NCBI GenBank assembly: GCA_963808015.1 | Contig: CAWEEG010000020.1 | Coordinates: forward strand, 1,051-65,050 | Reading direction: 5' to 3' | Source: an uncultured Actinomycetota bacterium | GTDB taxonomy: Bacteria; Actinomycetota; Acidimicrobiia; Spongiisociales; UBA5794 | DNA: 64,000 nt | Part shown: positions 1-64,000 of the stretch, one piece after another | Position numbering within the stretch: position 1 is the stretch's first letter | Layout: the number at the start of each line of letters is the position of its first letter | Program-made: the position numbers and the translations under genes | The notes under the pieces: model-generated | What the model saw: only the letters and a program-made list of their open reading frames with translations | What the model was told of the DNA's origin: nothing | Databases searched by the model: none

Positions 1-170
1 CTATCCTATGATTATGATACTTATCAAACTATTGAGAAATGACGAATAGTGGTTCTCATCTGGATTATATGATGAAACGGGTTCAGGGAATCGAAGGGCC
101 GGGTGTTTTCTTTTTCAGTGTTCTACTCGAACCCCTGACCCCTTGACCCCTCGGATCCTGACTTTACCCT

Positions 171-1183
171 TCATTTTGATTTAAAATGATCCCATCCTTT
201 GGGTTTGAATTCTTTAATCCGGTCCGACGAATCGACAATTTCCATTTTTCCAGAATTTGTTATCTTTCCAATGGGATAAAGAGGACTGTTAAAGGTTTTT
301 AGATATTTTTCGGTCACATCATCGGCATGATCCGGCGACACGGTGCATAGCAATGTATAATCTTCACCTCCGGCAAATGCAAACTCAGCAGGGTTAAAAT
401 CAAACCGTCTGCAAAAAAAGATCAGATTTTTTGAAACAGGAATTTGGTCAGCGAATAAACGAACACCTACATGGCTTTCCTTTGCAATATGAACAATATC
501 GGATGAAAGCCCGTCGCTGACATCTATCGCTGCGTGAACACCGTTTTGAGCGGATAGAAATCGGCCTTCGTGTAAAAAGGGCCTTGGAAGAATATGCGCA
601 TGAAACAGTGCTTTCAACTTCTTTAGAATCAGCCGGTATGTTGTTTAGTATCATGTGCAGCCCTGCACGGCTGTCACCCAGAAAGCCTGTGGAAAAAATG
701 ATATCTCCAGGTTGTGCTGCATTTCTAAGGAGCAATTCCTCCTTTGGGAACACTGCCTGTCACAGAAATATTAATAATTAAGTCAACCACAGACGAGGTG
801 GTATCGCCGCCAAGAATGTTGACCTTAAATGTAGCAGCCAGATCTTTTATCCCACGGTAAAGATCTTCAAGAAAGTCTATGGAGCAATCTTCAGGAATAG
901 CAACACTGATAAATGCCTCCCTTGCAGTTCCGCCCATGGCTGCAATATCGCTTAAATTGACAGCCAAAGATTTATATCCTAGATTAAATCCGGTTGTTGC
1001 ATCTCGCAGAAAATGAACCCGTTCAACCAGCAAGTCTGTGGTTATAAGGGAGACAAGGCCGGCATCTGTATAAAATGCAGCCGCATCATCGCCGATTGCA
1101 CGTATTATATTTTCAGGACGGATGAGGCAACCCTGACTGATTTTTTCGATAAATCCGAACTCCCCGATATCTTTTAATTTCAT
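171..1183 (-). CDS. thiL: thiamine-monophosphate kinase ThiL, reading frame broken twice
   Basis: ORF pieces 725..1183, 448..753 and 171..617 read as one ThiL. N-term has GEFGFIEKI...IGDDAAAF...TTDLLVERVHF. The middle has PGDIIFSTGFLGDSRAGL. C-term has AAIDVSDGLSSD...GGEDYTLLCTV. Frame changes near ~745 and ~610. The start overlaps the thiE stop. Confidence 0.8.
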
Positions 1184-1860
1184 GAGATACGTGCCTTTTT
1201 TATCATAGCACCTAATTTTTCGGCGGCTTTTCCAGGATCATCCGCAGAAACAATGGTTGATACAACGGCAATTCCGTCGGCACCGTTTAATATGACTTCG
1301 CCTGCATTTTCACAGTTTAAACCGCCGATGGCAACTTTTGGGATCTTTACAGTCCTGCTTATTTTTTTTAATCCCTCAAGACCAAGTGGCATAGCTGTAT
1401 CTGTTTTTGTTGGGGTTGCGAAAATCGGACTGATGCCGATATAATCTGCACCATCTTTTTCAGCCCGGATCGCATCTTCAAGAGATTCAGCGGAAATTCC
1501 GATGATCATCGAATTTTTCAGAATATCTTTTGCCATTCTAAGCGGCATGTCTGTCTGGCCCAAATGAACGCCGTCTGCGCCAACTGCCTGTGCAACATCC
1601 ACCCGGTCATTAATGATCAGCGGGATATTGCTTTGTTTTAAATACTTTTTTACAGATAATGCTTCTGTAATAAATTTGCGTGTGGAACAGTGTTTCTCAC
1701 GCAGTTGAACGCAGGTTACACCTCCGGCAACACCGGCTTTGACAATTTCAAGGGTGGCTCTTCCCCTGGAAAGAGCTCTGTCTGTAACAAGGTATAAAGA
1801 ATAATCGATTGAGGCAATTTCAAAACGTCCCCTTTTGTCCGACATCTGCGTCAGGCTCAT
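1180..1860 (-). CDS. thiE: thiamine-phosphate synthase
   Basis: 226 aa intact ORF. Contains LYLVTDR, VQLREK, IINDRVDVA...GADGVHLGQ and ISPIFATPTK, all typical ThiE motifs. Sits between thiM and thiL. Confidence 0.9.
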   Translation of the reverse strand: MSLTQMSDKRGRFEIASIDYSLYLVTDRALSRGRATLEIVKAGVAGGVTCVQLREKHCSTRKFITEALSVKKYLKQSNIPLIINDRVDVAQAVGADGVHLGQTDMPLRMAKDILKNSMIIGISAESLEDAIRAEKDGADYIGISPIFATPTKTDTAMPLGLEGLKKISRTVKIPKVAIGGLNCENAGEVILNGADGIAVVSTIVSADDPGKAAEKLGAMIKKARIS

Positions 1861-1971
1861 ATTTTAATCCTCGAAATACTACATGTATTCCTGTGGTTAA
1901 AATATTCGCCTTCCTTGATCTCGAACAAAATTGAACATTTTGAAACCGCCTCAATTGATTCAGGTTTCATT

Positions 1972-2736
1972 TCAATTTTTCTCAATCTTACAACCTGCTT
2001 TAAGCTTTTCCGGGGTTATTGTATATAAGGCATCCAGCATCTTTATCATGAAACTTCCAGGTGCCTGTGCTTTTTTACCTGCCACTTCTCCTGCCAGGCC
2101 GAAAAATGCAAGCGCGGTGGCCGCTGCGCTGAATGGATCATGGTCTACGGCTAAAAATGCACCGACAACTGCGGTTGCCGTGCATCCGGTTCCGGTGACA
2201 CATGCCATAAGGGGGTGACCATTGGAAACATGCACTGTACGGTTACCGTCAGTCACCAGGTCAACAGAACCTGTTATAGCCAGAGTGGTTTGCAATTCTT
2301 TTGCCAGTATTTTGGCTGTGTTAGTGGCATCTTCAACACTGTGGATAGAATCAACACCTTTGGTTTTTGAATCACTGTTTTTAAGGGATAAAATTTCCGA
2401 CGCATTTCCCCGGATAACGCTGATTTTTGTTTCATTAATAATTTTTTTGGCAGACTCAGTTCTTAGTGATGTAGCTCCGGACCCAACCGGGTCAAGTATG
2501 ATGGGAGTTTTCAGGGTGGTTGCCTTTTTCCCGGCTTTAATCATGGAATCAATCCAGTCATCAGTTAGTGTACCAATGTTAAGTACCAGAGCGCCGGCAA
2601 ATGAAACCATTTGTTCGACTTCATTTGGTGCGTGGGCCATAACCGGCGATGCACCCACGGCAAGAAGTGCATTTGCCGTATAATTCATCACAACATAGTT
2701 TGTTATATTATGAATAAGCGGCTTGTTTTTTCTCAC
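1972..2736 (-). CDS. thiM: hydroxyethylthiazole kinase
   Basis: 254 aa intact ORF. Contains PLIHNITNYVVMNYTANALLAVGASPVMAH, ILDPVG and VTGTGC motifs. First gene downstream of the TPP riboswitch. Confidence 0.9.
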   Translation of the reverse strand: MRKNKPLIHNITNYVVMNYTANALLAVGASPVMAHAPNEVEQMVSFAGALVLNIGTLTDDWIDSMIKAGKKATTLKTPIILDPVGSGATSLRTESAKKIINETKISVIRGNASEILSLKNSDSKTKGVDSIHSVEDATNTAKILAKELQTTLAITGSVDLVTDGNRTVHVSNGHPLMACVTGTGCTATAVVGAFLAVDHDPFSAAATALAFFGLAGEVAGKKAQAPGSFMIKMLDALYTITPEKLKAGCKIEKN

Positions 2737-2825
2737 AGCAGTAAGGTTTTAGGCCGTTTTGGAAGAGAGATTTTTCATGAGGTAACTCCTGTCTTGGTGA
2801 AAAGGCAGCAGTGCTGGAATTTCTC

Positions 2826-2960
2826 CAATAAAAAAGCCGTTTGCAAGGAAACGGCTTTTTAGGGTTCTATAAATGATAAGTATGTCGTTCCCTACGCTGG
2901 AATTATCCAGATCAGGTTCAAAGGGTGTAATCTCAGGCGTCTTGCAGCCACCCCGCATGT
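2826..2960 (-). promoter_or_regulatory. TPP (THI-box) riboswitch with intrinsic-terminator expression platform
   Basis: The minus strand of 2884..2956 reads gcggggtggctgcaagacgCCTGAGAttacACCCTTTGAACCTGATCTGGATAATTCCAGCGTAGGGAAcgac, the canonical THI element core. It is followed (plus 2826..2860) by the hairpin GCCGTTT-ccttgc-AAACGGC plus a T-run. Located in the 5-prime leader of thiM. Confidence 0.9.
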
Positions 2961-3118
2961 TAATTTTTTTTATTCTAATCTCTAACAAACAGACAGTGAT
3001 AAGTCAACAATAAATTATATGCATAAATACATCAGAAATAGTATTTTATTTGTAGTATATCCTTATTGTCAGAATCTGATCCCCTGAAAACTGTATTAAT
3101 TAACAGAGATAAACGATG

Positions 3119-4409
3119 CTAAAATTCAGCTGATCGGGATGCCGCTGTATCCGTATCATCGGTTTCCTTGTCTGCGATCTGAAGCGCTTTATCGATGATA
3201 TCGATGGCTTGATCCACCTGTTCCACGGTAATAATCAAGGGCGGAGCGAGGACCAGGTTGTCATACCAGGCCAGCATGTGTAAACCGTGATGCATGCACT
3301 CCATGGAAGTTTTTCCGGTCATCAGCGGTTTTCCGCTGATTTTATCCGCTTCGACATTAAACGGTTCTTTGGTCTTTCGATTTTTTCGATTTCGAAGGCC
3401 CAGAAATGCCCCGGCCCCTGACGTCACCGATACAGGGATGTTTGTCCGCCAGTTCATAAAGCCTGTTTTTCAATGCTGGCTGAGTTTTTGCGGCAATCCG
3501 CTCTCCATCATCCGCCTGTCTCCGCGATCGCCGTCGGCACCGGTGATAAAGCCATGGCATGATAAGCATAGGTATGACCATGGCAAAAGAAGTTATCTTC
3601 AAAGAATCGGCAACCCCCTTGTTGGCGACGGTAATTCCCAGCGGTGTATAGGCTGATGTCGGCTCCCTTTGCCGTAGTCATGATATCCGGCTGGACATCC
3701 CAGATATCCATAGCAAATGCGTGGCCGGTTCTGAACCATCCAGTCATGACTTCATCGGCGATTAACAGCACACCGTTTTCATCACAAATTTTTCTAACTA
3801 ACGGAAAATATTCCGGGGGTGGAACGATACGCCCGTTGGTCCCAACGATCGGCTCAACGATCATGGCGGCTACGTTGCCTTCCTCTTTGATCATATAGTC
3901 CAGATATCTCGCGCACTGGATTTGGCATCCAGGATATTCCAAGGCGAATGGGCAACGGTAGCAGTAAGCGTCCGGTGCGAAAAGAACGCCATCGACCGTG
4001 TACCTGACACTTTCAACCGGCCACCGCCGTGGATCTCCGGTAAAAGCCATACCGGTGGGTGTCGCCCCATGAAAAGAATGATAGCGAGAAATCACCTTGT
4101 AAGCCGGTGCCTTGGATTGCCTGACCATGACCAGCGCACCGTCATTGGCCTCGGTACCACTGGTCAAAAAAGAACTTGTCCAAGCCTTTCGGCATAATGG
4201 ACCGCAACGCTTCAACCGCTTCCACAGCGATCTCAGTGGTAAAACCTGGCGCAATATAGGGCAGTTTTTCAGCTTGCTTCACAATGGCCTCAATAATTGC
4301 CTTGTTTTTTATGGCCCAGATTGGAACACATCAACTGGGATGAAAAATCGAGATACGATTTCCCCTTGGCATCATAGAAATAGACGCCTTCAGCATCAGT
4401 AATTAATGT
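3119..4409 (-). pseudogene. class-III (omega) aminotransferase, multiply frameshifted and 5-prime truncated at the composition break
   Basis: Pieces 4290..4409 (TLITDAEGVYFYDAKGKSYLDFSSQL), 3508..4254 (FHGAT...MIVEPIVGTNG...LLIADEVMTGWFRTGH...DIMTTAKG), 3357..3602 frame (HPCIGDVRGRG) and 3119..3457 (LVLAPPLIITVEQVDQAIDII) together make one PLP aminotransferase in four frames. No start codon lies before the break at ~4409. Confidence 0.7.
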
Positions 4410-5519
4410 CGGCGCGATCCAAGCGTTTTGCCGACTTCCATCGACACGATCGAAGCGGTCTCCGGCGCGGGAATGCAGACGGTCGGCGGTGGTCAGAACG
4501 CCGACGCAGCGTGGGAGCCTCTCCTCGTCGATGTATCGGGGCTGACCGTCGCCGTATTCGCGTTCGACGTGAGTGGACACGGACTTGGCGCATCCCAAGG
4601 CCCGGGCGTCGCGTCTTGGGATCCGGACCGTGCCGAGATCGCTGTAGGGGACGCCCGCGCGATTGCCGATGTGGTCGTGGCAGGCATCCATGGCGGCCTC
4701 GAGTTCTGGCAAGACATTGATCCGCAGTTGGAACCCGTCGCACTGAATCTGGCCTCATGGGGCGTCGACATCGTCTGGGGTCACGGCCCCCACGTCGCAC
4801 AGCCGATATCACTGTCCGAGGCGTACGGCACCCGACCGACGGTGATCGCCACCAGCCTCGGGAACTTCCTCTTCGACCAGCAGACCGAGCCAACGAGTCA
4901 CGGATCGATCCTCGAGGTGCTCGTCGACGGAAGCGGCGTAGCGGCGTGGCGCACCGGCCACAAACACCACGACGATCTGAGAGTTCACTTTGCAGGTTGG
5001 GATCTCCCCATTGGGAATGCGGGCCTCGTTGACGGTGACTGGTGGAACGTGGCCCGCGATCTCCCGTTGGATGCGGTCGACGCGCCAGCAACCGGGTTCC
5101 CGTTTGGAACCGTTCTCGCTGCCTCTGTCGGCGATATCGCGGGCGTCGGAATCGAGACCGTCCTCGTTTCGTATCGCCATCCGCTCAGCGACGCGAATTG
5201 GGATCCGCGACCGATGGCAACCGATACGTCCGGCCGCAGTGCACACATAGGAGTGTTCGAGTCGGACTGGACGCCCGTCTGGATGTCCCGCCGCCCTCCG
5301 CATCCCGTAGGAACCCTCGCTGCTTGTGATGGATCTGCCGCTTTCGGGTACACAACGCTCGATGATCCGACCGTGGTGGCAACCGGGGCTGGCGCCTGGA
5401 ACGGGTTCGGCTTCACACTCGCCCCAGACCTTCCAGGCCACGGCACACCCTCGTGCGCGGACTTCGATCACGACGGTGATCTCGATGCCGTAGTCGTAGA
5501 CCGCTCAACTATCCGTTGA
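4410..5519 (+). CDS. CapA-family (poly-gamma-glutamate synthesis-type metallophosphatase) C-terminal fragment with FG-GAP/VCBS-like tail, N-terminus missing
   Basis: The frame is open from the in-frame TAA at 4404-4406. Contains GAGMQTVGGGQNADAAWEP, DVVVAGIHGG and IVWGHGPHVAQPI (CapA-type motifs), and ends CADFDHDGDLDAVVVD. No plausible start or N-terminal half. Confidence 0.55.
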   Translation, partial: RRDPSVLPTSIDTIEAVSGAGMQTVGGGQNADAAWEPLLVDVSGLTVAVFAFDVSGHGLGASQGPGVASWDPDRAEIAVGDARAIADVVVAGIHGGLEFWQDIDPQLEPVALNLASWGVDIVWGHGPHVAQPISLSEAYGTRPTVIATSLGNFLFDQQTEPTSHGSILEVLVDGSGVAAWRTGHKHHDDLRVHFAGWDLPIGNAGLVDGDWWNVARDLPLDAVDAPATGFPFGTVLAASVGDIAGVGIETVLVSYRHPLSDANWDPRPMATDTSGRSAHIGVFESDWTPVWMSRRPPHPVGTLAACDGSAAFGYTTLDDPTVVATGAGAWNGFGFTLAPDLPGHGTPSCADFDHDGDLDAVVVDRSTIR

Positions 5520-5715
5520 GACGCACCGAGGGGTTGCGTCTGGTTGGGAGGTGGCTGGGGAAACGGTTGGCGCGAGAGATCATCATCGGGTCGATCGACC
5601 GCAGGGGTTGTTGGCGTGACCGCTGAGGCAATTCGCCGTACGGAAGCGGACCTCCATGCCACGGCCCGAGAGATCGTCCCGGTGTGGGAGCTGCTCAGAC
5701 GCGGCGACTCCTCCT

Positions 5716-5846
5716 GGGCCATGGAACCGTTTTACCCCCTCCCGCCTCGCTGGGTTCGGTCAGGTTCGGCTGATCGTGGGTTGTGGAACCGTTTGACCCC
5801 CTCCGCCTCGCTGGGCTCGGCACCTCCCCCCTGAGGGGGAGGAATC
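5716..5846. repeat. interspersed repeat family 1, copy A (two GGAACCGTTTGACCCCCTCCGCCTCGCTGGG units plus hairpin)
   Basis: 5722..5757 and 5783..5819 are direct sub-repeats. 5823..5842 (cctcccccctgagggggagg) is a GC hairpin. Related copies at 16836..16955, 38719..38965 and 56938..57000. Lies between convergent gene ends. Confidence 0.8.
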
Positions 5847-5864
5847 CCAGGAGAGGCCTGGTTC

Positions 5865-7883
5865 TCAGTTGAGGTTGAAGTCGCCGGCCACAGGGAGCCA
5901 ACCCGTTCCAGCGCCTTTCCAGGTGAACTGGGAATCGGCGTTGCCCTGCGTCAAGTCGTGCCGGAAATAGAACACCTGATTCGACGGCCGGAACAAACCC
6001 GGCGTGTCCTCACCATCCACGATCCCCCAGTCACCCGCAACGAATCGGTCACCCGGATCACCGAAGTAGAACTGCCCGTGCGCGACACCGGTCGACAACG
6101 TGTTGCGATAGTAGAAGAACCCCGTCGACTCACGATGCAGACCGACTTCGTCGATCCCGTCGCCATCCCAATCCCCCACCATCGGCTTATCACCCTGGTT
6201 ACCGAACAGGAATGAATAGTCCGCCGCCCCCAAACCGCCGCCATTCTGACCCAACGCGTTGATGATGTAGAACCGAGCCTCCAACGGCCGGTAGATCGAC
6301 AACGTGTCACACCCGTTCCCGTTGAAATCACCCGCAATCGGAACATCACCAGGATTCCCGAAGAAGAACGACACATCCGCAATCCCCTGCGAATTCGAGT
6401 TCCGGAGATACGCAAACCCATCCGACTGGCGATACAACCCCGGTGTGTCCTCCCCATCACAATCCCAGTCCCCCACAAACGGATAATCGCCAGGATCCCC
6501 GTAGTAGAACTCAGACACCACCCCCGCCGTGTTGCGCAGACGCCACATCCCCGATCCGGGATCCACCAACCCCACCGTGTGCGGCACACCGATCTTGATC
6601 GTCACCGTCGCCGTGTTCGACACACCCGAACGCGGGTCCTTCGCTGCGTACCGGAACGAATCCATCAACACCGCCGACCCATCGTGGCGATAGACGAACG
6701 TCCCATCCGTCGAGAACTTGAAACTCGCCGCATGGCTCGGACCCGTCACCAGCTTCGCAGTCAGATCCTCACCATCGGGATCCGAATCGTTCGCCAACAC
6801 CGTCGGACCCGCGAACGTCACACCCGGCCGCACATAGAACGGGCCATCGTCAACGGCCACCGGCGGCCGATTCACCGACTCCCAGTTGCCGTATTTCTCG
6901 TCCCCCTCGTGGTCCGTCAAATGACCCAAATTCGACCCATCCGGATCCACCATCCACAGATCCCAATCCCCATCGGCATCCGACGAAAACAAGATATGAC
7001 GCCCATCCGGCGACCACTCCGGCCAGTACTCATTCGATGTCGTCTTCGTGAGACGCAGAACGCGTGCACCGTTCGAGTCCATCACATAGAGATCGCGAGG
7101 ATTCCCACCCCGGTCCGAAATGAACGCGATCTTCGAACCATCCGGCGACCACGCCGGCATGAGCTCCATCGACGTCGGGCTCTTTGTCAGGTTCGTGACC
7201 CGAGTTCCATTCACACTCATCACGTAGATGTCGTCGGACCCATCCCGATTTGAACGGAACGCGATCGTCGAACCATCCGGCGACCAAGCGGGGTCGTCCT
7301 CGATACCGAGAGCAGTTCCCGGAGTGAGGTTCACCGGGTTGGATCCGTTCGCATCCATCACCCAGATATCGCTCGTCAAGATGCCCAAGGGGCTTCGAGC
7401 GAACACGATTCGCGAGCCGTCGGGCGACCACCTCGGATGGAATTCCGCCTCCTTGCTGTTCGTGAGGTTCTTCAACCCACTGCCGTCCGGAGCTACGACC
7501 CAGATATCGCGGGTGCCCGAGGCAAGGGACACAAAGGTGATTCTCTTTCCATCTGAAGACCAGTCCGGCGACTCCTCCGCCGCCACGAAGTTCGACGTCA
7601 GCTGACTCCACGCACCACCAGCGAAGTCCCGCGTGTAGAGCTCCCCACCACCTTCGGTGGACGTGAACACGATCCTGCCGACCGCGCCGGGCACGGTGGC
7701 ATCCGCAGCTTCCGGCACGACCGACAGACCCCCAACCGTCACAACAACGGCAACCAACAGAACCAGAAGATTGCGCACGATGTCCCCCTTGTCAAGACTC
7801 AGTGCCGATGCACCAATGCTCTCGCCAACAGCCGACACGGCCAGGGGAGAAAGCCCCTTTGGGACCTGATCTGTAGGCTTCAA
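5865..7883 (-). CDS. secreted TolB-like (PD40) beta-propeller / cadherin-like / FG-GAP repeat protein
   Basis: 672 aa. Hydrophobic signal-like segment LLVLLVAVVVTVGGLSVVPEAADA. Repeated WSPDGxxIxFxSxRxGxxDIYVM units. VNRPPVAVDD...ANDSDPDGEDL domain. Four or more C-terminal G(D/N)PGDxPxxGDWDGDG repeats. The true start may be internal (~7790). Confidence 0.75.
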   Translation of the reverse strand: MKPTDQVPKGLSPLAVSAVGESIGASALSLDKGDIVRNLLVLLVAVVVTVGGLSVVPEAADATVPGAVGRIVFTSTEGGGELYTRDFAGGAWSQLTSNFVAAEESPDWSSDGKRITFVSLASGTRDIWVVAPDGSGLKNLTNSKEAEFHPRWSPDGSRIVFARSPLGILTSDIWVMDANGSNPVNLTPGTALGIEDDPAWSPDGSTIAFRSNRDGSDDIYVMSVNGTRVTNLTKSPTSMELMPAWSPDGSKIAFISDRGGNPRDLYVMDSNGARVLRLTKTTSNEYWPEWSPDGRHILFSSDADGDWDLWMVDPDGSNLGHLTDHEGDEKYGNWESVNRPPVAVDDGPFYVRPGVTFAGPTVLANDSDPDGEDLTAKLVTGPSHAASFKFSTDGTFVYRHDGSAVLMDSFRYAAKDPRSGVSNTATVTIKIGVPHTVGLVDPGSGMWRLRNTAGVVSEFYYGDPGDYPFVGDWDCDGEDTPGLYRQSDGFAYLRNSNSQGIADVSFFFGNPGDVPIAGDFNGNGCDTLSIYRPLEARFYIINALGQNGGGLGAADYSFLFGNQGDKPMVGDWDGDGIDEVGLHRESTGFFYYRNTLSTGVAHGQFYFGDPGDRFVAGDWGIVDGEDTPGLFRPSNQVFYFRHDLTQGNADSQFTWKGAGTGWLPVAGDFNLN

Positions 7884-7980
7884 GCTCTCAGAGCCCCCTC
7901 TGCACCCGGACTTGCGTTCGGCCGCTTCTCCCCACCTGCGGTGGGAGCGACGAAGATGCCCGCGGCTCGACGGACCCGGT

Positions 7981-9895
7981 TCAGAAGACTCCGAAGTTGC
8001 CAGCTACTGGGAGCCAGCCTGGTCCGGCGTCGGGCCAAGGGGATTCCTCATCCGCGCTGCCCTGCGTCAGGGTGTAGCGAAGGTAGAACGTCAGATCCGA
8101 CGGACGGAACAACCCAGGCGTGTCCGCACCATCAACCACACCCCAATCCCCCGCAACAAGCCGGTCGCCCGGGTCGCCGAAGTAGAACTGGCCATCTGCA
8201 CTCCCCGTCGTCAACAAGTTGCGGTAGTAGAAGAAGCCCGTCGACTCGCGATGCAACCCTATCTCGTCGACGGCATCGCCGTCCCAATCCCCGACCACCG
8301 GCTTGTCACCAGCGTCGCCGAACAGGAACGAGAAGTCGGCAGCACCCAGACCTCCGCCATCCTGGCCCAATGCGTTGATGACGTAGAACCGGGCTTCAGA
8401 CGGCCGGTAGATCGAAACCGTGTCGCACCCATCGCCGTTGAAATCACCGGCCAGGGGAACGTCACCAGGATTCCCGAAGAAGAACGTCAAGTCTGCGGAG
8501 CCCTGCGTGTTGCTGTTACGCAGGTACACGTAGCCGTCGGACTGCCGATACAAGCCGGGCGTGTCGACCCCATTGCAGTCCCAGTCTCCCATGAACGGAT
8601 AGTCGCCCGGGTTCCCGTAGTAGAAGTCCGAAACCCCGGCGCCGAGGGTGATCAGGTGCCACATTCCGGTTCCCGGATCCACCAAACCCACGGAGTCCGG
8701 GAAACCAATCATGATTGTGACCGTTGCGACATTCGAGACTCCCGAACGCGTATCCCGGGCTCGATAGGTGAACGTGTCGATCGCCGGGATCGGACCGCTG
8801 CGCTCGTACGTGAAGGTTCCGTCCGCGGCAAGGCTGAAGCTCGTCGCTTGAGTAGGACCCGTCACAAGTTCTGCCACGAGGTCCTCACCGTCGGGATCTG
8901 AGTCATTCACCAGCACCGACGAACCGTGCAGAGTTCGCCCGTTCGACATGTGATACGGGCCGTCATTCGAGGCGATCGGCGGACGATTCACCGATTCCCA
9001 CGCGGTGTACCACTCGTCCGCAGGATCATTGGTCAGTTGGGTGAGATTCGAGCCATCTGGATCGACCATCCAGAGATCACCGACGTTGTTCACGAGCGAC
9101 GTGAAAGCGATGTGCGCACCGTCGGGTGACCATGCGGTCGCCAGCTTGCTGCTCAAGATGGTGGTCAGGCGGCGAACGTTCGAACCGTCGGCGTTCATGA
9201 CATAGAGATCGCTGCTCAAGCCGGCTCGATTCGACAGAAAGGCGATCTGCGAGCCGTCGGGTGACCAGGCAGGATTGCGGTCCATGGACGCGCCGCCAGC
9301 TGTGAGATTGACGACGTTCCCGCCATCGGCGTCCATCAGATAGACGTCAGCATCTCCGTCCCTGTCGGATGTGAACGCGATCTTGGCGCCGTCCGGTGAC
9401 CATGCTGGATCGAGGTCATACGTCTCAGGGGCGGCGGTCGTCAGGCCGGTCTTGCCGGATCCGTTGGAGTTCATCACCCAGATGGAGTAGGAGTTCACCG
9501 ACCGTTTCGAAACGTAGGCGATCTTCGTACCGTCCGGCGACCACGACGGGTACCCGTTCGCAAACCCGTCCAGAGCGACAGGATGTTTGGCAGCGCCATT
9601 GGCGTTCATCACCCAGATTGCGGAATTGGTTGGCGGACCCAGTGCGTAGACGATCTTCGTTCCGTCCGGAGACCAGTCCAGGCCGAATTCTCGCTCCGTG
9701 TTCCATGTCAAGCGTTGCCATGCGCCGCCCGCAGCATCTCGCTTGTATATCTCGCCTTCGGGGTGATCACGATCCGACCAGAACGCGATCTCCCCGATCG
9801 CACCTGGAGTGGTCGCGTCGGCAGATCGGGGCACGTTCGCCGTCAGCGCGAATGTCGACCCCGAGCACAGTGAAGAGAGCCAGCATTCTGCGCAC
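7981..9895 (-). CDS. secreted TolB-like (PD40) beta-propeller / FG-GAP repeat protein, tandem paralog; frame break in signal peptide
   Basis: 617 aa ORF collinear with 5865..7883 in domain order. The signal peptide (VRR)MLALFTVLG...STFALTANVP lies upstream in another frame. The break is at the C-run ~9859-9862. Confidence 0.7.
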
Positions 9896-10000
9896 GGCGT
9901 CCCCCTCTCGGCCTGGGTTGTGATACTTCAAGTATCGGTTGATCAGACCTTCGGAGTAAGGGGTATTGGCGGGTGCCTGACGACGGAGCGGAGAAATGAC

Positions 10001-21797: not shown

Positions 21798-22366
21798 TTA
21801 GTGCACTCCTCCAAGGTCATCGATGTAGCGGTCGACAAGCTCACGCTGACCTTGGGCGTCGAGGCTGCCGCCGACAACTTTCTCAGCGACATCGATCGAC
21901 AGATCCGCGACCTGGCGCCTGAGCTCGCCTGCAACACGCTCGCGTTCGCCCACGAGTCTCACCCTGAGCTCGCTCCTTGATCTGATCGGCTTCGGTCTCG
22001 GCTCGTGCCACGACGTCGGCCTTCACCTGCTCACCCGCCGTCCGAGCATCATCGACGATCTGCGTCGCCTCGGCCTTGGCTCCCGACAGCTGCTCTTGGT
22101 AGTCAACGAGCAGGCTCTCGGCCTCGACTTTGGCGTCCTCTGCTGCCTGGAGTTCGGATCGAATCGGCTGCCTGACGAGCTTCAAGCGTCTTGTTCAGTG
22201 CAGGGACTGCCCACTTCCACACGAAGAAGAACACGATGGCGAACGCGATGAGACCCGCGATAGTCTCATTCGGGTCGGGGAACAAGAGGTCAACACCACT
22301 TGCCTCCTCATCGACGGCGGTGGTCTCCTCTGCAAAGAGGAGAAAGGCCTGGGTCATCAGCAACAT
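21798..22366 (-). CDS. atpF: Fo ATP synthase subunit b, two frame breaks (~22165 and ~21955)
   Basis: Three frames join. First a TM helix plus WKWAVPALNKTLEARQ. Then IRSELQAAEDAKVEAESLLVDYQEQL...IKERAQ. Then RLVGERERVAGELRRQVADLSIDVAEKVVGGSL...stop at 21798. Confidence 0.85.
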
Positions 22367-22378
22367 GCTCAGTTCCTC

Positions 22379-22606
<228 letters not shown>

Positions 22607-22610
22607 CTAC

Positions 22611-23430
22611 TCAGTGCTCAGGGTGAACAGATGTTTGGACATAGACCGCTGACAGCAGCGTGAAGATGTACGCCTGCAGGATGATGACCACGATCTCGAA
22701 CATGTAGATGCCGAGGCCGAAAACAAACCACGGGATACCGATCAGCGCCCGGATGCCAATGTCGCCGACGCTCGAGATGAAGACCCATCCGGATACAAGC
22801 AAGAGCGTCAGCATGAGGTGACCGGCAACAAGGTTCGCGAAGAGCCGGACGGCAAGCGTGATCGGGCGCAGAATGAACGTCGACACAACCTCGATCAGCC
22901 CGACGAGCGGGCGCAGGGCAAGCGGAACCGCCATAGGCCACGCCAGATCACCCACGTAGCGGAAGCCGTTCTTCTTGAAGCCGACGAATACGAAGATCAC
23001 CCAGGTCAGCAGGGAGAGCATCAAGGGGATCGCCATGCGGGAGGTGATCGGGAAGTTGATCAGAGGAGTGACCTCAAAGGCGTTGCCGATCAGGATGAAG
23101 AGGAAGATCGACAGCAACCAGGGGAAGTACTTGATTCCTTCGGGGCCGATGATGCCGATGGCAATCTCGTCTCTCACGAACACGACAAGGCTCTCGATCG
23201 CCACGCCGAACTTCGAAGGGACGAGGCTCTTGCCGCGGAGTCCGAAGAAGAGCAGGGCGAGCAACGATGATCATCGCGAGGAAGATCAGGATGACCGTTC
23301 GCGTGAAATCGAGCGGTCCGATCGTGAAGAGCGGATCGGTGAACTCGAACAGTTCGGTCACGTTCTCCGGCCGACAGATGATGTCGTTCGCGGGATCACA
23401 TTCCCCGCTGGCCAGAATCAGTTGCTCCAC
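22611..23430 (-). CDS. atpB: Fo ATP synthase subunit a, one frame break near 23265
   Basis: The 22611..23264 piece carries LAVRLFANLVAGH (the essential Arg motif). The N-terminal part (VEQLILASGE...FTRTVILIFLAMIIV) is in the frame of 23074..23865. The GTG start at 23430 overlaps the upstream stop. Confidence 0.85.
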
Positions 23431-23865
23431 TCCAGGTCCCTTTCCGCGCCGTTCATCACCGCTACCGCCTCCCAGGACAGCAGCACCAAATAGCTCACCA
23501 CCACCGAGATCCCCATGGCCATCCGATCGAGATCGGTCACGTTCGCGATGATCAGCATCGACACCGTAATGAGGCCTAGCCGAATCAGGAATCCGAAAGA
23601 GCGCGGCGGCATGATACATGTTCATGGATACGCGTGCCGCTCGGGCCATGATGTAGCCACCGAGTAGGAAATTGCCGACAACGATCGCAACACCAACGAG
23701 TGCGGCCACGGCTCCGGGCCACCCCTGAAGAATGCCGAAGATGAGAGCCAGCACGGGTGCCACGAAGAGGCTCCGTTTGGCGATGTTCTTGCCGATGATC
23801 GCCTCAATCGGCCGCTCGTCCGGAACAGGGCGATAGCGCACGAGAGGATCGACGTCAGATCCCAT
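23418..23865 (-). CDS. ATP synthase protein I-like small membrane protein, one frame break near 23600
   Basis: Two frames join: MGSDVDPLVRY...VAALVGVAIVVGNFLLGGYIMARAA... and ...GFLIRLGLITVSMLIIANV...SVVVSYLVLLSWEAVAV. Sits immediately upstream of atpB, as atpI usually does. Confidence 0.5.
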
Positions 23866-24106
23866 GAGTGATCCCGTCGGCTTCCTCTTCGATGGCCGCT
23901 GAACGCATCCACATGCGGTAGGAGCCGACGCCCACGCCGAGAAGCGACCACACGATGGTCATGATCGGGCTCCACCCGGTCAGCCAGTCGAGGAGCAGCC
24001 CGATGAGCAGACCCGTGAGGATGTAGGTGAAGAAATCGGCTCCGTCGGAGAAGCCGCCGGTAATGGCTTCCTTCGGCGGGATGCCTCGACCTCTCGCCCC
24101 ATCCAT
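23855..24106 (-). CDS. AtpZ/AtpI-family small membrane protein, first gene of the atp operon
   Basis: 83 aa with two TM helices (FFTYILTGLLIGLLLDWL, IMTIVWSLLGVGVGSY). Position and size fit the AtpZ family. Confidence 0.55.
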   Translation of the reverse strand: MDGARGRGIPPKEAITGGFSDGADFFTYILTGLLIGLLLDWLTGWSPIMTIVWSLLGVGVGSYRMWMRSAAIEEEADGITHGI

Positions 24107-24292
24107 CTTCTGGTATCTCCCAGGTTGCCGGGGCGATGATCAACGGCCCCGCTTGCCGCCCCAGAGGCTACCTCCCGTCCACCCCGTAATGAAACTGCGG
24201 GCGGGACAACTTCCGACGTGACTCCGCTCGGGAATCCGTCGGACGGGGCCGACGATGAATCACCGAACGAATCGGCACATCGCGATCAAGCA

Positions 24293-25819
24293 TCACTCGG
24301 TTGTAACCGCACATTCGTGGACAAGATGCGGTGAAGCACCGGAGATCAACGTCCTGACGGTGTAGTTTCCAAAACGTTCGGTGACTGCGTAGTCGGTGGC
24401 GAGCGTGTCGCGGAGGCCGCCAATGTCCTCGGAGCTCACGAGCTCCTCCCACCCGAGCTTGGTGATCACAACATCGGGCGCCGGCCCGGCGAGTACGAAA
24501 CCCGTGTACTGTTCGGAATGGCACACAAACGGGTTGGGGAAGTTGTAGACCCACTCTCGCTCGGCACCCGGAAGCACGAGCTTCGATACCGCAGAGAGTG
24601 CCCCCGGGGCCGTTGACGAGACACTCGCCGCCTGTTGATCCGCTGCCGAGGCTGCCGGGTAGATCACGTCAAACCGCGGCTTGATGGTCAGCGACCCGGG
24701 GATGATCCAAGCAACCACGATCACCGCTGCGACGAGACCTACGGCGAGCTCGTCGCTGAACGACCACACCCGGAGCGACAGTGCAAAAGCCACTGCAGCA
24801 CCAACCAGGAGGAAGTTCCAGTAGTGCTGGTACCACACGTCGGCAAACGTCGGGCTTCCGAGTGCTGCGACCAGCAACATCGGAATACCAACGACGAACC
24901 AGCGAGGCGCCCGCATCGGCAGCGTGATTCCGACCGTCAAGAGCCACATCAAGATCGAGGTCACGAATACGGGATTCAAGAGCTCACCCAGCACCGCGCC
25001 GGGCTGTCTCAACATCGCGAGTGGTAGTTCGGTGATCGAGACAACGCCGAGATAGTCGAAATAGACGGACGTGGTCGGGGCCTCGCTCGGTCCGAGGAAC
25101 ATCCAGAGCGCCATCACCGCCGCGACCCCTGTGCCGATGGCGATCGTCACCTTCGCATGGATACGGGAGACCGCCAACAGCAGCAGCCCGGCAACAATCA
25201 CGGTGATGGCGATCTCGATTCGAGCCAACGATGCGAGCAGCGGGAGGACCCAGAAGACCGAGATCCGCCATCGCCGGTACGCCCCGGCGATCGTCATCGC
25301 CACAAGACCCATCGAGAGGCCGGTCAGGTGCAGCTCGGTGATGATCGCCCAATACGCCGCGGGGCTCGCAAGCACGTACAGCAACACTGCATGCTTCCGC
25401 CGTCGGCTCAAGCCGATCGCGTCGGCGATCAACCATGCTGCGAGTCCCACCATCGCCACCGAAACAGCTTGCAGCACGAGCAGCACCGGATACGCGAGGC
25501 CCGGGTTCACCCAGTAGATCGGGACGGCTGCGAGCAGGAGCGCCGAAGTGTGGTCGGCAAAATGGCTGACACCGCCGAGACCCGACACGTCCCCGAGACC
25601 GGCCGAAACCTTGTAAAGCACGTTGTCGATGAAGCCAGCATCGAACGCATTGGCCTGGAGTTCCCACACCCGCCGAAGAGCCAAGAACGAATACACCAGC
25701 GCGGCAGCCGCCGTCGCCAGGTACGGGACAACGCGGGAGTCGACCTCTCGAGTCGAGTCCGATGGCGCTGGAGTCGGACGCGATTGACTCACCGTTTCAG
25801 ACACCTCGGGACTGTACAA
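24293..25819 (-). CDS. polytopic membrane protein, DUF2079-like (putative glycosyltransferase-C-type)
   Basis: 508 aa with more than 10 hydrophobic spans. The N-terminal region FDAGFIDNVLYKVSAG...VSHFADHTSALLL resembles the DUF2079 signature as I recall it. Confidence 0.45.
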   Translation of the reverse strand: MYSPEVSETVSQSRPTPAPSDSTREVDSRVVPYLATAAAALVYSFLALRRVWELQANAFDAGFIDNVLYKVSAGLGDVSGLGGVSHFADHTSALLLAAVPIYWVNPGLAYPVLLVLQAVSVAMVGLAAWLIADAIGLSRRRKHAVLLYVLASPAAYWAIITELHLTGLSMGLVAMTIAGAYRRWRISVFWVLPLLASLARIEIAITVIVAGLLLLAVSRIHAKVTIAIGTGVAAVMALWMFLGPSEAPTTSVYFDYLGVVSITELPLAMLRQPGAVLGELLNPVFVTSILMWLLTVGITLPMRAPRWFVVGIPMLLVAALGSPTFADVWYQHYWNFLLVGAAVAFALSLRVWSFSDELAVGLVAAVIVVAWIIPGSLTIKPRFDVIYPAASAADQQAASVSSTAPGALSAVSKLVLPGAEREWVYNFPNPFVCHSEQYTGFVLAGPAPDVVITKLGWEELVSSEDIGGLRDTLATDYAVTERFGNYTVRTLISGASPHLVHECAVTTE

Positions 25820-25929
25820 CAGGCCTTCGCGCCACTCGCGGCACCACTCGGGCGAACCGGCCGAACCTGGCCACCTTCAGAACGCCTCCACGAGCACACC
25901 AGCATTCGCTCGGTCGAGGCGAGCAATCC

Positions 25930-27192
25930 CTACGCGTACCCGGGGAATCCCTCGGGGTAGGCGGGGAAGGCTTCGATGAGTTCGTCAACCGCCTCCTTGA
26001 CCGTCGCGATCGCGTACGGCTCGTTGCGCCGACGGAGAAGCTCGACGATGGCGTTGCCGAGCGTGAGCATCTGCTCCTGTTTCATACCGACGGCCGTCAC
26101 TGCCGGTGTCCCGATTCGGATGCCCGATGTGACGAACGGTGACCGTGCATCGAATGGGATCGAATTCCGGTTCAGCGTGATCCCCATCTGGTCGAGGAAC
26201 GTTGCGGCCTCTTTGCCCGTCAACTCGGGATCGATGCTCGATACATCCACCAGGAACATGTGATTCTCGGTACCGCCGGACACGACGCGGGCTCCATCTT
26301 CGGCAATGGAGTCGGCGAGCACCTTGGCGTTGCGAACGATCTGCGTCGCGTACGTTGCGAACTCGGGCTCCGAGGCTTTCTTGAATGCCAGCGCCTTGCC
26401 CGCAATCTGATGGTTGAACGGACCGCCCTGCGCGTATGGGAAGACGCCCTTGTCGATCACCTTCGCGTACTCCTCAGACGACAGGATCAATCCACCGCGG
26501 GGTCCACGTAGCGATTTGTGTGTCGTGGCCGTGACAATGTCGGCGTACGGGACCGGACTCGGGTGTACCCGACCGGCGACAAGGCCGGTGATGTGCGCCA
26601 TGTCCACGAGCAGCACGGCGCCGACCTCATCAGCCACCTCCCGGAAGAGGCCCCAGTCGGGAATCTGCGAGTAGGCCGAGTAGCCGGCAATGATCATCTT
26701 CGGTTGGTGTTCAACGGCGAGACGTCGCAAATCGTCCATGTCGATGCGCTCGGTCTCCGGATCAACACCGTACGAAACGAAGTTGAACAGCTGGCCCGAG
26801 AAACTCACCGGTGACCCGTGGGTGAGGTGTCCGCCCTGGTCGAGACGCATCCCGAGAATCGTGTCACCGGGTTCCAAAACCGCCAGGTAGGCGGCCATGT
26901 TGGCCTGCGAACCCGAATGTGCCTGCACGTTGGCATGGGCGGCACCGAAAAGCGCCTTCGCGCGTTCGACGGCGAGGCTCTCGACGGCATCGACGATCTC
27001 ACACCCCTCGTAGTAGCGCCTGCCCGGATACCCCTCGGAGTACTTGTTGGTGAGGATCGAACCAACGGCCTGAAGCATCGCGTAATCGGCGGTGTTCTCC
27101 GACGCGATCAAATGGATGTGGCTGCGCTGGCGATCCGCCTCGCGTTCGAGAAGATCCGCGAGTACCGGATCAACATCCGGTAGCGGCGTCAT
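25930..27192 (-). CDS. glyA: serine hydroxymethyltransferase
   Basis: 420 aa intact. Contains LIASENT, YSEGYPGRRYY, and TTHKSLRGPRGG (PLP lysine motif). Confidence 0.97.
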   Translation of the reverse strand: MTPLPDVDPVLADLLEREADRQRSHIHLIASENTADYAMLQAVGSILTNKYSEGYPGRRYYEGCEIVDAVESLAVERAKALFGAAHANVQAHSGSQANMAAYLAVLEPGDTILGMRLDQGGHLTHGSPVSFSGQLFNFVSYGVDPETERIDMDDLRRLAVEHQPKMIIAGYSAYSQIPDWGLFREVADEVGAVLLVDMAHITGLVAGRVHPSPVPYADIVTATTHKSLRGPRGGLILSSEEYAKVIDKGVFPYAQGGPFNHQIAGKALAFKKASEPEFATYATQIVRNAKVLADSIAEDGARVVSGGTENHMFLVDVSSIDPELTGKEAATFLDQMGITLNRNSIPFDARSPFVTSGIRIGTPAVTAVGMKQEQMLTLGNAIVELLRRRNEPYAIATVKEAVDELIEAFPAYPEGFPGYA

Positions 27193-27324
27193 GTCGGTTA
27201 TGAGTGCCCCCTATAAGGCTTGACGGGCGAGGATAGTCGGAGTTGGGCGACGAATTCGCTCCGAACAGCGAACGATCACTCGGCGGGCGTGGGAACCCGA
27301 AGCTGAAACGACGAAATACGGAGA

Positions 27325-27894
27325 CTATGGGGTGACGGGACCGTCGCGTAGGACCCACTCAGCCGGTTGCGTGAGGTCGATGATCGTCGACGCACTGCCA
27401 CCGACGGCTTCACCATCGAGGTAGACGGCGACGTCGTCGCCGAACAGGTTCCTCGCGTCTTCAACGGTGAGGACAGCGGGCCTGCCTGAGATGTTCGCGC
27501 TCGTGACCGCGAGCGGGCCGCTTGCGCGGAGGAACTCGAGTGCGACCGGATGGTTCGGGCAGCGAAGACCGAGCGTCCGTCGGTCGGGGTCGCCGATCCA
27601 TTCCGGCGTCGACTTCAGCTTCGGCACGACCAGCGTGAGCGCGCCCGGCCAGTGCTCCTCTGCGAGCTCGAGGCCACGGTCACCGAAGGCACCAAGCTCG
27701 AGCGCCTGCTCGAGATCCGCCACGAGAATCGCAAGCGGCTTGATTCCCGGCCGCCCCTTCGCAATGAAGATCCGGTCGAGTGAATCGGGGTTGAACGGGT
27801 CGGCGGCGATCCCGTAGAGCGTGTCGGTGGGGATACCCACGAGTTCGCCATTGGTCACGGCCGCGAGCGCTGAGGAGAGCATCTCTGTATCCAT
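27325..27894 (-). CDS. tsaC: L-threonylcarbamoyladenylate synthase (YrdC/TsaC family)
   Basis: 189 aa. Contains GIPTDTLYGIAADP, KGRPGIKPLAILV, TSANISGRP and STIIDLT. Confidence 0.85.
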   Translation of the reverse strand: MDTEMLSSALAAVTNGELVGIPTDTLYGIAADPFNPDSLDRIFIAKGRPGIKPLAILVADLEQALELGAFGDRGLELAEEHWPGALTLVVPKLKSTPEWIGDPDRRTLGLRCPNHPVALEFLRASGPLAVTSANISGRPAVLTVEDARNLFGDDVAVYLDGEAVGGSASTIIDLTQPAEWVLRDGPVTP

Positions 27895-27903
27895 CCCTAC
27901 AAC

Positions 27904-28710
27904 CTACTGCGGTGAGACCCCGATGACGAAGCGTTCCTTGCCGGAGAGGTCGATTCGGATTTCACCGCCGAGAGCCGAGAAGTGGTTTGCGACGGCGGCG
28001 CCGTGGAATTCTGAGATCTCGCAGACGATGACACCGCCGGGAATCAACCACACCGGGGCCGCCGCGGCGATCCTCGCTAGAACCTCATCTCCGACCGGGC
28101 CCGCAACGAGCGCTGACACGGGTTCATGGTCGCGGACGTCTGGAGGGAGGTCGTTCAGTTCGTGCTCTGCGATATACGGAGGGTTGGAGACAACGAGGTC
28201 AACCCTGCCGGCGATGTTCGCTGGCAGCGGTTCGAAGAGGTCGCCGTGGAACACCGTGACGTCCAACCCAGCCGTCCGCGCGTTCGCACGCGCCACGTCA
28301 ACGGCGTCTTCGGACAGATCAACGGCGTAGACCGTCGCCGATGGAAACGCGGCCTTGAGAGCGATCGCGAGATTTCCGCTCCCGGTGCAGAGGTCGACGA
28401 TGACGCTGGGTGCGTCAACCGCCTCACATGCAATCTCGAACAGTTGCTCGGTCTCGGGGCGGGGAATCAGAACGCGTGGATCGACGGACACTTCGATCGG
28501 CCCGAACGCTGCGATCCCCTCAATGTATTGAAGCGGCTCGTCGCTCCTGCGACGCTCGACGAAGCCGTTGAAGCGGCCCACCTGGGCAGCATCCAATTCA
28601 ACCCCGAGAATCAAGTCGGTCCAGTGCCACCCCGTAGCCGCGACGAGCAACCGCCGGACCTCGTGGTCGGGAAGGTCGGGGGCTGAGCGAAGCGCCTCGG
28701 AGGAGTTCAT
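27904..28710 (-). CDS. prmC: release-factor glutamine N5-methyltransferase
   Basis: 268 aa. Contains DLCTGSGNLAI (SAM motif) and VSNPPY. Lies downstream of prfA. Confidence 0.9.
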   Translation of the reverse strand: MNSSEALRSAPDLPDHEVRRLLVAATGWHWTDLILGVELDAAQVGRFNGFVERRRSDEPLQYIEGIAAFGPIEVSVDPRVLIPRPETEQLFEIACEAVDAPSVIVDLCTGSGNLAIALKAAFPSATVYAVDLSEDAVDVARANARTAGLDVTVFHGDLFEPLPANIAGRVDLVVSNPPYIAEHELNDLPPDVRDHEPVSALVAGPVGDEVLARIAAAAPVWLIPGGVIVCEISEFHGAAVANHFSALGGEIRIDLSGKERFVIGVSPQ

Positions 28711-28712
28711 GC

Positions 28713-28787
28713 CGAGACGCTAGACACGAGACACGAGACACGAGAACAGACACGCGTCGTGCTTGCCTGTGACATCCGGGGTCTCAC
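28713..28787. repeat. repeat family 2 (GAGACNN heptad array), copy 1, mostly one arm
   Basis: cGAGACGctaGACACGAGACACGAGACACGAGAACAGACACG at 28713..28756. A weak complementary arm (ggggtctcac) lies at 28778..28787. Sits between the prfA stop and the prmC start. Confidence 0.7.
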
Positions 28788-29860
28788 CCATCGGCGAGGG
28801 CTCTTGCTGCTTCGTCTGCGATCAACGCGTCGTGGAGGACTTCAAGATCGCCGTCGAGGACCTGCGGGAGGGAGTGCACCGTGAGCCCGACACGATGGTC
28901 GGTGACGCGGTTCTCCTTGAAGTTGTACGTCCTGATCTTTTCCGAACGGTCACCGGTCCCCACTTGTGACCGCCGCACCGACGCACGCTCCCCGACCTGC
29001 TCTGCCATCTGCGCCTGGAAGAGGCGCGCACGCAGCACACGGAGGGCCTTCGTCTTGTTCTGCAGCTGCGACTTCTCGTCCTGGCACGACACGACGATGC
29101 CCGTCGGCCGGTGGGTGATACGCACTGCCGAATCGGTCGTGTTCACCGACTGGCCTCCGGGACCGGTAGACCGGAACGTCTCGATGTCGAGGTCGTTGTC
29201 GTTGATCTCGACCTCAACGGCCTCGGCTTCCGGTAGCACAGCTACGGTCGCCATCGACGTGTGGATTCGTCCTTGTGATTCGGTCTTTGGGACACGTTGC
29301 ACACGATGTGGGCCCGCTTCGAACTTGAAACGCGAATAGGCGCCCTTGCCCTTCACCGCGAACGTCGCCTCCTTCAGTCCCCCGGTATCGGAGAGGGAGA
29401 CATCGATCGGGTCAACCGACCAACGACTCCGTTCCGCGAACCGTTCATACATGCGGTAGAGGTCGCCAGCCCAGAGCGCGGCTTCTTCTCCTCCCGCTGC
29501 GGAACGGATCTCGACGATGACGTCCTTGTCATCGTTCGGATCTTTCGGAATCAGCAGTCGTCTCAACTCGGCCTCAATCCCATCGAGCTCCGCACGTTTC
29601 GACTCGGCAATCTCGTTCAGGTATGCGACCATCTCGGGGTCGTCGTCCTCGGCTGCCATCTCGAGCGCCTCACGCGATTCGGTGTCGGCCTCGAGATATC
29701 GGCGGTACGCATCAACCACGGGTTTGAGTTCCGAATGCCGCCCGGTGACGACCCGGTAGCGCTTCTGATCTGCGAGGACGTCCGGATTGCTGAGCAAGCC
29801 GATGATCTCATCGAACTCCTCGGTGGTGGTCGTCAGCCGTGTCGCGAGGCGGTCATCCAT
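28784..29860 (-). CDS. prfA: peptide chain release factor 1
   Basis: Contains RSTGPGGQSVNTTDSAVRITH (GGQ motif) and PEAE... The likely start is MDDRLATRL at 29860 (alternative 29881). The longer ORF-track N-terminus is Arg/Pro-rich and overlaps the upstream gene. Confidence 0.93.
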   Translation of the reverse strand: MDDRLATRLTTTTEEFDEIIGLLSNPDVLADQKRYRVVTGRHSELKPVVDAYRRYLEADTESREALEMAAEDDDPEMVAYLNEIAESKRAELDGIEAELRRLLIPKDPNDDKDVIVEIRSAAGGEEAALWAGDLYRMYERFAERSRWSVDPIDVSLSDTGGLKEATFAVKGKGAYSRFKFEAGPHRVQRVPKTESQGRIHTSMATVAVLPEAEAVEVEINDNDLDIETFRSTGPGGQSVNTTDSAVRITHRPTGIVVSCQDEKSQLQNKTKALRVLRARLFQAQMAEQVGERASVRRSQVGTGDRSEKIRTYNFKENRVTDHRVGLTVHSLPQVLDGDLEVLHDALIADEAARALADG

Positions 29861-30800
29861 CGTTCGAGCCGTCGACGTCATATTCCGCGGAGAGCGCAGC
29901 TGCGACAACGGGCCCTCGCTGCTTGACCTGATCAACCGCATCATCGCTGAGAGCGGCGAGCAGAGAGGTGACCGCAACTTCGACCTGGTCGTCGGAAGGT
30001 TCCTTGGTCGTGATGGCCTGGATCCACATGCCGGGTGTCGAAGCCCAGGCAAGCCACTGATGACCCGCGGCAGCCTTCAGGACCTCATAGGACATCCCGG
30101 CAATCACCGGAATCAGAACGATTCTGGAGATGATCTGCCATATGAGCGGCAGCGGAGCGAGCAGCATGAACACAAAGAACGCCACCATCGCCACGATGAT
30201 GATGAACGACGTGCCGCATCGGGGATGGCGCGGGCTGTACTTCTGGATCGATACGACATCGAGCGGGTCGCCGTTCTCGTAGGCGTGGATCGTCTTGTGT
30301 TCGGCGCCGTGATACTGGAACACCCGCTGGATCTCGGAGCTACGGCCGATCAGCCAGATATAGCCCACGACGAGCGCGATACGGATGAGTCCATCGATGA
30401 CCACGAAGGCAAAGCTCGAGTGGTCGAAGAAGCCCTTCAGGAAATTGGCCGACAGGACGGGTACGAGGATGAACAGGCCGATCGCGAGAACGACGGCGAT
30501 CGCCATCGTCCAGATCACCTGCGTTCGTGTGATCTCCTCTTCTTCATCTCCCGCCTTCTCAGCGGACCAGGAGAGCGCTCTGAAGCCGAGCGAGAGGGAC
30601 TCGATGAGAACGAAGATTCCGCGAATGAACGGCCACTTCGCAGCCTTCGAACGGCTCGTCGCCGCTGGCAGTTCGCTGCTCTTCGCCTCGATGACCCCAT
30701 CGGGTCGACGCACGGCAACGGCCCACGCATCGGGGGCGCGCATCATCACACCTTCGATGACGGCTTGTCCGCCGACGCTAGCGCCCGGAGGGCGGCTCAA
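29853..30800 (-). CDS. DUF1385 (YqhQ-like) membrane protein
   Basis: 315 aa. Contains GGQAVIEGVMMRAPD, YHGAEHKTIH and PRCGTSF, the hallmark DUF1385 motifs. This family is commonly found next to rpmE/prfA. Confidence 0.8.
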   Translation of the reverse strand: MSRPPGASVGGQAVIEGVMMRAPDAWAVAVRRPDGVIEAKSSELPAATSRSKAAKWPFIRGIFVLIESLSLGFRALSWSAEKAGDEEEEITRTQVIWTMAIAVVLAIGLFILVPVLSANFLKGFFDHSSFAFVVIDGLIRIALVVGYIWLIGRSSEIQRVFQYHGAEHKTIHAYENGDPLDVVSIQKYSPRHPRCGTSFIIIVAMVAFFVFMLLAPLPLIWQIISRIVLIPVIAGMSYEVLKAAAGHQWLAWASTPGMWIQAITTKEPSDDQVEVAVTSLLAALSDDAVDQVKQRGPVVAAALSAEYDVDGSNDG

Positions 30801-31058
30801 TCAGGACTCCTCGTCGGAGGAATCGCCCTTCTCGGCGGCGGTGATTCCGGTGTCGATTCCGGCCTTCGCGTAGCGCTTGCGGAAGCGCTCGACGCGACCA
30901 CCGGAGTCGACCATGCGCTGCTTCCCGGTGTAGAAGGGATGGCACTGGTCACAGAGCTCAACGTGGAGCTCGGCTTCGGTTGATCGAGTGACAAAGGTGT
31001 TGCCACAAGAGCACGTGACGGTGCTCTCGACATATTCTGGGTGGATACCGGTCTTCAC
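30801..31058 (-). CDS. rpmE: 50S ribosomal protein L31
   Basis: MKTGIHPEY...CSCGNTF...[14 protein letters not shown]. 85 aa. Confidence 0.95.
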
Positions 31059-31104
31059 GGTTTCGTCTCCTGATCCTGCTTCGTTCGGAACTGTAGCGGT
31101 CCGC

Positions 31105-32538
<1,434 letters not shown>

Positions 32539-32705
32539 GTGTGTTGTTGCCCCTTTTCAGGACGAAGGGTCAAACGACCCGGAGATTGGGGACCTCGGAC
32601 AACACGACGGTGATCCGGGTCTTCCTGGAATGCTCCCTCGTACGGCACGCGACACGCGGTCGAGAAGGAGTGGATGGAGCGATTGTAACGGTATTCGCGC
32701 TTAGT

Positions 32706-33845
32706 TCAAGCAGATATGCCAGAAGCGAGACCGAGACTCGAGACGAGAGAGCTTGAGACACGAGACCGAGGGAAGGGTCGGGTCTCGGGTCTTGTGTCTC
32801 GGATCTCGGGTCTGTCCTCGACTACCAGCCCAGGATACTCGAGGACCGCATCGAGCCTCGGCGTCACGGGGCCCGGGAGGTCGGCTTCGATCACGGCGGT
32901 CTCGGGATCCTTCAGACCATGGCCGGTGAGGGTGCACACGATGGGGCCGTCCGGCAGTTCGTCGCGATACTTCAGGATCCCTGCAACACCGGCAGCTGAG
33001 GCAGGCTCGCAGAACACTCCTTCACGGGTGGCCAGGAATCGGTAGGCGTCGAGGATCTCATCGTCGGTGACGGCCTCGATTCGACCGCCGGATTCGTCTC
33101 GGGCCGCGACGGCTCCATCCCACGAGGCCGGGTTGCCGATTCGGATCGCCGTCGCAATCGTCTCGGGTTCGTCCACGATTTCTCCGTACACGATCGGCGC
33201 GGCGCCGGCCGCTTGGAATCCCCACATCAAGGGAGCCTCATCAACATCGGTGTATCCCTGCCAATAGGCGGTGATGTTCCCCGCGTTCCCGACAGGGAGT
33301 GCATGAACCGACGGCGCAGCGCCGAGAGTGTCCACGATCTCCCACGCGGCCGTCTTCTGGCCTGCGATTCGATACGGATTGATGGAGTTGACGAGCGCAA
33401 CGTCGTGGCTTCCGGTCAACTCCAGGACGATCGCAAGAGCATCGTCGAAGCTCCCGTCAATGGGAACAATCGTCGCGCCGTGCACGATCGCCTGAGCCAA
33501 CTTCCCGCGGGCGATCTTGCCGGACGGGATAACCACGATGGACGTGATGCCTGCGCGCTGCGCGTATGCAGCCGCCGACGCCGAGGTGTTCCCGGTCGAC
33601 GCACACGCCACGGCACGGGCTCCATCCTCTACCGCCTTCGACACCGCCAGGGTCATTCCGCGGTCCTTGAACGACCCGGTCGGATTGAGGCCCTCGAACT
33701 TGAGAAACACCTTCCGCTGAACGGCTTTCGAGAGTGCCGGCGCTGGAATGAGCGGCGTGTCGCCTTCGAGGAGGGTCACGACGGGCGTGTCCGGTCCCAC
33801 CGGGAGGCGATCCCGATATGCCTCGATGATGCCTTTGCGGCTCAT
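32706..33845 (-). CDS. thrC: threonine synthase (ORF 3-prime end runs through a repeat element)
   Basis: 379 aa. Contains [18 protein letters not shown] (PLP lysine motif), ASTGNTSAS and VGNAGN. The last ~35 aa ([21 protein letters not shown]...) are encoded by repeat family 2. Confidence 0.9.
32724..32820. repeat. repeat family 2 (inverted GAGACNN / NNGTCTC heptad arrays), copy 2
   Basis: The left arm aGCGAGACCGAGACTCGAGACGAGAGAGCTTGAGACACGAGACCGAG, the loop ggaagg, and the right arm GTCGGGTCTCGGGTCTTGTGTCTCGGATCTCGGGTCTG form a long imperfect hairpin. It overlaps the last ~35 codons of the thrC ORF. Confidence 0.8.
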
Positions 33846-35132
33846 GCCTCCTCGCTCTCAACTCGGATCACCGACGCCACATTGCGCAGGGCATCGACGT
33901 CGCGAAGATACCGCACCGCTTCACGCTGGGCGGATTCGCGAGCCCTGTGTGTAACGATCAACAGCAGGGCCTCGCTCCCCTCGCCCTCCTGCCACACCGA
34001 CTTGATTGACACGCCGGCATTGCCGAACGCTCCGGCGATTTGCGCCAGCACACCAGGACGGTCGTCGACTTCAAGGCGCATGTACCACTTGGTCGGGACA
34101 TCACCGAACGGAATCAGATCGCCCGGGCGAGAACCGGATCCTGGGCGCAACTTGTGCACCTGCGAGCGTCTCGCGGGCTGCGTCGATGATGTCGCCGAGA
34201 ACTGCGGTGGCAGTGGGAGCGCCACCGGCGCCGGGTCCGGAGAAGAGGAGTTCGCCCACGGAAGGCCCCTCGATGAAGATCGCGTTGGTCGCTCCACGGA
34301 TCGACGCGAGCGGATGATTGAGCGGGATCATCACCGGATGCACCCGGGCAGATACCCCTTCTCCGATCCGTTCGGCGATCCCGATGAGCTTCACGGCATA
34401 TCCGAAATCGGCGGCAAACGCCATGTCCACGGGAGAGAGAGAATCGATGCCCTCGTGGTAGACATCGTCGAGACCAACCCATGTGCCGAACGCCAGCGAG
34501 GCCAGGATCGCTGCCTTCGCTGCGGCGTCGGCACCCGAGACGTCAGCGGTGGGATCGGGTTCGGCGTATCCCAATTCCTGCGCTTCAGCGAGCGCGTCGC
34601 CGTAGTCGGCATTGTCTTCCGCCATCCGGGTCAGGATGAAGTTGGTGGTGCCGTTCACGATGCCGAGGACTCGCTCCACCGGCTCCCCGGCCAGTGTCTC
34701 CGACAGGGGCCGGATGATCGGGATCCCTCCGCCGACGGCCGCTTCGAACAAGAACGCCACACCAGAGCGCTCGGCCGCTGCGATCAGTTCGGGCCCACGA
34801 GATGCGACCAGTTCCTTGTTGGCCGTGACGACGGGCTTTCCCGCCTCGAGGGCAGCGAGCACGAGATCGCCGGCGAGGTCGCGGCCACCCATCAACTCCA
34901 CGACGAGATCGATATCTGGGTCGTCGATGACGCTCATCCGGTCGTCGGTGAGGACGCCGTCGGTGACGGTGAAGTCTCTTGGTTTGTCGAGATCCCGAAC
35001 CGCGACTCGCTTCACCCGAAGATCGAGCCCTGTTTTTGCGGCTATTGCGGCATGTTCATCGACGAGGCGTGCGACGAGCGTCCCTCCAACGGTTCCCGCT
35101 CCGAGAACACCGATGCCAATTGTTGAGTGCAT
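33842..35132 (-). CDS. hom: homoserine dehydrogenase with C-terminal ACT domain, one frame break near 34140
   Basis: The N-terminal piece has [19 protein letters not shown] and [11 protein letters not shown]. The ACT-domain piece ([31 protein letters not shown]) is in the frame of 33842..34297. The stop overlaps the thrC start (ATGA). Confidence 0.9.
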
Positions 35133-35160
35133 AGGGCAAACGATAGACCGACGGGTGTGT

Positions 35161-36430
35161 TCAGACGTCTCGACGGACGAGGTCCTCGTAGGCCTCTCGC
35201 CGGACCACCTCGCGCGCCATGCCGTCGCGGACGAAAACAACGGGCGGACGGCGAATCATGTTGTAGTTGCTGCCCATCGAATGCCCAGTACACGCCGGTC
35301 ACCGGCGTCGCAAGCACATCCCCGACAGCGAGGTCCTCGGGTACGTCGGCCTCTGCCACGATGACATCGCCCGACTCGCAGTGTTTGCCGACGATCCGCA
35401 CCTTCATCGGCCGATCGGCATCGGTCGCTCTCGGGAGGAACGCTTCGTATCCGCTTCCGTACAGGCTCGGACGCGGGTTGTCGCTCATGCCGCCATCAAC
35501 CGCCACGTACGTTCGTATGCCGGGGATGTCCTTGATCGTGCCCACGGTGTAGAGCGTCACCGCTGCACCCGCGACGATCGACCGTCCGGGTTCGGCGGTC
35601 CACGAGAGAGTCGATTCCCGCGCGTCGCGACATGCCCGAACCACGATATCCGCCCACTCCGTGATCGAAGGAGCCTCCTCACCGGTCACATACGCAACAC
35701 CGAGGCCCCCGCCGATCGAGAACTCGGGGAGATCGAGCGGTACGACGAACCCGGCGAGCACATCAACTGCCCGTCGATACGAGTCCGCGTCGAATACCTG
35801 GCTGCCGATGTGTGCGTGGACACCTTCGAGGGTCATCGCGGTTGACGCTTCGATTCGCGCCACTGCTGCGGAGGCTTCGCCCGACGTCAGGCCGAATCCG
35901 AATTTCGTGTCGGCGATACCCGTCTGGAGGTACTCATGCGTGTGCGCTTCGATCCCGGGAGTGAGTCGCACGAGAACCCTCGGCGGCGGAGCACCGGCTT
36001 CAACAAGCGCCTCGATTCGGTCGATCTCAACGAATGAATCGATCACGATCTGCCCCACGCCGGCGTCGAGCGCCGCCGCGAGTTCGCCGACCGACTTGTT
36101 GTTTCCGTGAAGAACCAGCCGGTCGGCGGGGACCCCGGCGTTGAGAGCCACGAAGAGTTCACCGCCCGTCGCAACGTCGAGCCGCATTCGCTCCTCGTAC
36201 GCCAGCTTGGCCATCGCCGTCGTCATGAACGCCTTCGTGGCGTACGCGACACCTTCACCGAACGCTGAGACCGCCTCGCGACACCGGGACCGCATCTGCT
36301 CTTCGTCGTACACGAACAGCGGCGTTTCAAACCGAGCTGCCAACTCGAGAACGTCCATCCCCCCGATGAACAACCGCCCACCAACGATCTCAGAGTTGTC
36401 GGGGAGAAGAGAACGGGGGATGGGGGTCAT
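35161..36430 (-). CDS. lysA: diaminopimelate decarboxylase, one frame break near 35283
   Basis: Contains TPLFVYDEE, YATKAF (PLP lysine), HAHIGSQ and GKHCESGD. After PVTGVY the frame shifts to GHSMGSNYNMIRRPPVVFVRDG...RRDV-stop at 35161. Confidence 0.92.
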
Positions 36431-36463
36431 AGGCGGGGCTCGCGAAGATCCGGATAGCCAACA

Positions 36464-36552
36464 CCAGACGCCAGACACGAGACAAGAGACACGAGACAGC
36501 GTCGCTGCGCGGGTCTCGGGTCTCGAGTCTCAGGTCTCGAGTCTCTTGTCTC
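36464..36552. repeat. repeat family 2, copy 3 (best hairpin)
   Basis: The left arm CCAGACGCCAGACACGAGACAAGAGACACGAGACA, the spacer gcgtcgctgcgcg, and the right arm GGTCTCGGGTCTCGAGTCTCAGGTCTCGAGTCTCTTGTCTCC. Sits exactly between the argS stop (36555) and the lysA start (36430). Confidence 0.85.
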
Positions 36553-36554
36553 CA

Positions 36555-38322
36555 TCACATTCTTTCTGGGACTTCTATGCCGAGCGTATCGAGGAGGAGG
36601 GCGAGGGTGTGACAGCGTGAGATCAACGAGCGATAGCCAGGAAGCCTGGCGGGCTGGATCCTCCTCGCGCAGGATGTGACACGCCTCATAGAACCGGTTG
36701 AAGTCGGTTGCCAGCTCGTACGCGTACTCGGTGAGCACATTCGGAGCCCGAACCTCCACCGCTCGCTCGATCACCTCGGGCAGCAGCAGAAGCCGCAGGA
36801 TCAGGTCTCGCTCCTGCTTCACCGTCGGGGGGATGATCATGCCCGGTTCGAGACCGAGTTCGGCCGCACGCCGCAGAATCGACGTGGTCCGCACCGCTCC
36901 GTACTGCAGATACGGGCCGGTCTTCCCCTCAAATGACGTGAAGCGGTCAAGATCGAAGCTGTAGTTCGACGTCCGATGATTTGAGAGGTCGCCGAACTTG
37001 AGAGCCCCGAGTCCGACCTGCCTGGCAATCCGCGCTCGCTCTTCTGCTGGATAGTCCTGGGCGATCGCTGCCTCGTCGAGCCGTTTCCGAGCCGCGTCGG
37101 TCACGAGATTCATGAGGTCCGTGAGGCGGAGGATCCCGCCTTCCCTCGTCTTGAATGGTTTCCCATCCGGTCCGTTGACGGTTCCGAACGCGATGTGTTC
37201 GAGTCCGACGTCGTCCGCAGCAAGACCGGACATCCGGGCAACCCTGAAGACCTGTTCGAAATGCAGGCCCTGCCGGGCATCAACGACGTAGAGCACGAGG
37301 TCATAGCCCTCTTCCACCCTCTGCTCGAGGGTCGCCAGATCCGTCGTGGAGTAGAGGTATGAGCCGTCGGAACGGGTCAACAGGAGCGGCGGCATCTCCT
37401 TCTTGTCATCCGGCTGTTCGACGTGGACGATCAGCGCCCCCTCCGACTCGCTGGCGAGATCATCGGCACTCATCAGCCGGTCGACGAGCGGAGCGAGTCG
37501 ATCATGCACCGTGCTCTCACCCCGCCACAGATCGAACTCGATGCCGAGATCTTCGAAGTCCTTCTTCTGTTCGGCGACCGAGACATCGTGATAGTGCCGC
37601 CACAGCGCCAAGTACCCCGGCCGACCGTTCTGCAGGTCGAACGTGGCCTGACGTGCGCGCTCAGCTTCATCGGGGTCGTCCTTGCACCGCTGGACGACGA
37701 CCGGGTACATCTCGGACAGATCGTCGAGCGTGACCGGCGACTCGTCGGGGTACGGACCGGTGAAGGCCGCGTCGAAGTAGGGAAGGTCGGGTTGGCGGCG
37801 CTCCAGTTCGATGATCAGCTGGCCAATCGGCATACCCCAGTCACCCATATGAATGTCGCCCACGACCTCGTGGCCTGCAACACGGAAGAGCCGCTTGAGG
37901 CTCTCACCAATGATCGAGGCGCGGAGATGCCCCACATGCATCGACTTCGACATGTTCGGACCGCCGTAGTCGACGATCACCTTGCGGCGAGGTTCCGGTG
38001 CGGCGATGCCGCTGCGCTCATCGTCCTCCATCATCTGCGCGTAGCGGGCGAGGTACTCGTCGGTGACGATGATGTTGATGAAGCCGGGACCGGCGATGTC
38101 GAGCGACGCGAATGCTGACCGATCGCCGAGGCGGTCGATCACCGACTGCGCCAACTCTCGCGGATTCTTGCCGATCTGCTTCGCAGCAGCGAGGGCGCCA
38201 TTGCATTGGTACTGCGCTAGTTCCGGACGTTGCGATGGAACGACCAGGCCGGCCGACCGGTCCACCCCCGCGGCGTCGAACGCGTCACCGAAGAGTTCGG
38301 AGAGGTCTGAGAGAAGGGACAT
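36555..38322 (-). CDS. argS: arginine--tRNA ligase, one frame break near 36615
   Basis: Contains ANPTGPL-equivalent NMSKSMHVGHLR (HIGH motif region), a class I core, and an anticodon-binding C-terminus. The native end ...TLALLLDTLGIEVPERM-stop is in the frame of ORF 36555..36740. Confidence 0.92.
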
Positions 38323-38377
38323 AGGGAGAATCCACCTAGGGGGGTTGTGAGGACCCGGAGGTTACAATCGTTTCAGC

Positions 38378-38452
38378 GCCCCAGTAGCTCAGGGGATAGA
38401 GCGCCGGCCTCCGGAGCCGGGAGCGCAGGTTCGATTCCTGCCTGGGGCACCA
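38378..38452 (+). tRNA. tRNA-Arg (anticodon CCG), CCA encoded
   Basis: Hand-folded cloverleaf. Acceptor is GCCCCAG/CTGGGGC. D arm is GCTC-aggggata-GAGC. Anticodon arm is CCGGC-ctCCGga-GCCGG. T arm is GCAGG-ttcgatt-CCTGC. Discriminator is A, followed by CCA. Confidence 0.9.
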
Positions 38453-38586
38453 GACCGCCGTCCGTTTCCTCACCCCCCGATCCCTTCTCGGGATCGGGAT
38501 CCGCACCAAACGTTCGACATCTCCCCTTGCCTCCCAATAGGTCAACCCCATGCCGGATGTCAACGTCCGGATGCCCCCACCAGACG

Positions 38587-38617
38587 GAGCGAGGGTTCGA
38601 TTCCTGCCTGGGGCACC
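38587..38617 (+). repeat. degenerate duplicate of the tRNA-Arg 3-prime end (att-like remnant)
   Basis: gagcgAGggttcgattcctgcctggggcacc matches tRNA positions 38421..38451 at 29 of 31 nt. No matching 5-prime half precedes it, so it is not a tRNA gene. Confidence 0.75.
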
Positions 38618-38718
38618 GTTTCGCACTACGTGCGAAGTAGTCCGTCCCCTCTTCGGGACTTGTTGCGAACGGCTAGTCGCCGATTTGGTGTGTCACCCTG
38701 ACTGTGACCCATTCAATC

Positions 38719-38965
38719 CGATTCCTCCCCCTCCTTCGGATTCCTCCCCTCAGGGGGAGGTGGCGCCGCCAGGCGGCGGAGGGGGTCAAGCGGTTCCACG
38801 ACCCACGAAGACCCGCCGCGCCTGAACGGCTCTCGCACTGGAACGCTTTGACCCCCTCCGTCAGCGGCTCCGCCCGGGTTTTGGACATGATCCGACACAG
38901 GGAACCGTTGCGTCGCGTACGGGGAGGCTCCGCCGCTGCCACCTCCCCCTGAGGGTGAGGAATCG
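38719..38965. repeat. interspersed repeat family 1, copy C: two copies in inverted orientation
   Basis: 38719..38803 is a reverse-oriented copy (GATTCCTCCCCTCAGGGGGAGGTGgcgccgccaggcggCGGAGGGGGTCAAGCGGTTCCACgaccc). 38838..38965 is a forward copy (ctGGAACGcTTTGACCCCCTCCGtcagcgGCTC...CACCTCCCCCTGAGGGtGAGGAATCgg). Confidence 0.75.
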
Positions 38966-39158
38966 GACCGAACCCTGCCGCGGTGCCAACCGAAGCCTCC
39001 ACGTTGCCACCGACCAACCGTGGATTGAATCTGCGCAGTGGAGGCGAAGGCTCCAAGCCGCGCTCCGAATCTGCGAGTTGATGGGACACAGTTAGGGGCT
39101 ATTTCCCCTAAATCGGATCGCCTGTCCTTTGGCAGCAAGGGTTTCCGGACTCCTGACT

Positions 39159-39174
39159 TGTGAAGGAATTCACA
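39159..39174. promoter_or_regulatory. perfect CRP/GlxR-type palindrome TGTGA-N6-TCACA upstream of the cytochrome operon
   Basis: The sequence is tTGTGAaggaatTCACAt. Its centre is ~126 nt upstream of the ATG at 39293, inside an otherwise non-coding, lower-GC stretch. Confidence 0.45.
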
Positions 39175-39292
39175 TCCGAGTGTGCGATTCCTAGCATTGC
39201 GTGGAAGTACGGAAGCGAGTCAACGTGCAGCTCACGAGCGGCGATGATCGGCGACCAGCCACTCGCTGGAGCCAGCTGGTTGAGACGCGTCC

Positions 39293-40804
39293 ATGACGGA
39301 CGCCGACACACCTCCGCCAGCTGATTCCGCGCCGCCGGAACCACCCGAGGAACGAGGCAGGCGCGACTGGGTGATCGGCCTTCTTGCCATCATTCTCCTC
39401 GTAGCCGGACCCATCGTCATCTTCGTCGGTATCCGCAACTCGGTCGAGGCCGCGAATGCCGACAACGCGTGGTCCGGTGTGCCGACAACGGTCCCGCACA
39501 CGGACCATTCACTCCTCATGACCGGCCCATACGAGACCGGCTCCGAGGTCACAGAAGGTTGCCTCGAGTGCCATGCGGAGGCGGGCGAACAGATGCTCCA
39601 GAGCGAGCACTGGTTGTGGGAGAACCCACCGGTCTCGCTGCCCGGACGCGACGAACCGGTCGCCCTCGGGAAGAAGAACTCCCTCAACAACTTCTGCACG
39701 GGCATCCAGGGCAACGAGCAGCAATGCACGACGTGCCACGCCGGGTACGGCTGGGAGGACGAGACCTTCGACTTCACGGACGAGACGAGGATCGACTGCC
39801 TCGTCTGTCACGACCAATCCGGGCAGTATGGCAAAACAGACTGGGGATACCCGGCCGAAGCGACCGATCTCGTACTCGCTGCGGGGAGCGTCGGTCGTCC
39901 AACGCGCACGAACTGCGGCTCGTGCCACAGCACCGGCGGCGGTGGCAACGGTGTGAAACACGGCGACCTCGACAACACCCTCAACTACCCGAACGAGACC
40001 ATCGACTTCCACATGGGCGTCCTGGACATTCAGTGCGTCGACTGCCACACGACCACCGACCACCAGATCGCGGGTACATCCACATCGGTGAAGCTCATCG
40101 ACGACAACCCGGTGTCGTGCACCGATTGTCACAACTCGCTCCCCCACGAGGATGACCGCCTCAACAGCCACACCGACCGAGTCGCCTGCGAAACGTGCCA
40201 CATCCCGGAATACGCCGTCAAGGATCCGACCAAACTCTGGTGGGACTGGTCGACCGCAGGTCAGGACGGCATCTCCGACGATCCGCACGAGTACCTCAAG
40301 ATCAAGGGCAGCTTTGTCTACGGCACGCAACTCATCCCTGAGTACTACTGGTTCGACGGCACAGCGGAACGCTACTTGCTTGGAGATCCGATCGACCCCG
40401 AGGGCATCACGATCCTCAACGACCCGAACGGAGGCGTCGACGATCCGGTCGCCAAGATCTACCCGTTCAAGATTCATCGCGGCCTTCAGCCATACGACGC
40501 CGTCCACAACTACTTCATCCAGCCGAATCTCGTGGGCGACGAGGGGTATTGGACGATCTTCGACTGGGATATCGCGCTGCAGAACGGCGCCGACGACACC
40601 GGCTTCGACTTCAGCGGTGAGTACGGGTTCGCGCGGAGCGACATGTACTGGCCGCTCGAGCACATGGTTGCCCCCGCCGGCGAGGCACTCCAATGCACGG
40701 CGTGCCACTCGGACGCCGGTCGTCTCGACTGGAAGGCTCTCGGTTACGACGCCGATCCGATGGACACCGCAGGCCAGCGAACTACCGACGGAAGTGACCG
40801 ATGA
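39293..40804 (+). CDS. octaheme c-type cytochrome, tetrathionate-reductase (Otr) family, N-terminal membrane anchor
   Basis: 503 aa intact. Eight CxxCH motifs: CLECH, CTTCH, CLVCH, CGSCH, CVDCH, CTDCH, CETCH, CTACH. NNFCTGIQGNEQQCTTCHAGYGW and CHSTGGGGNGVKHGD resemble the Otr-type octaheme family as I recall it. The N-terminal TM is VIGLLAIILLVAGPIVIFVGI. Confidence 0.75.
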   Translation: MTDADTPPPADSAPPEPPEERGRRDWVIGLLAIILLVAGPIVIFVGIRNSVEAANADNAWSGVPTTVPHTDHSLLMTGPYETGSEVTEGCLECHAEAGEQMLQSEHWLWENPPVSLPGRDEPVALGKKNSLNNFCTGIQGNEQQCTTCHAGYGWEDETFDFTDETRIDCLVCHDQSGQYGKTDWGYPAEATDLVLAAGSVGRPTRTNCGSCHSTGGGGNGVKHGDLDNTLNYPNETIDFHMGVLDIQCVDCHTTTDHQIAGTSTSVKLIDDNPVSCTDCHNSLPHEDDRLNSHTDRVACETCHIPEYAVKDPTKLWWDWSTAGQDGISDDPHEYLKIKGSFVYGTQLIPEYYWFDGTAERYLLGDPIDPEGITILNDPNGGVDDPVAKIYPFKIHRGLQPYDAVHNYFIQPNLVGDEGYWTIFDWDIALQNGADDTGFDFSGEYGFARSDMYWPLEHMVAPAGEALQCTACHSDAGRLDWKALGYDADPMDTAGQRTTDGSDR

Positions 40805-43630
40805 GACGCCGGCGATTCGCGGTGGTGCTCGGGGTGGCCGCCCTGTTCGCCGCTACGTTCCTCGGCGCCGCCGTTGACCCGTCGGCTGCGTCAACAAGCG
40901 ACGAGACGGACGGCGGGCTCGTGATCCCGCCCGGTGGCGGAGTGGTTCCACCGGAGGAGGTCCAGGATCTCGTCAACCCTCCCCCACCCCCGGAACCCAC
41001 GGGCAGCACAATGCACCCCACATTCGCGTTGCTCGATAGCGAGGCGACCAACGTGCTGTCGAGCGGCAGACCCGTCTCCACGCTCACAACGTGCGGGCAA
41101 TGCCATGACTCGAAGTTCATCGTTGAGCACAACTACCACGCCACAGTCGGCCTTGACAGCCTGACCGATCCCGGCACCGCCGCATCAGGACGGGCCTGGG
41201 ACATCTCCAACGGGTGGTTTGGGCGATGGAACCCCATTACGTACCGCTACCTGACTCCCGAGGGTGACGGCACCCTCGACCTCAGCACACCAGAGTGGAT
41301 CATGACCCTCGGTGCGCGCCACGCAGGAAGCGGACCTGCGACAACGTCACGCGAAGGTTCCGCGCTTGCGAACCTGGCACCGGACGTCACGGACCCTGAA
41401 ACGAACCTTCTCATGAACGACGGCGACACCGTCGTCGCGTGGGACTGGCAGAACTCCGGCGTCGAGGAAATCAACTGCTTCCTCTGCCACGTGCCGGTAT
41501 CGGACAACGATGCTCGTATCGCCGAACTCCAAGCCGGGCGGTTCGAATGGGCCAACACCGCAACACTCGCGGCGACGAGCGCCGTCGAACAGACGGCCGA
41601 TGGCTGGGCTTGGAACCCCGGAGCGTTCACGGAATCCGGGAGGGTCGACAACGAACACCTCCCGATCGGCAAGTCCACCAACGACAACTGTGGCCAATGC
41701 CACGGCACCGTGCACATGAGCGTCGACCCAATCGATGGACAGACACTGCTCAACGGTTGGGAGACCTACACCACCGGTCAGGTCTTCTCAGACCAGCGCC
41801 TCTCGACATCGGGCCTGAATCTCCCCGACAAGGACGACCTGAGTCGGGCCTGGGACATCCACGCCGAACGCGGCCTGGATTGCATCAGTTGCCACTCATC
41901 GATCAACAACAGCGCCCAGGTTGCCGAGGATGCCGCGAGCAAGCCGACACATCTGCTCTACGACCCGCGACGACCGAATCTCGACGAATACCTCAGTCGG
42001 CCGATCCACGAACTCGCGAAAGGCGACACCGCTCAGGGTACGGTCGCTCCCGAGTACGACGGCACGATGCGAACGTGCAGCGGCTGCCACGACCCCTCCG
42101 AGTCCCACGAATGGCTGCCCTATCAGGACCGCCACATGCAGGTGGTGGCGTGTGAAACATGCCACATCCCGACAGCGAACGCTCCGGCGGCTGAGCAGTA
42201 CGACTGGACCGTGATCCACACCGACGGCACTCCGCGCACACAGATCCGCGGCGCCGACGGACCGATCGAGAACGCCGCCACCATGATCGATGGTTTCGAC
42301 CCGGTGATCCTGCTGCGGTCCGACAACGCCGGGGAGATCAGCCTCTCGCCCTACAACCTCGTTGGATCCTGGTACTGGGCGCACGGGAGCGGGGATGCCG
42401 AGCGGCCCGTGCGATCCGCCGATCTGGAAGCGGCCTACCTCGACGGTGAAGGCGGCTACGACGCTGCAATCGTCGCCGCCTTCGACACAGATGGCGACGG
42501 CACCATCTCCGAAACCGAACTGGCGATCGATACCGATGAGAAGCGGTCGGTTGTTGCCTCGCGCCTCGAATCCCTCTCCCTCTCAAACCCGCACATCATC
42601 GGAGAGGTCCAGGCCTACAGCGTCGCCCACGGTGTGGTCGGCAGCGATTGGGCGATCAAGGACTGTCAGGTCTGCCATTCGAGCAACTCGAGGCTCAGCG
42701 CCGGAATGCGAGCTCGGCACGTACGTACCGGGCGGGGTCCTCCCCGCGTTCGTCGCAGACACCAACACCGAATCAACCGGAGTCATGACGATCGCCGAGG
42801 ACGGGTCGCTGGTCTACCTTCCCGAGACCACGTCTGGCGAAATCGAAGTGCTCGGCAGCGATACCGCCGGCTGGTCCGACTGGGTCGGACTTGCTGTGCT
42901 GCTCATGGTCCTCGTCGGCATCATCATCCACAGCTTCTTCCGATACTGCGCGCGCCGCTGCTGGAACCGCGGCGCCACCGTCAAACAGCCCGCCACCGCA
43001 GAGGTCTACATCTACACGAAGTACGAGCGGTTCTGGCACTGGATGCAGGCGATCGTGATCGGCGTTCTGATCGTGACCGGAATCGTCATCCACTGGCCGA
43101 CCAACGCCACAACGTTCAGCTGGATGATCGTCGCACACAACGTGACCGCGGTCATCCTCGTCATCAACGCACTCGTGGCCCTGGTCGACTCCATCGCCAC
43201 CGGTTCGGTAAAGCGGTTTATCCCCCACCCCCAGGGATTCTTCAGCCAGGCGATCGACCAGACCGTGTACTACGCAAAGGGCATCTTCCTGGGTGAACCG
43301 CATCCCCATGAGAAGCGTGTCGGCGCACGCCTGAACCCACTCCAGCAAGCCACCTACCTCGTGATCCTCAACATCCTGCTGCCCGGTCAGGTGATCACCG
43401 GCATTCTCATCTGGGGAGCACAGCGGTGGCCCGGCTTCACGTCTCGTCTGGGCGGCCTGGGGTTCCTCCTCCCGGTTCACAACCTCATCGCCTGGCTCTT
43501 CGCCGCGTTCCTCATCCTTCACATCTACCTCACCACCACCGGCGTCACCCCGCTCGCGAGCATCAAGGGCATGGTGACCGGCTGGGAGGAAGTTGAAGTC
43601 TCATCGGTTGTGGAGGAGGTGAAGACCTGA
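40801..43630 (+). CDS. multiheme cytochrome c fused to a membrane cytochrome b (HydC/FdnI-like); CbcL-like quinol oxidoreductase; one frame break near 42700
   Basis: Signal peptide MRRRRFAVVLGVAALFAATFLGAA. Seven CxxCH motifs: CGQCH, CFLCH, CGQCH, CISCH, CSGCH, CETCH, CQVCH. After CQVCHSSNSRLS the sense continues in the frame of ORF 42362..43630 (PECELGTYVPGG...) into five hydrophobic helices with YERFWHWMQA and HNVTA/HNLIA/HIYL histidines typical of FdnI/HydC b-cytochromes. ATGA overlap with the upstream gene. Confidence 0.65.
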
Positions 43631-44193
43631 TGGCCATCAAGCCGGTCGGCCCGTCGGTCCGCAAAGGCAAGGCTCCCAACCCTCGCCCGTTCCCGAACCC
43701 GTATCTCGTCGGCGTTGGCCTGGGCGTCGTGCTCTTCATATCCGTCCTCATCACGGGAGATGGCCTTGGGGCATCCGGCGCCGTTCAGCGCATCTGGGCG
43801 TGGTTCGAGAACCTGATCGCCCCCCAACACGTCGACACGAACATCTACCTCGTCAAGTACCGCGGGGGGTGATGCACAGCCGCTCAATCATTGGATCGTG
43901 ATGCTCGCGATCGGTGTCCTGATCGGCGGATTCATCTCCGGCCTTATCGGCAGACGCGCGTCTACACCGAGATCGTCAAAGGCCCTCGCATCTCAAACAA
44001 CACTCGGCTTCTATTCGCTCTCCTTGGCGGCTCCTTCGTTGGGTTCGGAGCGCGGTTCGCCAGGGGCTGCACGTCGAGCCAGGGCCTCACCGGGTCGGCG
44101 TTGCTCTCGGTCGGGAGTTGGGTCTTCATGATGGCGTTCTTCGCCGGCGCCCTCGCTGCCGCACCGTTCTTCAAGAAGCTGTGGAACGACTGA
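43630..44193 (+). CDS. YeeE/YedE-family sulfur-compound transporter half-protein, two frame breaks (~43866 G-run, ~43950)
   Basis: Pieces 43630..43872, the frame of 43898..44131 (WIVMLAIGVLIGGFISGLIGRR) and 43891..44193 (LLFALLGGSFVGFGARFARGCTSSQGLTG) together make a ~187 aa Sulf_transp-type protein with the conserved GC(T/S)S motif. TGATG overlaps at both ends. Confidence 0.6.
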
Positions 44194-45413
44194 TGCCATT
44201 CCCACTCGACCTCCACGAACTGGGCACCCCCGCTACCTACACGATCTTCGTGTTCATCGGCATCGGGTTCGGATTCATGCTCGAGCAAGCCGGGTTCGGG
44301 CGCAGCACGAAACTCGCCGCGCAGTTCTACTTCAAGGACTTCGCCATGTTCCGAGTCATGTTCACGGCTGTGATCACCGCCATGGTTCTGACCTTCGGAG
44401 CGGTCGGCATCGGCATCCTCGACTTCAGAAAGGTCTTTGTTCCCGGAACGTATCTGTGGCCGATCGCCATCGGCGGATTCATCCTCGGCGTCGGATTCCT
44501 CATCGGTGGCCTCTGCCCGGGAACGTCGATCGCAGGCGCCGCGACGCTCAAACTCGATGCCATGGTCTTCCTCGCCGGCGTCGTCATCGGTGTGTTCGTC
44601 TTCGGTGAGACGGTCCCCTACTTCATGGGGTTCTGGACAGCCTCGGACTTCGGACGACTCACACTCCCGGAGTGGCTGGGCATCCCAACCGGGGTCATCG
44701 TCTTGTTCATCGTCGTGTTCGCACTCCTGCTGTTCTGGGGTTCCGAAGCGCTCGAGAAGAAGCTCGACGGGACGGACCCGGCCGACGCCCCCAAAGGCCG
44801 CTACATCGGAGCCGGTGTGATTGTCGTCCTCGCTCTTCTTGTTCTCTTGCTCGGCGACCCGACGACCGGCGACTACTGGGATGCGGTGGCGGCCGACGAA
44901 CAGGCACGACTCGACAACCGTGAAGTGCAGATCCACCCGGGAGAGCTTCTCGGATTGATGAACGACACGTTCGTCAATCTCATCATGCTCGACGTACGCG
45001 ACCAGCGGGACTACAACCAGTTCCACCTCAGGGCCGCGCGCCAGACCGACCCGACGCTCGACGCCGTCGAGTCCGCCGCACCCGACCTGATCGGGCTCAC
45101 CCCGAGATCCGTCATCGTCGCGATGAGCAACGATGAACGCGACGCAACCGAGGCGTGGAAGACGCTCGTCGCCAACAACGTCATCAACACGTACATACTC
45201 GAAGGTGGGATCAACGAATGGATCGAAGTCTTCGGAGAAGATGCCGATCCGAGACCGACCACCTATCCGGACCAATTGGCGTTCACGTTCACATCAGCCC
45301 TCGGAGGTCGCTGCGTGGCCTCCGACCCCCACGCCGACGACTTCGAACTCATCTACGAGCCGAAAGTGGTGATCGCCGGCCCCGCAGCCGTAGTAGGCGG
45401 AGGATGCGGATAG
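44193..45413 (+). CDS. YeeE/YedE half-protein fused to a rhodanese-like domain lacking the catalytic cysteine
   Basis: The N-terminal ~200 aa are polytopic with GFLIGGLCPGTS (YeeE-type Cys motif). The C-terminal LIMLDVRDQRDYNQFHLRAA...VIVAMSNDERDATEAW...YILEGGINEW has the rhodanese fold pattern, but Met-Ser replaces the active-site Cys. It ends ...VVGGGCG. Confidence 0.6.
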   Translation: MPFPLDLHELGTPATYTIFVFIGIGFGFMLEQAGFGRSTKLAAQFYFKDFAMFRVMFTAVITAMVLTFGAVGIGILDFRKVFVPGTYLWPIAIGGFILGVGFLIGGLCPGTSIAGAATLKLDAMVFLAGVVIGVFVFGETVPYFMGFWTASDFGRLTLPEWLGIPTGVIVLFIVVFALLLFWGSEALEKKLDGTDPADAPKGRYIGAGVIVVLALLVLLLGDPTTGDYWDAVAADEQARLDNREVQIHPGELLGLMNDTFVNLIMLDVRDQRDYNQFHLRAARQTDPTLDAVESAAPDLIGLTPRSVIVAMSNDERDATEAWKTLVANNVINTYILEGGINEWIEVFGEDADPRPTTYPDQLAFTFTSALGGRCVASDPHADDFELIYEPKVVIAGPAAVVGGGCG

Positions 45414-45420
45414 GAAGAGT

Positions 45421-45526
45421 CAAGACTTGAGACACGAGACATGAGACTTGAGACAAGCGGCAGACCACCTGCCCGGACATCAAGCTGGATTGGTCTCGGA
45501 TCTCGGATCTCGGATCTCGGATCTGG
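45421..45526. repeat. repeat family 2, copy 4
   Basis: The left arm is CAAGACTTGAGACACGAGACATGAGACTTGAGACAAG, followed by a 34-nt spacer. The right arm is GGTCTCGGATCTCGGATCTCGGATCTCGGATCTGG, about four tandem TCTCGGA heptads. Lies between convergent stops (45413 and 45527). Confidence 0.8.
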
Positions 45527-45997
45527 CTATTCGTCGGTAGCGAGCGCTTCCTTGACGAGACGAGCCACCAGCGCCCCATCTAGGTCTTTTCCACTCTTCA
45601 TTACCGCGCCGATTAGTTGGCCGGTCATCTTCGGGTCGGTGGCACCGAGGCCGGCGATGGTCTGGTCGACCAGAGCGCGGGTTGCCGCCTCGTCCAGCTT
45701 CTGAGGGAGGTAGGCAGACAGGTAGTCGATCTCGAACGTGAGCTTGTCGGCTTGCTCTTGCCCTCGTTCACCCAGAGCCTCGTATTCGCCGCGAGCTTTG
45801 CTCATCCGCTTGACGTAGGTTGCGATCGTCGCCAGGTAGAGATCGTCATCAACTTCACCGTCAAACCCCGGTGATGCCTTGGCCACCGAGATCTCCGATT
45901 GGATCTGGCGGATCACGTTGAGGGTTGAGCGATCCCCGCTCTTCATGGCGGACTTCTGCGCCGCGGTCAACTGCTCCTGAATAGTCATCTGTTCCAT
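45527..45997 (-). CDS. GatB/YqeY domain protein
   Basis: (MEQ)MTIQEQLTAAQKSAMKSGDRSTLNVIRQIQSEI...YLPQKLDEAATRALVDQTIAGLGATDPKMTGQLIGAVMK follows the typical YqeY pattern. The start is 45997 or 45988. Confidence 0.8.
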   Translation of the reverse strand: MEQMTIQEQLTAAQKSAMKSGDRSTLNVIRQIQSEISVAKASPGFDGEVDDDLYLATIATYVKRMSKARGEYEALGERGQEQADKLTFEIDYLSAYLPQKLDEAATRALVDQTIAGLGATDPKMTGQLIGAVMKSGKDLDGALVARLVKEALATDE

Positions 45998-46125
45998 CTC
46001 CGATCGACTGTGAGAAAGGGTACCCGGGACCAAAGTCCCATATTTACAAATCGTTTGCGCCCTTCCAGGTCGTGGCAATACACTGTTGCTACCCCGCCGA
46101 GAGCTGGCTCCCAAGCGGGGTACCT

Positions 46126-46141
46126 TGTGAACCGATTCACA
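46126..46141. promoter_or_regulatory. perfect CRP/GlxR-type palindrome TGTGA-N6-TCACA upstream of the WhiB-like gene
   Basis: The sequence is tTGTGAaccgatTCACAt. It ends 42 nt upstream of the GTG at 46184. Confidence 0.5.
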
Positions 46142-46183
46142 TTCACGAGGCCATATCAGAATCCGCTTCGAGGAGACATTACT

Positions 46184-46459
46184 GTGCTTACCGTGACCGA
46201 CTGGCGAGAACTGGCCGCCTGTCGTGACTCCGATCCAGACCTGTTCTTCCCCATTGGGACAACAGGCCCCGCCACCGACATGATCCGCCAGTCAGTGGCT
46301 ATCTGCTCTGCCTGCTCAATGCAGGAAGAGTGTCTCCAATACGCCTTGGAGACGAACCAGGAAGCCGGCGTCTGGGGTGCCTACCCCGAAGACGACCGAC
46401 GTCGCCTCAGGAAGCGCTGGTTGGCCGAGCGCCGCCGCCAACGTCAAGCGGCGAGCTAG
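46184..46459 (+). CDS. whiB: WhiB-family (Wbl) Fe-S transcriptional regulator
   Basis: DWRELAACRDSDPDLFFP...AICSACSMQEECLQYALETNQEAGVWG has four Cys in the Wbl pattern (C-Xn-CxxC-X5-C) and a GVWGG-like turn, followed by a basic tail. The start is GTG at 46184 or 46193. Confidence 0.85.
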   Translation: MLTVTDWRELAACRDSDPDLFFPIGTTGPATDMIRQSVAICSACSMQEECLQYALETNQEAGVWGAYPEDDRRRLRKRWLAERRRQRQAAS

Positions 46460-46517
46460 ACACTCCCACGTCCAATCCGGATCTATCGACTCGACGGTTC
46501 GACGCGAACGAGCCAGC

Positions 46518-46757
46518 TCAACTGAAGCCGATGTCGCGATGGCTCGCCGTCTCGATCTCGACAAACGCAACCTTCTCGAGGACGATACCGTGCTGGTAGC
46601 CGCGGTTGTCCGTGACCCACAGGAGCTCGGCCCCCTCGTTGACGGCCGTCTCGAACTCAGTCGCGATGTTGTGGCCCGGTTCGACCTCGATCTCGAGCTC
46701 ACGGGTCGCCGCCATCCCGAAGCGGACTTTCACGGTCTCGCTGATCATGTCGGGCAT
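46518..46757 (-). CDS. DUF3107-like small protein
   Basis: 79 aa. VKVRFGMAATRELEIEV...LLWVTDNRGYQHGIVLEKVAFVEIE matches my recollection of the actinobacterial DUF3107 pattern. Confidence 0.5.
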   Translation of the reverse strand: MPDMISETVKVRFGMAATRELEIEVEPGHNIATEFETAVNEGAELLWVTDNRGYQHGIVLEKVAFVEIETASHRDIGFS

Positions 46758-46793
46758 GTCACCATTTCTCCTCGGTAGTGGGATTCGGATCCC

Positions 46794-47900
46794 TCAGTTG
46801 TTGACAATAAGTTCGGGGTGCGAGCGAACTTGCGGCTTCCGGTCTTCGATCTCCTGCGCGAGGCGATCGAAGGCCGCGGTGGCGTCGCCATCCGGGTCAA
46901 CGGCAACCGCAGGCAACCCGCGGTCCGCCCCGTCTCGAACGGTCGGCTCCAGCGGGATCTGCGCCAGCAGGTCGGTCTTGAGATGCTCGGCAAGTGCAGC
47001 ACCGCCCCCTTCACCGAAGATCGTATATCGCTTCCCGTCATCGCCGGTGAACCACGACATGTTCTCGACCACACCGAGCACGTCCTGGTTGACCTTCTCT
47101 GCCATGAGACCGGCCTTCACCGCGACCCGTCCCGCCGTCGGCTGCGGGGTTGTGACCACGATCGTTTCGGAACGCGGAAGGAACTGGCTCAGCGAGATCG
47201 CGACGTCCCCGGTGCCCGGAGGCATGTCGATGAGGAGGTAGTCCGGTTCGTCCCACAACACATCGACGAGGAACTGCTCGAGGGCCTTGTGCAGCATTGG
47301 TCCGCGCCAGATGACGGCCTGATCTGGGGCAATGAAGAAGTCCATCGACATCACGGCCACTCCGTGGGCCTCCGGCGGAATCAGCATCTCGTCAAGGACA
47401 ACCGGCTGGCGATCAACGCCGAGCATCTTCGGTATCGAATAGCCCCACACATCGGCGTCGATGAGCCCGACCCGTTTCCCACGAGCGGCGAGCGCTACAG
47501 CGAGATTGGCCGAAACCGACGACTTGCCAACGCCGCCCTTGCCCGAAGAGATGCCAATGACGCGTGTCTTTGAACCGGCCTTCCCGATCGTCACTTCGCG
47601 AGTAGCGACACCCCGGACCTGCTCGACGATGCCCGCGCGATCCGCATCACTCATCGATGTGAACTCGACGCTCACACCTGCAACACCCTCCACGCTCATC
47701 GCTGCTGCGGTGACGTCCGCGGTGATGGTGTCCTTCAGCGGGCACCCGGGAACGGTGAGCGCCACCATCACATGGACCGACCCGTCGGGTCCGATGGTCA
47801 CATCACGGAGCATCCCCAACTCCTCCAGACTCCGATGCAATTCAGGATCCTGAACCGCCCCAATGGCGGCTCGGAGCGTGTCGACATCCACCACGAACAA
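46794..47900 (-). CDS. Mrp/ApbC/NBP35-family Fe-S cluster carrier ATPase
   Basis: 368 aa. An N-terminal DUF59-like domain (VQDPELHRSLEELGMLRDV) is followed by the deviant Walker A SGKGGVGKSSVS and the CPxC-like region. The start is TTG at 47898-47900. Confidence 0.88.
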   Translation of the reverse strand: MFVVDVDTLRAAIGAVQDPELHRSLEELGMLRDVTIGPDGSVHVMVALTVPGCPLKDTITADVTAAAMSVEGVAGVSVEFTSMSDADRAGIVEQVRGVATREVTIGKAGSKTRVIGISSGKGGVGKSSVSANLAVALAARGKRVGLIDADVWGYSIPKMLGVDRQPVVLDEMLIPPEAHGVAVMSMDFFIAPDQAVIWRGPMLHKALEQFLVDVLWDEPDYLLIDMPPGTGDVAISLSQFLPRSETIVVTTPQPTAGRVAVKAGLMAEKVNQDVLGVVENMSWFTGDDGKRYTIFGEGGGAALAEHLKTDLLAQIPLEPTVRDGADRGLPAVAVDPDGDATAAFDRLAQEIEDRKPQVRSHPELIVNN

Positions 47901-47967
47901 CTCCTATCGAGATAGTGGATAGAAACTATAGTGATGAGCGGTCATCCAGAATCTCGACGGGAACGGC

Positions 47968-48682
47968 ATGGATACCGAAGCGTTTGATCAACAAGTCTCC
48001 GACCTCGCCGCCACGCTCGGCGACGCAACTCGTCGCGGGATCTACGTCACGGTTCGTGAGTCTCTTGAACCCGTCACCGCTTCTCAGATTGCTGACCTGT
48101 TCGATATCCACTCAAACGTGGCTCGCCACCACCTCGACCGGCTCGTCGCCGACGGATACCTCCAGGTGACGCGAAAGCGACCAGCGGGGCGGACGGGTCC
48201 CGGAGCGGGTCGTCCGGCGAAGCACTACGAACCGACCCGCAAGAACGTGTCGGTGCAGTTCCCTGCCGCGACGCTACGACCTCCTCACCGAACTGCTCCT
48301 ACGCGTCATCGAGCGAGTTGCGCCCGAGAACGCTGCCGAGATCGCCGACGAGATCGGCCGAGAGTACGGGCGCGAACTCGCGTCAGAGATCGGATTCCCC
48401 GACGAGTCCGGCTACGAAGCCGCAGCAATCGCTGTCGCCAAAGCGCTGATGGGTGTCGGATTCGAAGTCGAAGCTCAGCCGGGCGAACACCGACTCGTGA
48501 CTCGATTCTGCCCGTTCGGGGAGTCCGCGAAGAACCACCCCGTGATCGTTTGCCAACTCGACCAGGGACTCGTCTCCGGCCTACTCGAAGGGACCACGCA
48601 GATCCCCGTCGCAATCGTCAACCCCCACGGCAACGACGAAGGAGACTGCGTAACAAGCTTCGGCGCCGGACCCAACACCTGA
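47968..48682 (+). CDS. ArsR/COG2345-type winged-helix transcriptional regulator, one frame break near 48270
   Basis: The N-terminal wHTH is LGDATRRGIYVTVRESLEPVTASQIADLFDIHSNVARHHLDRLVADGYL. After VQFPA the sense continues in the frame of 48449..48682 (RYDLLTELLLRVIERV...RFCPFGESAKNHPVIVCQLDQGLVSG). Confidence 0.6.
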
Positions 48683-48696
48683 GCCGCCGGTACGGA

Positions 48697-49241
48697 CTAC
48701 TGATTACTGCCTACTGAGCCAACAAACGCGCCGATCTCTTCCTGCGACCGCAGATGCACGCGCCTCAGGTCCGCCCACCTCGGGTCCTCGAACGTCCGCG
48801 CATACCGCTCCTTGACCTCTTGTGGCGGGTCCAGGTCCACAGGAGAATGTTCTCCTCCGGTCTCGGATCAACAATGTTCCGCCACCTCTCCTGGTTGCCG
48901 TTCCAGAGCTTCTCGCCCCGAGAAACCCGTCGGAGTGTCCGCGCAGCAACCCGCCGCATCGTCTGTGAGCGAGGCAGGTCGAGCCACACAACGGTGTCAA
49001 CTCGCGGCCAGACGATGTCCGTGATCCCCTGACCCGTGTAGTTGCCGTCCACAACCCAGGCATCCCCATCGGTGAACGCACGGACCGCATCCTGGAATTC
49101 GTTCGTGGGCAGCTGCGTCCAGCCGGGTTGGTGAAACACCGAGTCCAACTCGAGATGCGGGATACCAAGCGCGATCGATATGCCCCTTGCCACCGTCGAC
49201 TTGCCGGATCCCGGGCTGCCTACAACTGCGATGCGTTCCAC
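48697..49241 (-). CDS. P-loop kinase-like protein (adenylate-kinase / topology-modulation family), one frame break near 48835
   Basis: MERIAVVGSPGSGKSTVA carries the Walker A. The tail VKERYARTFEDPRWADLRRVHLRSQEEIGAFV...stop at 48697 lies in a shifted frame. Confidence 0.6.
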
Positions 49242-49326
49242 GACTCGGATTCTGGCCTGATTGTCGGAGGTAAGGTCGCCCGTGTGAGCTGGATCGAGAC
49301 CATCGACGCCGAGGACTGGGACGGCG

Positions 49327-50445
49327 ATGACTGACTACCTGCAGCAGGCCCGATCGATCCACTCGTCACTTCCGGTGATCGATGGGCACAACGACCTCCC
49401 GTGGGCCCTGCGAATCAGGGCCGGGTCCGACATCGACGTTGCCGACCCATGCCAACCCCTTGCCGGCTACCACACCGACGTTCCTCGCCTCGAGGTGGGC
49501 GGAGTTGGCGCCCAGTTCTGGTCTGTCTTTGTTCCGGCATGGGATCCGACACCGTTTCGCACCACCATCGAACAGATCGACCTCGTGCAGCGCATGACCG
49601 ACCGGTGCGACCGGCTTGTCCAGGCAGATTCGGCCGAGGACGTCATAGCGGCACGGGGGCTTGGGAAGACGGCCTCGTTGATGGGGGCCGAGGGTGGGCA
49701 CACGATCGAGAACTCGCTCGCCGCATTGCGCACGCTGCGGCGCCTGGGTGTCCGATACATGACCCTCACCCACGGCGACACCATCGATTGGGCGGATTCC
49801 GCAACCGACGAACCGCGGCACGGTGGCCTCACCGGCTTCGGAGAGGACGTTGTTCGCGAGATGAACCGGATCGGCATGGTGGTCGACATCTCACATGTAT
49901 CTGCCGAAACGATGCGCCATGCTCTGTCGGTGAGTGACCGGCCTGTCATGGCGTCACACTCGAGCGCATTCGCAATCGCTCCGCATCCAAGGAACGTGCC
50001 CGACGACGTGCTCGGCATGGTGCGAGCCAACAACGGTGTCGTGATGGTGAACTTCTATCCACCGTTCGTGAACCGTGACGCTGCTGAGCAGGCAATGGGC
50101 AAGTTCGAGGTTGCGCGAAGGTTGATGGCGGAACTCGGTGATGACGCCGCGGTCGAGGCCGAACTCGCGCGGATGCTCGAAGAGAACCCGTACCCGGAGG
50201 TCGGCATCTCAGAGATCGTCGACCACATTGAGCACATCGCGAACGTTGCGGGCGTCCGGCATGTCGGCCTCGGCTCCGACTACGACGGTGTCGACGCAAC
50301 CCCCATAGGCCTCGAAGACGTCAGCACCTACCCGGCAATCACGGTTGAGCTGCTCCGTCGCGGTTGGGCGGAGCCTGACATTCGGGGCGTCCTCGGTGAG
50401 AACGCGTTGCGAGTGCTCGCCGCGAACGACGCGGTAGGTGGCTGA
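49327..50445 (+). CDS. membrane (M19-family) dipeptidase
   Basis: 372 aa intact. Contains VIDGHNDLPW, YMTLTHGDT, VDISHVS and MASHSSA motifs of renal-dipeptidase-type enzymes. Confidence 0.85.
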   Translation: MTDYLQQARSIHSSLPVIDGHNDLPWALRIRAGSDIDVADPCQPLAGYHTDVPRLEVGGVGAQFWSVFVPAWDPTPFRTTIEQIDLVQRMTDRCDRLVQADSAEDVIAARGLGKTASLMGAEGGHTIENSLAALRTLRRLGVRYMTLTHGDTIDWADSATDEPRHGGLTGFGEDVVREMNRIGMVVDISHVSAETMRHALSVSDRPVMASHSSAFAIAPHPRNVPDDVLGMVRANNGVVMVNFYPPFVNRDAAEQAMGKFEVARRLMAELGDDAAVEAELARMLEENPYPEVGISEIVDHIEHIANVAGVRHVGLGSDYDGVDATPIGLEDVSTYPAITVELLRRGWAEPDIRGVLGENALRVLAANDAVGG

Positions 50446-50525
50446 GCAGGACGGCCGACATCACAGCTAGCCGTCCGCGCCTCGCCGCTCGTAGCCGGCA
50501 CTTCGTGGTTTGCAGGCTCTCCCGC

Positions 50526-51884
50526 CTATCTCCCCGCCGCTGCCCGCATCTTCGCCAGCGCCGCATGCGCGGCATTGATCAACGGATGTACGGTCGGAGA
50601 TGGCCCCAATAGCGGGTGCGTGGCTATTTGCATCATGTCGAGTTCACGAACCGTGACCTTCTTCTGAATGGCTACGGCGATCACGTTGATCAGTTCACCG
50701 ACCGACGGGCCGCCCGATGCCTGGCCGCCGAGGAGGATCCCGGACTGGTCGGCGAAGACCAGCTTGACCTTCATCGGCATCGCTCCCGGCAAGGTACCCG
50801 GGTGCCGGTCGGGCGCTTCGGCTGTCGCACAGACGTATCTGAATCCTTCCCGTTCGGACGCGCGGCACGTCATGCCTGCGCTGGCAAAGGCAACTCCGTT
50901 GATCTGCGTCGAGAACGCGGAGATCGTCCCGGGGATTTGCCGCAGCACACGGATCCCATACAGGTTCGTCCCTGCGACGCGGGCCTCGGCCGTAGCGGTG
51001 GATGCAAGCCATACCGGCACGGGTTTACGTGTGAAGAAGTCTCGCTTCTCCGCGCAATCGCCCACGGCGAAGATGCCGTCCACGCTGGTTCGCATGTAGT
51101 CGTCTACCCAGATCGATCCGTCGCCAGCGAGGCGCAGGCCTCCGTCGACGGCCAGGCCCACGTTCGGCTTCGCTCCGATGCTGACCAAAACGGCATCAGC
51201 GTCAAGCTTGACGCCATCGTCGAGCACGACCCCGTCGACGTGGCTGTCGCCGTCAAAGGCAGTCACGCGCACACCAGTGTGGACAACGATGCCCTTGGCC
51301 TCGAGGCGCCGCCTCACGTCGCGGCAGAACTCCTCATCAAAGGCCGCAGGCAATAGGTCCGACATCAGTTCAACGAGATGGACCTCGAGATTGTCCATAT
51401 CGCCGAGTTCGTCGGCGAATTCCGCTCCGATGAACCCACCGCCGACGATCACGACGTTGCGGCAGCTCTGGAAGGTCTCCCGCAAGGCGACGGTGTCCGT
51501 CATCGATTTGCGGATCGTGTAGACACCTTCCCGATCGACCCCGGGAATCGGAGGAAGCACGGCCTCGGTTCCGGTGGCCAAGACCAGCTTGTCGAAGGTC
51601 AACGTATCGCCACTCGCCAAGGTCAACTCTCTGGTCTCGGTGTTCAATCCGACGACCTCGTCCACGACGATGTCGACCCCGGCATTCTGCAGCGGCATGT
51701 CCGCCATGACGTTCTTCTTGGGATCGTCCATGGTGTCAACCATGTAGGGGATGGCGCACGGAATCACTCCATCGCCGATCTCCTTAATGAGACACACGCT
51801 CTTGTCGGGATACACACTCTTGGCCGTCACTGCTGCGATCAGACCGGCCGGTCCGCCACCGACGACGACCACGTCCTTGTTCAT
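50526..51884 (-). CDS. FAD-dependent pyridine nucleotide-disulfide oxidoreductase (NADH oxidase / CoA-disulfide reductase type)
   Basis: Contains VVVVGGGPAG (FAD GxGxxG), GVIPCAIPY (single redox Cys), VVIVGGGFIGAEF (NAD site) and FAVGDCA. The start is MNKDVV at 51884. Confidence 0.8.
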   Translation of the reverse strand: MNKDVVVVGGGPAGLIAAVTAKSVYPDKSVCLIKEIGDGVIPCAIPYMVDTMDDPKKNVMADMPLQNAGVDIVVDEVVGLNTETRELTLASGDTLTFDKLVLATGTEAVLPPIPGVDREGVYTIRKSMTDTVALRETFQSCRNVVIVGGGFIGAEFADELGDMDNLEVHLVELMSDLLPAAFDEEFCRDVRRRLEAKGIVVHTGVRVTAFDGDSHVDGVVLDDGVKLDADAVLVSIGAKPNVGLAVDGGLRLAGDGSIWVDDYMRTSVDGIFAVGDCAEKRDFFTRKPVPVWLASTATAEARVAGTNLYGIRVLRQIPGTISAFSTQINGVAFASAGMTCRASEREGFRYVCATAEAPDRHPGTLPGAMPMKVKLVFADQSGILLGGQASGGPSVGELINVIAVAIQKKVTVRELDMMQIATHPLLGPSPTVHPLINAAHAALAKMRAAAGR

Positions 51885-52065
51885 ATCTGGACCCCTTCCT
51901 GGCTTGTCAACCGATCGAGTTGTGTCACCCGGATTTCGGTCGCGGGGATCCCTGCGACGCACCGGTGATTCACTCGATTTCTGCCATACCAACACACCAG
52001 GCTAGGAGGCCGAAACGCCGGCGAAGTCGGCCAAAACACGGACCAGAGGCCTATGGCCCGGGTTG

Positions 52066-54744
<2,679 letters not shown>

Positions 54745-54925
54745 GCTGGGTCCTCGCAGGCATCTCGCGGTCTGGCTCTCGGAATAGGGTCATCATATCC
54801 AGAAGCGTCGCCGCCGAATCGAACGCGGCCGACCGAGTGAGCCGCAGTGAGCGTGCTCCCCCGACACCGACGTGAGCTGCGCCTCGGACTCCTCGATATC
54901 AGTAGCCCATGGGTATCGTCCAACC

Positions 54926-55495
54926 ATGGCCGGCACCCAATTCGCGAATCGACGGCGCCTCGGTTTCGGAGTGCTGCTCATGGCTGTGGCACTCCTAGGA
55001 GCGGCTTGCTCCGACGCAGACCAAGCGGCGAGCGATGTGCCGGATTTGGCCGACGTAGCCGGTGCCGACGCCAGCGTGCCCGAGGGCGATATGGCTGCGG
55101 ACTTCACGGTGATGACGCTCGACGGCACCGGGTTCACACTTTCGGAACACCTCGAGGAAGACGGCCGTCCGGTGTTTCTCAATATGTGGGCATCGTGGTG
55201 TCCGCCATGCAAGGCTGAGATGCCGGACATCAATTCGGCATCGCAGTCACACGAAGACGTGAAGTTCGTCGGCGTAGCCGTCAACGACGACCCGGCAGCG
55301 GCGGCGGAGTTCGCCACGTCGATCGGGATTCACTACACAATCGGATTCGACGACGGAGCCGTCTCTCAGGGCTACAACGTCCGCGGCCTACCGGCGACAT
55401 TCATCATCTCGTCGGATGGTGTCATCCTCGAACAGATCTTCGGTGCCGTGTCTGAGGCCGATATCGACGAGAAACTCGAGCAGTGGTTCTCGTAG
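54926..55495 (+). CDS. TlpA/ResA-like thioredoxin-fold lipoprotein
   Basis: A lipobox-type signal (LLMAVALLGAACS) is followed by FLNMWASWCPPCKAEMP (the WCxxC redox motif). Confidence 0.8.
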   Translation: MAGTQFANRRRLGFGVLLMAVALLGAACSDADQAASDVPDLADVAGADASVPEGDMAADFTVMTLDGTGFTLSEHLEEDGRPVFLNMWASWCPPCKAEMPDINSASQSHEDVKFVGVAVNDDPAAAAEFATSIGIHYTIGFDDGAVSQGYNVRGLPATFIISSDGVILEQIFGAVSEADIDEKLEQWFS

Positions 55496-55496
55496 A

Positions 55497-64000: not shown

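What the first reader, a model, noticed from the sequence alone, without database searches (positions are those of the whole stretch)
4395..4430. Abrupt composition break with two 5-prime-truncated genes abutting: chimeric join or concatenation of two genomes
Left of 4409 the sequence is visibly AT-rich, with long A/T runs and AT-ending codons (by eye about 40 percent GC). Right of 4410 it is GC-rich with GC3-saturated codons (by eye mid-60s percent). The switch happens within about 10 nt (...cagcatcagtaattaatgt|cggcgcgatccaagcg...). The minus-strand aminotransferase reaches the break at its conserved TLITDAEGVYFYD segment, so it lacks its first few dozen codons and its start. The plus-strand CapA-like frame opens directly after an in-frame TAA (4404-4406), in mid-domain, with no start or RBS. 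No IS end, att site or direct repeat marks the junction. The right side has actinobacterial hallmarks (WhiB, the Mycobacterium-like argS...atp gene order). The left side has none. A join of two unrelated genomes (assembly or binning chimera, or deliberate concatenation) explains this better than horizontal transfer.
Basis: partly seen in the sequence, partly recalled or inferred. Interest (0 to 1): 0.7.

Follow-up and report, generated by a model that had tools for sequence, protein, structure and literature searches.

The report
Artificial join of two unrelated genomes
The sharp composition switch marks the point where DNA from a sulfate-reducer-like bacterium (Desulfobacterales) was stuck end-to-end onto the chromosome of an unrelated actinobacterium (Acidimicrobiia) during sequencing, assembly or data handling, so it is a quality-control flag and not biology.

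Summary
The composition break is real. GC is 44.7% to the left and 62.9% to the right, and the left side's tetranucleotide profile lies 19 SD outside the right side's range. Bases 4410-4440 are codons 19-29 of the left-hand aminotransferase, which happen to be GC-rich.

The join is blunt, with no filler, microhomology, repeat or mobile-element end. It cuts a Desulfobacterales-type class-III aminotransferase after codon 18 of 459. It cuts an Acidimicrobiia PGA_cap gene inside codon 148 of 507.

Two independent assemblies of the same right-hand population (>99.8% identical) read straight through the site into the intact PGA_cap gene and its DUF3160 neighbour. Two Desulfobacterales contigs read through the left-hand gene into its native upstream genes.

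The left 4.4 kb carries at least 12 single-base frameshifts in genes that otherwise show strong purifying selection. About 40 kb of right-hand coding sequence has one or two. The two halves therefore differ in sequence quality, which suggests different read depth.

Verdict: a technical join, either two contigs concatenated or a chimeric long-read contig. It is not horizontal transfer.

The parts
1..4440 (.). AT-rich segment (GC 44.7%) of Desulfobacterales type. It is a natural collinear piece with many single-base indel errors.
   Evidence: Collinear with L002 over 1999-4440 at 90.6% nt. Its tetranucleotide profile matches the rest of L002 (distance 0.018) and not the right side (0.058, z = 19). 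Named relatives are Desulfobacterales and Desulfococcaceae MAGs.
171..1183 (-). thiL (thiamine-monophosphate kinase), broken by two frameshifts
   Evidence: AIRS N-terminal domain in ORF 725-1183 and AIRS_C in ORF 171-617, with the middle part in a third frame.
1180..1860 (-). thiE (thiamine-phosphate synthase), intact
   Evidence: PF02581, 219 bits, full profile.
1972..2736 (-). thiM (hydroxyethylthiazole kinase)
   Evidence: PF02110, 289.5 bits. Homologous to the 267-aa gene of L002.
2871..2965 (-). TPP riboswitch leading the thiM-thiE-thiL operon
   Evidence: Rfam RF00059, 57.9 bits, above the gathering score of 54.3.
3119..4440 (-). Class-III aminotransferase (sources name it taurine--2-oxoglutarate transaminase). 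It is 5'-truncated, with codons 1-18 of 459 missing, and carries about 10 one-base frameshifts.
   Evidence: The reconstructed protein is 95% identical to P0001 and 98% to P0124. Indels against L002 and L083 are at 4437, 4305, 4165, 3660, 3604, 3519, 3471/3465, 3412 and 3386. 81 of 89 substitutions against L083 are at third codon positions.
4440..4441 (.). The join itself: blunt, zero bases shared, no filler
   Evidence: Three-way alignment of the window, L002 and L001, with the same result against L083 and L084. No repeats flank it.
4441..5519 (+). 3' part of a PGA_cap (CapA-like) gene, from inside codon 148 to codon 507. It has no start codon or ribosome-binding site of its own.
   Evidence: The intact 507-aa gene is in L001. 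tblastn gives 99.2% identity over residues 145-507. The Pfam PGA_cap match begins at profile position 98 of 255.
4441..64000 (.). GC-rich (62.9%) Acidimicrobiia/Actinomycetota chromosome segment, high sequence quality
   Evidence: More than 99.8% identical to L001 and L084 near the join. Synteny with L003. Housekeeping genes and WhiB. GC is uniform at 0.61-0.64 in 4.4-kb chunks.
18747..19636 (-). atpG split by one frameshift next to a G-run. This is the only clearly broken gene found on the GC-rich side.
   Evidence: PF00231 profile positions 2-105 fall in ORF 19271-19636 and positions 109-285 in ORF 18747-19406. The frames are shown.

Best explanation
Position 4440|4441 is a technical, non-biological end-to-end join of DNA from two unrelated organisms of one microbial community. 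On the left is a Desulfobacterales-type fragment: a TPP-riboswitch thiM-thiE-thiL operon plus a class-III aminotransferase. On the right is a long, clean piece of an Acidimicrobiia (Actinomycetota) chromosome.

Shown: the break is blunt. Each side continues differently in independent assemblies of its own lineage. The sides differ in composition, in taxonomy and in indel-error density.

Inferred: the left piece was sequenced at much lower depth or quality, probably with long reads. The two pieces were then placed in one record by one of two routes. (a) Two separately assembled contigs, one of them a contaminant, were abutted without a spacer; I put this at about 50% of the total. (b) A long-read assembler extended the actinobacterial contig through a ligation-type chimeric read; about 43%. 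The sequence alone cannot separate (a) from (b). The absence of any shared sequence at the join fits (a) slightly better. The very different composition, which should keep a separate contig out of the same bin, fits (b) slightly better.
For: 1. Right-hand population. L001 (ENA ERZ27250912 k141_1546316) has 5 substitutions and 3 single-base indels over 4441-10000. L084 (JGI Ga0316197_10020739) is 99.87% identical over 4437-8382. Both continue past 4441 into codons 1-147 of PGA_cap, and L001 continues into DUF3160 and two epimerases. DUF3160 also sits next to PGA_cap in four related genomes, L003, L005, L007 and L008.

2. Left-hand lineage. L002 and L083 both read ...GGGACC|TGGAGTCGGCAAAACGC..., with an intact 459-aa gene preceded by a 142-aa ORF and an aldehyde dehydrogenase.

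3. The join is blunt, with no shared bases, filler, inverted-repeat ends or direct repeats.

4. GC is 44.7% against 62.9% (z = -23). The tetranucleotide z-score is 19. Each native continuation matches its own side.

5. The left side has at least 12 frameshifts in about 3.8 kb of coding sequence. The right side has one or two in about 40 kb (conditional binomial p ~6e-11).

6. The frameshifted aminotransferase is 98% identical in amino acids but only 90.6% in nucleotides to L083, with 81 of 89 substitutions at third positions. The gene was therefore under selection, and the indels are errors rather than decay.

7. Inter-phylum chimeric contigs, recognisable by shifts in GC, coverage and gene-level taxonomy, are documented for long-read metagenome assemblers (bioRxiv 10.1101/2025.04.22.649783, read).
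Against: No reads, coverage values or record boundaries are available, so the technical origin is inferred from the sequence alone.

The window's source record was not found in any searchable collection, so I could not see whether one deposited contig spans the join.

The left side has 7 times more homopolymers of 5 nt or longer. That would raise its indel-error rate somewhat even at equal depth, although most of its indels are not in long homopolymers.

Relatives of both organisms appear in ENA analyses with nearby accession numbers (ERZ27250294 and ERZ27250912). Physical contact in nature, and hence transfer, is therefore not excluded a priori.
Confidence: 0.93

Rival explanations
1. This is a genuine inter-phylum horizontal transfer. 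A Desulfobacterales fragment of at least 4.4 kb integrated into the Acidimicrobiia chromosome by illegitimate recombination. It deleted the 5' part of PGA_cap and upstream genes, and it is now decaying.
For: The blunt, homology-free junction is what illegitimate recombination would leave. The broken genes on the left could be read as pseudogenes. Relatives of both lineages turn up in what looks like one study series.
Against: Two assemblies of the same population, more than 99.8% identical, have the uninterrupted native locus.

The left side's composition shows no shift towards the host's. No integrase, transposase, att site, tRNA or target-site duplication is present.

The indel-to-substitution pattern is wrong for decay. 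There are 7 frameshifts in 1031 nt, but only 8 substitutions at first and second codon positions against a 90.6%-identical relative. From established knowledge of bacterial mutation spectra, neutral decay gives many more substitutions than indels.

A roughly 50-fold contrast in error density across the join is not expected for one molecule sequenced at one depth.
Confidence: 0.04
2. This is a short-read de Bruijn-graph chimera, with two genomes joined through a shared k-mer or repeat.
For: Chimeras of this kind are common in metagenome assemblies (general knowledge). The related contigs L001 and L002 are k141 MEGAHIT-style contigs.
Against: Not a single base is shared by the two native sequences at the join. 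The high density of single-base indels on the left is unlike Illumina-based contigs.
Confidence: 0.01
3. This is an 'in-silico' chimeric nanopore read, in which two molecules were read back-to-back without being split. Bases 4410-4440 would then be a noisy remnant of the adapter.
For: From memory, the tail of the ONT rapid adapter (...GCGTTTTTCGTGCGCCGCTTCA) looked vaguely like 4423-4440 (AGCGTTTTGCCGACTTCCA). This was a lead only.
Against: Bases 4410-4440 match the aminotransferase coding sequence of L002 and L083, apart from one extra A and one substitution against L083, and encode W19-P28. No filler is left to be adapter.
Confidence: 0.01

Closest known systems
Inter-phylum chimeric contigs in long-read metagenome assemblies (metaFlye, metaMDBG, hifiasm-meta), as described in bioRxiv 10.1101/2025.04.22.649783
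   Same: A sudden shift in GC and in gene-level taxonomy within one sequence. Indel errors that break reading frames. A join between organisms from different phyla.
   Different: That study defines chimeras by 100% read clipping and coverage shifts, which I cannot test. Here there is also no shared sequence at the join that would explain a mistake in the assembly graph.
MAG contamination, or multi-record concatenation: a foreign contig in a bin, with records abutted without an N spacer
   Same: A blunt boundary in mid-gene on both sides. Each side is internally coherent. No biological junction signature.
   Different: A separate contig this different in tetranucleotide profile (19 SD), and apparently in depth, would normally be kept out of the bin. 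Only one such boundary occurs in 64 kb.
Horizontally acquired genomic island
   Same: A block of foreign composition next to core genes.
   Different: No integrase, tRNA or att site, or direct repeats. The target gene is truncated rather than split. The cargo is ordinary housekeeping metabolism. The foreign block has a different sequencing-error density. The same population elsewhere has the intact locus.

Membership tests
Technical chimera / concatenated records | Abrupt change of base composition and oligonucleotide signature at one point | tested here: met
   GC 44.7% against 62.9%, change-point at 4409-4440, 2*deltaLL ~565, GC z = -23, tetranucleotide z = 19.
Technical chimera / concatenated records | Gene-level taxonomy switches at the same point | tested here: met
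   Relatives of the left side are named Desulfobacterales, Desulfococcaceae or Deltaproteobacteria. Relatives of the right side are named Acidimicrobiia or Actinomycetota, and WhiB is present.
Technical chimera / concatenated records | Each flank continues differently in independent assemblies of its own lineage | tested here: met
   Right side: L001 and L084. Left side: L002 and L083.
Technical chimera / concatenated records | Coverage step, or clipped reads, at the junction | not testable with these tools
   No reads are available. The only proxy is that frameshift density is about 3.2 per kb on the left and about 0.06 per kb on the right.
Technical chimera / concatenated records | A record or contig boundary at the junction in the source file (this would separate concatenation from a chimeric contig) | not testable with these tools
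   The source was not found. An exact 35-mer of the window is absent from genome contigs and metagenome contigs. Exact proteins of the window are not on record.
Horizontally acquired genomic island | Integration signature: tRNA or att site, flanking direct repeats or target-site duplication, or IS ends | tested here: not met
   No repeats flank 4440/4441. The only tRNA is at 38378-38452. The junction is blunt.
Horizontally acquired genomic island | Mobility genes (integrase, transposase, conjugation) in the foreign block | tested here: not met
   The visible 4.4 kb holds only thiL, thiE, thiM, a TPP riboswitch and an aminotransferase. The block runs off the left edge of the window, so the rest is unseen.
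Horizontally acquired genomic island | Foreign block and host flank are one molecule, so sequence quality and depth are the same on both sides | tested here: not met
   About a 50-fold contrast in frameshift density, p ~6e-11. The caveat is a 7-fold difference in homopolymer content.
De Bruijn-graph chimera | A shared k-mer or repeat at the join | tested here: not met
   Zero bases are shared between the two native sequences at the join.

The most novel reading that the evidence does not exclude
The junction is real. An Acidimicrobiia cell took up a Desulfobacterales chromosomal fragment and integrated it by homology-free end joining inside its PGA_cap gene, and the event was caught so recently that the fragment's composition has not shifted at all. 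This would be a snapshot of inter-phylum transfer of ordinary housekeeping DNA without any mobile element.
Probability: 0.03. Interest if true: 0.6.

Novelty: not a real feature. Interest (0 to 1): 0.08.

Why it matters
The finding matters for data hygiene only. Any downstream reading of this window could be wrong if the join is taken as biology. Examples are 'an actinobacterium with a TPP-riboswitch thi operon of deltaproteobacterial type', a 'truncated CapA', 'pseudogenised aminotransferase and thiL', or an inferred HGT event.

Bases 1-4440 should be split from 4441-64000 and assigned to different organisms. The left part should be treated as low-accuracy sequence.

The case also shows that a GC change-point can miss the true breakpoint by tens of bases when the last codons of the foreign gene happen to resemble the other side's composition.

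Tried and rejected
1. ONT rapid-adapter remnant at 4410-4440. Rejected, because those bases are aminotransferase codons 19-29.

2. Locating the source record. An exact 35-mer of the window (4393-4427) was scanned in genome contigs and metagenome contigs with no hit. Exact-protein look-ups of ThiE, AtpD and two versions of the truncated PGA_cap ORF found nothing on record. The chimeric-contig and concatenation routes therefore stay unresolved.

3. tblastn of aminotransferase cluster members against the window gave meaningless identities because of the frameshifts. I replaced it with blastp against a hand-reconstructed protein.

4. A search for GVWGG to find WhiB found nothing. A Cys-motif search followed by Pfam then found WhiB, with AGVWGA at that motif.

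5. I looked for the missing gene parts elsewhere in the window, namely PGA_cap codons 1-147, DUF3160 and the aminotransferase start. There are none. The only DUF3160 hits are a domain shared with the two PD40/Tricorn-like proteins.

6. I considered a second composition break at about 3150, where GC goes from 0.40 to 0.50. It is only the boundary between the thi operon and the aminotransferase, and it is collinear in L002.

Full report
**Observation**

The composition break is real and far beyond chance. A two-segment likelihood scan of the whole window puts the GC change-point at 4409, with 44.6% to the left and 62.9% to the right. Twice the log-likelihood gain is about 566. The right-hand 59.5 kb is very uniform, at 0.611-0.643 in 4.44-kb chunks. 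The left 4.44 kb is therefore 23 SD low in GC and 19 SD out in tetranucleotide distance.

Both genes that meet at the break are 5'-truncated. On the minus strand an Aminotran_3 match begins at profile position 10. On the plus strand a PGA_cap match begins at profile position 98 of 255. No direct or inverted repeat flanks the site.

**Exact breakpoint**

An exact-protein look-up of the neighbouring 672-aa gene returned L001 (ENA ERZ27250912, k141_1546316, 20.2 kb). L001 aligns with the window from 17374 down to about 4441, with 5 substitutions and 3 single-base indels between 4441 and 10000.

A homologue search with the hand-reconstructed aminotransferase returned P0001, which is 95% identical, 459 aa long and encoded on L002. 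It also led to cluster member P0124, which is 98% identical and encoded on L083, a Desulfobacterales MAG (GCA_013043485.1).

In a three-way alignment, read on the minus strand, the window follows L001 through ...CGTGTCGA. It then follows L002 and L083 from TGG(A)AGTCGGCAAAACGC... onward. The join is therefore 4440|4441.

- Bases 4410-4440 encode W19-P28 of the aminotransferase (MNNMESRIKEMAAHTFGT|WSRQNAWIAPTLITDAEG). They are 61% GC by chance.
- The aminotransferase lacks 18 codons.
- PGA_cap is cut inside codon 148 of 507.
- The two native sequences share no base at the join, and there is no filler.

**Each side has its own native continuation**

Right side. L001 continues from the join into the rest of PGA_cap, then DUF3160 (920 aa) and two epimerases. 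A second, independent contig was found with an exact 42-mer taken just right of the join. This is L084 (JGI Ga0316197_10020739). It is 99.87% identical to the window over 4437-8382, and it runs 571 nt past the join in full agreement with L001. DUF3160 also sits next to PGA_cap in the nearest species-level relative, L003 (an 'uncultured actinomycete' MAG), and in three Acidimicrobiia/Actinomycetota MAGs.

Left side. L002 and L083 both place a 142-aa ORF and an aldehyde dehydrogenase upstream of an intact aminotransferase. L002 is collinear with the window down to thiM.

None of the missing pieces occurs elsewhere in the window.

**What the two sides are**

The left side (1-4440) reads, on the minus strand: aminotransferase, TPP riboswitch (RF00059, 2871-2965), thiM, thiE, thiL. 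Its named relatives are Desulfobacterales, Desulfococcaceae and 'Deltaproteobacteria' MAGs.

The right side (4441-64000) is a coherent actinobacterial core region:

- PGA_cap and two PD40/Tricorn-like proteins
- atpC, atpD, atpG, atpA, atpH and atpB
- glyA, sua5, prmC, prfA, rho, thrC, hom, lysA and argS
- tRNA-Arg
- multihaem cytochromes
- WhiB (PF02467, 73.9 bits), an Mrp-type ATPase, aconitase and RlmN

The relatives are Acidimicrobiia/Actinomycetota MAGs.

**Sequence quality differs across the join**

The left side is full of single-base indels. Against both L002 and L083, the aminotransferase has indels at 4437, 4305, 4165, 3660, 3604, 3519 and 3471/3465, plus 3412 and 3386 against L002 alone. 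Each one shifts the frame. thiL is split over three frames.

Yet the gene is 98% identical in amino acids and only 90.6% identical in nucleotides to L083, with 81 of 89 substitutions at third codon positions. Against L002 there are 49 synonymous and 18 non-synonymous codon changes. A gene that decayed long enough to collect about 10 frameshifts should, on established bacterial mutation spectra, also carry many substitutions at first and second positions. It does not. The indels are therefore sequencing or consensus errors.

On the right side, about 40 kb of scanned coding sequence shows one clear frameshift, in atpG next to a G-run, and one possible frameshift at 9856. Against L084 there are only 3 substitutions and 1 homopolymer indel in 3.9 kb.

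The contrast is about 3.2 against 0.06 frameshifts per kb, with p ~6e-11. This is an internal proxy for a step in read depth. The caveat is that the left side has 7 times more homopolymers of 5 nt or longer, although most of its indels are not in such runs. The error type suggests a long-read or other indel-prone platform. That last point is inference.

**Mechanism**

A homology-free, filler-free join rules out a k-mer-graph chimera. It also rules out a back-to-back nanopore read with an adapter remnant, an idea I tested and dropped. Two technical routes remain.

- Two separately assembled sequences were abutted without a spacer, through record concatenation or bin contamination.
- The contig is chimeric, built through a ligation-type chimeric long read.

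Inter-phylum chimeric contigs with exactly these symptoms (GC shift, taxonomy shift, frame-breaking indels) are documented for long-read metagenome assemblers (bioRxiv 10.1101/2025.04.22.649783).

I put about 93% on a technical join, split roughly evenly between the two routes. Genuine horizontal transfer gets about 3-4%. The reasons are that the same population elsewhere has the intact locus, that no integration or mobility signature exists, that the foreign block's composition shows no shift towards the host's, and that quality differs across the join.

**Limits**

No reads or record boundaries are available. The window's source is absent from every collection I could query. The left block runs off the window edge, so its other end is unseen.

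**Verdict**

This is not a biological feature, and its interest is low except as a flag to split the sequence.

Noticed in passing
window 38712-39026, 5675-5856, 16835-16963; L001 63-206 and 19929-20072: A dispersed intergenic repeat of about 100-300 nt on the GC-rich side, with copies 77-85% alike within the window and 90% alike between the two ends of L001. The core motif is TGGAACCGTTT[GT]ACCCCCTCC, with some internal inverted symmetry. It sits after tRNA-Arg, between PGA_cap and the 672-aa PD40 protein, and next to atpC. It may be a MITE- or REP-like element or a small RNA family of this Acidimicrobiia lineage.
   Followed up: partly
window 18747-19636 (-): atpG, an essential ATP-synthase subunit, is split by one frameshift beside a G-run at about 19300-19330. 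This is probably a consensus error, and it shows that the GC-rich side is not error-free either.
   Followed up: partly
window 10000-15300 versus L001 2290-7600: There is a strain-variable patch inside otherwise >99.9%-identical flanks. A giant PKD-domain protein is only 83-94% identical in amino acids to its L001 counterpart, with many small indels. A double-zinc-ribbon protein is 94% identical. This looks like a hypervariable surface-protein locus.
   Followed up: no
L001 1-195 versus window 17375 onward: L001 stops matching the window 73 nt into the 3' end of atpD and carries a copy of the dispersed repeat instead. Both ends of L001 hold that repeat, so the ends of L001 may themselves be repeat-induced assembly artefacts.
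   Followed up: no
window 5865-9834 (-): Two tandem paralogous secreted proteins of 672 and about 637 aa, 60% identical to each other. Each has PD40/Tricorn beta-propeller repeats, a cadherin-like domain and a C-terminal repeat region that is also found at the N-terminus of the neighbouring DUF3160 protein in L001.
   Followed up: no
window 39293-43296 (+): Two adjacent large multihaem c-type cytochromes, of 503 and 831 aa, with MtrC/MtrF-like and cytochrome c7/c3 motifs. They lie in an Acidimicrobiia chromosome and could point to extracellular electron transfer.
   Followed up: no
window 2871-2965 (-): A TPP riboswitch (RF00059, 57.9 bits) precedes thiM-thiE-thiL on the AT-rich side. It is ordinary, but it confirms that this side is a coherent native operon.
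   Followed up: yes

What the first reader, a model, noticed from the sequence alone, without database searches (positions are those of the whole stretch)
5716..5846. Interspersed repeat family 1: GGAACCGTTTGACCCCCTCCG...CACCTCCCCCTGAGGGGGAGGAATC elements at gene 3-prime ends
At least four loci carry recognisably the same ~60-130 nt element: 5716..5846, 16836..16955, 38719..38965 (two inverted copies) and 56938..57000 (reverse, partly deleted). A full unit has one or two GTGGAACCG(T/C)TTGACCCCCTCCG(N)CTCGCTG(C/G)GCTCGG modules. These are followed by a strong GC hairpin (CCTCCCCC-tga-GGGGGAGG) and GAATC. Copies A, B and D sit between convergent gene ends, and copy D has been absorbed into the 3-prime end of an ORF. 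This is REP/MITE-like behaviour: a small non-autonomous mobile element, or a dispersed terminator or RNA-stability element. I do not recognise this consensus as a named family.
Basis: seen in the sequence. Interest (0 to 1): 0.6.

Follow-up and report, generated by a model that had tools for sequence, protein, structure and literature searches.

The report
Triplex-motif hairpin repeats with nuclease partner
These are real copies of a small selfish DNA repeat (a REP-type hairpin joined to a motif that could fold into a three-stranded helix). In sister species the same repeat brackets a small DUF559 nuclease gene, which may be the long-sought partner of such repeats.

Summary
All four window loci carry the same element, and the 65%-complete genome holds 26 loci.

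A unit has four parts:
- a C-rich box A (GACCCCCTCC);
- a variable hairpin V whose stem keeps pairing through compensatory changes, with a CGTC tag and a CCA tail like CGTC-type REPs;
- an 8-bp hairpin H (CCTCCCCC-TGA-GGGGGAGG);
- a GGAGGAAxx tail.

Box A is the mirror image of the H pyrimidine arm. Three subfamilies in the genus change A and both H arms together and keep that mirror, which is the logic of BoxC/PIT intrastrand triplex motifs.

Copies lie after stop codons. Others sit in frame in disordered linkers of real genes (dnaX, a methyltransferase, a DivIVA-like gene), with presence/absence between species. Arrays grow by tandem duplication, and inverted dimers also ride in an IS1380-type MITE with a 5-bp target duplication.

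No RAYT partner exists. In sister species one clade of small DUF559 nuclease genes is bracketed by inverted family-1 units. Two other DUF559 clades carry their own triplex-type repeats.

This DUF559/triplex-repeat pairing was noted earlier in this scan on other genomes; I tested it independently here. It is a new variant of known repeat kinds. Mobilisation by DUF559 is inferred, not shown.

The parts
5722..5759 (+). Copy A, module 1 (degenerate): GGAACCGTTTTACCCCCTCC box plus a V-like segment
   Evidence: (D11)
5783..5846 (+). Copy A, module 2: A box 5795-5804; V 5805-5822; H hairpin 5823-5842 (one extra C in the 5' arm); AATC tail. It ends 18 nt before the stop of the PD40 gene 5865-7883(-).
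   Evidence: E 2e-15
16836..16863 (+). Copy B, module 1 (degenerate A box TAACCCCCTCC)
16881..16954 (+). Copy B, module 2: A box 16900-16909; V 16910-16931 (CGTC tag, CCA tail); H 16932-16950; AATC tail 16951-16954. It lies 17 nt from the atpC stop (16972-17301, -). A degenerate copy sits at the same site in G017; G010 has none.
   Evidence: (E 2e-17)
38656..39030 (+). 5'-truncated copy of a roughly 400-nt IS1380-type MITE. The full copies have the terminal inverted repeat CCTGAATCCACGG and a 5-bp target duplication. The right repeat here is CCGTGGATTGAAT at 39018-39030.
38739..38787 (-). Copy C, left unit (reverse): H' 38743-38760; V' 38761-38777; A' GGAGGGGGTC 38778-38787. A partial extra arm copy lies at 38720-38738.
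   Evidence: (I2, I3, I10)
38850..38964 (+). Copy C, right unit: A 38850-38859; V 38860-38941, interrupted by about 51 nt flanked by a GGCTCCGCC direct repeat; H 38942-38960 (GGGTGAGG variant); AATC tail. Together with the left unit it forms a head-to-head dimer that folds with z = -6.2.
56941..56985 (-). Copy D (reverse, degenerate): H' remnant 56941-56957; V' 56958-56975; A' GGGAGGGGGC 56976-56985. It lies just after the ancestral TAA stop of the DUF5317 gene.
   Evidence: (I1, I17)

Best explanation
Family 1 is a selfish, non-coding, structure-forming DNA repeat.

Unit anatomy: [pyrimidine box A] - [REP-like hairpin V, variable in sequence but constant in structure, with a CGTC tag and CCA tail] - [8-bp pyrimidine/purine hairpin H] - [GGAGGAAxx tail]. 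A is the mirror image of the H pyrimidine arm. The REP hairpin serves as the linker.

Origin (inferred): the scattered units are the gene-less, amplified ends of a roughly 0.6-kb cassette, [A-V-H]-DUF559 gene-[H'-V'-A']. This cassette is intact in sister species. Its Vsr/homing-endonuclease-like PD-(D/E)XK nuclease is the likely enzyme that recognises the folded ends, by analogy with REPIN/RAYT.

Shown here:
- Units persist at orthologous sites and differ by presence or absence between species.
- Arrays grow by tandem duplication of the roughly 45-nt A-V module.
- Head-to-head dimers are also copied passively inside an IS1380-type MITE.
- Copies survive just after stop codons or in frame in disordered protein linkers.

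Not shown: that DUF559 cuts or moves them, and that the triplex forms in cells.
For: Anatomy and copy number.

V hairpin:
- 84 distinct sequences have a mean MFE of -8.1, against -3.7 +/- 0.2 for shuffles.
- 5 of 7 stem pairs show compensatory changes; covariation score 0.197 against 0.065; 0 of 500 shuffles reach it.
- The tag, tail, head-to-head dimers, intragenic copies and lack of a transposase match the CGTC REPs of PMC3733652.

Mirror covariation: three types occur, I (CCCCCTCC / CCTCCCCC / GGGGGAGG), II (CCCCTTCC / CCTTCCCC / GGGGAAGG) and III (CCCCTCCC / CCCTCCCC / GGGGAGGG). The mirror-matched A box is present in 23 of 24 units with a type II or III hairpin. An exact triplex-unit finder gives 15 units in G000 and 0 in the shuffled genome.

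Presence/absence:
- dnaX linker
- methyltransferase
- atpC gap
- dnaK-grpE gap, with the series solo H, then A-V-H, then (A-V)2-H

MITE: empty site in G017 with target duplications CGAAG and CGTAG. An IS1380-family element in G017 has similar terminal repeats and a 5-bp duplication.

Partner gene:
- DUF559 occurs in 18 of 21 genus genomes.
- Clade-1 genes are bracketed by inverted family-1 units in G001, G002, G003, G014 and G010.
- 18 of 30 DUF559 loci have a triplex unit within 260 nt, against 7 units in 60.6 kb elsewhere in the same loci.
- DUF559 clades match the flanking repeat family, with three clades in one genome each carrying its own repeat.
- The protein has a nuclease fold: PDB 3hrl at E 3e-24, and it is grouped with Vsr and a homing endonuclease in PMC3424549.
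Against: - G000 itself has no detectable DUF559 gene, although the assembly is only 65% complete.
- No cut site, target-site duplication or clean empty site was obtained for a short unit.
- Gene-less dimers have the A boxes facing inward, whereas the gene cassette has them facing outward. The dimers are therefore not simple gene deletions.
- The mirror covariation rests on only two independent variant types. Copies within a type are related by descent.
- The main repeat family of Caulobacter AP07 has the same H hairpin but a C-rich box that is not a mirror. Only 1 of 8 of its DUF559 loci passed the strict finder.
- Triplex formation by the related E. coli motif was not detected in vivo (PMC4666352).
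- Short units do not fold better than shuffles overall (z about +1).
Confidence: 0.62

Rival explanations
1. A host-beneficial RNA element: a 3'-end or intercistronic hairpin set that ends transcription or protects mRNA from 3' exonucleases. On this reading it is spread and kept because it is useful, and DUF559 is a bystander.
For: - H lies 17-18 nt beyond the stop codons of genes transcribed into it.
- A simple H hairpin sits between dnaK and grpE in G010 and G006.
- The V stem covaries.
- Hairpins of this kind follow stop codons in Caulobacter AP07 as well.
Against: - There is no T-run, and terminator-like sites are at chance level.
- Copies are tolerated in frame inside dnaX, a methyltransferase and a DivIVA-like gene.
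- Orthologous sites gain, lose and degrade copies.
- Orientation relative to neighbouring genes is only weakly biased: 27 against 17 of 87.
- The related PIT elements showed no terminator activity (PMC4666352).
Confidence: 0.15
2. Family 1 consists only of fragments and decay products of the IS1380-type MITE, moved in trans by an IS1380-family transposase.
For: The head-to-head dimer sits in the centre of a MITE with terminal inverted repeats and a 5-bp target duplication. About 8 of the 26 G000 loci carry MITE arm sequence.
Against: - Short units (window copies A, B and D; dnaX; methyltransferase) have no MITE arms.
- One MITE copy (contig C32) has only a solo H palindrome in its centre.
- The repeat is in 20 of 20 sister species, while the IS1380 transposase is in 3 of 21 genomes.
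- The same architecture occurs in Alphaproteobacteria.
Confidence: 0.05
3. A classical REP/REPIN family mobilised by a RAYT (Y1 HUH transposase).
For: Palindromic units, head-to-head dimers and extragenic location resemble REPINs.
Against: - PF01797 is found in only 1 of 21 genus genomes.
- That single gene is not flanked by family-1 boxes.
- There is no GTAG tag.
- CGTC REPs are reported to lack RAYT association (PMC3733652).
Confidence: 0.03

Closest known systems
CGTC-tagged REP superfamily (Di Nocera, De Gregorio and Rocco 2013, PMC3733652), which includes Rickettsia RPE-4/-6 and Neisseria dRS3
   Same: - The V hairpin has a 5' CGTC tag and a 3' CCA tail, often with an A-T pair at the foot of the stem.
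- The stem sequence is variable.
- Head-to-head dimers predominate.
- Copies occur inside genes, including DNA replication genes.
- No dedicated transposase is known.
- The group is mostly alphaproteobacterial, and Caulobacter and Sphingomicrobium carry the same architecture.
   Different: - Stems here are 5-8 bp with a 3-nt TNC loop, against the published 8-9 bp and 4-5 nt.
- Only about half of the V variants carry the exact CGTC tag.
- The hairpin is always embedded between two still more conserved boxes (A and H), which the paper does not describe.
- The host is an actinobacterial class that the paper does not list.
BoxC / PIT elements / intrastrand triplex motifs such as TMECO (Hoyne et al. 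2000; Holder et al. 2015, PMC4666352)
   Same: - Three homopurine/homopyrimidine blocks related by complement and by mirror (class II / class IV).
- Intergenic and highly conserved, occurring singly or as inverted pairs.
- Linked to local sequence instability.
- Function unknown, and no mobility gene reported.
   Different: - The third block is joined through a 14-40-nt REP-like hairpin rather than a loop of 10 nt or less, so the published search algorithms would miss it.
- Blocks are 8 nt.
- The sequence differs from TMECO.
- Copies also sit inside genes.
- Here the motif brackets a DUF559 gene.
REPIN-RAYT systems (REPtrons)
   Same: - Many gene-less hairpin repeats go with one single-copy gene that is flanked by inverted copies of the same repeat.
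- Protein clades and repeat families are matched one to one.
- The system is inherited within a lineage.
   Different: - The gene is a PD-(D/E)XK DUF559 nuclease, not a Y1 HUH transposase.
- No activity has been demonstrated.
- The orientation of the repeats around the gene is opposite to that in the gene-less dimers.
Rickettsia palindromic elements (RPE) and other in-frame intragenic repeats
   Same: In-frame insertion into functional genes. The insert adds a flexible Gly/Ser/Pro-rich segment (SSPSGGGG...DGGGQ) in linkers.
   Different: Different sequence and host. Most copies here are extragenic.

Membership tests
CGTC-tagged REP superfamily | Unpaired or terminal CGTC tag (variants TGTC, CCTC) at one end of the stem-loop | tested here: inconclusive
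   In the 22-nt V class, G11 and T12 are at least 90% conserved and C13 is invariant, after the invariant C10 of box A. Among all 84 V variants about half start with GTC; the others start with GCC, GGC or ACC.
CGTC-tagged REP superfamily | Stem of 8-9 bp with A-T pairs at the first positions, and a loop of 4-5 nt | tested here: not met
   Stems are 5-8 bp and the loop is 3 nt (T-N-C) closed by C-G. An A-U pair at the second stem position occurs in 19 of 30 sequences. The values are close to the published ranges but outside them.
CGTC-tagged REP superfamily | Short 3' tail fitting CCA | tested here: met
   In the 22-nt class C31 is at least 90% conserved and A32 is invariant. Most V variants end in CCA, GCA or ACA.
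CGTC-tagged REP superfamily | Head-to-head dimers predominate; intragenic copies exist; no flanking transposase gene | tested here: met
   Dimers with the tagged ends facing each other. Intragenic copies. No RAYT.
Intrastrand triplex motif (BoxC/PIT/TM) | Three consecutive homopurine/homopyrimidine blocks: two Watson-Crick complementary, and a third that mirrors one of them | tested here: met
   A is the reverse of the H 5' arm in three co-varying types. The exact finder gives 15 units in G000 and 0 in the shuffled genome.
Intrastrand triplex motif (BoxC/PIT/TM) | Short loops between the blocks (0-10 nt in Hoyne 2000; 1-6 nt in Holder 2015) | tested here: not met
   The H loop is 3 nt, but the linker to the third block is a 14-40-nt hairpin.
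Intrastrand triplex motif (BoxC/PIT/TM) | The isolated strand folds into a triplex in vitro | not testable with these tools
   This needs CD, UV melting or NMR. ViennaRNA does not model triplexes.
REPIN-RAYT | A Y1 (RAYT) gene in the genome, flanked by the repeat | tested here: not met
   PF01797 is in 1 of 21 genomes, and that gene is not flanked by family-1 boxes.
MITE | Terminal inverted repeats plus a target-site duplication, with terminal repeats resembling those of an autonomous IS | tested here: met
   This is met only for the roughly 400-nt element that carries the dimer: repeat CCTGAATCCACGG, duplications CGAAG and CGTAG, an empty site in G017, and an IS1380 element with repeat CCTCGATCCACCG and a 5-bp duplication. 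For the short units no terminal repeat or duplication could be defined.
Intrinsic (Rho-independent) terminator | GC-rich hairpin followed by a T/U run | tested here: not met
   No site was called at any element, and counts are at shuffle level. The tails are GGAGGAATC and GGTG.
Caulobacter CIR repeats (Chen and Shapiro 2003) | Two-armed intergenic repeat of about 110 bp with conserved GANTC sites | not tested
   The paper is not held. G000 units end in GAATC/GATTC, but sister species have GGAGGAAGA, so GANTC is not conserved.

The most novel reading that the evidence does not exclude
DUF559 nucleases are the missing, dedicated partners of a whole class of orphan bacterial repeats: CGTC-type REPs and BoxC/PIT triplex motifs. 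Each DUF559 clade would recognise the folded, possibly triple-helical, ends of its own repeat family and drive their copying or homing. Family 1 would then be the REPIN-like progeny of one such system.
Probability: 0.35. Interest if true: 0.8.

Novelty: new variant of a known kind. Interest (0 to 1): 0.6.

Why it matters
Two old puzzles meet in this element. CGTC-type REPs (2013) and BoxC/PIT/TM triplex motifs (1990s to 2015) are both widespread and conserved. Both were reported to have no mobility gene and no known function.

Here the two are parts of one unit. The third strand covaries with the duplex as a triplex would require. A small nuclease gene family is bracketed by the units, clade by clade.

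That yields a directly testable hypothesis for how these repeats spread. It also offers a natural system for asking whether intrastrand triplexes are recognised by proteins in cells.

The element also inserts translated, flexible linkers into essential genes such as dnaX, a source of protein variation.

Tried and rejected
- Rfam, at gathering and E-value thresholds: only a tRNA, a TPP riboswitch and chance hairpin hits.
- Literature search for the motif strings: nothing relevant.
- RAYT partner: rejected.
- Protein-coding repeat: rejected as the primary nature, because V lengths of 14-26 nt are not frame-constant. However, 59 of 84 V variants have a length of 1 mod 3, which keeps both G-rich boxes in the Gly-rich frame.
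- Canonical terminator: rejected.
- Whole-unit RNA fold stability: not better than shuffles for short units.
- Strong orientation bias relative to genes: only weak.
- Broad cross-phylum spread suggested by record titles: partly an artefact. MAGs labelled Kiloniellales, Saprospiraceae and Acidobacteria are really Acidimicrobiia.
- Target duplication around V (the CCTCC direct repeats): could not be tested, because no empty A-H site was found.
- Chen and Shapiro 2003 on CIR repeats: not held.

Full report
**1. Observation**

The repeat finder links them as D11, D14, I1-I3, I10 and I17. The window is contig C20:1051-65050 of a 2.05-Mb, 57-contig, 63% G+C assembly that is 65% complete. Earlier notes of this scan place it in an uncultured Acidimicrobiia.

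A profile of the unit finds 26 loci at E<=1e-3, with the best at 1e-18. The 25-nt hairpin box has 27 matches (up to 2 mismatches) in this genome. The pattern read backwards has none. It occurs in 20 of 20 sister species and in 0 of 4 other genera of the family.

Copy D is real but degenerate: 47 nt at 79%.

**2. Anatomy**

Lining up 19 complete units gives four parts:
- Box A, (GGAACCGTT)TGACCCCCTCC.
- Hairpin V, 14-26 nt.
- Hairpin H, CA-CCTCCCCC-TGA-GGGGGAGG.
- A tail, AATC in this species and mostly AAGA in sister species.

Units occur in three arrangements:
- (A-V)n-H arrays, as in window copies A and B.
- Solo 27-bp H palindromes, GATTCCTCCCCCTSAGGGGGAGGAATC.
- Head-to-head dimers, [H'V'A']...[AVH], as in window copy C.

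The dimer folds into a long hairpin (z = -6.2). Short units as a whole fold no better than shuffles.

V is a genuine conserved structure with a free sequence:
- 84 distinct V sequences have a mean MFE of -8.1 kcal/mol, against -3.7 +/- 0.2 for shuffles.
- In the 22-nt class, 5 of 7 stem pairs show compensatory changes. The covariation score is 0.197 against 0.065, and 0 of 500 shuffles reach it. Slid controls are far lower.
- The invariant parts are the closing C-G pair, a T-N-C loop, a 5' (C)GTC and a 3' CCA.

These are the hallmarks of the CGTC-tagged REP superfamily (Di Nocera et al. 2013, PMC3733652). That paper reports the superfamily as mostly alphaproteobacterial and often in head-to-head dimers. 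It also reports copies inside genes (the Rickettsia RPE-4/-6 belong to it) and no dedicated transposase.

The stem and loop here are slightly shorter than the published ranges. I therefore call V "CGTC-like" rather than a proven member.

**3. Mirror logic**

Box A (CCCCCTCC) is the reverse, not the complement, of the H 5' arm (CCTCCCCC).

An unbiased pattern that leaves three positions free in each block was run over 21 genomes of the genus. It returned three types:

| Type | Box A | H 5' arm | H 3' arm | Rows |
|---|---|---|---|---|
| I | CCCCCTCC | CCTCCCCC | GGGGGAGG | about 105 |
| II | CCCCTTCC | CCTTCCCC | GGGGAAGG | 10 |
| III | CCCCTCCC | CCCTCCCC | GGGGAGGG | 13 |

Of 24 units whose H arms are coherently type II or III, 23 carry the mirror-matched A box. 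So when the duplex changed, the third block changed at the position that keeps T opposite A in parallel register with the purine arm.

This is the rule for a pyrimidine-motif triplex (class IV). On the other strand, GGAGGGGG runs antiparallel to GGGGGAGG, giving a purine-motif class II triplex. Class II is the class of the E. coli TMECO/BoxC/PIT element (Holder et al. 2015, PMC4666352).

An exact three-block finder gives 15 units in G000 and 0 in the shuffled genome.

Caveats:
- The two variant types are only two independent events.
- Triplex folding is not testable here.

**4. Location and dynamics**

By a crude gene call, 20 of 26 loci are intergenic. Convergent gaps are enriched: 8 of 22 loci, against 18% of all gaps.

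In the window, H ends 17-18 nt beyond the stop codons of a PD40 gene and of atpC. There is no T-run, and no terminator was called.

- The dnaX linker between domain III and the C-terminal domain.
- A Methyltransf_28 gene.
- A DivIVA-like gene (two copies).
- A cytochrome-b-like protein.
- A helix-turn-helix protein.

They usually encode SSPSGGGG...DGGGQ.

Comparison with sister species shows turnover:
- dnaX carries units in G000, G006 (two identical tandem copies), G016, G018 and G008. The closest relative G017 and also G010 lack them.
- The methyltransferase insert is absent in G010 and G006.
- The atpC copy is shared, in degraded form, with G017 and is absent in G010.
- In the dnaK-grpE gap, G010 and G006 have a solo H hairpin, G017 has A-V-H, and G000 has (A-V)2-H. 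The extra module is a near-exact tandem duplicate of about 45 nt.
- Copy D follows the ancestral TAA stop of a DUF5317 gene. The long G000 ORF through it results from a 1-nt frameshift.

**5. A carrier MITE**

The dimer of copy C is the centre of an element of about 400 nt with 13-bp terminal inverted repeats (CCTGAATCCACGG). G000 has four full copies plus truncated ones.

G017 has the empty site. The G000 copies are flanked by 5-bp duplications (CGAAG, CGTAG) in the loop of a CCCCTCAC...GTGGGG hairpin.

An IS1380-family element in G017 has similar ends (CCTCGATCCACCG) and a 5-bp duplication.

One MITE copy has only a solo H in its centre (contig C32). The family-1 dimer therefore looks like a passenger. 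The short units have no MITE arms.

**6. Partner gene**

RAYT is excluded. PF01797 occurs in 1 of 21 genomes, and that gene is not flanked by the repeat.

I tested this here.
- PF04480 is present in 18 of 21 genomes of the genus.
- In G001, G002, G003 and G014, a gene of about 120 codons (MPRFPRHPFAERRAKELR...) lies between complete inverted family-1 units, [A-V-H]-gene-[H'-V'-A'].
- In G010 the same gene is flanked by type II units.
- With the strict finder, 18 of 30 DUF559 loci from Acidimicrobiia, Sphingomicrobium and Caulobacter AP07 have a triplex unit within 260 nt, 8 of them on both sides. Elsewhere in the same loci there are 7 units in 60.6 kb, an enrichment of roughly tenfold.

The DUF559 tree splits into clades that match the flanking repeat:

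| Clade | Identity within clade | Flanking repeat |
|---|---|---|
| 1 | 59-91% | family 1 |
| F4 | 72-78% | GTCTCCCCCAC...GTGGGGGAGAC + hairpin + AGAGGGGG |
| F3 | 62-67% | GTCCCCCCG...CGGGGGGAC + hairpin + GCAGGGGGGC |

G014 holds all three clades, each with its own repeat.

The protein matches PDB 3hrl, "endonuclease-like protein" (E 3e-24). DUF559 is grouped with Vsr and a group I intron homing endonuclease in the PD-(D/E)XK survey (PMC3424549). I found no paper linking DUF559 to repeats.

G000 itself shows no DUF559 gene, but a third of the genome is missing from the assembly.

**7. Distribution**

The exact A-V-H pattern was found in 2 of 146 sampled Acidimicrobiia genera. It also occurs in genuine Alphaproteobacteria: Caulobacter sp. 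AP07, a Caulobacteraceae MAG and Sphingomicrobium.

MAGs labelled Kiloniellales, Saprospiraceae or Acidobacteria are in fact close relatives of G000.

Caulobacter AP07 has 81 H-type palindromes arranged as the same dimers. Its usual C-rich box is not a mirror.

**8. Verdict**

The finding is real, and the REP/MITE-like reading is right.

Shown:
- Anatomy, covariation and turnover.
- In-frame copies inside genes.
- The MITE carrier.
- The gene-repeat bracketing and the clade matching.

Inferred:
- That DUF559 acts on the units.
- That a triplex forms.
- Any role at the RNA level.

Noticed in passing
window 38378-38449 and 38590-38613: The 3' end of the tRNA gene (GGTTCGATTCCTGCCTGGGGCACC) is repeated about 150 nt downstream, just before the truncated MITE. 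It looks like the att scar of an integrated element or its remnant.
   Followed up: no
G000 contigs C45:43900-44030, C49:about 89150-89275, C7:112585, C30:36175, C57:9576: A separate repeat of about 124 nt (...CCCCAATCCACGGCCCACCCTGGCTCGAACAAGCACGAGCC...) occurs next to heptad hairpins. It has more than 20 copies in G006 and about 15 in G010.
   Followed up: no
L216 1347-1448 and 1888-1946; L214; L227; L176 (G017 empty site): A second triplex-type repeat family (GTCTCCCCCAC-n4-7-GTGGGGGAGAC + hairpin + AGAGGGGGC) brackets another DUF559 clade. Its hairpin loop is the insertion target of the IS1380-type MITE.
   Followed up: partly
L215, L228, L238: A third triplex-type family (GTCCCCCCG...CGGGGGGAC + hairpin + GCAGGGGGGC) brackets a third DUF559 clade.
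   Followed up: partly
window 56362-57060: The DUF5317 gene carries a 1-nt frameshift near its 3' end relative to G017 and G016. This lengthens the ORF by about 47 codons through repeat copy D. It could be real or an assembly error.
   Followed up: partly
L061, L067, L069-L071, L074, L095, L105, L118: Public MAG records titled Kiloniellales, Kiloniellaceae, Saprospiraceae, Gammaproteobacteria or Acidobacteria encode proteins 58-88% identical to this Acidimicrobiia genome. Their taxonomic labels look wrong.
   Followed up: partly
window 5842-5846, 16950-16954, 38739-38743, 38960-38964: In this species the unit ends in GAATC/GATTC, a GANTC (CcrM-type) site. Most sister species have GGAGGAAGA instead, so the site is not conserved.
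   Followed up: no
all units: V lengths are 1 mod 3 in 59 of 84 distinct variants (16, 19, 22, 25 nt). This keeps both G-rich boxes in the same Gly-rich reading frame (SPSGGG...DGGGQ). It may reflect selection for tolerable in-frame copies.
   Followed up: partly
window 38869-38929: The V hairpin of the right unit of copy C is split by an insert of about 51 nt flanked by a 9-nt direct repeat (GGCTCCGCC). The same split V recurs in all MITE-borne dimers.
   Followed up: no
window 28701-28759, 32755-32814, 36452-36545, 45416-45525: Family 2 heptad (GAGACNN) hairpins sometimes directly flank family-1 H palindromes elsewhere in the genome (C49:66002, C45:44091, C27:827).
   Followed up: no

What the first reader, a model, noticed from the sequence alone, without database searches (positions are those of the whole stretch)
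36464..36552. Interspersed repeat family 2: inverted arrays of GAGACNN heptads forming long hairpins right after stop codons
Four loci (28713..28787, 32724..32820, 36464..36552, 45421..45526) consist of 4-6 tandem 7-nt units (GAGACAC, GAGACAA, GAGACTT and similar). These are followed by a short spacer and then the complementary array (GTCTCGG, GTCTCGA, TCTCGGA x4). The result is 35-45 bp imperfect hairpins with a 7-nt periodicity. Each copy begins within a few nt of a stop codon: prfA/prmC, thrC/rho, argS/lysA, and the convergent 45413/45527 pair. Unit number and sequence differ between copies, which suggests slipped-strand expansion. Possible roles are long intrinsic terminators or attenuators between operon genes, protein-binding arrays, or a mobile REP-like family. 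Heptad-periodic inverted arrays of this kind are not a feature type I can name.
Basis: seen in the sequence. Interest (0 to 1): 0.65.

Follow-up and report, generated by a model that had tools for sequence, protein, structure and literature searches.

The report
Hairpins built from seven-base repeats
These are real, fast-changing runs of a seven-base unit placed head-to-head between genes so that they fold into long imperfect hairpins; the kind has been reported before in other bacteria but is little studied, and its function is still unproven.

Summary
Four intergenic loci carry tandem GAGACNN heptads. Three have an inverted partner array and fold into long imperfect hairpins; the prfA/prmC locus is essentially one-armed. 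The source is an uncultured Acidimicrobiia bacterium. Independent assemblies of the same population and its relatives carry the same loci, so the arrays are not assembly artefacts. A lineage-specific pattern scan found 39 more stretches, giving at least 43 distinct copies. Each copy has one (GAGAYCC)n arm and one (GAGACAC)n arm, unrelated loops and uncorrelated arm lengths. Strains 99.5% identical differ by whole units, which fits slipped-strand change. More distant relatives have heptad (or octad) hairpins with different units at the same gene junctions. Similar hairpins with many unit sequences occur across phyla, including seven inside a Thermomicrobiales ribosomal-protein operon. The arrays abut stop codons, but also start codons. 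They lack U-tracts, and their polarity is independent of gene direction, so they are not canonical terminators. The closest precedent is the inverted GGGAATC heptamer repeats of Xanthomonas (Rehm 2015) and heptanucleotide simple sequence repeats in general (Mrazek 2007). Verdict: a new member of a known but poorly understood kind. The slippage dynamics are well supported. A role as an RNA hairpin is inferred, not shown.

The parts
36465..36499 (-). argS-lysA locus, 'A' arm. On the + strand it reads CAGACGC CAGACAC GAGACAA GAGACAC GAGACAG. On the gene (-) strand this is the 3' arm (GTCTC-GT/TT).
36500..36512 (-). argS-lysA locus, loop (about 13 nt). It has no similarity to the loops of other copies.
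36513..36552 (-). argS-lysA locus, 'Y' arm. On the - strand it reads GAGACAA GAGACTC GAGACCT GAGACTC GAGACCC GAGACCC and starts 2 nt after the argS TGA stop (36555-36557). The lysA ATG is at 36430-36428, so the element fills most of a 124-nt spacer.
   Evidence: (RNA -47.4 kcal/mol, z -3.8).
32727..32770 (-). thrC-rho locus, 'A' arm. It is irregular in the window because of 1-nt indels relative to L121.
32778..32821 (-). thrC-rho locus, 'Y' arm. On the - strand it reads GGACAGACCC GAGATCC GAGACAC AAGACCC GAGACCC and starts directly after the thrC TAG stop (32822-32824, preceded by G, giving GTAG).
   Evidence: (RNA -45.1 kcal/mol, z -3.1).
32682..32709 (-). Promoter-like TTGAAC-16-TACAAT just downstream of the thrC-rho hairpin, about 145 nt upstream of the rho ATG (32538). 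It is conserved in relatives. This places the hairpin at the end of the hom-thrC transcription unit.
28714..28754 (-). prfA-prmC locus, one-armed array. On the - strand it reads (GTCTCGT)n and ends 3 nt before the prmC ATG (28710-28708). It is 12 nt longer than in the 99.5%-identical contig L121.
   Evidence: (no significant fold).
28781..28786 (-). Single GAGAC unit (- strand) overlapping the prfA TGA stop (TGAGAC). It is the only remnant of a partner arm at this locus.
45422..45456 (-). Convergent-gene locus, 'A' arm. On the + strand it reads AAGACTT GAGACAC GAGACAT GAGACTT GAGACAA and starts 8 nt after the TAG stop (45411-45413) of the + strand membrane/rhodanese-like gene.
45493..45526 (-). 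Convergent-gene locus, 'Y' arm. On the - strand it reads CAGATCC (GAGATCC)x3 GAGACC and starts directly after the TAG stop (45527-45529) of the - strand YqeY-like gene. Pairing needs G.U wobbles: it is significant as RNA (z -2.5 to -2.9) but not as DNA (z -0.1).
   Evidence: (100% identical units).

Best explanation
The loci are copies of a dispersed, hypervariable family of heptanucleotide simple sequence repeats (SSRs) arranged as two inverted arrays. The family belongs to an uncultured Acidimicrobiia lineage.

Architecture (shown): read on one strand, each copy is 5'-(GAGAYCC)n - unique loop - (GTCTC-GT/AA/TT)m-3'. Every heptad gives a 5-6 bp helix interrupted by a pyrimidine-pyrimidine mismatch.

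Dynamics (shown): unit number changes in whole-unit steps between near-identical strains, independently in the two arms. This is best explained by slipped-strand mispairing. Over longer times the unit sequence itself turns over, while a periodic hairpin persists at the same gene junction.

Placement (shown): the elements fill the short spacers between coding regions. They usually start at or within a few nt of a stop codon, often GTAG.

Function (inferred): they are transcribed as 3'-UTR or intercistronic RNA. There the imperfect hairpin would act like a REP-type stem-loop, as a barrier to 3' exonucleases and possibly a weak U-tract-less pause or terminator, and it would uncouple neighbouring cistrons. 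It would not act as an efficient terminator or as a sequence-specific protein site. The heptad periodicity itself would be a mutational signature, not the functional feature.
For: - Reality and non-randomness: and RNA folding z of -2.5 to -3.8.
- Independent assemblies: JGI contigs L121 and L122 are 99.5-99.7% identical to the window and carry the loci. NCBI and ENA assemblies of relatives carry them too.
- Family size: 39 further stretches were found with a 23-base lineage-specific pattern, almost all from one JGI study. This gives 43 distinct copies.
- Fixed two-arm architecture: it is also seen in 5 of 5 extra copies that the pattern did not select.
- Slippage:
  - The window and L121 differ by a 12-nt indel in the prfA-prmC array.
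  - L123 and L126 (99.5% identical) have 6 versus 3 units.
  - L128 and L129 (99.5% identical) have 2 versus 4 units.
  - Arm lengths are uncorrelated, r = -0.19.
  - Period 7 dominates non-coding tandem arrays in the lineage.
- Turnover of the unit with the hairpin retained at the thrC stop: GAGACNN, AAGAGCA, GTAGCNGA (8 nt), GAGTCGC and CCGGACW in relatives with Rho 100-76% identical. The same happens at the YqeY junction.
- Adjacency to stops: 14 of 17 gene ends abutting the 'Y' arm and 11 of 12 abutting the 'A' arm lie within -9 to +12 nt. Across phyla, 26 of 48 pairs have an ORF end at a boundary, against 10.5% at random positions.
- Constraint on the pairing core: adjacent units differ at 3% of core positions and 37% of spacer positions.
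- RNA rather than DNA structure at 45422-45526: the fold is significant only with G.U pairs.
- The thrC-rho hairpin sits at an operon end, upstream of a conserved rho promoter.
Against: - No expression or 3'-end data exist, so the RNA role is inference by analogy.
- Polarity of the element is independent of the direction of the flanking genes: 6 tandem contexts have one polarity and 4 the other. A strand-specific RNA role is therefore not indicated.
- Up to 10 of 26 contexts are divergent, next to start codons. A 3'-end hairpin role makes no sense there.
- In-situ slippage does not explain why 43 loci share the same two unit types.
- Arms are often unbalanced (up to 13 versus 5 units), so much of an array cannot pair.
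- The core-versus-spacer contrast is inflated by the way arrays were detected: cores had to match 4 of 5 positions.
Confidence: 0.5

Rival explanations
1. The elements have no function. They are selfish or neutral by-products of a general 7-nt slippage bias, plus copying between the arms of pre-existing hairpins (quasi-palindrome template switching). They are tolerated wherever they do not disrupt coding sequence, so they expand until they hit stop or start codons.
For: - Hypervariability between 99.5%-identical strains.
- Uncorrelated and unbalanced arms.
- Presence in every type of intergenic context.
- Many unrelated unit sequences in many phyla.
- Elements fill whole spacers.
- Mrazek 2007 (as cited in PMC4679880) concluded that long SSRs with 5-11 nt units may simply reflect a tendency to expand. 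Rehm 2015 (PMC4692102) found no regulatory effect for the Xanthomonas heptamers.
Against: - A hairpin persists at the thrC stop in lineages as far as Rho 76% identical, despite complete unit turnover.
- The 5-nt core is conserved against variable spacers.
- The same two unit types recur at 43 loci.
- Cross-phylum enrichment at stop codons is about 5-fold.
Confidence: 0.25
2. It is a REP/REPIN-like mobile hairpin family. It would be spread as single-stranded DNA by a strand-specific HUH (RAYT-type) or other transposase that recognises a GTAG foot plus an imperfect hairpin. Slippage would then only modify the copies afterwards.
For: - At least 43 copies share unit types and a fixed two-arm polarity.
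- GTAG lies within 31 nt of the 5' foot in 18 of 36 copies and CTAC at the 3' foot in 14 of 36, against about 6% background. TAG stops next to arrays are preceded by G in 13 of 14 cases, against 26 of 56 elsewhere.
- Elements were inserted into formerly overlapping stop/start junctions (argS-lysA, prfA-prmC), with TGA present on both sides of the insert.
- Polarity is opposite at the same junction in L121 and L123.
- Orientation is independent of genes.
Against: - Loops and total lengths are unrelated between copies, unlike REP or REPIN populations.
- There are no conserved termini beyond the heptads.
- GTAG is absent from half of the copies, including the flagged argS locus.
- tblastn with E. 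coli RayT found nothing in about 520 kb of lineage DNA. This is a weak negative.
- Other unit types at orthologous sites would each need their own family.
Confidence: 0.15
3. The arrays are binding sites on double-stranded DNA for a protein that reads contiguous 7-bp units in direct and inverted orientation. A known example is the omega repressor of plasmid pSM19035, which binds WATCACW heptads. They could also be phase-variable promoter spacers, like the 7-bp repeats of the H. influenzae hmw promoters.
For: - The 5-bp core is conserved with free 2-bp spacers.
- Arrays lie in both orientations, and some are in divergent (promoter) regions.
- Arm lengths do not need to match.
- Heptad operator arrays are an established binding mode (own knowledge; heptad repeats in promoters are mentioned in papers listed).
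Against: - Orthologous junctions in relatives carry quite different units, and one genome carries several unit types. No single recognition sequence is therefore conserved.
- Most copies lie at gene 3' ends, not promoters.
- No candidate protein is known.
Confidence: 0.07
4. They are efficient intrinsic terminators or attenuators between operon genes.
For: - Strong hairpins lie directly after stop codons.
- The thrC-rho copy lies at the end of a transcription unit, before the rho promoter.
- Actinobacterial terminators are often described as lacking a U-tract (own knowledge).
Against: - There is no U-tract, and terminator-like sites are not enriched (10 found, 10.3 expected).
- The copies between argS-lysA and prfA-prmC split gene pairs that overlap in relatives. 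No recognisable new promoter follows.
- Comparable hairpins of -35 to -81 kcal/mol sit at seven junctions inside an essential S10/spc ribosomal-protein operon.
- Some copies are in divergent contexts.
Confidence: 0.08
5. It is an assembly artefact (collapsed or expanded repeats) or a translated repeat.
For: The window has single-base indel differences relative to L121 that make ORFs run through the arrays.
Against: - The same loci, with the same architecture, occur in independent JGI, ENA and NCBI assemblies from several samples.
- In L121 the genes end before the arrays.
- A period of 7 is incompatible with a fixed reading frame.
Confidence: 0.01

Closest known systems
Inverted pairs of GGGAATC heptameric SSRs in Xanthomonas campestris / X. 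axonopodis (Rehm et al. 2015, PMC4692102)
   Same: - Tandem 7-nt units with a conserved core and variable positions.
- Hundreds of intergenic arrays per genome.
- 70-75 cases per genome of two arrays in convergent orientation on opposite strands that can form stem-loops.
- Located close to ORF ends.
- The same gene junctions are occupied in related species, but with different length and sequence.
- Function unknown.
   Different: - The unit is G-rich and forms G-quadruplexes. GAGACNN has no G-tracts.
- The organism is a gammaproteobacterium.
- The fixed two-arm asymmetry with a mismatch in every heptad was not described there.
- Replacement of the unit by unrelated units at orthologous junctions was not described there.
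Long simple sequence repeats with 5-11 nt units, heptanucleotides being the most abundant (Mrazek et al. 2007, as summarised in PMC4679880 and PMC4692102; Mrazek and Huang 2014, PMC4060949)
   Same: - Tandem heptads, mostly intergenic.
- Found in free-living bacteria, including Actinobacteria.
- Length polymorphism attributed to polymerase slippage.
   Different: Those surveys treat single arrays. The inverted, hairpin-forming arrangement and the adjacency to stop codons are not part of the description (nothing of this kind was found in PMC4060949).
Other heptamer repeats: TAACTGA direct repeats of Beggiatoaceae, cyanobacteria and Bacteroidetes (MacGregor 2015, PMC4679880), and cyanobacterial STRR heptamers (Calothrix, cited in PMC4692102)
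   Same: Genome-wide families of one tandem heptamer in intergenic spacers, with a patchy phylogenetic distribution.
   Different: TAACTGA sets are direct repeats, with 1 inverted case among 170 sets. They lie mostly just upstream of start codons, in one orientation relative to the gene, and are not hairpins.
REP / BIME / REPIN elements and their RAYT transposases (PMC3333891)
   Same: - Tens to hundreds of extragenic imperfect palindromes, often at gene 3' ends and inside operons.
- A GTAG tetranucleotide at the hairpin foot (seen here in about half of the copies).
- Proposed roles as mRNA stabilisers.
   Different: - REP copies share one 20-40 nt sequence, including the loop region.
- Here only the heptad units are shared. 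Loops are unrelated and arm lengths vary from 3 to 13 units.
- No RAYT was found in the DNA sampled.
Omega repressor operators of plasmid pSM19035: contiguous 7-bp WATCACW heptads in direct and inverted orientation (own knowledge)
   Same: Contiguous 7-bp units with a conserved core, in both direct and inverted orientation.
   Different: Those are a few promoter-proximal operators for one known protein. Here there are dozens of chromosomal copies, mostly at gene ends, and the unit is not conserved between relatives.
U-tract-less ('I-shaped') intrinsic terminators proposed for Actinobacteria (own knowledge)
   Same: GC-rich hairpins after stop codons without a U-tail, in an actinobacterial lineage.
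   Different: Those are unique, non-repetitive hairpins at operon ends. These are periodic, dispersed, hypervariable, and also lie inside operons and in divergent spacers.

Membership tests
Heptanucleotide simple sequence repeat (long SSR, 5-11 nt unit) | Head-to-tail iteration of one 7-nt unit, at least 3 copies | tested here: met
   Tandem Repeats Finder reports period 7 with 4.4-6.7 copies at all four loci. Across the family there are 3-13 units per arm.
Heptanucleotide simple sequence repeat (long SSR, 5-11 nt unit) | Length polymorphism in whole units between close relatives (slippage) | tested here: met
   L123 versus L126 have 6 versus 3 units, and L128 versus L129 have 2 versus 4 units, each pair at 99.5% overall identity. 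The window and L121 differ by a 12-nt indel.
Inverted heptamer-SSR pairs (Xanthomonas type, PMC4692102) | Two arrays of the same heptamer core in convergent orientation within one intergenic spacer, able to form a stem-loop | tested here: met
   Met at three of the four window loci and in 43 family members. Not met at 28714-28754.
Inverted heptamer-SSR pairs (Xanthomonas type, PMC4692102) | GGGAATC-type G-rich unit with G-quadruplex potential | tested here: not met
   The unit is GAGAC plus 2 nt and has no G-tracts. It is the same kind of element but not the same sequence family.
REP / REPIN | Conserved tetranucleotide (GTAG) at the 5' foot of the hairpin | tested here: inconclusive
   GTAG is present in 18 of 36 copies and CTAC in 14 of 36, against about 6% background. 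It is absent from the flagged argS locus. It partly coincides with TAG stop codons.
REP / REPIN | Copies share one full-length palindromic sequence | tested here: not met
   Loops and lengths are unrelated among the 39 stretches. Only the heptads are shared.
REP / REPIN | Cognate RAYT (Y1 HUH transposase) gene in the genome, flanked by the repeats | tested here: inconclusive
   tblastn with E. coli RayT against about 520 kb of lineage DNA gave no hit below E = 0.9. The sample is a fraction of a genome and a single-sequence search has low sensitivity.
Canonical intrinsic terminator | GC-rich stem-loop followed by a U-tract | tested here: not met
   No T-run follows any of the hairpins. The terminator scan gives 10 sites against 10.3 expected, and its hits inside the arrays are sub-hairpins.
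Canonical intrinsic terminator | Located at the ends of transcription units only | tested here: not met
   Copies lie between genes that overlap in relatives (argS-lysA, prfA-prmC) and in divergent spacers. Analogous hairpins lie inside an S10/spc operon.
MITE | Terminal inverted repeats, target-site duplication and a conserved internal sequence | tested here: not met
   There is no conserved internal sequence and no termini apart from the heptads. A possible TGA duplication at two junctions can also be explained by selection to keep both the stop and the start.
Any curated RNA family (Rfam 15) | Match to a covariance model | tested here: not met
   There is no match at the loci at gathering thresholds or at E <= 1.
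Heptad operator array of a ribbon-helix-helix protein (omega type) | Contiguous 7-bp units in direct and inverted orientation | tested here: met
   This is an architectural resemblance only.
Heptad operator array of a ribbon-helix-helix protein (omega type) | A cognate protein and a recognition sequence conserved wherever the system is present | tested here: not met
   Orthologous junctions in relatives carry different units. The protein part cannot be tested with these tools.

The most novel reading that the evidence does not exclude
Heptad-periodic hairpins may be a cross-phylum class of actively generated elements, not passive microsatellites. A strand-specific mechanism (an unrecognised single-strand DNA transposase or nickase, or templated repeat addition) would seed and extend them at stop-codon-proximal sites. 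The imperfect periodic stem, 5-6 bp plus one mismatch per 7 nt, would be the selected feature. It could serve as a length-tunable insulator between cistrons that escapes both palindrome-cleaving nucleases and RNase III.

The evidence does not exclude this:
- 43 copies share one fixed asymmetric two-arm design although their loops are unrelated.
- Polarity flips at one junction between relatives.
- The core is conserved.
- GTAG...CTAC feet are enriched.
- The same architecture occupies seven junctions of a ribosomal-protein operon in Chloroflexota.
Probability: 0.12. Interest if true: 0.8.

Novelty: new member of a known kind. Interest (0 to 1): 0.5.

Why it matters
Heptanucleotide repeats are the commonest long microsatellites in free-living bacteria, yet nobody knows why the period is seven or what the arrays do.

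This lineage offers a clean natural experiment:
- dozens of copies with one design;
- unit-number differences between strains that are 99.5% identical;
- complete replacement of the unit at fixed gene junctions over modest divergence;
- insertions that split formerly overlapping, translationally coupled gene pairs.

If the hairpins affect mRNA stability or cistron coupling, they would be a fast-evolving, length-tunable layer of gene-expression variation in uncultured Actinobacteria and, judging by the Thermomicrobiales operon, well beyond them. If they do nothing, they are a striking example of how far selfish slippage can fill compact genomes, even inside ribosomal-protein operons.

Practically, they break ORF calling, as in this window, and they are hotspots for assembly and indel errors.

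Tried and rejected
- **Rfam.** Nothing at the loci at gathering thresholds or at E <= 1.
- **Canonical terminator scan.** No enrichment and no U-tracts.
- **Translated-repeat reading.** The window ORFs that run through the arrays result from 1-nt indels relative to L121. Rejected.
- **Polarity tied to transcription.** Tested with a home-made codon-usage gene caller trained on called genes; it reproduced the L121 calls. Gene ends abut the Y arm 17 times and the A arm 12 times, and tandem contexts split 6 to 4. Rejected.
- **Polarity tied to replication direction.** Three contigs with two copies are concordant and two are discordant, and the window's three paired loci are concordant. Not supported, but numbers are small.
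- **Co-expansion of the two arms.** Unit numbers are uncorrelated, r = -0.19. Rejected.
- **Strand-specific G.U signature.**
  - GAGAT units are enriched in the Y arm, but among copies not selected by the search pattern the contrast is only 24% versus 8% (p = 0.054). It may reflect hitch-hiking of the GAGATCC unit. Left as suggestive.
  - In the Thermomicrobiales operon there are 19 sense and 11 antisense G.U pairs. Not decisive.
- **RAYT search.** tblastn with E. coli RayT gave no hit. This is a weak negative.
- **Genome-wide scan for 4 x GAGACNN.** These loci also carry arrays of many other units. The hits are therefore read as instances of generic heptad SSRs and not as one GAGAC family.
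- **Type IIS or nickase sites.** GTCTC and GAGTC (the cores of two of the units seen) are type IIS or nicking-enzyme sites. Known cut distances do not give a 7-nt period and other units are not such sites. Not pursued.
Full report
**1. What is in the window**

Reading the four loci confirms runs of 7-nt units with a GAGAC core on the + strand. At three loci these are followed by runs with a GTCTC core.
- GAGACNNGAGAC with up to 1 mismatch occurs 27 times in the window. Dinucleotide-preserving shuffles give a mean of 9.2 and a maximum of 17. 23 of the 27 matches lie in the four loci.
- Tandem Repeats Finder reports period-7 arrays of 4.4-6.7 copies at each locus.
- As RNA, loci 36465-36552, 32727-32821 and 45422-45526 fold into long interrupted hairpins of -43.6 to -47.4 kcal/mol. 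Their z-scores are -2.5 to -3.8 against shuffles.
- Locus 28714-28754 is different. It has one array and a single partner unit, and it does not fold better than shuffles (z 0.04).
- As DNA, only the first two hairpins are significant. The 45422-45526 hairpin depends on G.U wobbles.

**2. Gene context, and a warning about the window**

The window's ORFs appear to run through the arrays.
- A JGI metagenome contig (L121, Ga0316197_10001186) is 99.5% identical to the window over 12.1 kb.
- The window has single-base insertions relative to L121 at 36614, 35601-35624, 35288, 34127 and 32837. These frameshift argS, lysA, hom and thrC.
- In L121 the genes are ArgS (588 aa), LysA, Hom, ThrC (340 aa), Rho, L31, DUF1385, RF-1, PrmC and Sua5 (Pfam hits).
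- With the correct frames, the arrays start 2 nt after the argS TGA, directly after the thrC TAG, and overlapping the prfA TGA.
- The fourth element exactly fills the space between two convergent TAG stops, 45411-45413 and 45527-45529.

Rho homologues name the lineage as uncultured Acidimicrobiia.

**3. More copies, and the family's design**

*Search.* All four window loci share GAGACACGAGAC on one arm, and three of them GGTCTCGG on the other. A metagenome scan for GAGACACGAGACN{10,40}GGTCTCGGNTCT returned 39 stretches. Almost all come from the JGI study that also holds the window's population. With relaxed detection there are 43 distinct copies.

*The two arms.* Every copy has two kinds of arm.
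- The 'Y' arm has cores GAGAC (120) or GAGAT (65). Its spacers are CC in 63% of units, otherwise TC, CT or TT.
- The 'A' arm, read on the other strand, has core GAGAC. Its spacers are AC in 60% of units, otherwise AA, AT or TT.
- Five extra copies that the pattern did not select show the same design.
- On the Y strand each heptad therefore gives 5-6 base pairs plus one pyrimidine-pyrimidine mismatch.

*Loops and lengths.*
- Loops are 1-30 nt long and unrelated between copies.
- The Y arm has 3-13 units and the A arm 3-9. The two counts are uncorrelated, r = -0.19.

*Core versus spacer.* Adjacent interior units differ at 3% of core positions and at 37% of spacer positions. The detection rule caps the core value at 20%, so the contrast is real but inflated.

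**4. Dynamics**

Near-identical strains differ in whole units.
- L123 and L126 are 99.5% identical. They have 6 versus 3 units in one arm at argS-lysA.
- L128 and L129 are 99.5% identical. They have 2 versus 4 units at the YqeY junction.
- The window has 12 nt more than L121 at prfA-prmC.

At greater distance the unit itself changes, but a periodic hairpin stays at the same junction. Directly after the thrC stop the relatives carry:
- GAGACNN in the window and in relatives with Rho at least 96% identical;
- (AAGAGCA)~10 with inverted TGCTCTT at Rho 92%;
- an 8-nt unit GTAGCNGA with its complement at Rho 88%;
- GAGTCGC / GCGACTC at Rho 83%;
- CCGGACW / TCCGGTA at Rho 76%;
- a plain hairpin at Rho 81%.

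Other observations:
- A promoter-like TTGAAC-16-TACAAT follows the thrC-rho hairpin and is conserved in relatives. The hairpin therefore marks the end of the hom-thrC unit, upstream of the rho promoter.
- argS-lysA and prfA-prmC overlap or abut in the more distant relatives. The elements there are insertions into formerly coupled gene pairs.
- At argS-lysA the polarity of the element is opposite in L121 and L123.
- In some relatives the same junctions are occupied or interrupted by a different, G-rich REP-like element.

**5. Where the copies sit**

I used a simple codon-usage gene caller that reproduced the L121 gene calls. Results:
- 26 copies have both flanks resolved: 6 tandem with the Y strand as sense, 4 tandem with the A strand as sense, 6 convergent, and up to 10 divergent. 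Several of the divergent calls rest on weak gene predictions.
- Gene ends abut the Y arm 17 times and the A arm 12 times, nearly always within -9 to +12 nt.
- Polarity is therefore independent of transcription direction, and the elements are not restricted to gene 3' ends.

GTAG and CTAC:
- GTAG occurs within 31 nt of the Y-arm foot in 18 of 36 copies. CTAC occurs at the other foot in 14 of 36. Background is about 6%.
- TAG stops beside arrays are preceded by G in 13 of 14 cases, against 26 of 56 elsewhere.

Outer arrays of other heptads that contain TAG (GTAGTCA, GTAGCAA) are often nested around the GAGAC arrays.

**6. The kind is general**

- In those 8-kb loci, inverted period-7 arrays with many other unit sequences are common.
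- The clearest case is a Thermomicrobiales MAG (L015). Seven junctions of the S10/spc ribosomal-protein operon carry heptad hairpins of -35 to -81 kcal/mol. Each starts 0-3 nt after, or overlapping, a stop codon and ends before the next ribosome-binding site. Six different units are used.
- Across the 120 loci, 26 of 48 inverted period-7 pairs have an ORF of at least 100 codons ending within -12 to +15 nt of a boundary, against 10.5% at random positions.
- In 524 kb of lineage DNA, period 7 accounts for 97 non-coding arrays, plus 11 of period 14, against 12 of all other periods. This figure is biased by the pattern-selected loci.

**7. What is known**

- Rehm et al. 2015 (PMC4692102) describe about 185 GGGAATC heptamer arrays per Xanthomonas genome. 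In 70-75 cases two arrays lie in convergent orientation and can form stem-loops. They lie near ORF ends and at the same junctions in two species, with different length and sequence. No regulatory role was found.
- That paper and MacGregor 2015 (PMC4679880) cite Mrazek 2007. It found that heptanucleotides are the most abundant long SSRs in prokaryotes and suggested a link to polymerase slippage.
- I found no description of the GAGAC family, of unit replacement at fixed junctions, of the asymmetric two-arm design, or of such hairpins inside ribosomal-protein operons.
- No Rfam family matches.

**8. Interpretation**

*Shown:*
- The family is real, dispersed and hypervariable, and it is built from inverted heptad SSRs.
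- Length changes in whole units.
- The hairpin persists while the unit turns over.
- The elements abut coding sequences.

*Inferred:* the arrays grow and shrink by slipped-strand mispairing. The transcribed hairpin behaves like a REP-type intercistronic or 3'-UTR stem-loop, not like an efficient terminator.

*Evidence against efficient termination:*
- There is no U-tract.
- Elements were inserted into formerly coupled gene pairs.
- Some copies lie in divergent contexts.
- Comparable hairpins sit inside the ribosomal-protein operon.

*Unexplained:* why 43 loci share the same two unit types and the same asymmetric pairing. This feature keeps two rivals alive.
- A mobile-element (REP/RAYT-like) explanation. 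Against it stand the unrelated loops and the lack of a RayT homologue in the DNA sampled (a weak negative).
- A protein-binding explanation. Against it stands the lack of unit conservation between relatives.

A purely neutral origin cannot be excluded.

**9. Verdict**

- The feature is a new member of a known but poorly understood kind.
- Interest is moderate. It is not categorically new, but the lineage is an unusually informative system for an open question: why heptads, and what they do.

Noticed in passing
window 36614, 35601-35624, 35288, 34127, 32837, 32750/32733: The window has single-base insertions or deletions relative to the 99.5%-identical JGI contig L121. These frameshift argS, lysA, hom and thrC. 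They are either assembly (homopolymer-type) errors or real pseudogenisation. They make the ORFs appear to run through the repeats.
   Followed up: partly
window 38720-38870; also L123-L127 and L130 intergenic regions: There is a second, G-rich REP-like hairpin element (…cctcccc…ggggagg…, with arms 38777-38798 / 38839-38860). Position 38722-38763 gives a sub-threshold match to the Rfam family whalefall-1 (25.3 bits, E 0.007). In relatives this element occupies or interrupts the same argS-lysA and prfA-prmC junctions as the heptad hairpins.
   Followed up: partly
L015 (Thermomicrobiales MAG DATBFX010000377), 499-7699: The S10/spc ribosomal-protein operon has seven intercistronic heptad-periodic hairpins. 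Units are AGTGGCA, CCGGTAG (twice), GGCGGGA, AGTGACA, AGTCTCA and CGAGCTT, with folds of -35 to -81 kcal/mol. Each lies directly after a stop codon and before the next ribosome-binding site.
   Followed up: partly
L121-L132, junction after the thrC stop; L128/L129/L125 YqeY junction: Orthologous junctions keep a periodic hairpin, but the unit is replaced: GAGACNN, AAGAGCA, GTAGCNGA (8 nt), GAGTCGC, CCGGACW, TACCAGC. L125 has a one-armed (GAGACCC)x9 array.
   Followed up: yes
window 48691-48717: A short one-armed heptad array (GTACGGA CTACTGA TTACTGC CTACTGA) lies just after a TGA stop at 48680-48682. The unit resembles the TAACTGA repeats described in Beggiatoaceae and cyanobacteria.
   Followed up: no
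L155, L151, L157, L169, L143, L148, L137, L139: Hairpins are nested. Outer inverted arrays of other heptads, most of which contain TAG (GTAGCAA/TTGCTAC and GTAGTCA; also AAGAGCA/TGCTCTT), surround the inner GAGAC arrays. Because 7 is not a multiple of 3, three such units place a stop codon in all three frames.
   Followed up: partly
window 32682-32709 (- strand): A promoter-like TTGAAC-16-TACAAT lies about 145 nt upstream of the rho ATG. It is conserved in all close relatives and recognisable in distant ones. It is probably the rho promoter, with a long leader.
   Followed up: partly
window 2871-2965 (-) and 38378-38449 (+): A TPP riboswitch (57.9 bits) and a tRNA gene (69.4 bits) were found by Rfam. 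They are unrelated to the finding.
   Followed up: no
window 1803-1960: An AT-rich stretch has a 44-nt inverted repeat (80% complementary, 70 nt apart) that encloses a second 27-nt inverted repeat. Its nature is unknown.
   Followed up: no
L030 and L012 (MAG CBFDAN01, 'uncultured bacterium SRR26215685_metabat2_9'): The GTDB species representative closest to the window carries the orthologous argS-lysA GAGAC hairpin, plus an adjacent 8-nt (GTAGCGGA)x3 array. It could serve for a whole-genome census.
   Followed up: no

What the first reader, a model, noticed from the sequence alone, without database searches (positions are those of the whole stretch)
39293..45413. Four-gene overlapping operon: Otr-type octaheme cytochrome, heptaheme-c/cytochrome-b fusion and two YeeE/YedE proteins. 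Candidate sulfur-oxyanion (tetrathionate/thiosulfate) respiratory module in an actinobacterial-type genome
All four junctions overlap: ATGA at 40801-40804, TGATG at 43628-43632 and TGATG at 44191-44195. This implies one translationally coupled unit. Gene 1 has eight CxxCH motifs and the sequence character of the Shewanella Otr octaheme family, which reduces tetrathionate, nitrite and hydroxylamine. It is anchored by one N-terminal TM helix. Gene 2 links seven c-hemes to an FdnI/HydC-type membrane cytochrome b, which would draw electrons from the quinol pool. Genes 3 and 4 are the two halves of a YeeE/YedE (TsuA-type) thiosulfate or sulfur-compound channel, the second fused to a rhodanese-like domain. 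The combination reads as a self-contained chain. Quinol would pass electrons to the b/c-heme wire and then to the octaheme reductase on the outer face of the membrane, with import and handling of the sulfur product. Multiheme cytochrome respiratory modules are rare in Actinobacteria. I do not know this specific Otr + CbcL-like + split YeeE-rhodanese linkage as a described system.
Basis: partly seen in the sequence, partly recalled or inferred. Interest (0 to 1): 0.85.

Follow-up and report, generated by a model that had tools for sequence, protein, structure and literature searches.

The report
Conserved Otr cytochrome sulfur-handling operon
This is a real four-gene operon that joins an octaheme tetrathionate-reductase-type enzyme, a quinone-linked heme wire and a split sulfur channel with an outward-facing thiol arm; the same cassette recurs undescribed in all 160 related loci fetched, so it offers a physiological context for an enzyme whose natural role is unclear.

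Summary
The four genes, their overlapping junctions, 8 and 7 CxxCH motifs, the cytochrome b, the two YeeE halves and the rhodanese-like domain are all present. In this window, gene 2 is broken by one inserted base. Gene 3 is broken by two insertion events, of 1 and 2 bases. Near-identical metagenome contigs (99.0-99.5%) carry the genes they reach intact, and similar indels hit argS, lysA, hom and thrC, so these are assembly errors.

Gene 1 is a true Otr-family member. The order g1-g2-g3-g4 is conserved in every sufficiently long locus among 80 genome loci (Chloroflexota, a few Acidimicrobiia) and 80 metagenome loci.

The YeeE pair is the split PmpA/PmpB type. The rhodanese-like domain lacks a catalytic Cys, is predicted to lie outside the membrane, and ends in an invariant GGCG tail. 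A second variant fuses Otr to the heme domain, lacks cytochrome b and sits beside MtrA/MtrB-like genes.

Most likely function: quinol-driven reduction of an S-S sulfur compound at the outer membrane face, coupled to sulfur capture and import. Substrate and direction are inferred. I found no published description. It is a new variant of a known kind.

The parts
39159..39197 (+). Putative promoter/operator. A perfect CRP-type palindrome TGTGAAGGAATTCACA lies at 39159-39174, followed by a -10-like TAGCAT at 39192-39197, about 95 nt upstream of the g1 start.
   Evidence: The palindrome core is conserved upstream of g1 in all five Acidimicrobiia loci (one, L007, is imperfect at the 3' end). TGTGA-N6-TCACA occurs only twice in 64 kb, against 0.04 expected. 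Function is inferred.
39293..40804 (+). g1: membrane-anchored Otr-family octaheme c-type cytochrome, 503 aa. It has one N-terminal TM helix at about residues 26-47 and eight CxxCH motifs.
   Evidence: TIGR04315 546 bits (cut-off 375). PF11783 E=9e-56. 1sp3 E=9e-140 over residues 72-492. G126-K127, which align with G55-K56 of Otr, and N132, N133 and C135 are conserved in at least 97% of 76 sequences (the reference plus 75 homologues).
40801..43630 (+). g2: signal/anchor, heptaheme c domain, one TM helix and a four-helix diheme cytochrome b of FdnI/HydC/PhsC type. It is 942 aa when intact. The window copy is frameshifted by an extra base at about 42710.
   Evidence: Seven invariant CxxCH motifs and eight further invariant His in the c domain. 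H746, H779, H893 and H907 are invariant in the b domain. PF01292 E=1.5e-18. NF011582 PhsC 117 bits, below its cut-off of 204. In Foldseek the b domain best matches FdnI 1kqf_C and HyaC 6g94. The gene is intact in L001.
43630..44193 (+). g3: PmpA-like subunit, the C-terminal-half homologue of YeeE. It is 186 aa when intact, has four TM helices, is N-in/C-in, and has a conserved Cys in the motif RGCTS. The window copy carries +1 at 43861 and +2 at 43955-43956, which gives an in-frame TGA at 43870.
   Evidence: PF04143 E=4e-19, matching profile positions 178-309. Conservation. Positive-inside counts. Indels.
44193..45413 (+). g4: PmpB-like subunit, the N-terminal-half homologue of YeeE, with a conserved Cys in the motif GGxCPGTS and two extra TM helices. 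An extracytoplasmic Cys-less rhodanese-like domain follows (aa 250-345, nt 44940-45227). The protein ends in an invariant GGCG tail (nt 45399-45410).
   Evidence: PF04143 E=1.8e-12 (profile 9-198) and PF00581 E=7.9e-9. GGCG is conserved in at least 97% of 63 sequences and the loop is M-S-N-D-E. Topology. AF2 and Foldseek give rhodanese hits only. Stand-alone signal-anchored versions of the domain exist.
38378..38617 (+). Context. tRNA-Arg(CCG) lies at 38378-38452. A 32-nt repeat of its 3' end lies at 38586-38617. This is an att-like remnant directly upstream of the operon.
   Evidence: The tRNA 3'-end sequence also matches upstream of the cassette in L003 (three copies), L005 and L007.

Best explanation
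The operon encodes a four-protein complex on the outer face of the cytoplasmic membrane of a monoderm, Acidimicrobiia-type actinobacterium.

Proposed mechanism:
1. Menaquinol is oxidised at the FdnI/HydC-type diheme cytochrome b of g2.
2. Electrons cross the membrane through the two b hemes and run along the seven bis-His-type c hemes of g2.
3. They reach the membrane-anchored Otr-family octaheme enzyme g1. Its Lys-ligated active-site heme reductively cleaves an S-S bond in an inorganic sulfur compound. Tetrathionate is the most likely substrate; polysulfide or sulfane sulfur is the alternative.
4. g3 and g4 form a PmpA/PmpB-type split YeeE pore with one conserved Cys in each half.
5. g4 also displays a Cys-less rhodanese-like domain outside the membrane. 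This domain ends in an invariant GGCG thiol tail.
6. The tail is proposed to capture the sulfur substrate or product as a Cys adduct and hand it into the Cys relay of the pore for import.

Shown: gene content, family memberships, conserved ligand and Cys residues, strict synteny, and a sister variant in which Otr is fused to the heme domain.

Inferred: topology (from the positive-inside rule and the signal-anchored stand-alone homologues), direction of electron flow, substrate identity, and the role of the GGCG tail.
For: - Otr membership, with the position aligned to Otr Lys56 conserved in at least 97% of 76 sequences.
- g2 has seven invariant CxxCH motifs and eight further invariant His, which suits a wire rather than an enzyme. 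Its b domain has four invariant His with the 14-residue spacing I recall for FdnI. Its best structural matches are FdnI and HyaC.
- The order g1-g2-g3-g4 is found in all 80 genome loci and all 80 metagenome loci wherever the contig reaches.
- Otr and the g2-type heme domain are one polypeptide in variant B: L142 3754-6801, with TIGR04315 at 583 bits and TIGR04314 at 81 bits. This argues that they work as one unit.
- g3 and g4 are Sulf_transp halves that keep the counterparts of the essential YeeE Cys91 and Cys293 (PMC7449682, PMC11582611).
- g4 topology is N-out with six TM helices. K+R counts are 2.5/1.1/3.9 in the inside loops and 0.3/0.2/1.2 in the outside loops.
- The same domain occurs as proteins of about 210 aa with an N-terminal Lys/Arg plus a single helix, that is, a signal anchor.
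- Tetrathionate is known to thiosulfonate carrier cysteines (PMC11073785, discussing DsrE3/TusA).
- A divergent SoxY carrier sits next to otr in lucinid symbionts (PMC11237559).
- From my own knowledge, not checked here: E0' of tetrathionate/thiosulfate is about +198 mV and that of menaquinone about -74 mV. This makes reduction by menaquinol favourable and the reverse reaction unfavourable.
Against: - No experiment exists on any member of this cassette.
- Otr also reduces nitrite and hydroxylamine in vitro (cited in PMC7887784 and PMC13510729), and its in vivo role is unsettled.
- An FdnI-type b with a cytoplasmic-side quinone site conserves energy when run as a quinone reductase, so the architecture also suits an oxidative direction.
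- Variant B has MtrA/MtrB-like genes instead of a quinol dehydrogenase. That is not what a simple soluble-tetrathionate reductase would need.
- The tested split YedE1E2 imports zero-valent sulfur, not thiosulfate (PMC10812762).
- The TM halves of g4 were modelled poorly (pLDDT 50-70), and no fold match to YeeE was obtained.
- The window copy itself is frameshifted.
Confidence: 0.5

Rival explanations
1. The module runs oxidatively. The Otr-type enzyme oxidises a reduced sulfur species, such as sulfide or polysulfide, or sulfur bound to the GGCG arm as in the Sox pathway. Electrons pass through the c hemes and the FdnI-like b into menaquinone. In diderm variant B they pass out through MtrA/MtrB to extracellular acceptors. 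The split YeeE imports sulfur for cytoplasmic oxidation, as SoxT does.
For: - The FdnI/HyaC-like b is the best structural match. From textbook knowledge, these proteins are quinone reductases that build a proton-motive redox loop.
- The C-terminal GGCG resembles the SoxY swinging arm of an oxidative pathway (PMC11237559).
- YeeE-like SoxT proteins import sulfur for oxidation (PMC11582611).
- MtrA/MtrB adjacency in variant B fits export of electrons.
Against: - All activities reported for Otr are reductions.
- Thiosulfate-to-tetrathionate oxidation cannot reduce menaquinone. This rests on potentials from memory.
- No Sox, Dsr or sHdr genes were seen in the window or among the conserved flanking gene clusters.
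- MtrA/MtrB conduits also import electrons or feed surface reductases.
Confidence: 0.2
2. The module handles selenium or tellurium rather than sulfur. It would reduce selenite or tellurite at the outer face, capture the product on the thiol arm and import it through a YedE-type selenium channel.
For: - The best, though weak, NCBIfam hits of g3, the PmpB-like part and the rhodanese-like domain are selenium-associated families: YedE/FdhT at 38-45 bits, TIGR04112 at 19.6 bits and rhodanese_LYCAU at 19-20 bits.
- Weak hits to the ExtN and GSU2204 families of the Geobacter selenite/tellurite cluster.
- A rhodanese-like lipoprotein ExtH with porin ExtI is linked to selenite uptake (reference 58 cited in PMC13510729).
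Against: - All these scores are far below the family cut-offs, and TsuA models score almost the same.
- Respiratory-scale machinery with 15 hemes is excessive for trace-element uptake.
- No selenoprotein or SelD/SelA context was seen in the window.
Confidence: 0.1
3. It is a nitrite or hydroxylamine reductase for ammonification or detoxification. The linkage to YeeE would then be unrelated to the enzyme's substrate.
For: Otr reduces nitrite and hydroxylamine in vitro (Atkinson et al. 2007, as cited in PMC7887784 and PMC13510729).
Against: - The co-occurrence with the split YeeE pair and the thiol-tail domain is strict, with no exception in 160 loci. This is hard to explain for nitrogen chemistry.
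- No nitrogen-cycle genes were found among the conserved flanking gene clusters.
Confidence: 0.07
4. In this particular genome the operon is a decaying pseudogene cluster, and the frameshifts in g2 and g3 are real.
For: Three indel events break g2 and g3 in the window.
Against: - Similar inserted bases disrupt argS, lysA, hom and thrC in the same window.
- 13 of the 14 gap positions are insertions in the window.
- Contigs L001 and L002, 99.0-99.5% identical and from two other samples, encode every one of these genes they reach intact.
Confidence: 0.05

Closest known systems
Shewanella oneidensis octaheme tetrathionate reductase Otr (PDB 1sp3; TIGR04315)
   Same: g1 aligns over 421 residues (E=9e-140), has all eight CxxCH motifs, and has a conserved Lys at the position aligned with Otr Lys56. 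It scores well above the family cut-off.
   Different: - g1 is anchored by an N-terminal TM helix in a monoderm cell.
- Proteobacterial otr genes sit behind a monoheme cytochrome c and a DUF3373 protein, or stand alone. They have no cytochrome b and no YeeE genes.
Geobacter CbcL and other multiheme-c/HydC-FdnI-type cytochrome b quinone-linked proteins; E. coli FdnI; Salmonella PhsC
   Same: A multiheme c domain is joined to a four-helix diheme b. The b domain matches PF01292, PhsC (117 bits), and FdnI and HyaC by fold.
   Different: - It is below the PhsC equivalog cut-off.
- The heptaheme domain has no PDB match and only weak similarity to MmcA (TIGR04314).
- It is dedicated to an Otr partner, and is fused to Otr in variant B.
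- Homology to CbcL itself was not tested.
PmpA/PmpB (YedE1E2) split YeeE-family sulfur transporters; full-length YeeE/TsuA with YeeD/TsuB
   Same: There are two half-size subunits in the order C-half then N-half. Each has one conserved Cys, matching YeeE Cys293 and Cys91 (PMC11582611, PMC7449682).
   Different: - The PmpB-like subunit has two extra TM helices and an outward-facing domain.
- No TusA/YeeD-type cytoplasmic partner is encoded in the operon.
- The counterpart of YeeE Cys22 is absent.
- TsuA equivalog cut-offs are not reached.
SoxY swinging-arm sulfur carrier; Wolinella Sud polysulfide-sulfur transferase
   Same: It is an extracytoplasmic protein that presents a single reactive Cys on a Gly-rich C-terminal tail (GGCG here; GGCGG in SoxY, from memory). 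Like Sud, it has a rhodanese fold outside the cytoplasm.
   Different: - No SoxY family hit was obtained.
- The fold is rhodanese-like, not the SoxY beta-sandwich.
- The rhodanese active-site Cys that Sud uses is missing.
- It is membrane-tethered and fused to a channel subunit.
Otr plus cytochrome b561 gene cluster noted in an Ignavibacteriae MAG (PMC7509429)
   Same: Otr is encoded next to a membrane cytochrome b and is proposed to draw electrons from the quinone pool.
   Different: That report mentions no heptaheme fusion, no YeeE halves and no rhodanese/GGCG protein.

Membership tests
Otr, tetrathionate reductase family octaheme cytochrome (TIGR04315) | Whole-protein score above the curated cut-off | tested here: met
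   546.1 bits against a cut-off of 375.
Otr, tetrathionate reductase family octaheme cytochrome (TIGR04315) | Eight CxxCH heme-binding motifs | tested here: met
   Motifs at residues 90, 145, 169, 208, 248, 276, 299 and 468. All align with 1sp3.
Otr, tetrathionate reductase family octaheme cytochrome (TIGR04315) | Lys outside the CxxCH motif that ligates the active-site heme (Lys56 of 1sp3; the ligand role is recalled from Mowat et al. 2004) | tested here: met
   K127 aligns with K56 and is conserved in at least 97% of 76 sequences. This is sequence-level evidence only.
Otr, tetrathionate reductase family octaheme cytochrome (TIGR04315) | Tetrathionate reductase activity | not testable with these tools
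   This needs an enzyme assay.
Prokaryotic cytochrome b561 / FdnI-HydC-PhsC type (PF01292) | Pfam gathering score, and four His ligands for two b hemes | tested here: met
   67.7 bits against 30.1. H746, H779, H893 and H907 are invariant, with TM4 spacing of 14. Foldseek gives FdnI 1kqf_C with TM-score 0.63 normalised to the target.
PhsC thiosulfate reductase cytochrome b subunit (NF011582 equivalog) | Score above the equivalog cut-off | tested here: not met
   117.1 bits against a cut-off of 204. It is PhsC-like but not PhsC.
CbcL-type multiheme-c/cytochrome-b fusion | Sequence homology to Geobacter CbcL beyond shared domain types | not tested
   Only the architecture (c hemes plus HydC/FdnI-type b) was compared.
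YeeE/YedE sulfur transport family (PF04143) | Pfam gathering score, and conserved pore cysteines equivalent to YeeE Cys91 and Cys293 | tested here: met
   g3 scores 69.7 bits and g4 47.9 bits against 27. C146 in RGCTS and C108 in GGxCPGTS are conserved in at least 97% of sequences. The mapping follows PMC11582611.
TsuA/YeeE thiosulfate transporter (NF041049, NF052577) | Equivalog cut-off, and a single 9-TM chain with three Cys | tested here: not met
   24.8 bits against 645 and 31.6 bits against 400. The protein is split into two genes. The Cys22 counterpart is absent; the loop reads LExAGFG.
Rhodanese (PF00581) | Domain score and fold | tested here: met
   36.3 bits against 22.2. The AF2 domain has pLDDT 80-94, and Foldseek returns rhodanese domains such as 3nhv and 5ve3.
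Rhodanese (PF00581) | Catalytic Cys in the active-site loop | tested here: not met
   The loop is M-S-N-D-E with no Cys. Each loop residue is conserved in 70-97% or more of 63 sequences, and S-N-D-E predominates in the stand-alone homologues.
SoxY sulfur carrier | C-terminal Gly-Gly-Cys-Gly(-Gly) arm on a SoxY fold | tested here: inconclusive
   The GGCG end is invariant. However, no SoxY family hit appeared in Pfam or NCBIfam, and the domain fold is rhodanese-like. This is a resemblance of motif only.

The most novel reading that the evidence does not exclude
Otr-family enzymes may act physiologically on a protein-bound sulfur substrate.

- A membrane-tethered swinging-arm cysteine (the invariant GGCG tail on a Cys-less rhodanese-like scaffold) captures tetrathionate or polysulfide as a Cys-thiosulfonate or persulfide.
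- Otr reduces the adduct.
- The arm feeds the Cys relay of a split YeeE pore.

This would be a carrier-based sulfur respiration, like the Sox pathway run in reverse. It recurs in many Chloroflexota genomes and in some Acidimicrobiia.

The diderm version, in which Otr is fused to the heme domain and sits beside MtrA/MtrB, would couple this sulfur chemistry to electron exchange across the outer membrane.
Probability: 0.25. Interest if true: 0.85.

Novelty: new variant of a known kind. Interest (0 to 1): 0.68.

Why it matters
- The natural role and electron supply of Otr, solved in 2004, are still debated. Genome surveys score otr as a stand-alone marker for tetrathionate reduction.
- Here, a large Otr clade is locked to a dedicated quinone-linked heme wire and to a sulfur channel with an external thiol arm.
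- That linkage points to sulfur rather than nitrogen chemistry. It supplies a testable complex for monoderm bacteria. It suggests that abundant Anaerolineae of sediments and wastewater, and some marine Acidimicrobiia, take part in cycling of intermediate sulfur species.
- The MtrA/MtrB-linked variant hints at a link between sulfur intermediates and extracellular electron transfer.

Tried and rejected
- A selenocysteine reading of the in-frame TGA in g3 was rejected. The stop arises from a +1/+2 indel pair that is absent from the 99%-identical contig L001.
- Programmed frameshifting in g2 was rejected for the same reason. The family consensus SRLxAxMQLAxYVPGG matches the L001 reading.
- Fold confirmation of the YeeE half of g4 failed. 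The TM region had low pLDDT, and Foldseek returned only rhodanese hits.
- The heptaheme domain of g2 gave no PDB match by profile or by fold.
It was repeated with P0001.
- The ArsR-type regulator of the Chloroflexota cassettes was tested as a BigR/SqrR-like persulfide sensor. Its invariant Cys does not align with the BigR Cys, and it scores only as a generic ArsR/SmtB protein. No conclusion was drawn.
- I looked for a third copy of the tRNA 3' end downstream of g4, which would delimit an island. None was found.
- Literature searches for the cassette found only isolated mentions of otr and one Otr plus cytochrome b561 cluster.
- The neighbourhoods of the stand-alone rhodanese-GGCG proteins could not be looked up one by one.


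Full report
**1. The observation**

The interval holds four same-strand genes with overlapping junctions exactly as stated. These are ATGA at 40801-40804, TGATG at 43628-43632 and TGATG at 44191-44195. g1 (39293-40804, 503 aa) has eight CxxCH motifs and one N-terminal hydrophobic helix.

Two genes are not intact in the window.
- g2 changes frame near 42710.
- g3 has an in-frame TGA at 43870-43872, and the reading frame is shifted between 43861 and 43956.

A look-up of the exact g1 protein found two JGI metagenome contigs. L001 is 99.0% identical over 16 kb and L002 is 99.5% identical. On L001, g2 is one ORF of 942 aa and g3 one ORF of 186 aa; L002 ends inside g2 before the frameshift site. Base-by-base comparison with L001 shows 14 gap positions, and 13 of them are extra bases in the window. 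Three indel events fall in g2 and g3. Seven fall inside thrC, hom, lysA and argS, all of which are intact on the metagenome contigs. Breaks in four housekeeping genes cannot be biological. I therefore treat all of them as assembly or sequencing indels and analysed the repaired proteins.

**2. What the four proteins are**

g1 is a bona fide Otr-family octaheme cytochrome.
- TIGR04315 scores 546 bits against a cut-off of 375.
- PF11783 gives E=9e-56.
- PDB 1sp3 (Shewanella Otr) gives E=9e-140 over residues 72-492.
- The residue aligned with Otr Lys56 is K127. I recall Lys56 as the unusual Lys ligand of the active-site heme, from Mowat et al. 2004. K127 and the following NNFC motif are conserved in at least 97% of 76 sequences, the reference plus 75 homologues.

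g2 (942 aa) has several parts.
- It begins with an N-terminal signal or anchor and a Pro-rich linker.
- A c-heme domain follows, with seven invariant CxxCH motifs and eight further invariant histidines. That is enough for all-bis-His electron-transfer hemes.
- One TM helix and then a four-helix cytochrome b follow.
- The b domain gives PF01292 E=1.5e-18. It is PhsC-like at 117 bits, below that equivalog's cut-off of 204.
- H746, H779, H893 and H907 are invariant. The 14-residue spacing on the last helix matches what I recall for FdnI.
- In an AlphaFold model (pLDDT 74), the b domain's best PDB matches are FdnI (1kqf_C) and HyaC (6g94). The heme domain matches nothing in the PDB.

g3 matches the C-terminal half of the Sulf_transp profile, and g4 matches the N-terminal half. 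This is the PmpA/PmpB arrangement described for split YeeE-family proteins (PMC11582611). Each subunit keeps one Cys. C146 of g3 lies in RGCTS and corresponds to YeeE Cys293. C108 of g4 lies in GGxCPGTS and corresponds to YeeE Cys91.

**3. The C-terminal part of g4**

This part is the least conventional. It scores as a rhodanese domain (PF00581, E=8e-9), and its model (pLDDT 80-94) matches only rhodanese structures.

- The active-site loop has no cysteine. It reads M-S-N-D-E and is conserved.
- The protein ends in GGCG, conserved in at least 97% of the 63 sequences from the genome loci. G404-C405-G406 are invariant in 38 database sequences, and GGCG is invariant in 12 stand-alone relatives.

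Topology points outside the cell.
- YeeE has nine TM helices and a cytoplasmic C-terminus, so its N-terminus is periplasmic. Cys22 and Cys91 are on the cytoplasmic side (PMC7449682, PMC11073785).
- g4 has the four helices of the N-half plus two more. The AlphaFold helices are 12-32, 51-72, 88-105, 121-150, 166-192 and 202-220.
- Averaged over 63 sequences, K+R counts are 2.5, 1.1 and 3.9 in loops 1, 3 and 5. They are 0.3, 0.2 and 1.2 in the N-terminus and loops 2 and 4.
- g3 has a strongly positive N-terminus (5.2 K+R) and is N-in/C-in.
- g4 is therefore N-out, and the rhodanese-like domain with its thiol tail is predicted to be extracytoplasmic.

Independent support comes from a search of 1.84 billion representative proteins with this domain alone. 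It found 330 relatives in two architectures. One is the fusion of about 410 aa. The other is a protein of about 210 aa with a Lys/Arg-rich start, a single hydrophobic helix, a GQPT motif, the domain and the C-terminal GGCG. The second type is a signal-anchored exported protein.

**4. Conservation of the linkage**

- A protein search with g2 returned more than 1,200 clusters. The top 120 were all full-length (673-965 aa, nearly all about 900-965). They carried only generic names such as 'thiosulfate reductase cytochrome b subunit' or 'cytochrome b/b6 domain-containing protein'.
Two patterns can hit one gene, so this means at least about 290 genes.
- Among the best 80 loci, six are from Acidimicrobiia or Actinomycetota MAGs and one is labelled Vicinamibacterales. 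Nearly all the rest are Chloroflexota, mostly Anaerolineae such as Ardenticatenaceae, Caldilineaceae, Promineifilaceae and Ca. Leptofilum.
- In every locus whose contig is long enough, the order is g1-g2-g3-g4, without exception.
- By contrast, otr in Shewanella algae and Marinobacter follows a monoheme cytochrome c and a DUF3373 protein. In Malonomonas it stands alone. None of these has a cytochrome b or YeeE genes nearby.

**5. A second variant**

A metagenome scan with the stand-alone rhodanese-GGCG proteins again recovered the cassette in every sufficiently long locus. It split the loci into two types.

- Variant A (32 loci) is like the window.
- Variant B has at least 23 loci. L142 was inspected in detail.
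  - Otr and the g2-type heme domain form one ORF of 1,015 aa. It scores TIGR04315 at 583 bits and TIGR04314 at 81 bits.
  - There is no cytochrome b.
  - The PmpB-like protein (196 aa) and the rhodanese-GGCG protein (215 aa) are separate genes. The split falls between TM5 and TM6 of g4.
  - A DmsE-family decaheme cytochrome follows (TIGR03508, 271 bits against a cut-off of 192).
  - An MtrB/PioB outer-membrane protein comes next (TIGR03509, 468 bits against a cut-off of 240).
- MtrA- and/or MtrB-like genes flank 17 further loci of the metagenome scan, most of them variant B. They flank none of the 80 variant-A genome loci.

The invariant core is therefore Otr, the heme domain, PmpA, PmpB and the rhodanese-GGCG domain. 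The wiring module differs between the variants. The Otr-heme-domain fusion argues that g1 and g2 work as one unit.

**6. Regulation and setting**

- In the Chloroflexota loci, an ArsR/SmtB regulator of about 113 aa lies directly upstream. It is found in 52 loci, on the same strand in nearly all. It has an invariant Cys that does not align with the BigR sensing Cys.
- This regulator is absent from the window.
- In the window and four other Acidimicrobiia loci, a CRP-type palindrome is conserved: TGTGAAGGAATTCACA at 39159-39174 in the window. A -10-like TAGCAT follows it.
- The motif TGTGA-N6-TCACA occurs only twice in the window, against 0.04 expected. The other copy lies upstream of a WhiB-like gene.
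- The operon lies about 840 bp downstream of tRNA-Arg(CCG). The 3' end of this tRNA is duplicated at 38586-38617, and the same sequence appears three times in L003. This suggests past integration events at the site.
- The flanking gene order argS-lysA-hom-thrC-rho-rpmE-prfA is the usual actinobacterial one. That comparison is from memory, against Mycobacterium.

**7. How it most likely works**

In my model, g1, the c domain of g2 and the g4 domain all sit on the outer face of the membrane of a monoderm cell. The quinone pool is connected to Otr through two b hemes and seven c hemes.

The strict coupling to a Cys-relay sulfur pore and an external thiol arm points to sulfur chemistry. It argues against the nitrite and hydroxylamine activities that Otr shows in vitro.

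- I favour reduction of an S-S compound by menaquinol (confidence 0.5). Tetrathionate is the family's known efficient substrate. From memory, its couple with thiosulfate lies far above menaquinone.
- Tetrathionate readily thiosulfonates carrier cysteines (discussed in PMC11073785). The arm could therefore capture the substrate or the product and pass it to the pore.
- Polysulfide or sulfane sulfur is a serious alternative substrate. The only split YeeE pair tested imports zero-valent sulfur and not thiosulfate (PMC10812762).
- The oxidative direction stays open (0.2). An FdnI-type b is energy-conserving as a quinone reductase. GGCG arms are typical of the oxidative Sox pathway. Variant B is wired to an outer-membrane conduit rather than to a quinol dehydrogenase.
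- A selenium or tellurium role (0.1) rests only on weak family hits.
- Nitrogen chemistry (0.07) and true pseudogenisation (0.05) are unlikely.

**8. Comparison with what is known, and novelty**

Each part belongs to a known family. These are Otr, FdnI/HydC-type b with multiheme c (as in CbcL), PmpAB-type YeeE and the rhodanese fold.

The literature I could search contains three relevant items.
- otr used as a marker gene in Anaerolineae and other MAGs (PMC7887784, PMC9040765).
- One remark on an Otr plus cytochrome b561 cluster in an Ignavibacteriae MAG (PMC7509429).
- A divergent soxY next to otr in lucinid symbionts (PMC11237559).

I found no description of the cassette, of the Cys-less rhodanese with a GGCG tail, or of the MtrA/MtrB-linked variant. 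The library searched is incomplete, so prior description cannot be excluded. I file this as a new variant of a known kind, with moderately high interest.

Noticed in passing
window 1-3500: The first 3.5-4 kb have 42-46% G+C, against 61-64% for the rest of the window. They encode thiamine-biosynthesis-like genes on the minus strand behind a TPP riboswitch at 2871-2965. The sharp compositional break suggests a chimeric join in the assembly or a recent foreign insertion.
   Followed up: partly
window 32733-43956: The window carries 14 gap positions relative to the 99%-identical contig L001, and 13 of them are inserted bases. They break thrC, hom, lysA (three events), argS, g2 and g3. Any ORF-based reading of this window needs frameshift-tolerant methods.
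   Followed up: yes
window 38420-38451 and 38586-38617; L003 5557-5903: The 3' end of tRNA-Arg(CCG) is repeated 166 bp downstream (32 nt, 94% identical). The related MAG locus L003 has three such copies. This looks like scars of repeated integration at this tRNA, just upstream of the operon. No integrase was seen nearby.
   Followed up: partly
window 38712-38972; related copies at 5675-5856 and 16835-16963: A nested inverted-repeat element of about 260 nt folds far better than shuffled controls (-151 kcal/mol, z = -5.9). It has partial copies elsewhere in the window, so it is a dispersed palindromic (REP/MITE-like) repeat. No Rfam family matched.
   Followed up: partly
window 46126-46141: A second perfect CRP-type site, TGTGAACCGATTCACA, lies upstream of a WhiB-like gene (ORF 46010-46459). 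This mirrors the CRP-whiB1 link known in mycobacteria (from memory). It suggests that the operon and whiB share a CRP-family regulator.
   Followed up: no
L008-L082, about 30-500 bp upstream of g1 (e.g. L027 6024-6365): Chloroflexota versions of the cassette have a fifth conserved gene, an ArsR/SmtB-family regulator of about 113 aa with an invariant Cys in the motif ICSALADP. Its ligand is unknown. The Cys does not align with the sensing Cys of BigR.
   Followed up: partly
L142 3754-11703 and about 20 other metagenome loci (L087, L088, L098, L102, L116, L158, L163 and others): This is the diderm variant of the cassette. Otr is fused to the heptaheme domain and there is no cytochrome b. The PmpB-like and rhodanese-GGCG genes are separate. 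A DmsE-family decaheme cytochrome and an MtrB/PioB outer-membrane protein follow.
   Followed up: partly
window 42460-42525 (g2 residues about 554-575): A conserved EF-hand-like loop (FDxDGDGxISExEL; D562 and E573 invariant) lies inside the heme domain of g2. The Pfam EF-hand hits are weak (E about 0.004-0.007). It may be a calcium site.
   Followed up: no
window 5865-7883 and 7981-9834, minus strand: Two adjacent paralogous genes encode large secreted proteins of 672 and 617 aa. They have TolB-like beta-propeller repeats and repeated FG-GAP/VCBS-like 'GDWDGDG' motifs. Their function is unknown.
   Followed up: no

What the first reader, a model, noticed from the sequence alone, without database searches (positions are those of the whole stretch)
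40801..43630. c-type/b-type cytochrome fusion hidden by a frame break (CbcL-like architecture)
The ORF track shows an 831 aa protein whose last ~200 aa are Arg-rich nonsense. It also shows a separate 422 aa ORF whose first ~110 aa are nonsense. Joining them near 42700 (…CQVCHSSNSRLS|PECELGTYVPGGVLPAFV…) gives a ~940 aa protein. Its parts are a signal peptide, a Pro-rich linker, a seven-heme periplasmic-type domain, and then a five-helix cytochrome b with YERFWHWMQA and conserved His residues. The best-known example of this fusion is Geobacter CbcL, an inner-membrane quinol oxidase feeding extracellular electron transfer. Finding it in a monoderm-type genome coupled to an Otr-like reductase is unusual.
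Basis: partly seen in the sequence, partly recalled or inferred. Interest (0 to 1): 0.6.

Follow-up and report, generated by a model that had tools for sequence, protein, structure and literature searches.

The report
Multihaem-c/cytochrome-b fusion, broken by assembly error
This is one 942-residue membrane cytochrome (seven c-type haems outside the cell, two b-type haems in the membrane). It most likely passes electrons from the quinone pool to the tetrathionate-reductase-like enzyme encoded next to it, and its apparent split into two genes is almost certainly a sequencing or assembly error.

Summary
The two overlapping ORFs are real, and together they encode one 942-aa protein. The parts are a signal peptide, a Pro-rich linker, a seven-CxxCH ectodomain, a linking helix, and a four-helix dihaem cytochrome b of the FdnI/HyaC/PhsC type.

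Three independent relatives lack that base. 14 of 20 congeneric species genomes carry a match, none with an internal stop, and the full-length ones are single frames of 933-1064 codons. The window has 26 net +1 differences from its closest genome, some of them in hom, lysA and argS. The break is therefore very probably an assembly artefact.

The protein is not rare, and its pairing with Otr is not unusual. At least 589 species genomes encode a relative, mostly Chloroflexota and Acidimicrobiia. All 80 loci examined carry the same cassette: Otr, this protein, and two YeeE-type halves with a rhodanese-like domain. Unfused versions also exist.

The c-domain is a distant OTR paralogue that lacks the catalytic Lys-haem. 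The resemblance to CbcL is shown only for domain architecture. Another first-stage note of this scan had already recorded the four-gene operon.

The parts
38378..38449 (+). tRNA gene upstream of the cassette
   Evidence: Rfam RF00005, 69.4 bits
39293..40804 (+). Otr-type octahaem cytochrome c (503 aa), with an N-terminal membrane anchor at aa 27-45, eight CxxCH motifs and the catalytic Lys retained
   Evidence: TIGR04315 546 bits (cut-off 375). PF11783 9e-56. S. oneidensis OTR 1SP3 E 9e-140, with GKKNS (Lys56) conserved. TM segment and haem motifs.
40801..42711 (+). Frame-1 part of the fusion gene (aa 1-637): signal peptide (aa 1-~30), Pro-rich linker (~31-68) and the seven-haem ectodomain. 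CxxCH motifs start at 41092, 41476, 41689, 41881, 42076, 42151 and 42664. The start codon overlaps the Otr stop (ATGA).
42711..42711 (+). Extra base (A) that shifts the frame by +1; not in a homopolymer
   Evidence: Absent from L003, L004 and G017. The in-frame word CGAG occurs only at 42709.
42713..42871 (+). Frame-2 continuation of the ectodomain (aa 638-690), including invariant P643, G644, P648 and F650
42872..42958 (+). Linking transmembrane helix TM0 (aa 691-719, out to in) with invariant His710
   Evidence: AlphaFold helix 691-719; hydropathy and positive-inside loops
42992..43597 (+). Four-helix dihaem cytochrome b domain (aa 731-932). Proposed ligands are His746 (43037), His779 (43136), His893 (43478) and His907 (43520).
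   Evidence: PF01292 69.9 bits. NF011582 PhsC 119 bits, below its cut-off. Foldseek FdnI 1kqf_C TM 0.66 and HyaC. His residues invariant. 51% identical to a free-standing cyt b of an unfused operon.
43630..44193 (+). First YeeE/YedE-type half-transporter (186 aa in relatives). Here it is broken by +1 at 43860 and +2 at 43955-56, with a TGA at 43870-72 between them.
44193..45413 (+). Second YeeE/YedE-type half fused to a rhodanese-like domain (406 aa)
   Evidence: PF04143 and PF00581; conserved in the related loci

Best explanation
Positions 40801-43630 hold a single gene for a 942-aa membrane cytochrome. The apparent split is caused by one spurious extra base at 42711, introduced during sequencing or assembly.

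The protein begins with an export signal. The seven-haem domain sits on the outer face of the cytoplasmic membrane. One helix (TM0) brings the chain back to the cytoplasm. A four-helix FdnI/HyaC/PhsC-type bundle then holds two b haems stacked across the membrane.

Inferred mechanism: menaquinol is oxidised at the b domain. Electrons pass through the two b haems and the seven c haems to the membrane-anchored Otr-type octahaem reductase encoded immediately upstream. Otr reduces a soluble oxyanion outside the cell, most likely tetrathionate to thiosulfate, with nitrite or hydroxylamine also possible. The two YeeE/YedE-type proteins downstream would import the sulfur product.

The c-domain is itself a diverged OTR paralogue without the catalytic Lys-ligated haem. 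It therefore acts as a wire or docking subunit, not as an enzyme.

Shown: gene structure, domain identities, conserved ligands, topology, operon conservation and purifying selection. Inferred: direction of electron flow, the substrate and the contact with Otr.
For: One gene.
- More than 120 full-length homologues of 886-978 aa; the best is 90% identical and 942 aa long.
- 14 of 20 congeneric species genomes have a match, none with an internal stop; the 10 full-length matches are single open frames of 933-1064 codons, and the rest are cut by contig ends.
- dN/dS against G017 is 0.10 upstream of the break and 0.05 downstream.
- The break falls inside conserved ectodomain sequence. It is 80-95 residues before the natural subunit boundary (aa ~718-730) seen in unfused relatives.

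Artefact.
- Against the closest genome there are 26 net +1 differences, compared with 5 net -1, in about 45 kb.
- At most of them the relative keeps the longer open frame. Several lie in hom, lysA and argS.
- This rate predicts about 1.6 such events in a 2.8-kb gene.

Function.
- PF01292 match, His pattern, FdnI/HyaC fold and positive-inside topology.
- Otr partner with the catalytic Lys retained.
- Overlapping stop/start codons.
- The four-gene cassette is present in all 80 loci examined, as far as their contigs reach.
- Unfused operons Otr, MHC7, cyt b (YeeE, YeeE, rhodanese) exist.
- The c-domain is homologous to OTR haems 4-8.
Against: A real, very recent frameshift in this population therefore cannot be excluded.

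An exact-match scan of public metagenome contigs found neither the version with the extra base nor the one without it.

No cytochrome c maturation genes were found in this 65%-complete genome, although five of five congeners have them.

Substrate, direction of electron flow and the physical contact with Otr are untested. The structure model has low confidence for residues 364-412. The homology of haems 1-2 of the c-domain to OTR is uncertain.
Confidence: 0.72

Rival explanations
1. The frameshift is a real mutation. The gene is a recent pseudogene, or it is now expressed as two pieces: a truncated multihaem protein with a 194-aa nonsense tail, plus a cytochrome b restarted at an internal ATG such as 42786.
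For: The extra base is not in a homopolymer, so it is not a classic homopolymer miscall. The next gene, the first YeeE half, is also disrupted. No reads could be inspected.
Against: The same kind of +1 extra base also hits hom, lysA and argS in this window. Another window of this genome is reported to show the same pattern. That is implausible for a living cell. Insertions outnumber deletions 26 to 5, the opposite of the usual bacterial mutation bias (established knowledge). The sequence downstream of the break is under stronger constraint than the sequence upstream (dN/dS 0.05). The break is not at the natural subunit boundary.
Confidence: 0.1
2. The break is read through in the cell by programmed +1 ribosomal frameshifting or transcript editing, possibly genome-wide in this organism.
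Against: No relative has a shift at this site. The sites share no common sequence context or slippery motif. At AUG-CGA-G the P-site tRNA cannot re-pair in the +1 frame (inference). The YeeE break needs a +1 and a +2 event with a stop codon between them.
Confidence: 0.03
3. The protein is a CbcL-like quinol oxidase for extracellular electron transfer to minerals or electrodes, and does not serve Otr.
For: It has the same domain order as CbcL (PMC6295460). The haem domain is exposed on the outside of a cell without an outer membrane.
Against: The gene is linked to an Otr gene with an intact catalytic Lys, and to YeeE-type transporters, in all 80 loci examined. The genes are translationally coupled. 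The c-domain is OTR-like, and there are seven haems rather than nine. No other conduit genes lie in the cassette.
Confidence: 0.1

Closest known systems
CbcL (GSU0274) of Geobacter sulfurreducens, inner-membrane quinol oxidase
   Same: One polypeptide with an N-terminal multihaem c domain outside the membrane and a C-terminal HydC/FdnI-like dihaem b membrane domain (PMC6295460, PMC9129911).
   Different: CbcL has nine CxxCH motifs and six helices. This protein has seven CxxCH motifs and five helices after the signal peptide. Its c-domain is an OTR paralogue. It is always encoded beside Otr and YeeE-type genes rather than working with periplasmic trihaem carriers. A published survey found no CbcL homologues in Actinobacteria or Chloroflexi (PMC6295460).
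FdnI / HyaC / PhsC family of dihaem cytochromes b (PF01292)
   Same: Four-helix bundle, four His ligands in the same positions (including the 14-residue spacing on the last helix), and N- and C-termini in the cytoplasm.
   Different: This domain is fused behind a 690-aa haem c ectodomain through an extra helix. It scores below the PhsC equivalog cut-off (119 against 204 bits). Its partner is an octahaem cytochrome, not a molybdo- or NiFe-enzyme.
Otr plus free-standing cytochrome b561 gene pairs (for example the Ignavibacteria MAG in PMC7509429; L094 in this genus)
   Same: An Otr-type reductase encoded next to a PF01292 cytochrome b that is presumed to link it to quinol.
   Different: Those pairs lack the heptahaem subunit. 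In L094 the third gene is a SLAC1/TehA-type channel instead of YeeE-type proteins.
Octahaem tetrathionate reductase OTR of Shewanella oneidensis (PDB 1SP3)
   Same: The c-domain aligns with OTR haems 4-8 and the beta-rich domain between them (97.9% probability).
   Different: The c-domain has no counterpart of the Lys-ligated catalytic haem 2. It scores 24 bits against a cut-off of 375 for TIGR04315. It is membrane-tethered and fused to cytochrome b.

Membership tests
PF01292 dihaem cytochrome b (HydC/FdnI/HyaC/PhsC type) | Profile match above the curated threshold | tested here: met
   69.9 bits against 30.1 for ORF B residues 218-407
PF01292 dihaem cytochrome b (HydC/FdnI/HyaC/PhsC type) | Four His haem ligands: one on helix 1, one on helix 2, and two on helix 4 spaced 14 residues apart | tested here: met
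   His746, His779, His893 and His907 are invariant in 59 sequences. They align with the RxWHW and H-x13-H motifs of HyaC. Haem binding itself was not tested.
PF01292 dihaem cytochrome b (HydC/FdnI/HyaC/PhsC type) | Four-helix fold like solved members | tested here: met
   Foldseek: 1kqf_C probability 1.00, TM 0.66; HyaC 6g94/4gd3 probability 1.00
PhsC (thiosulfate reductase cytochrome b, NF011582 equivalog) | Score at or above the equivalog cut-off | tested here: not met
   119.2 bits against a cut-off of 204. The database name 'thiosulfate reductase cytochrome b subunit' is therefore only a family-level label.
CbcL family | N-terminal multihaem c domain and C-terminal HydC/FdnI-like b domain in one chain | tested here: met
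   CbcL description in PMC6295460
CbcL family | Nine CxxCH motifs | tested here: not met
   Seven motifs, invariant across the family
CbcL family | Sequence homology of the c-domain to CbcL | not testable with these tools
Indirect evidence: the c-domain is OTR-like, and a published survey found no CbcL homologues in these phyla (PMC6295460).
OTR family (TIGR04315), applied to the c-domain of the fusion | Score above the family cut-off, and a Lys-ligated catalytic haem | tested here: not met
   24 bits against 375. No aligned counterpart of Lys127/haem 2. The homology is remote only (97.9%, E 3e-13).
OTR family (TIGR04315), applied to the upstream gene 39293-40804 | Score above cut-off, eight CxxCH motifs, Lys56 of 1SP3 conserved | tested here: met
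   546 bits against 375; eight motifs; GKKNS aligned with 1SP3 Lys56; Lys invariant in 29 orthologues

The most novel reading that the evidence does not exclude
Otr, the heptahaem OTR paralogue, cytochrome b and the YeeE-type transporter (with a rhodanese-like domain) together form a widespread, uncharacterised respiratory module of Chloroflexota, Acidimicrobiia and other phyla. In this reading it is a menaquinol:tetrathionate (or related sulfur-oxyanion) oxidoreductase that also imports its product. The catalytically dead OTR-like subunit would dock onto Otr as a pseudo-dimer partner. That would identify the long-missing physiological electron donor of OTR-type enzymes.
Probability: 0.35. Interest if true: 0.6.

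Novelty: new variant of a known kind. Interest (0 to 1): 0.4.

Why it matters
The frame break itself does not matter. It is a warning that this assembly carries about one spurious inserted base per 1.7 kb, so every 'split gene' in it should be distrusted.

The protein is more interesting. OTR-type octahaem enzymes are common in genomes, but their physiological role and electron donor are still unclear. Here the donor appears hard-wired: a heptahaem OTR paralogue joined, or in other lineages encoded adjacent, to a quinol-binding cytochrome b. It always lies next to Otr and usually next to YeeE-type sulfur transporters, in at least 589 species genomes, including abundant soil and activated-sludge Chloroflexota.

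This gives a concrete three-subunit complex to test. It also offers a genomic marker for sulfur-intermediate respiration in bacteria that lack an outer membrane.

Tried and rejected
- Exact scan of public metagenome contigs around the junction, with or without the extra base: 0 hits.
- Foldseek of the whole model against the PDB: matches only the b domain; the c-domain found nothing.
- PDB sequence search with the family profile: only weak HyaC and FdnI matches.
- ResB and Cytochrom_C_asm were not found in the window's own 65%-complete genome. Five of five congeners have the latter, so this was treated as incompleteness.
- A CbcL sequence could not be obtained with the tools, so no direct alignment was made.
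- Literature searches for the Otr-heptahaem-cytochrome b module, or for Otr with YeeE, in Chloroflexi or Acidimicrobiia found no description. The Shewanella otr neighbour SO4142 is a monohaem cytochrome.
- Programmed frameshifting and a natural two-gene split at the break were considered and rejected (see rivals).
- The twin-Arg-like N-terminus (MRRRRF) was considered as a possible Tat signal. It was not pursued, because c-type cytochromes are normally exported unfolded (established knowledge).
Full report
**Observation**

The window holds ORF A (40801..43296, 831 aa, frame 1) and ORF B (42362..43630, 422 aa, frame 2) exactly as described.
- ORF A carries seven CxxCH motifs.
- The C-terminal half of ORF B matches PF01292, prokaryotic cytochrome b561, at 3e-19.
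- A search with the joined sequence returned more than 120 full-length proteins of 886-978 aa. The best is 90% identical and 942 aa long.
- These homologues read ...CHSSNSRLSAGMRLGTYVPGGVLP.... Frame 1 is therefore right up to R637 (42709-11), and frame 2 is right from L638 (42713).
- The window has one extra base at this point, an A at 42711. It is absent from a JGI contig (L003), an ENA contig (L004) and the closest species genome, G017.
- Reading the single in-frame word CGAG as one codon gives the 942-aa protein P0121.

**Is the break biological?**

The window lies in a MAG of 2.05 Mb in 57 contigs, with 65% estimated completeness. I aligned the window with the syntenic contig of the closest genome (G017, about 87% nucleotide identity, about 45 kb aligned).
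- There are 82 gap clusters. 26 have a net +1 in the window, 5 a net -1, 4 a net +2 and 1 a net -2.
- At most +1 sites the relative keeps the longer open frame.
- Proteins from a second relative (L004) show the same picture. Six of 16 genes around the cassette are disrupted in the window (five change frame or lose their C-terminus, and YeeE carries a compensated shift), including hom, lysA and argS.
- The inserted bases lie partly in short runs and partly in none, and they share no motif.
- At this rate, about 1.6 such events are expected in a 2.8-kb gene.
- 14 of 20 other species of the genus carry a match, none with an internal stop. The 10 full-length matches are single open frames of 933-1064 codons, and the rest are cut by contig ends.
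- dN/dS against G017 is 0.10 upstream of the break and 0.05 downstream.
My own count in this window agrees.

The simplest reading is an insertion-biased sequencing or assembly error. An exact-match scan of public metagenome contigs found nothing either way.

**Anatomy**

| Residues | Feature |
|---|---|
| 1-~30 | Hydrophobic export signal |
| ~31-68 | Pro-rich linker, present in the Acidimicrobiia copies only |
| ~70-690 | Ectodomain with seven invariant CxxCH motifs and an EF-hand-like FDxDGDG loop at 561-574 |
| 691-719 | Linking helix TM0 |
| 740-764, 769-800, 846-875, 885-912 | The four helices of the b domain |

- Invariant His110, 113, 354, 403, 445 and 610, plus near-invariant His72, 305 and 436, are candidate distal ligands.
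- The AlphaFold model (mean pLDDT 78, pTM 0.72) gives the helices listed above.
- The loops 715-742 and 798-848 are rich in Lys and Arg, and the segment before TM0 is acidic. The haem c domain is therefore outside, and both ends of the four-helix bundle are in the cytoplasm.
- Foldseek matches the bundle to FdnI (1kqf_C, TM 0.66) and HyaC.
- His746 lies in YERFWHW. His893 and His907 are 14 residues apart. All three align with the corresponding motifs of HyaC, and with His779 they are invariant in 59 sequences.
- The nearest named model is PhsC, but the score is below its cut-off (119 against 204 bits).

**The c-domain is an OTR paralogue**

A profile of the fusion family (A2) was compared with a profile of 29 Otr orthologues (A3). 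This gave 97.9% probability, E 3e-13, over 289 columns.
- Fusion haems 3-7 (297, 361, 426, 451, 622) pair with OTR haems 4-8 (208, 248, 276, 299, 468), across the beta-rich Cytochrome_cB domain.
- A weak HMMER match to TIGR04315 points the same way.
- No counterpart exists for the Lys-ligated catalytic haem 2 of OTR.
- The homology of the first ~200 residues, with haems 1-2, is uncertain.

**The module**

- The upstream gene (39293-40804) is a true Otr-family member. It scores 546 bits on TIGR04315, matches 1SP3 at E 9e-140, and has eight CxxCH motifs, Lys56 conserved and one N-terminal anchor helix.
- The four genes overlap at ATGA, TGATG and TGATG.
They are mostly Anaerolineae and other Chloroflexota, plus Acidimicrobiia.
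- In all 80 loci fetched, Otr lies upstream, and the two YeeE-type genes lie downstream (the second with a rhodanese-like domain), wherever the contig reaches.
- A HMMER search of 1.84 billion cluster representatives with the c-domain alone gave 737 clusters, 268 of them below 1e-30.
- Among the best 150, 32 are fused. Most of the others are 590-720 aa proteins with seven haems and one C-terminal helix.
- Their operons read Otr, MHC7, cyt b in a Latescibacterota genome. In another MAG they read Otr, MHC7, cyt b, YeeE half, YeeE half, rhodanese as six separate genes.
- The free MHC7 aligns to residues 70-717 of P0121, and the free cytochrome b aligns to 731-932 at 51% identity.
- The natural subunit boundary is therefore at about 718-730. 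The window's break at 637 is not at that boundary.
- The genus also has a second, simpler Otr system: Otr, free cytochrome b and a SLAC1/TehA-type channel.

**Mechanism (inferred)**

- Quinol is oxidised at the b domain. Electrons cross the two b haems, run along the seven c haems and enter Otr, which reduces a soluble acceptor outside the cell.
- The YeeE-type partners (weak, below-cut-off NCBIfam matches to thiosulfate transporter TsuA/YeeE and selenium protein YedE models) point to a sulfur oxyanion. Tetrathionate reduced to thiosulfate followed by uptake fits best.
- Nitrite or hydroxylamine, which OTR also reduces in vitro (cited in PMC7887784), remain possible.
- Whether the quinol site lies near the cytoplasmic or the outer haem, and therefore whether the reaction is electrogenic, cannot be told from sequence.

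**Comparison and novelty**

- The architecture matches CbcL: N-terminal c haems and a C-terminal HydC/FdnI-like b domain (PMC6295460, PMC9129911).
- The haem number differs (7 against 9). The c-domain has a different origin, being OTR-like, and the partners differ.
- A 2018 survey listed no CbcL homologues in Actinobacteria or Chloroflexi (PMC6295460).
- Otr next to a free cytochrome b561 has been noted in a MAG paper (PMC7509429).
- I found no paper describing the heptahaem subunit, its fusion, or the link to YeeE-type genes.
- Databases call these proteins 'thiosulfate reductase cytochrome b subunit' or 'cytochrome b/b6 domain-containing protein'.
- I rate it a new variant of a known kind.
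- A first-stage note of this scan had already flagged the four-gene operon.

Noticed in passing
window 4437-64000 (for example 21954, 22171, 23263, 23595, 28746, 34122, 35138, 35287, 36614, 43860, 46023, 48266, 54748, 56050, 60092): Single-base extras relative to the closest genome are spread across the whole window (26 net +1 against 5 net -1). They break many genes, including hom, lysA and argS. This probably also depresses the 65% completeness estimate.
   Followed up: partly
window 1-4400: GC is 42-46% here against about 62% elsewhere. The stretch holds thiL (split), thiE, thiM, a TPP riboswitch (2871-2965, minus strand) and a partial class-III aminotransferase. It is not syntenic with the closest genome, whose alignment starts at 4437. 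It may be a chimeric join or recently acquired DNA.
   Followed up: partly
window 43630-44193: The first YeeE-type gene carries a +1 at 43860 and a +2 at 43955-56 (an extra CG in a CGCGCG run), with a TGA at 43870-72 in the misread stretch. Relatives encode an intact 186-aa protein.
   Followed up: yes
L094 (G003:C22:24500-31500), 965-4439 minus strand: A congener has a second Otr system without the heptahaem subunit: an Otr paralogue (549 aa), a free cytochrome b561 (208 aa) and a SLAC1/TehA-type anion channel (363 aa).
   Followed up: partly
L097 4418-10482; L096 4526-8750: Fully unfused versions of the module exist. One has six separate genes: Otr, heptahaem protein, cytochrome b, two Sulf_transp halves and rhodanese. 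The other, in a Latescibacterota genome, has three genes and no transporter.
   Followed up: yes
window 42481-42522 (aa 561-574 of the fusion): An EF-hand-like loop (FDTDGDGTISETEL), nearly invariant across the family, sits in the haem c ectodomain. It may be a calcium site.
   Followed up: no
genus and family level: The distribution is patchy: 14 of 20 congeneric species, 0 of 4 species from other genera of the family, and 1 of 16 from other families of the order. The closest non-actinobacterial relatives are Chloroflexota at about 48-50% identity. The cassette sits beside a tRNA gene, so horizontal transfer is plausible. This was not tested.
   Followed up: no
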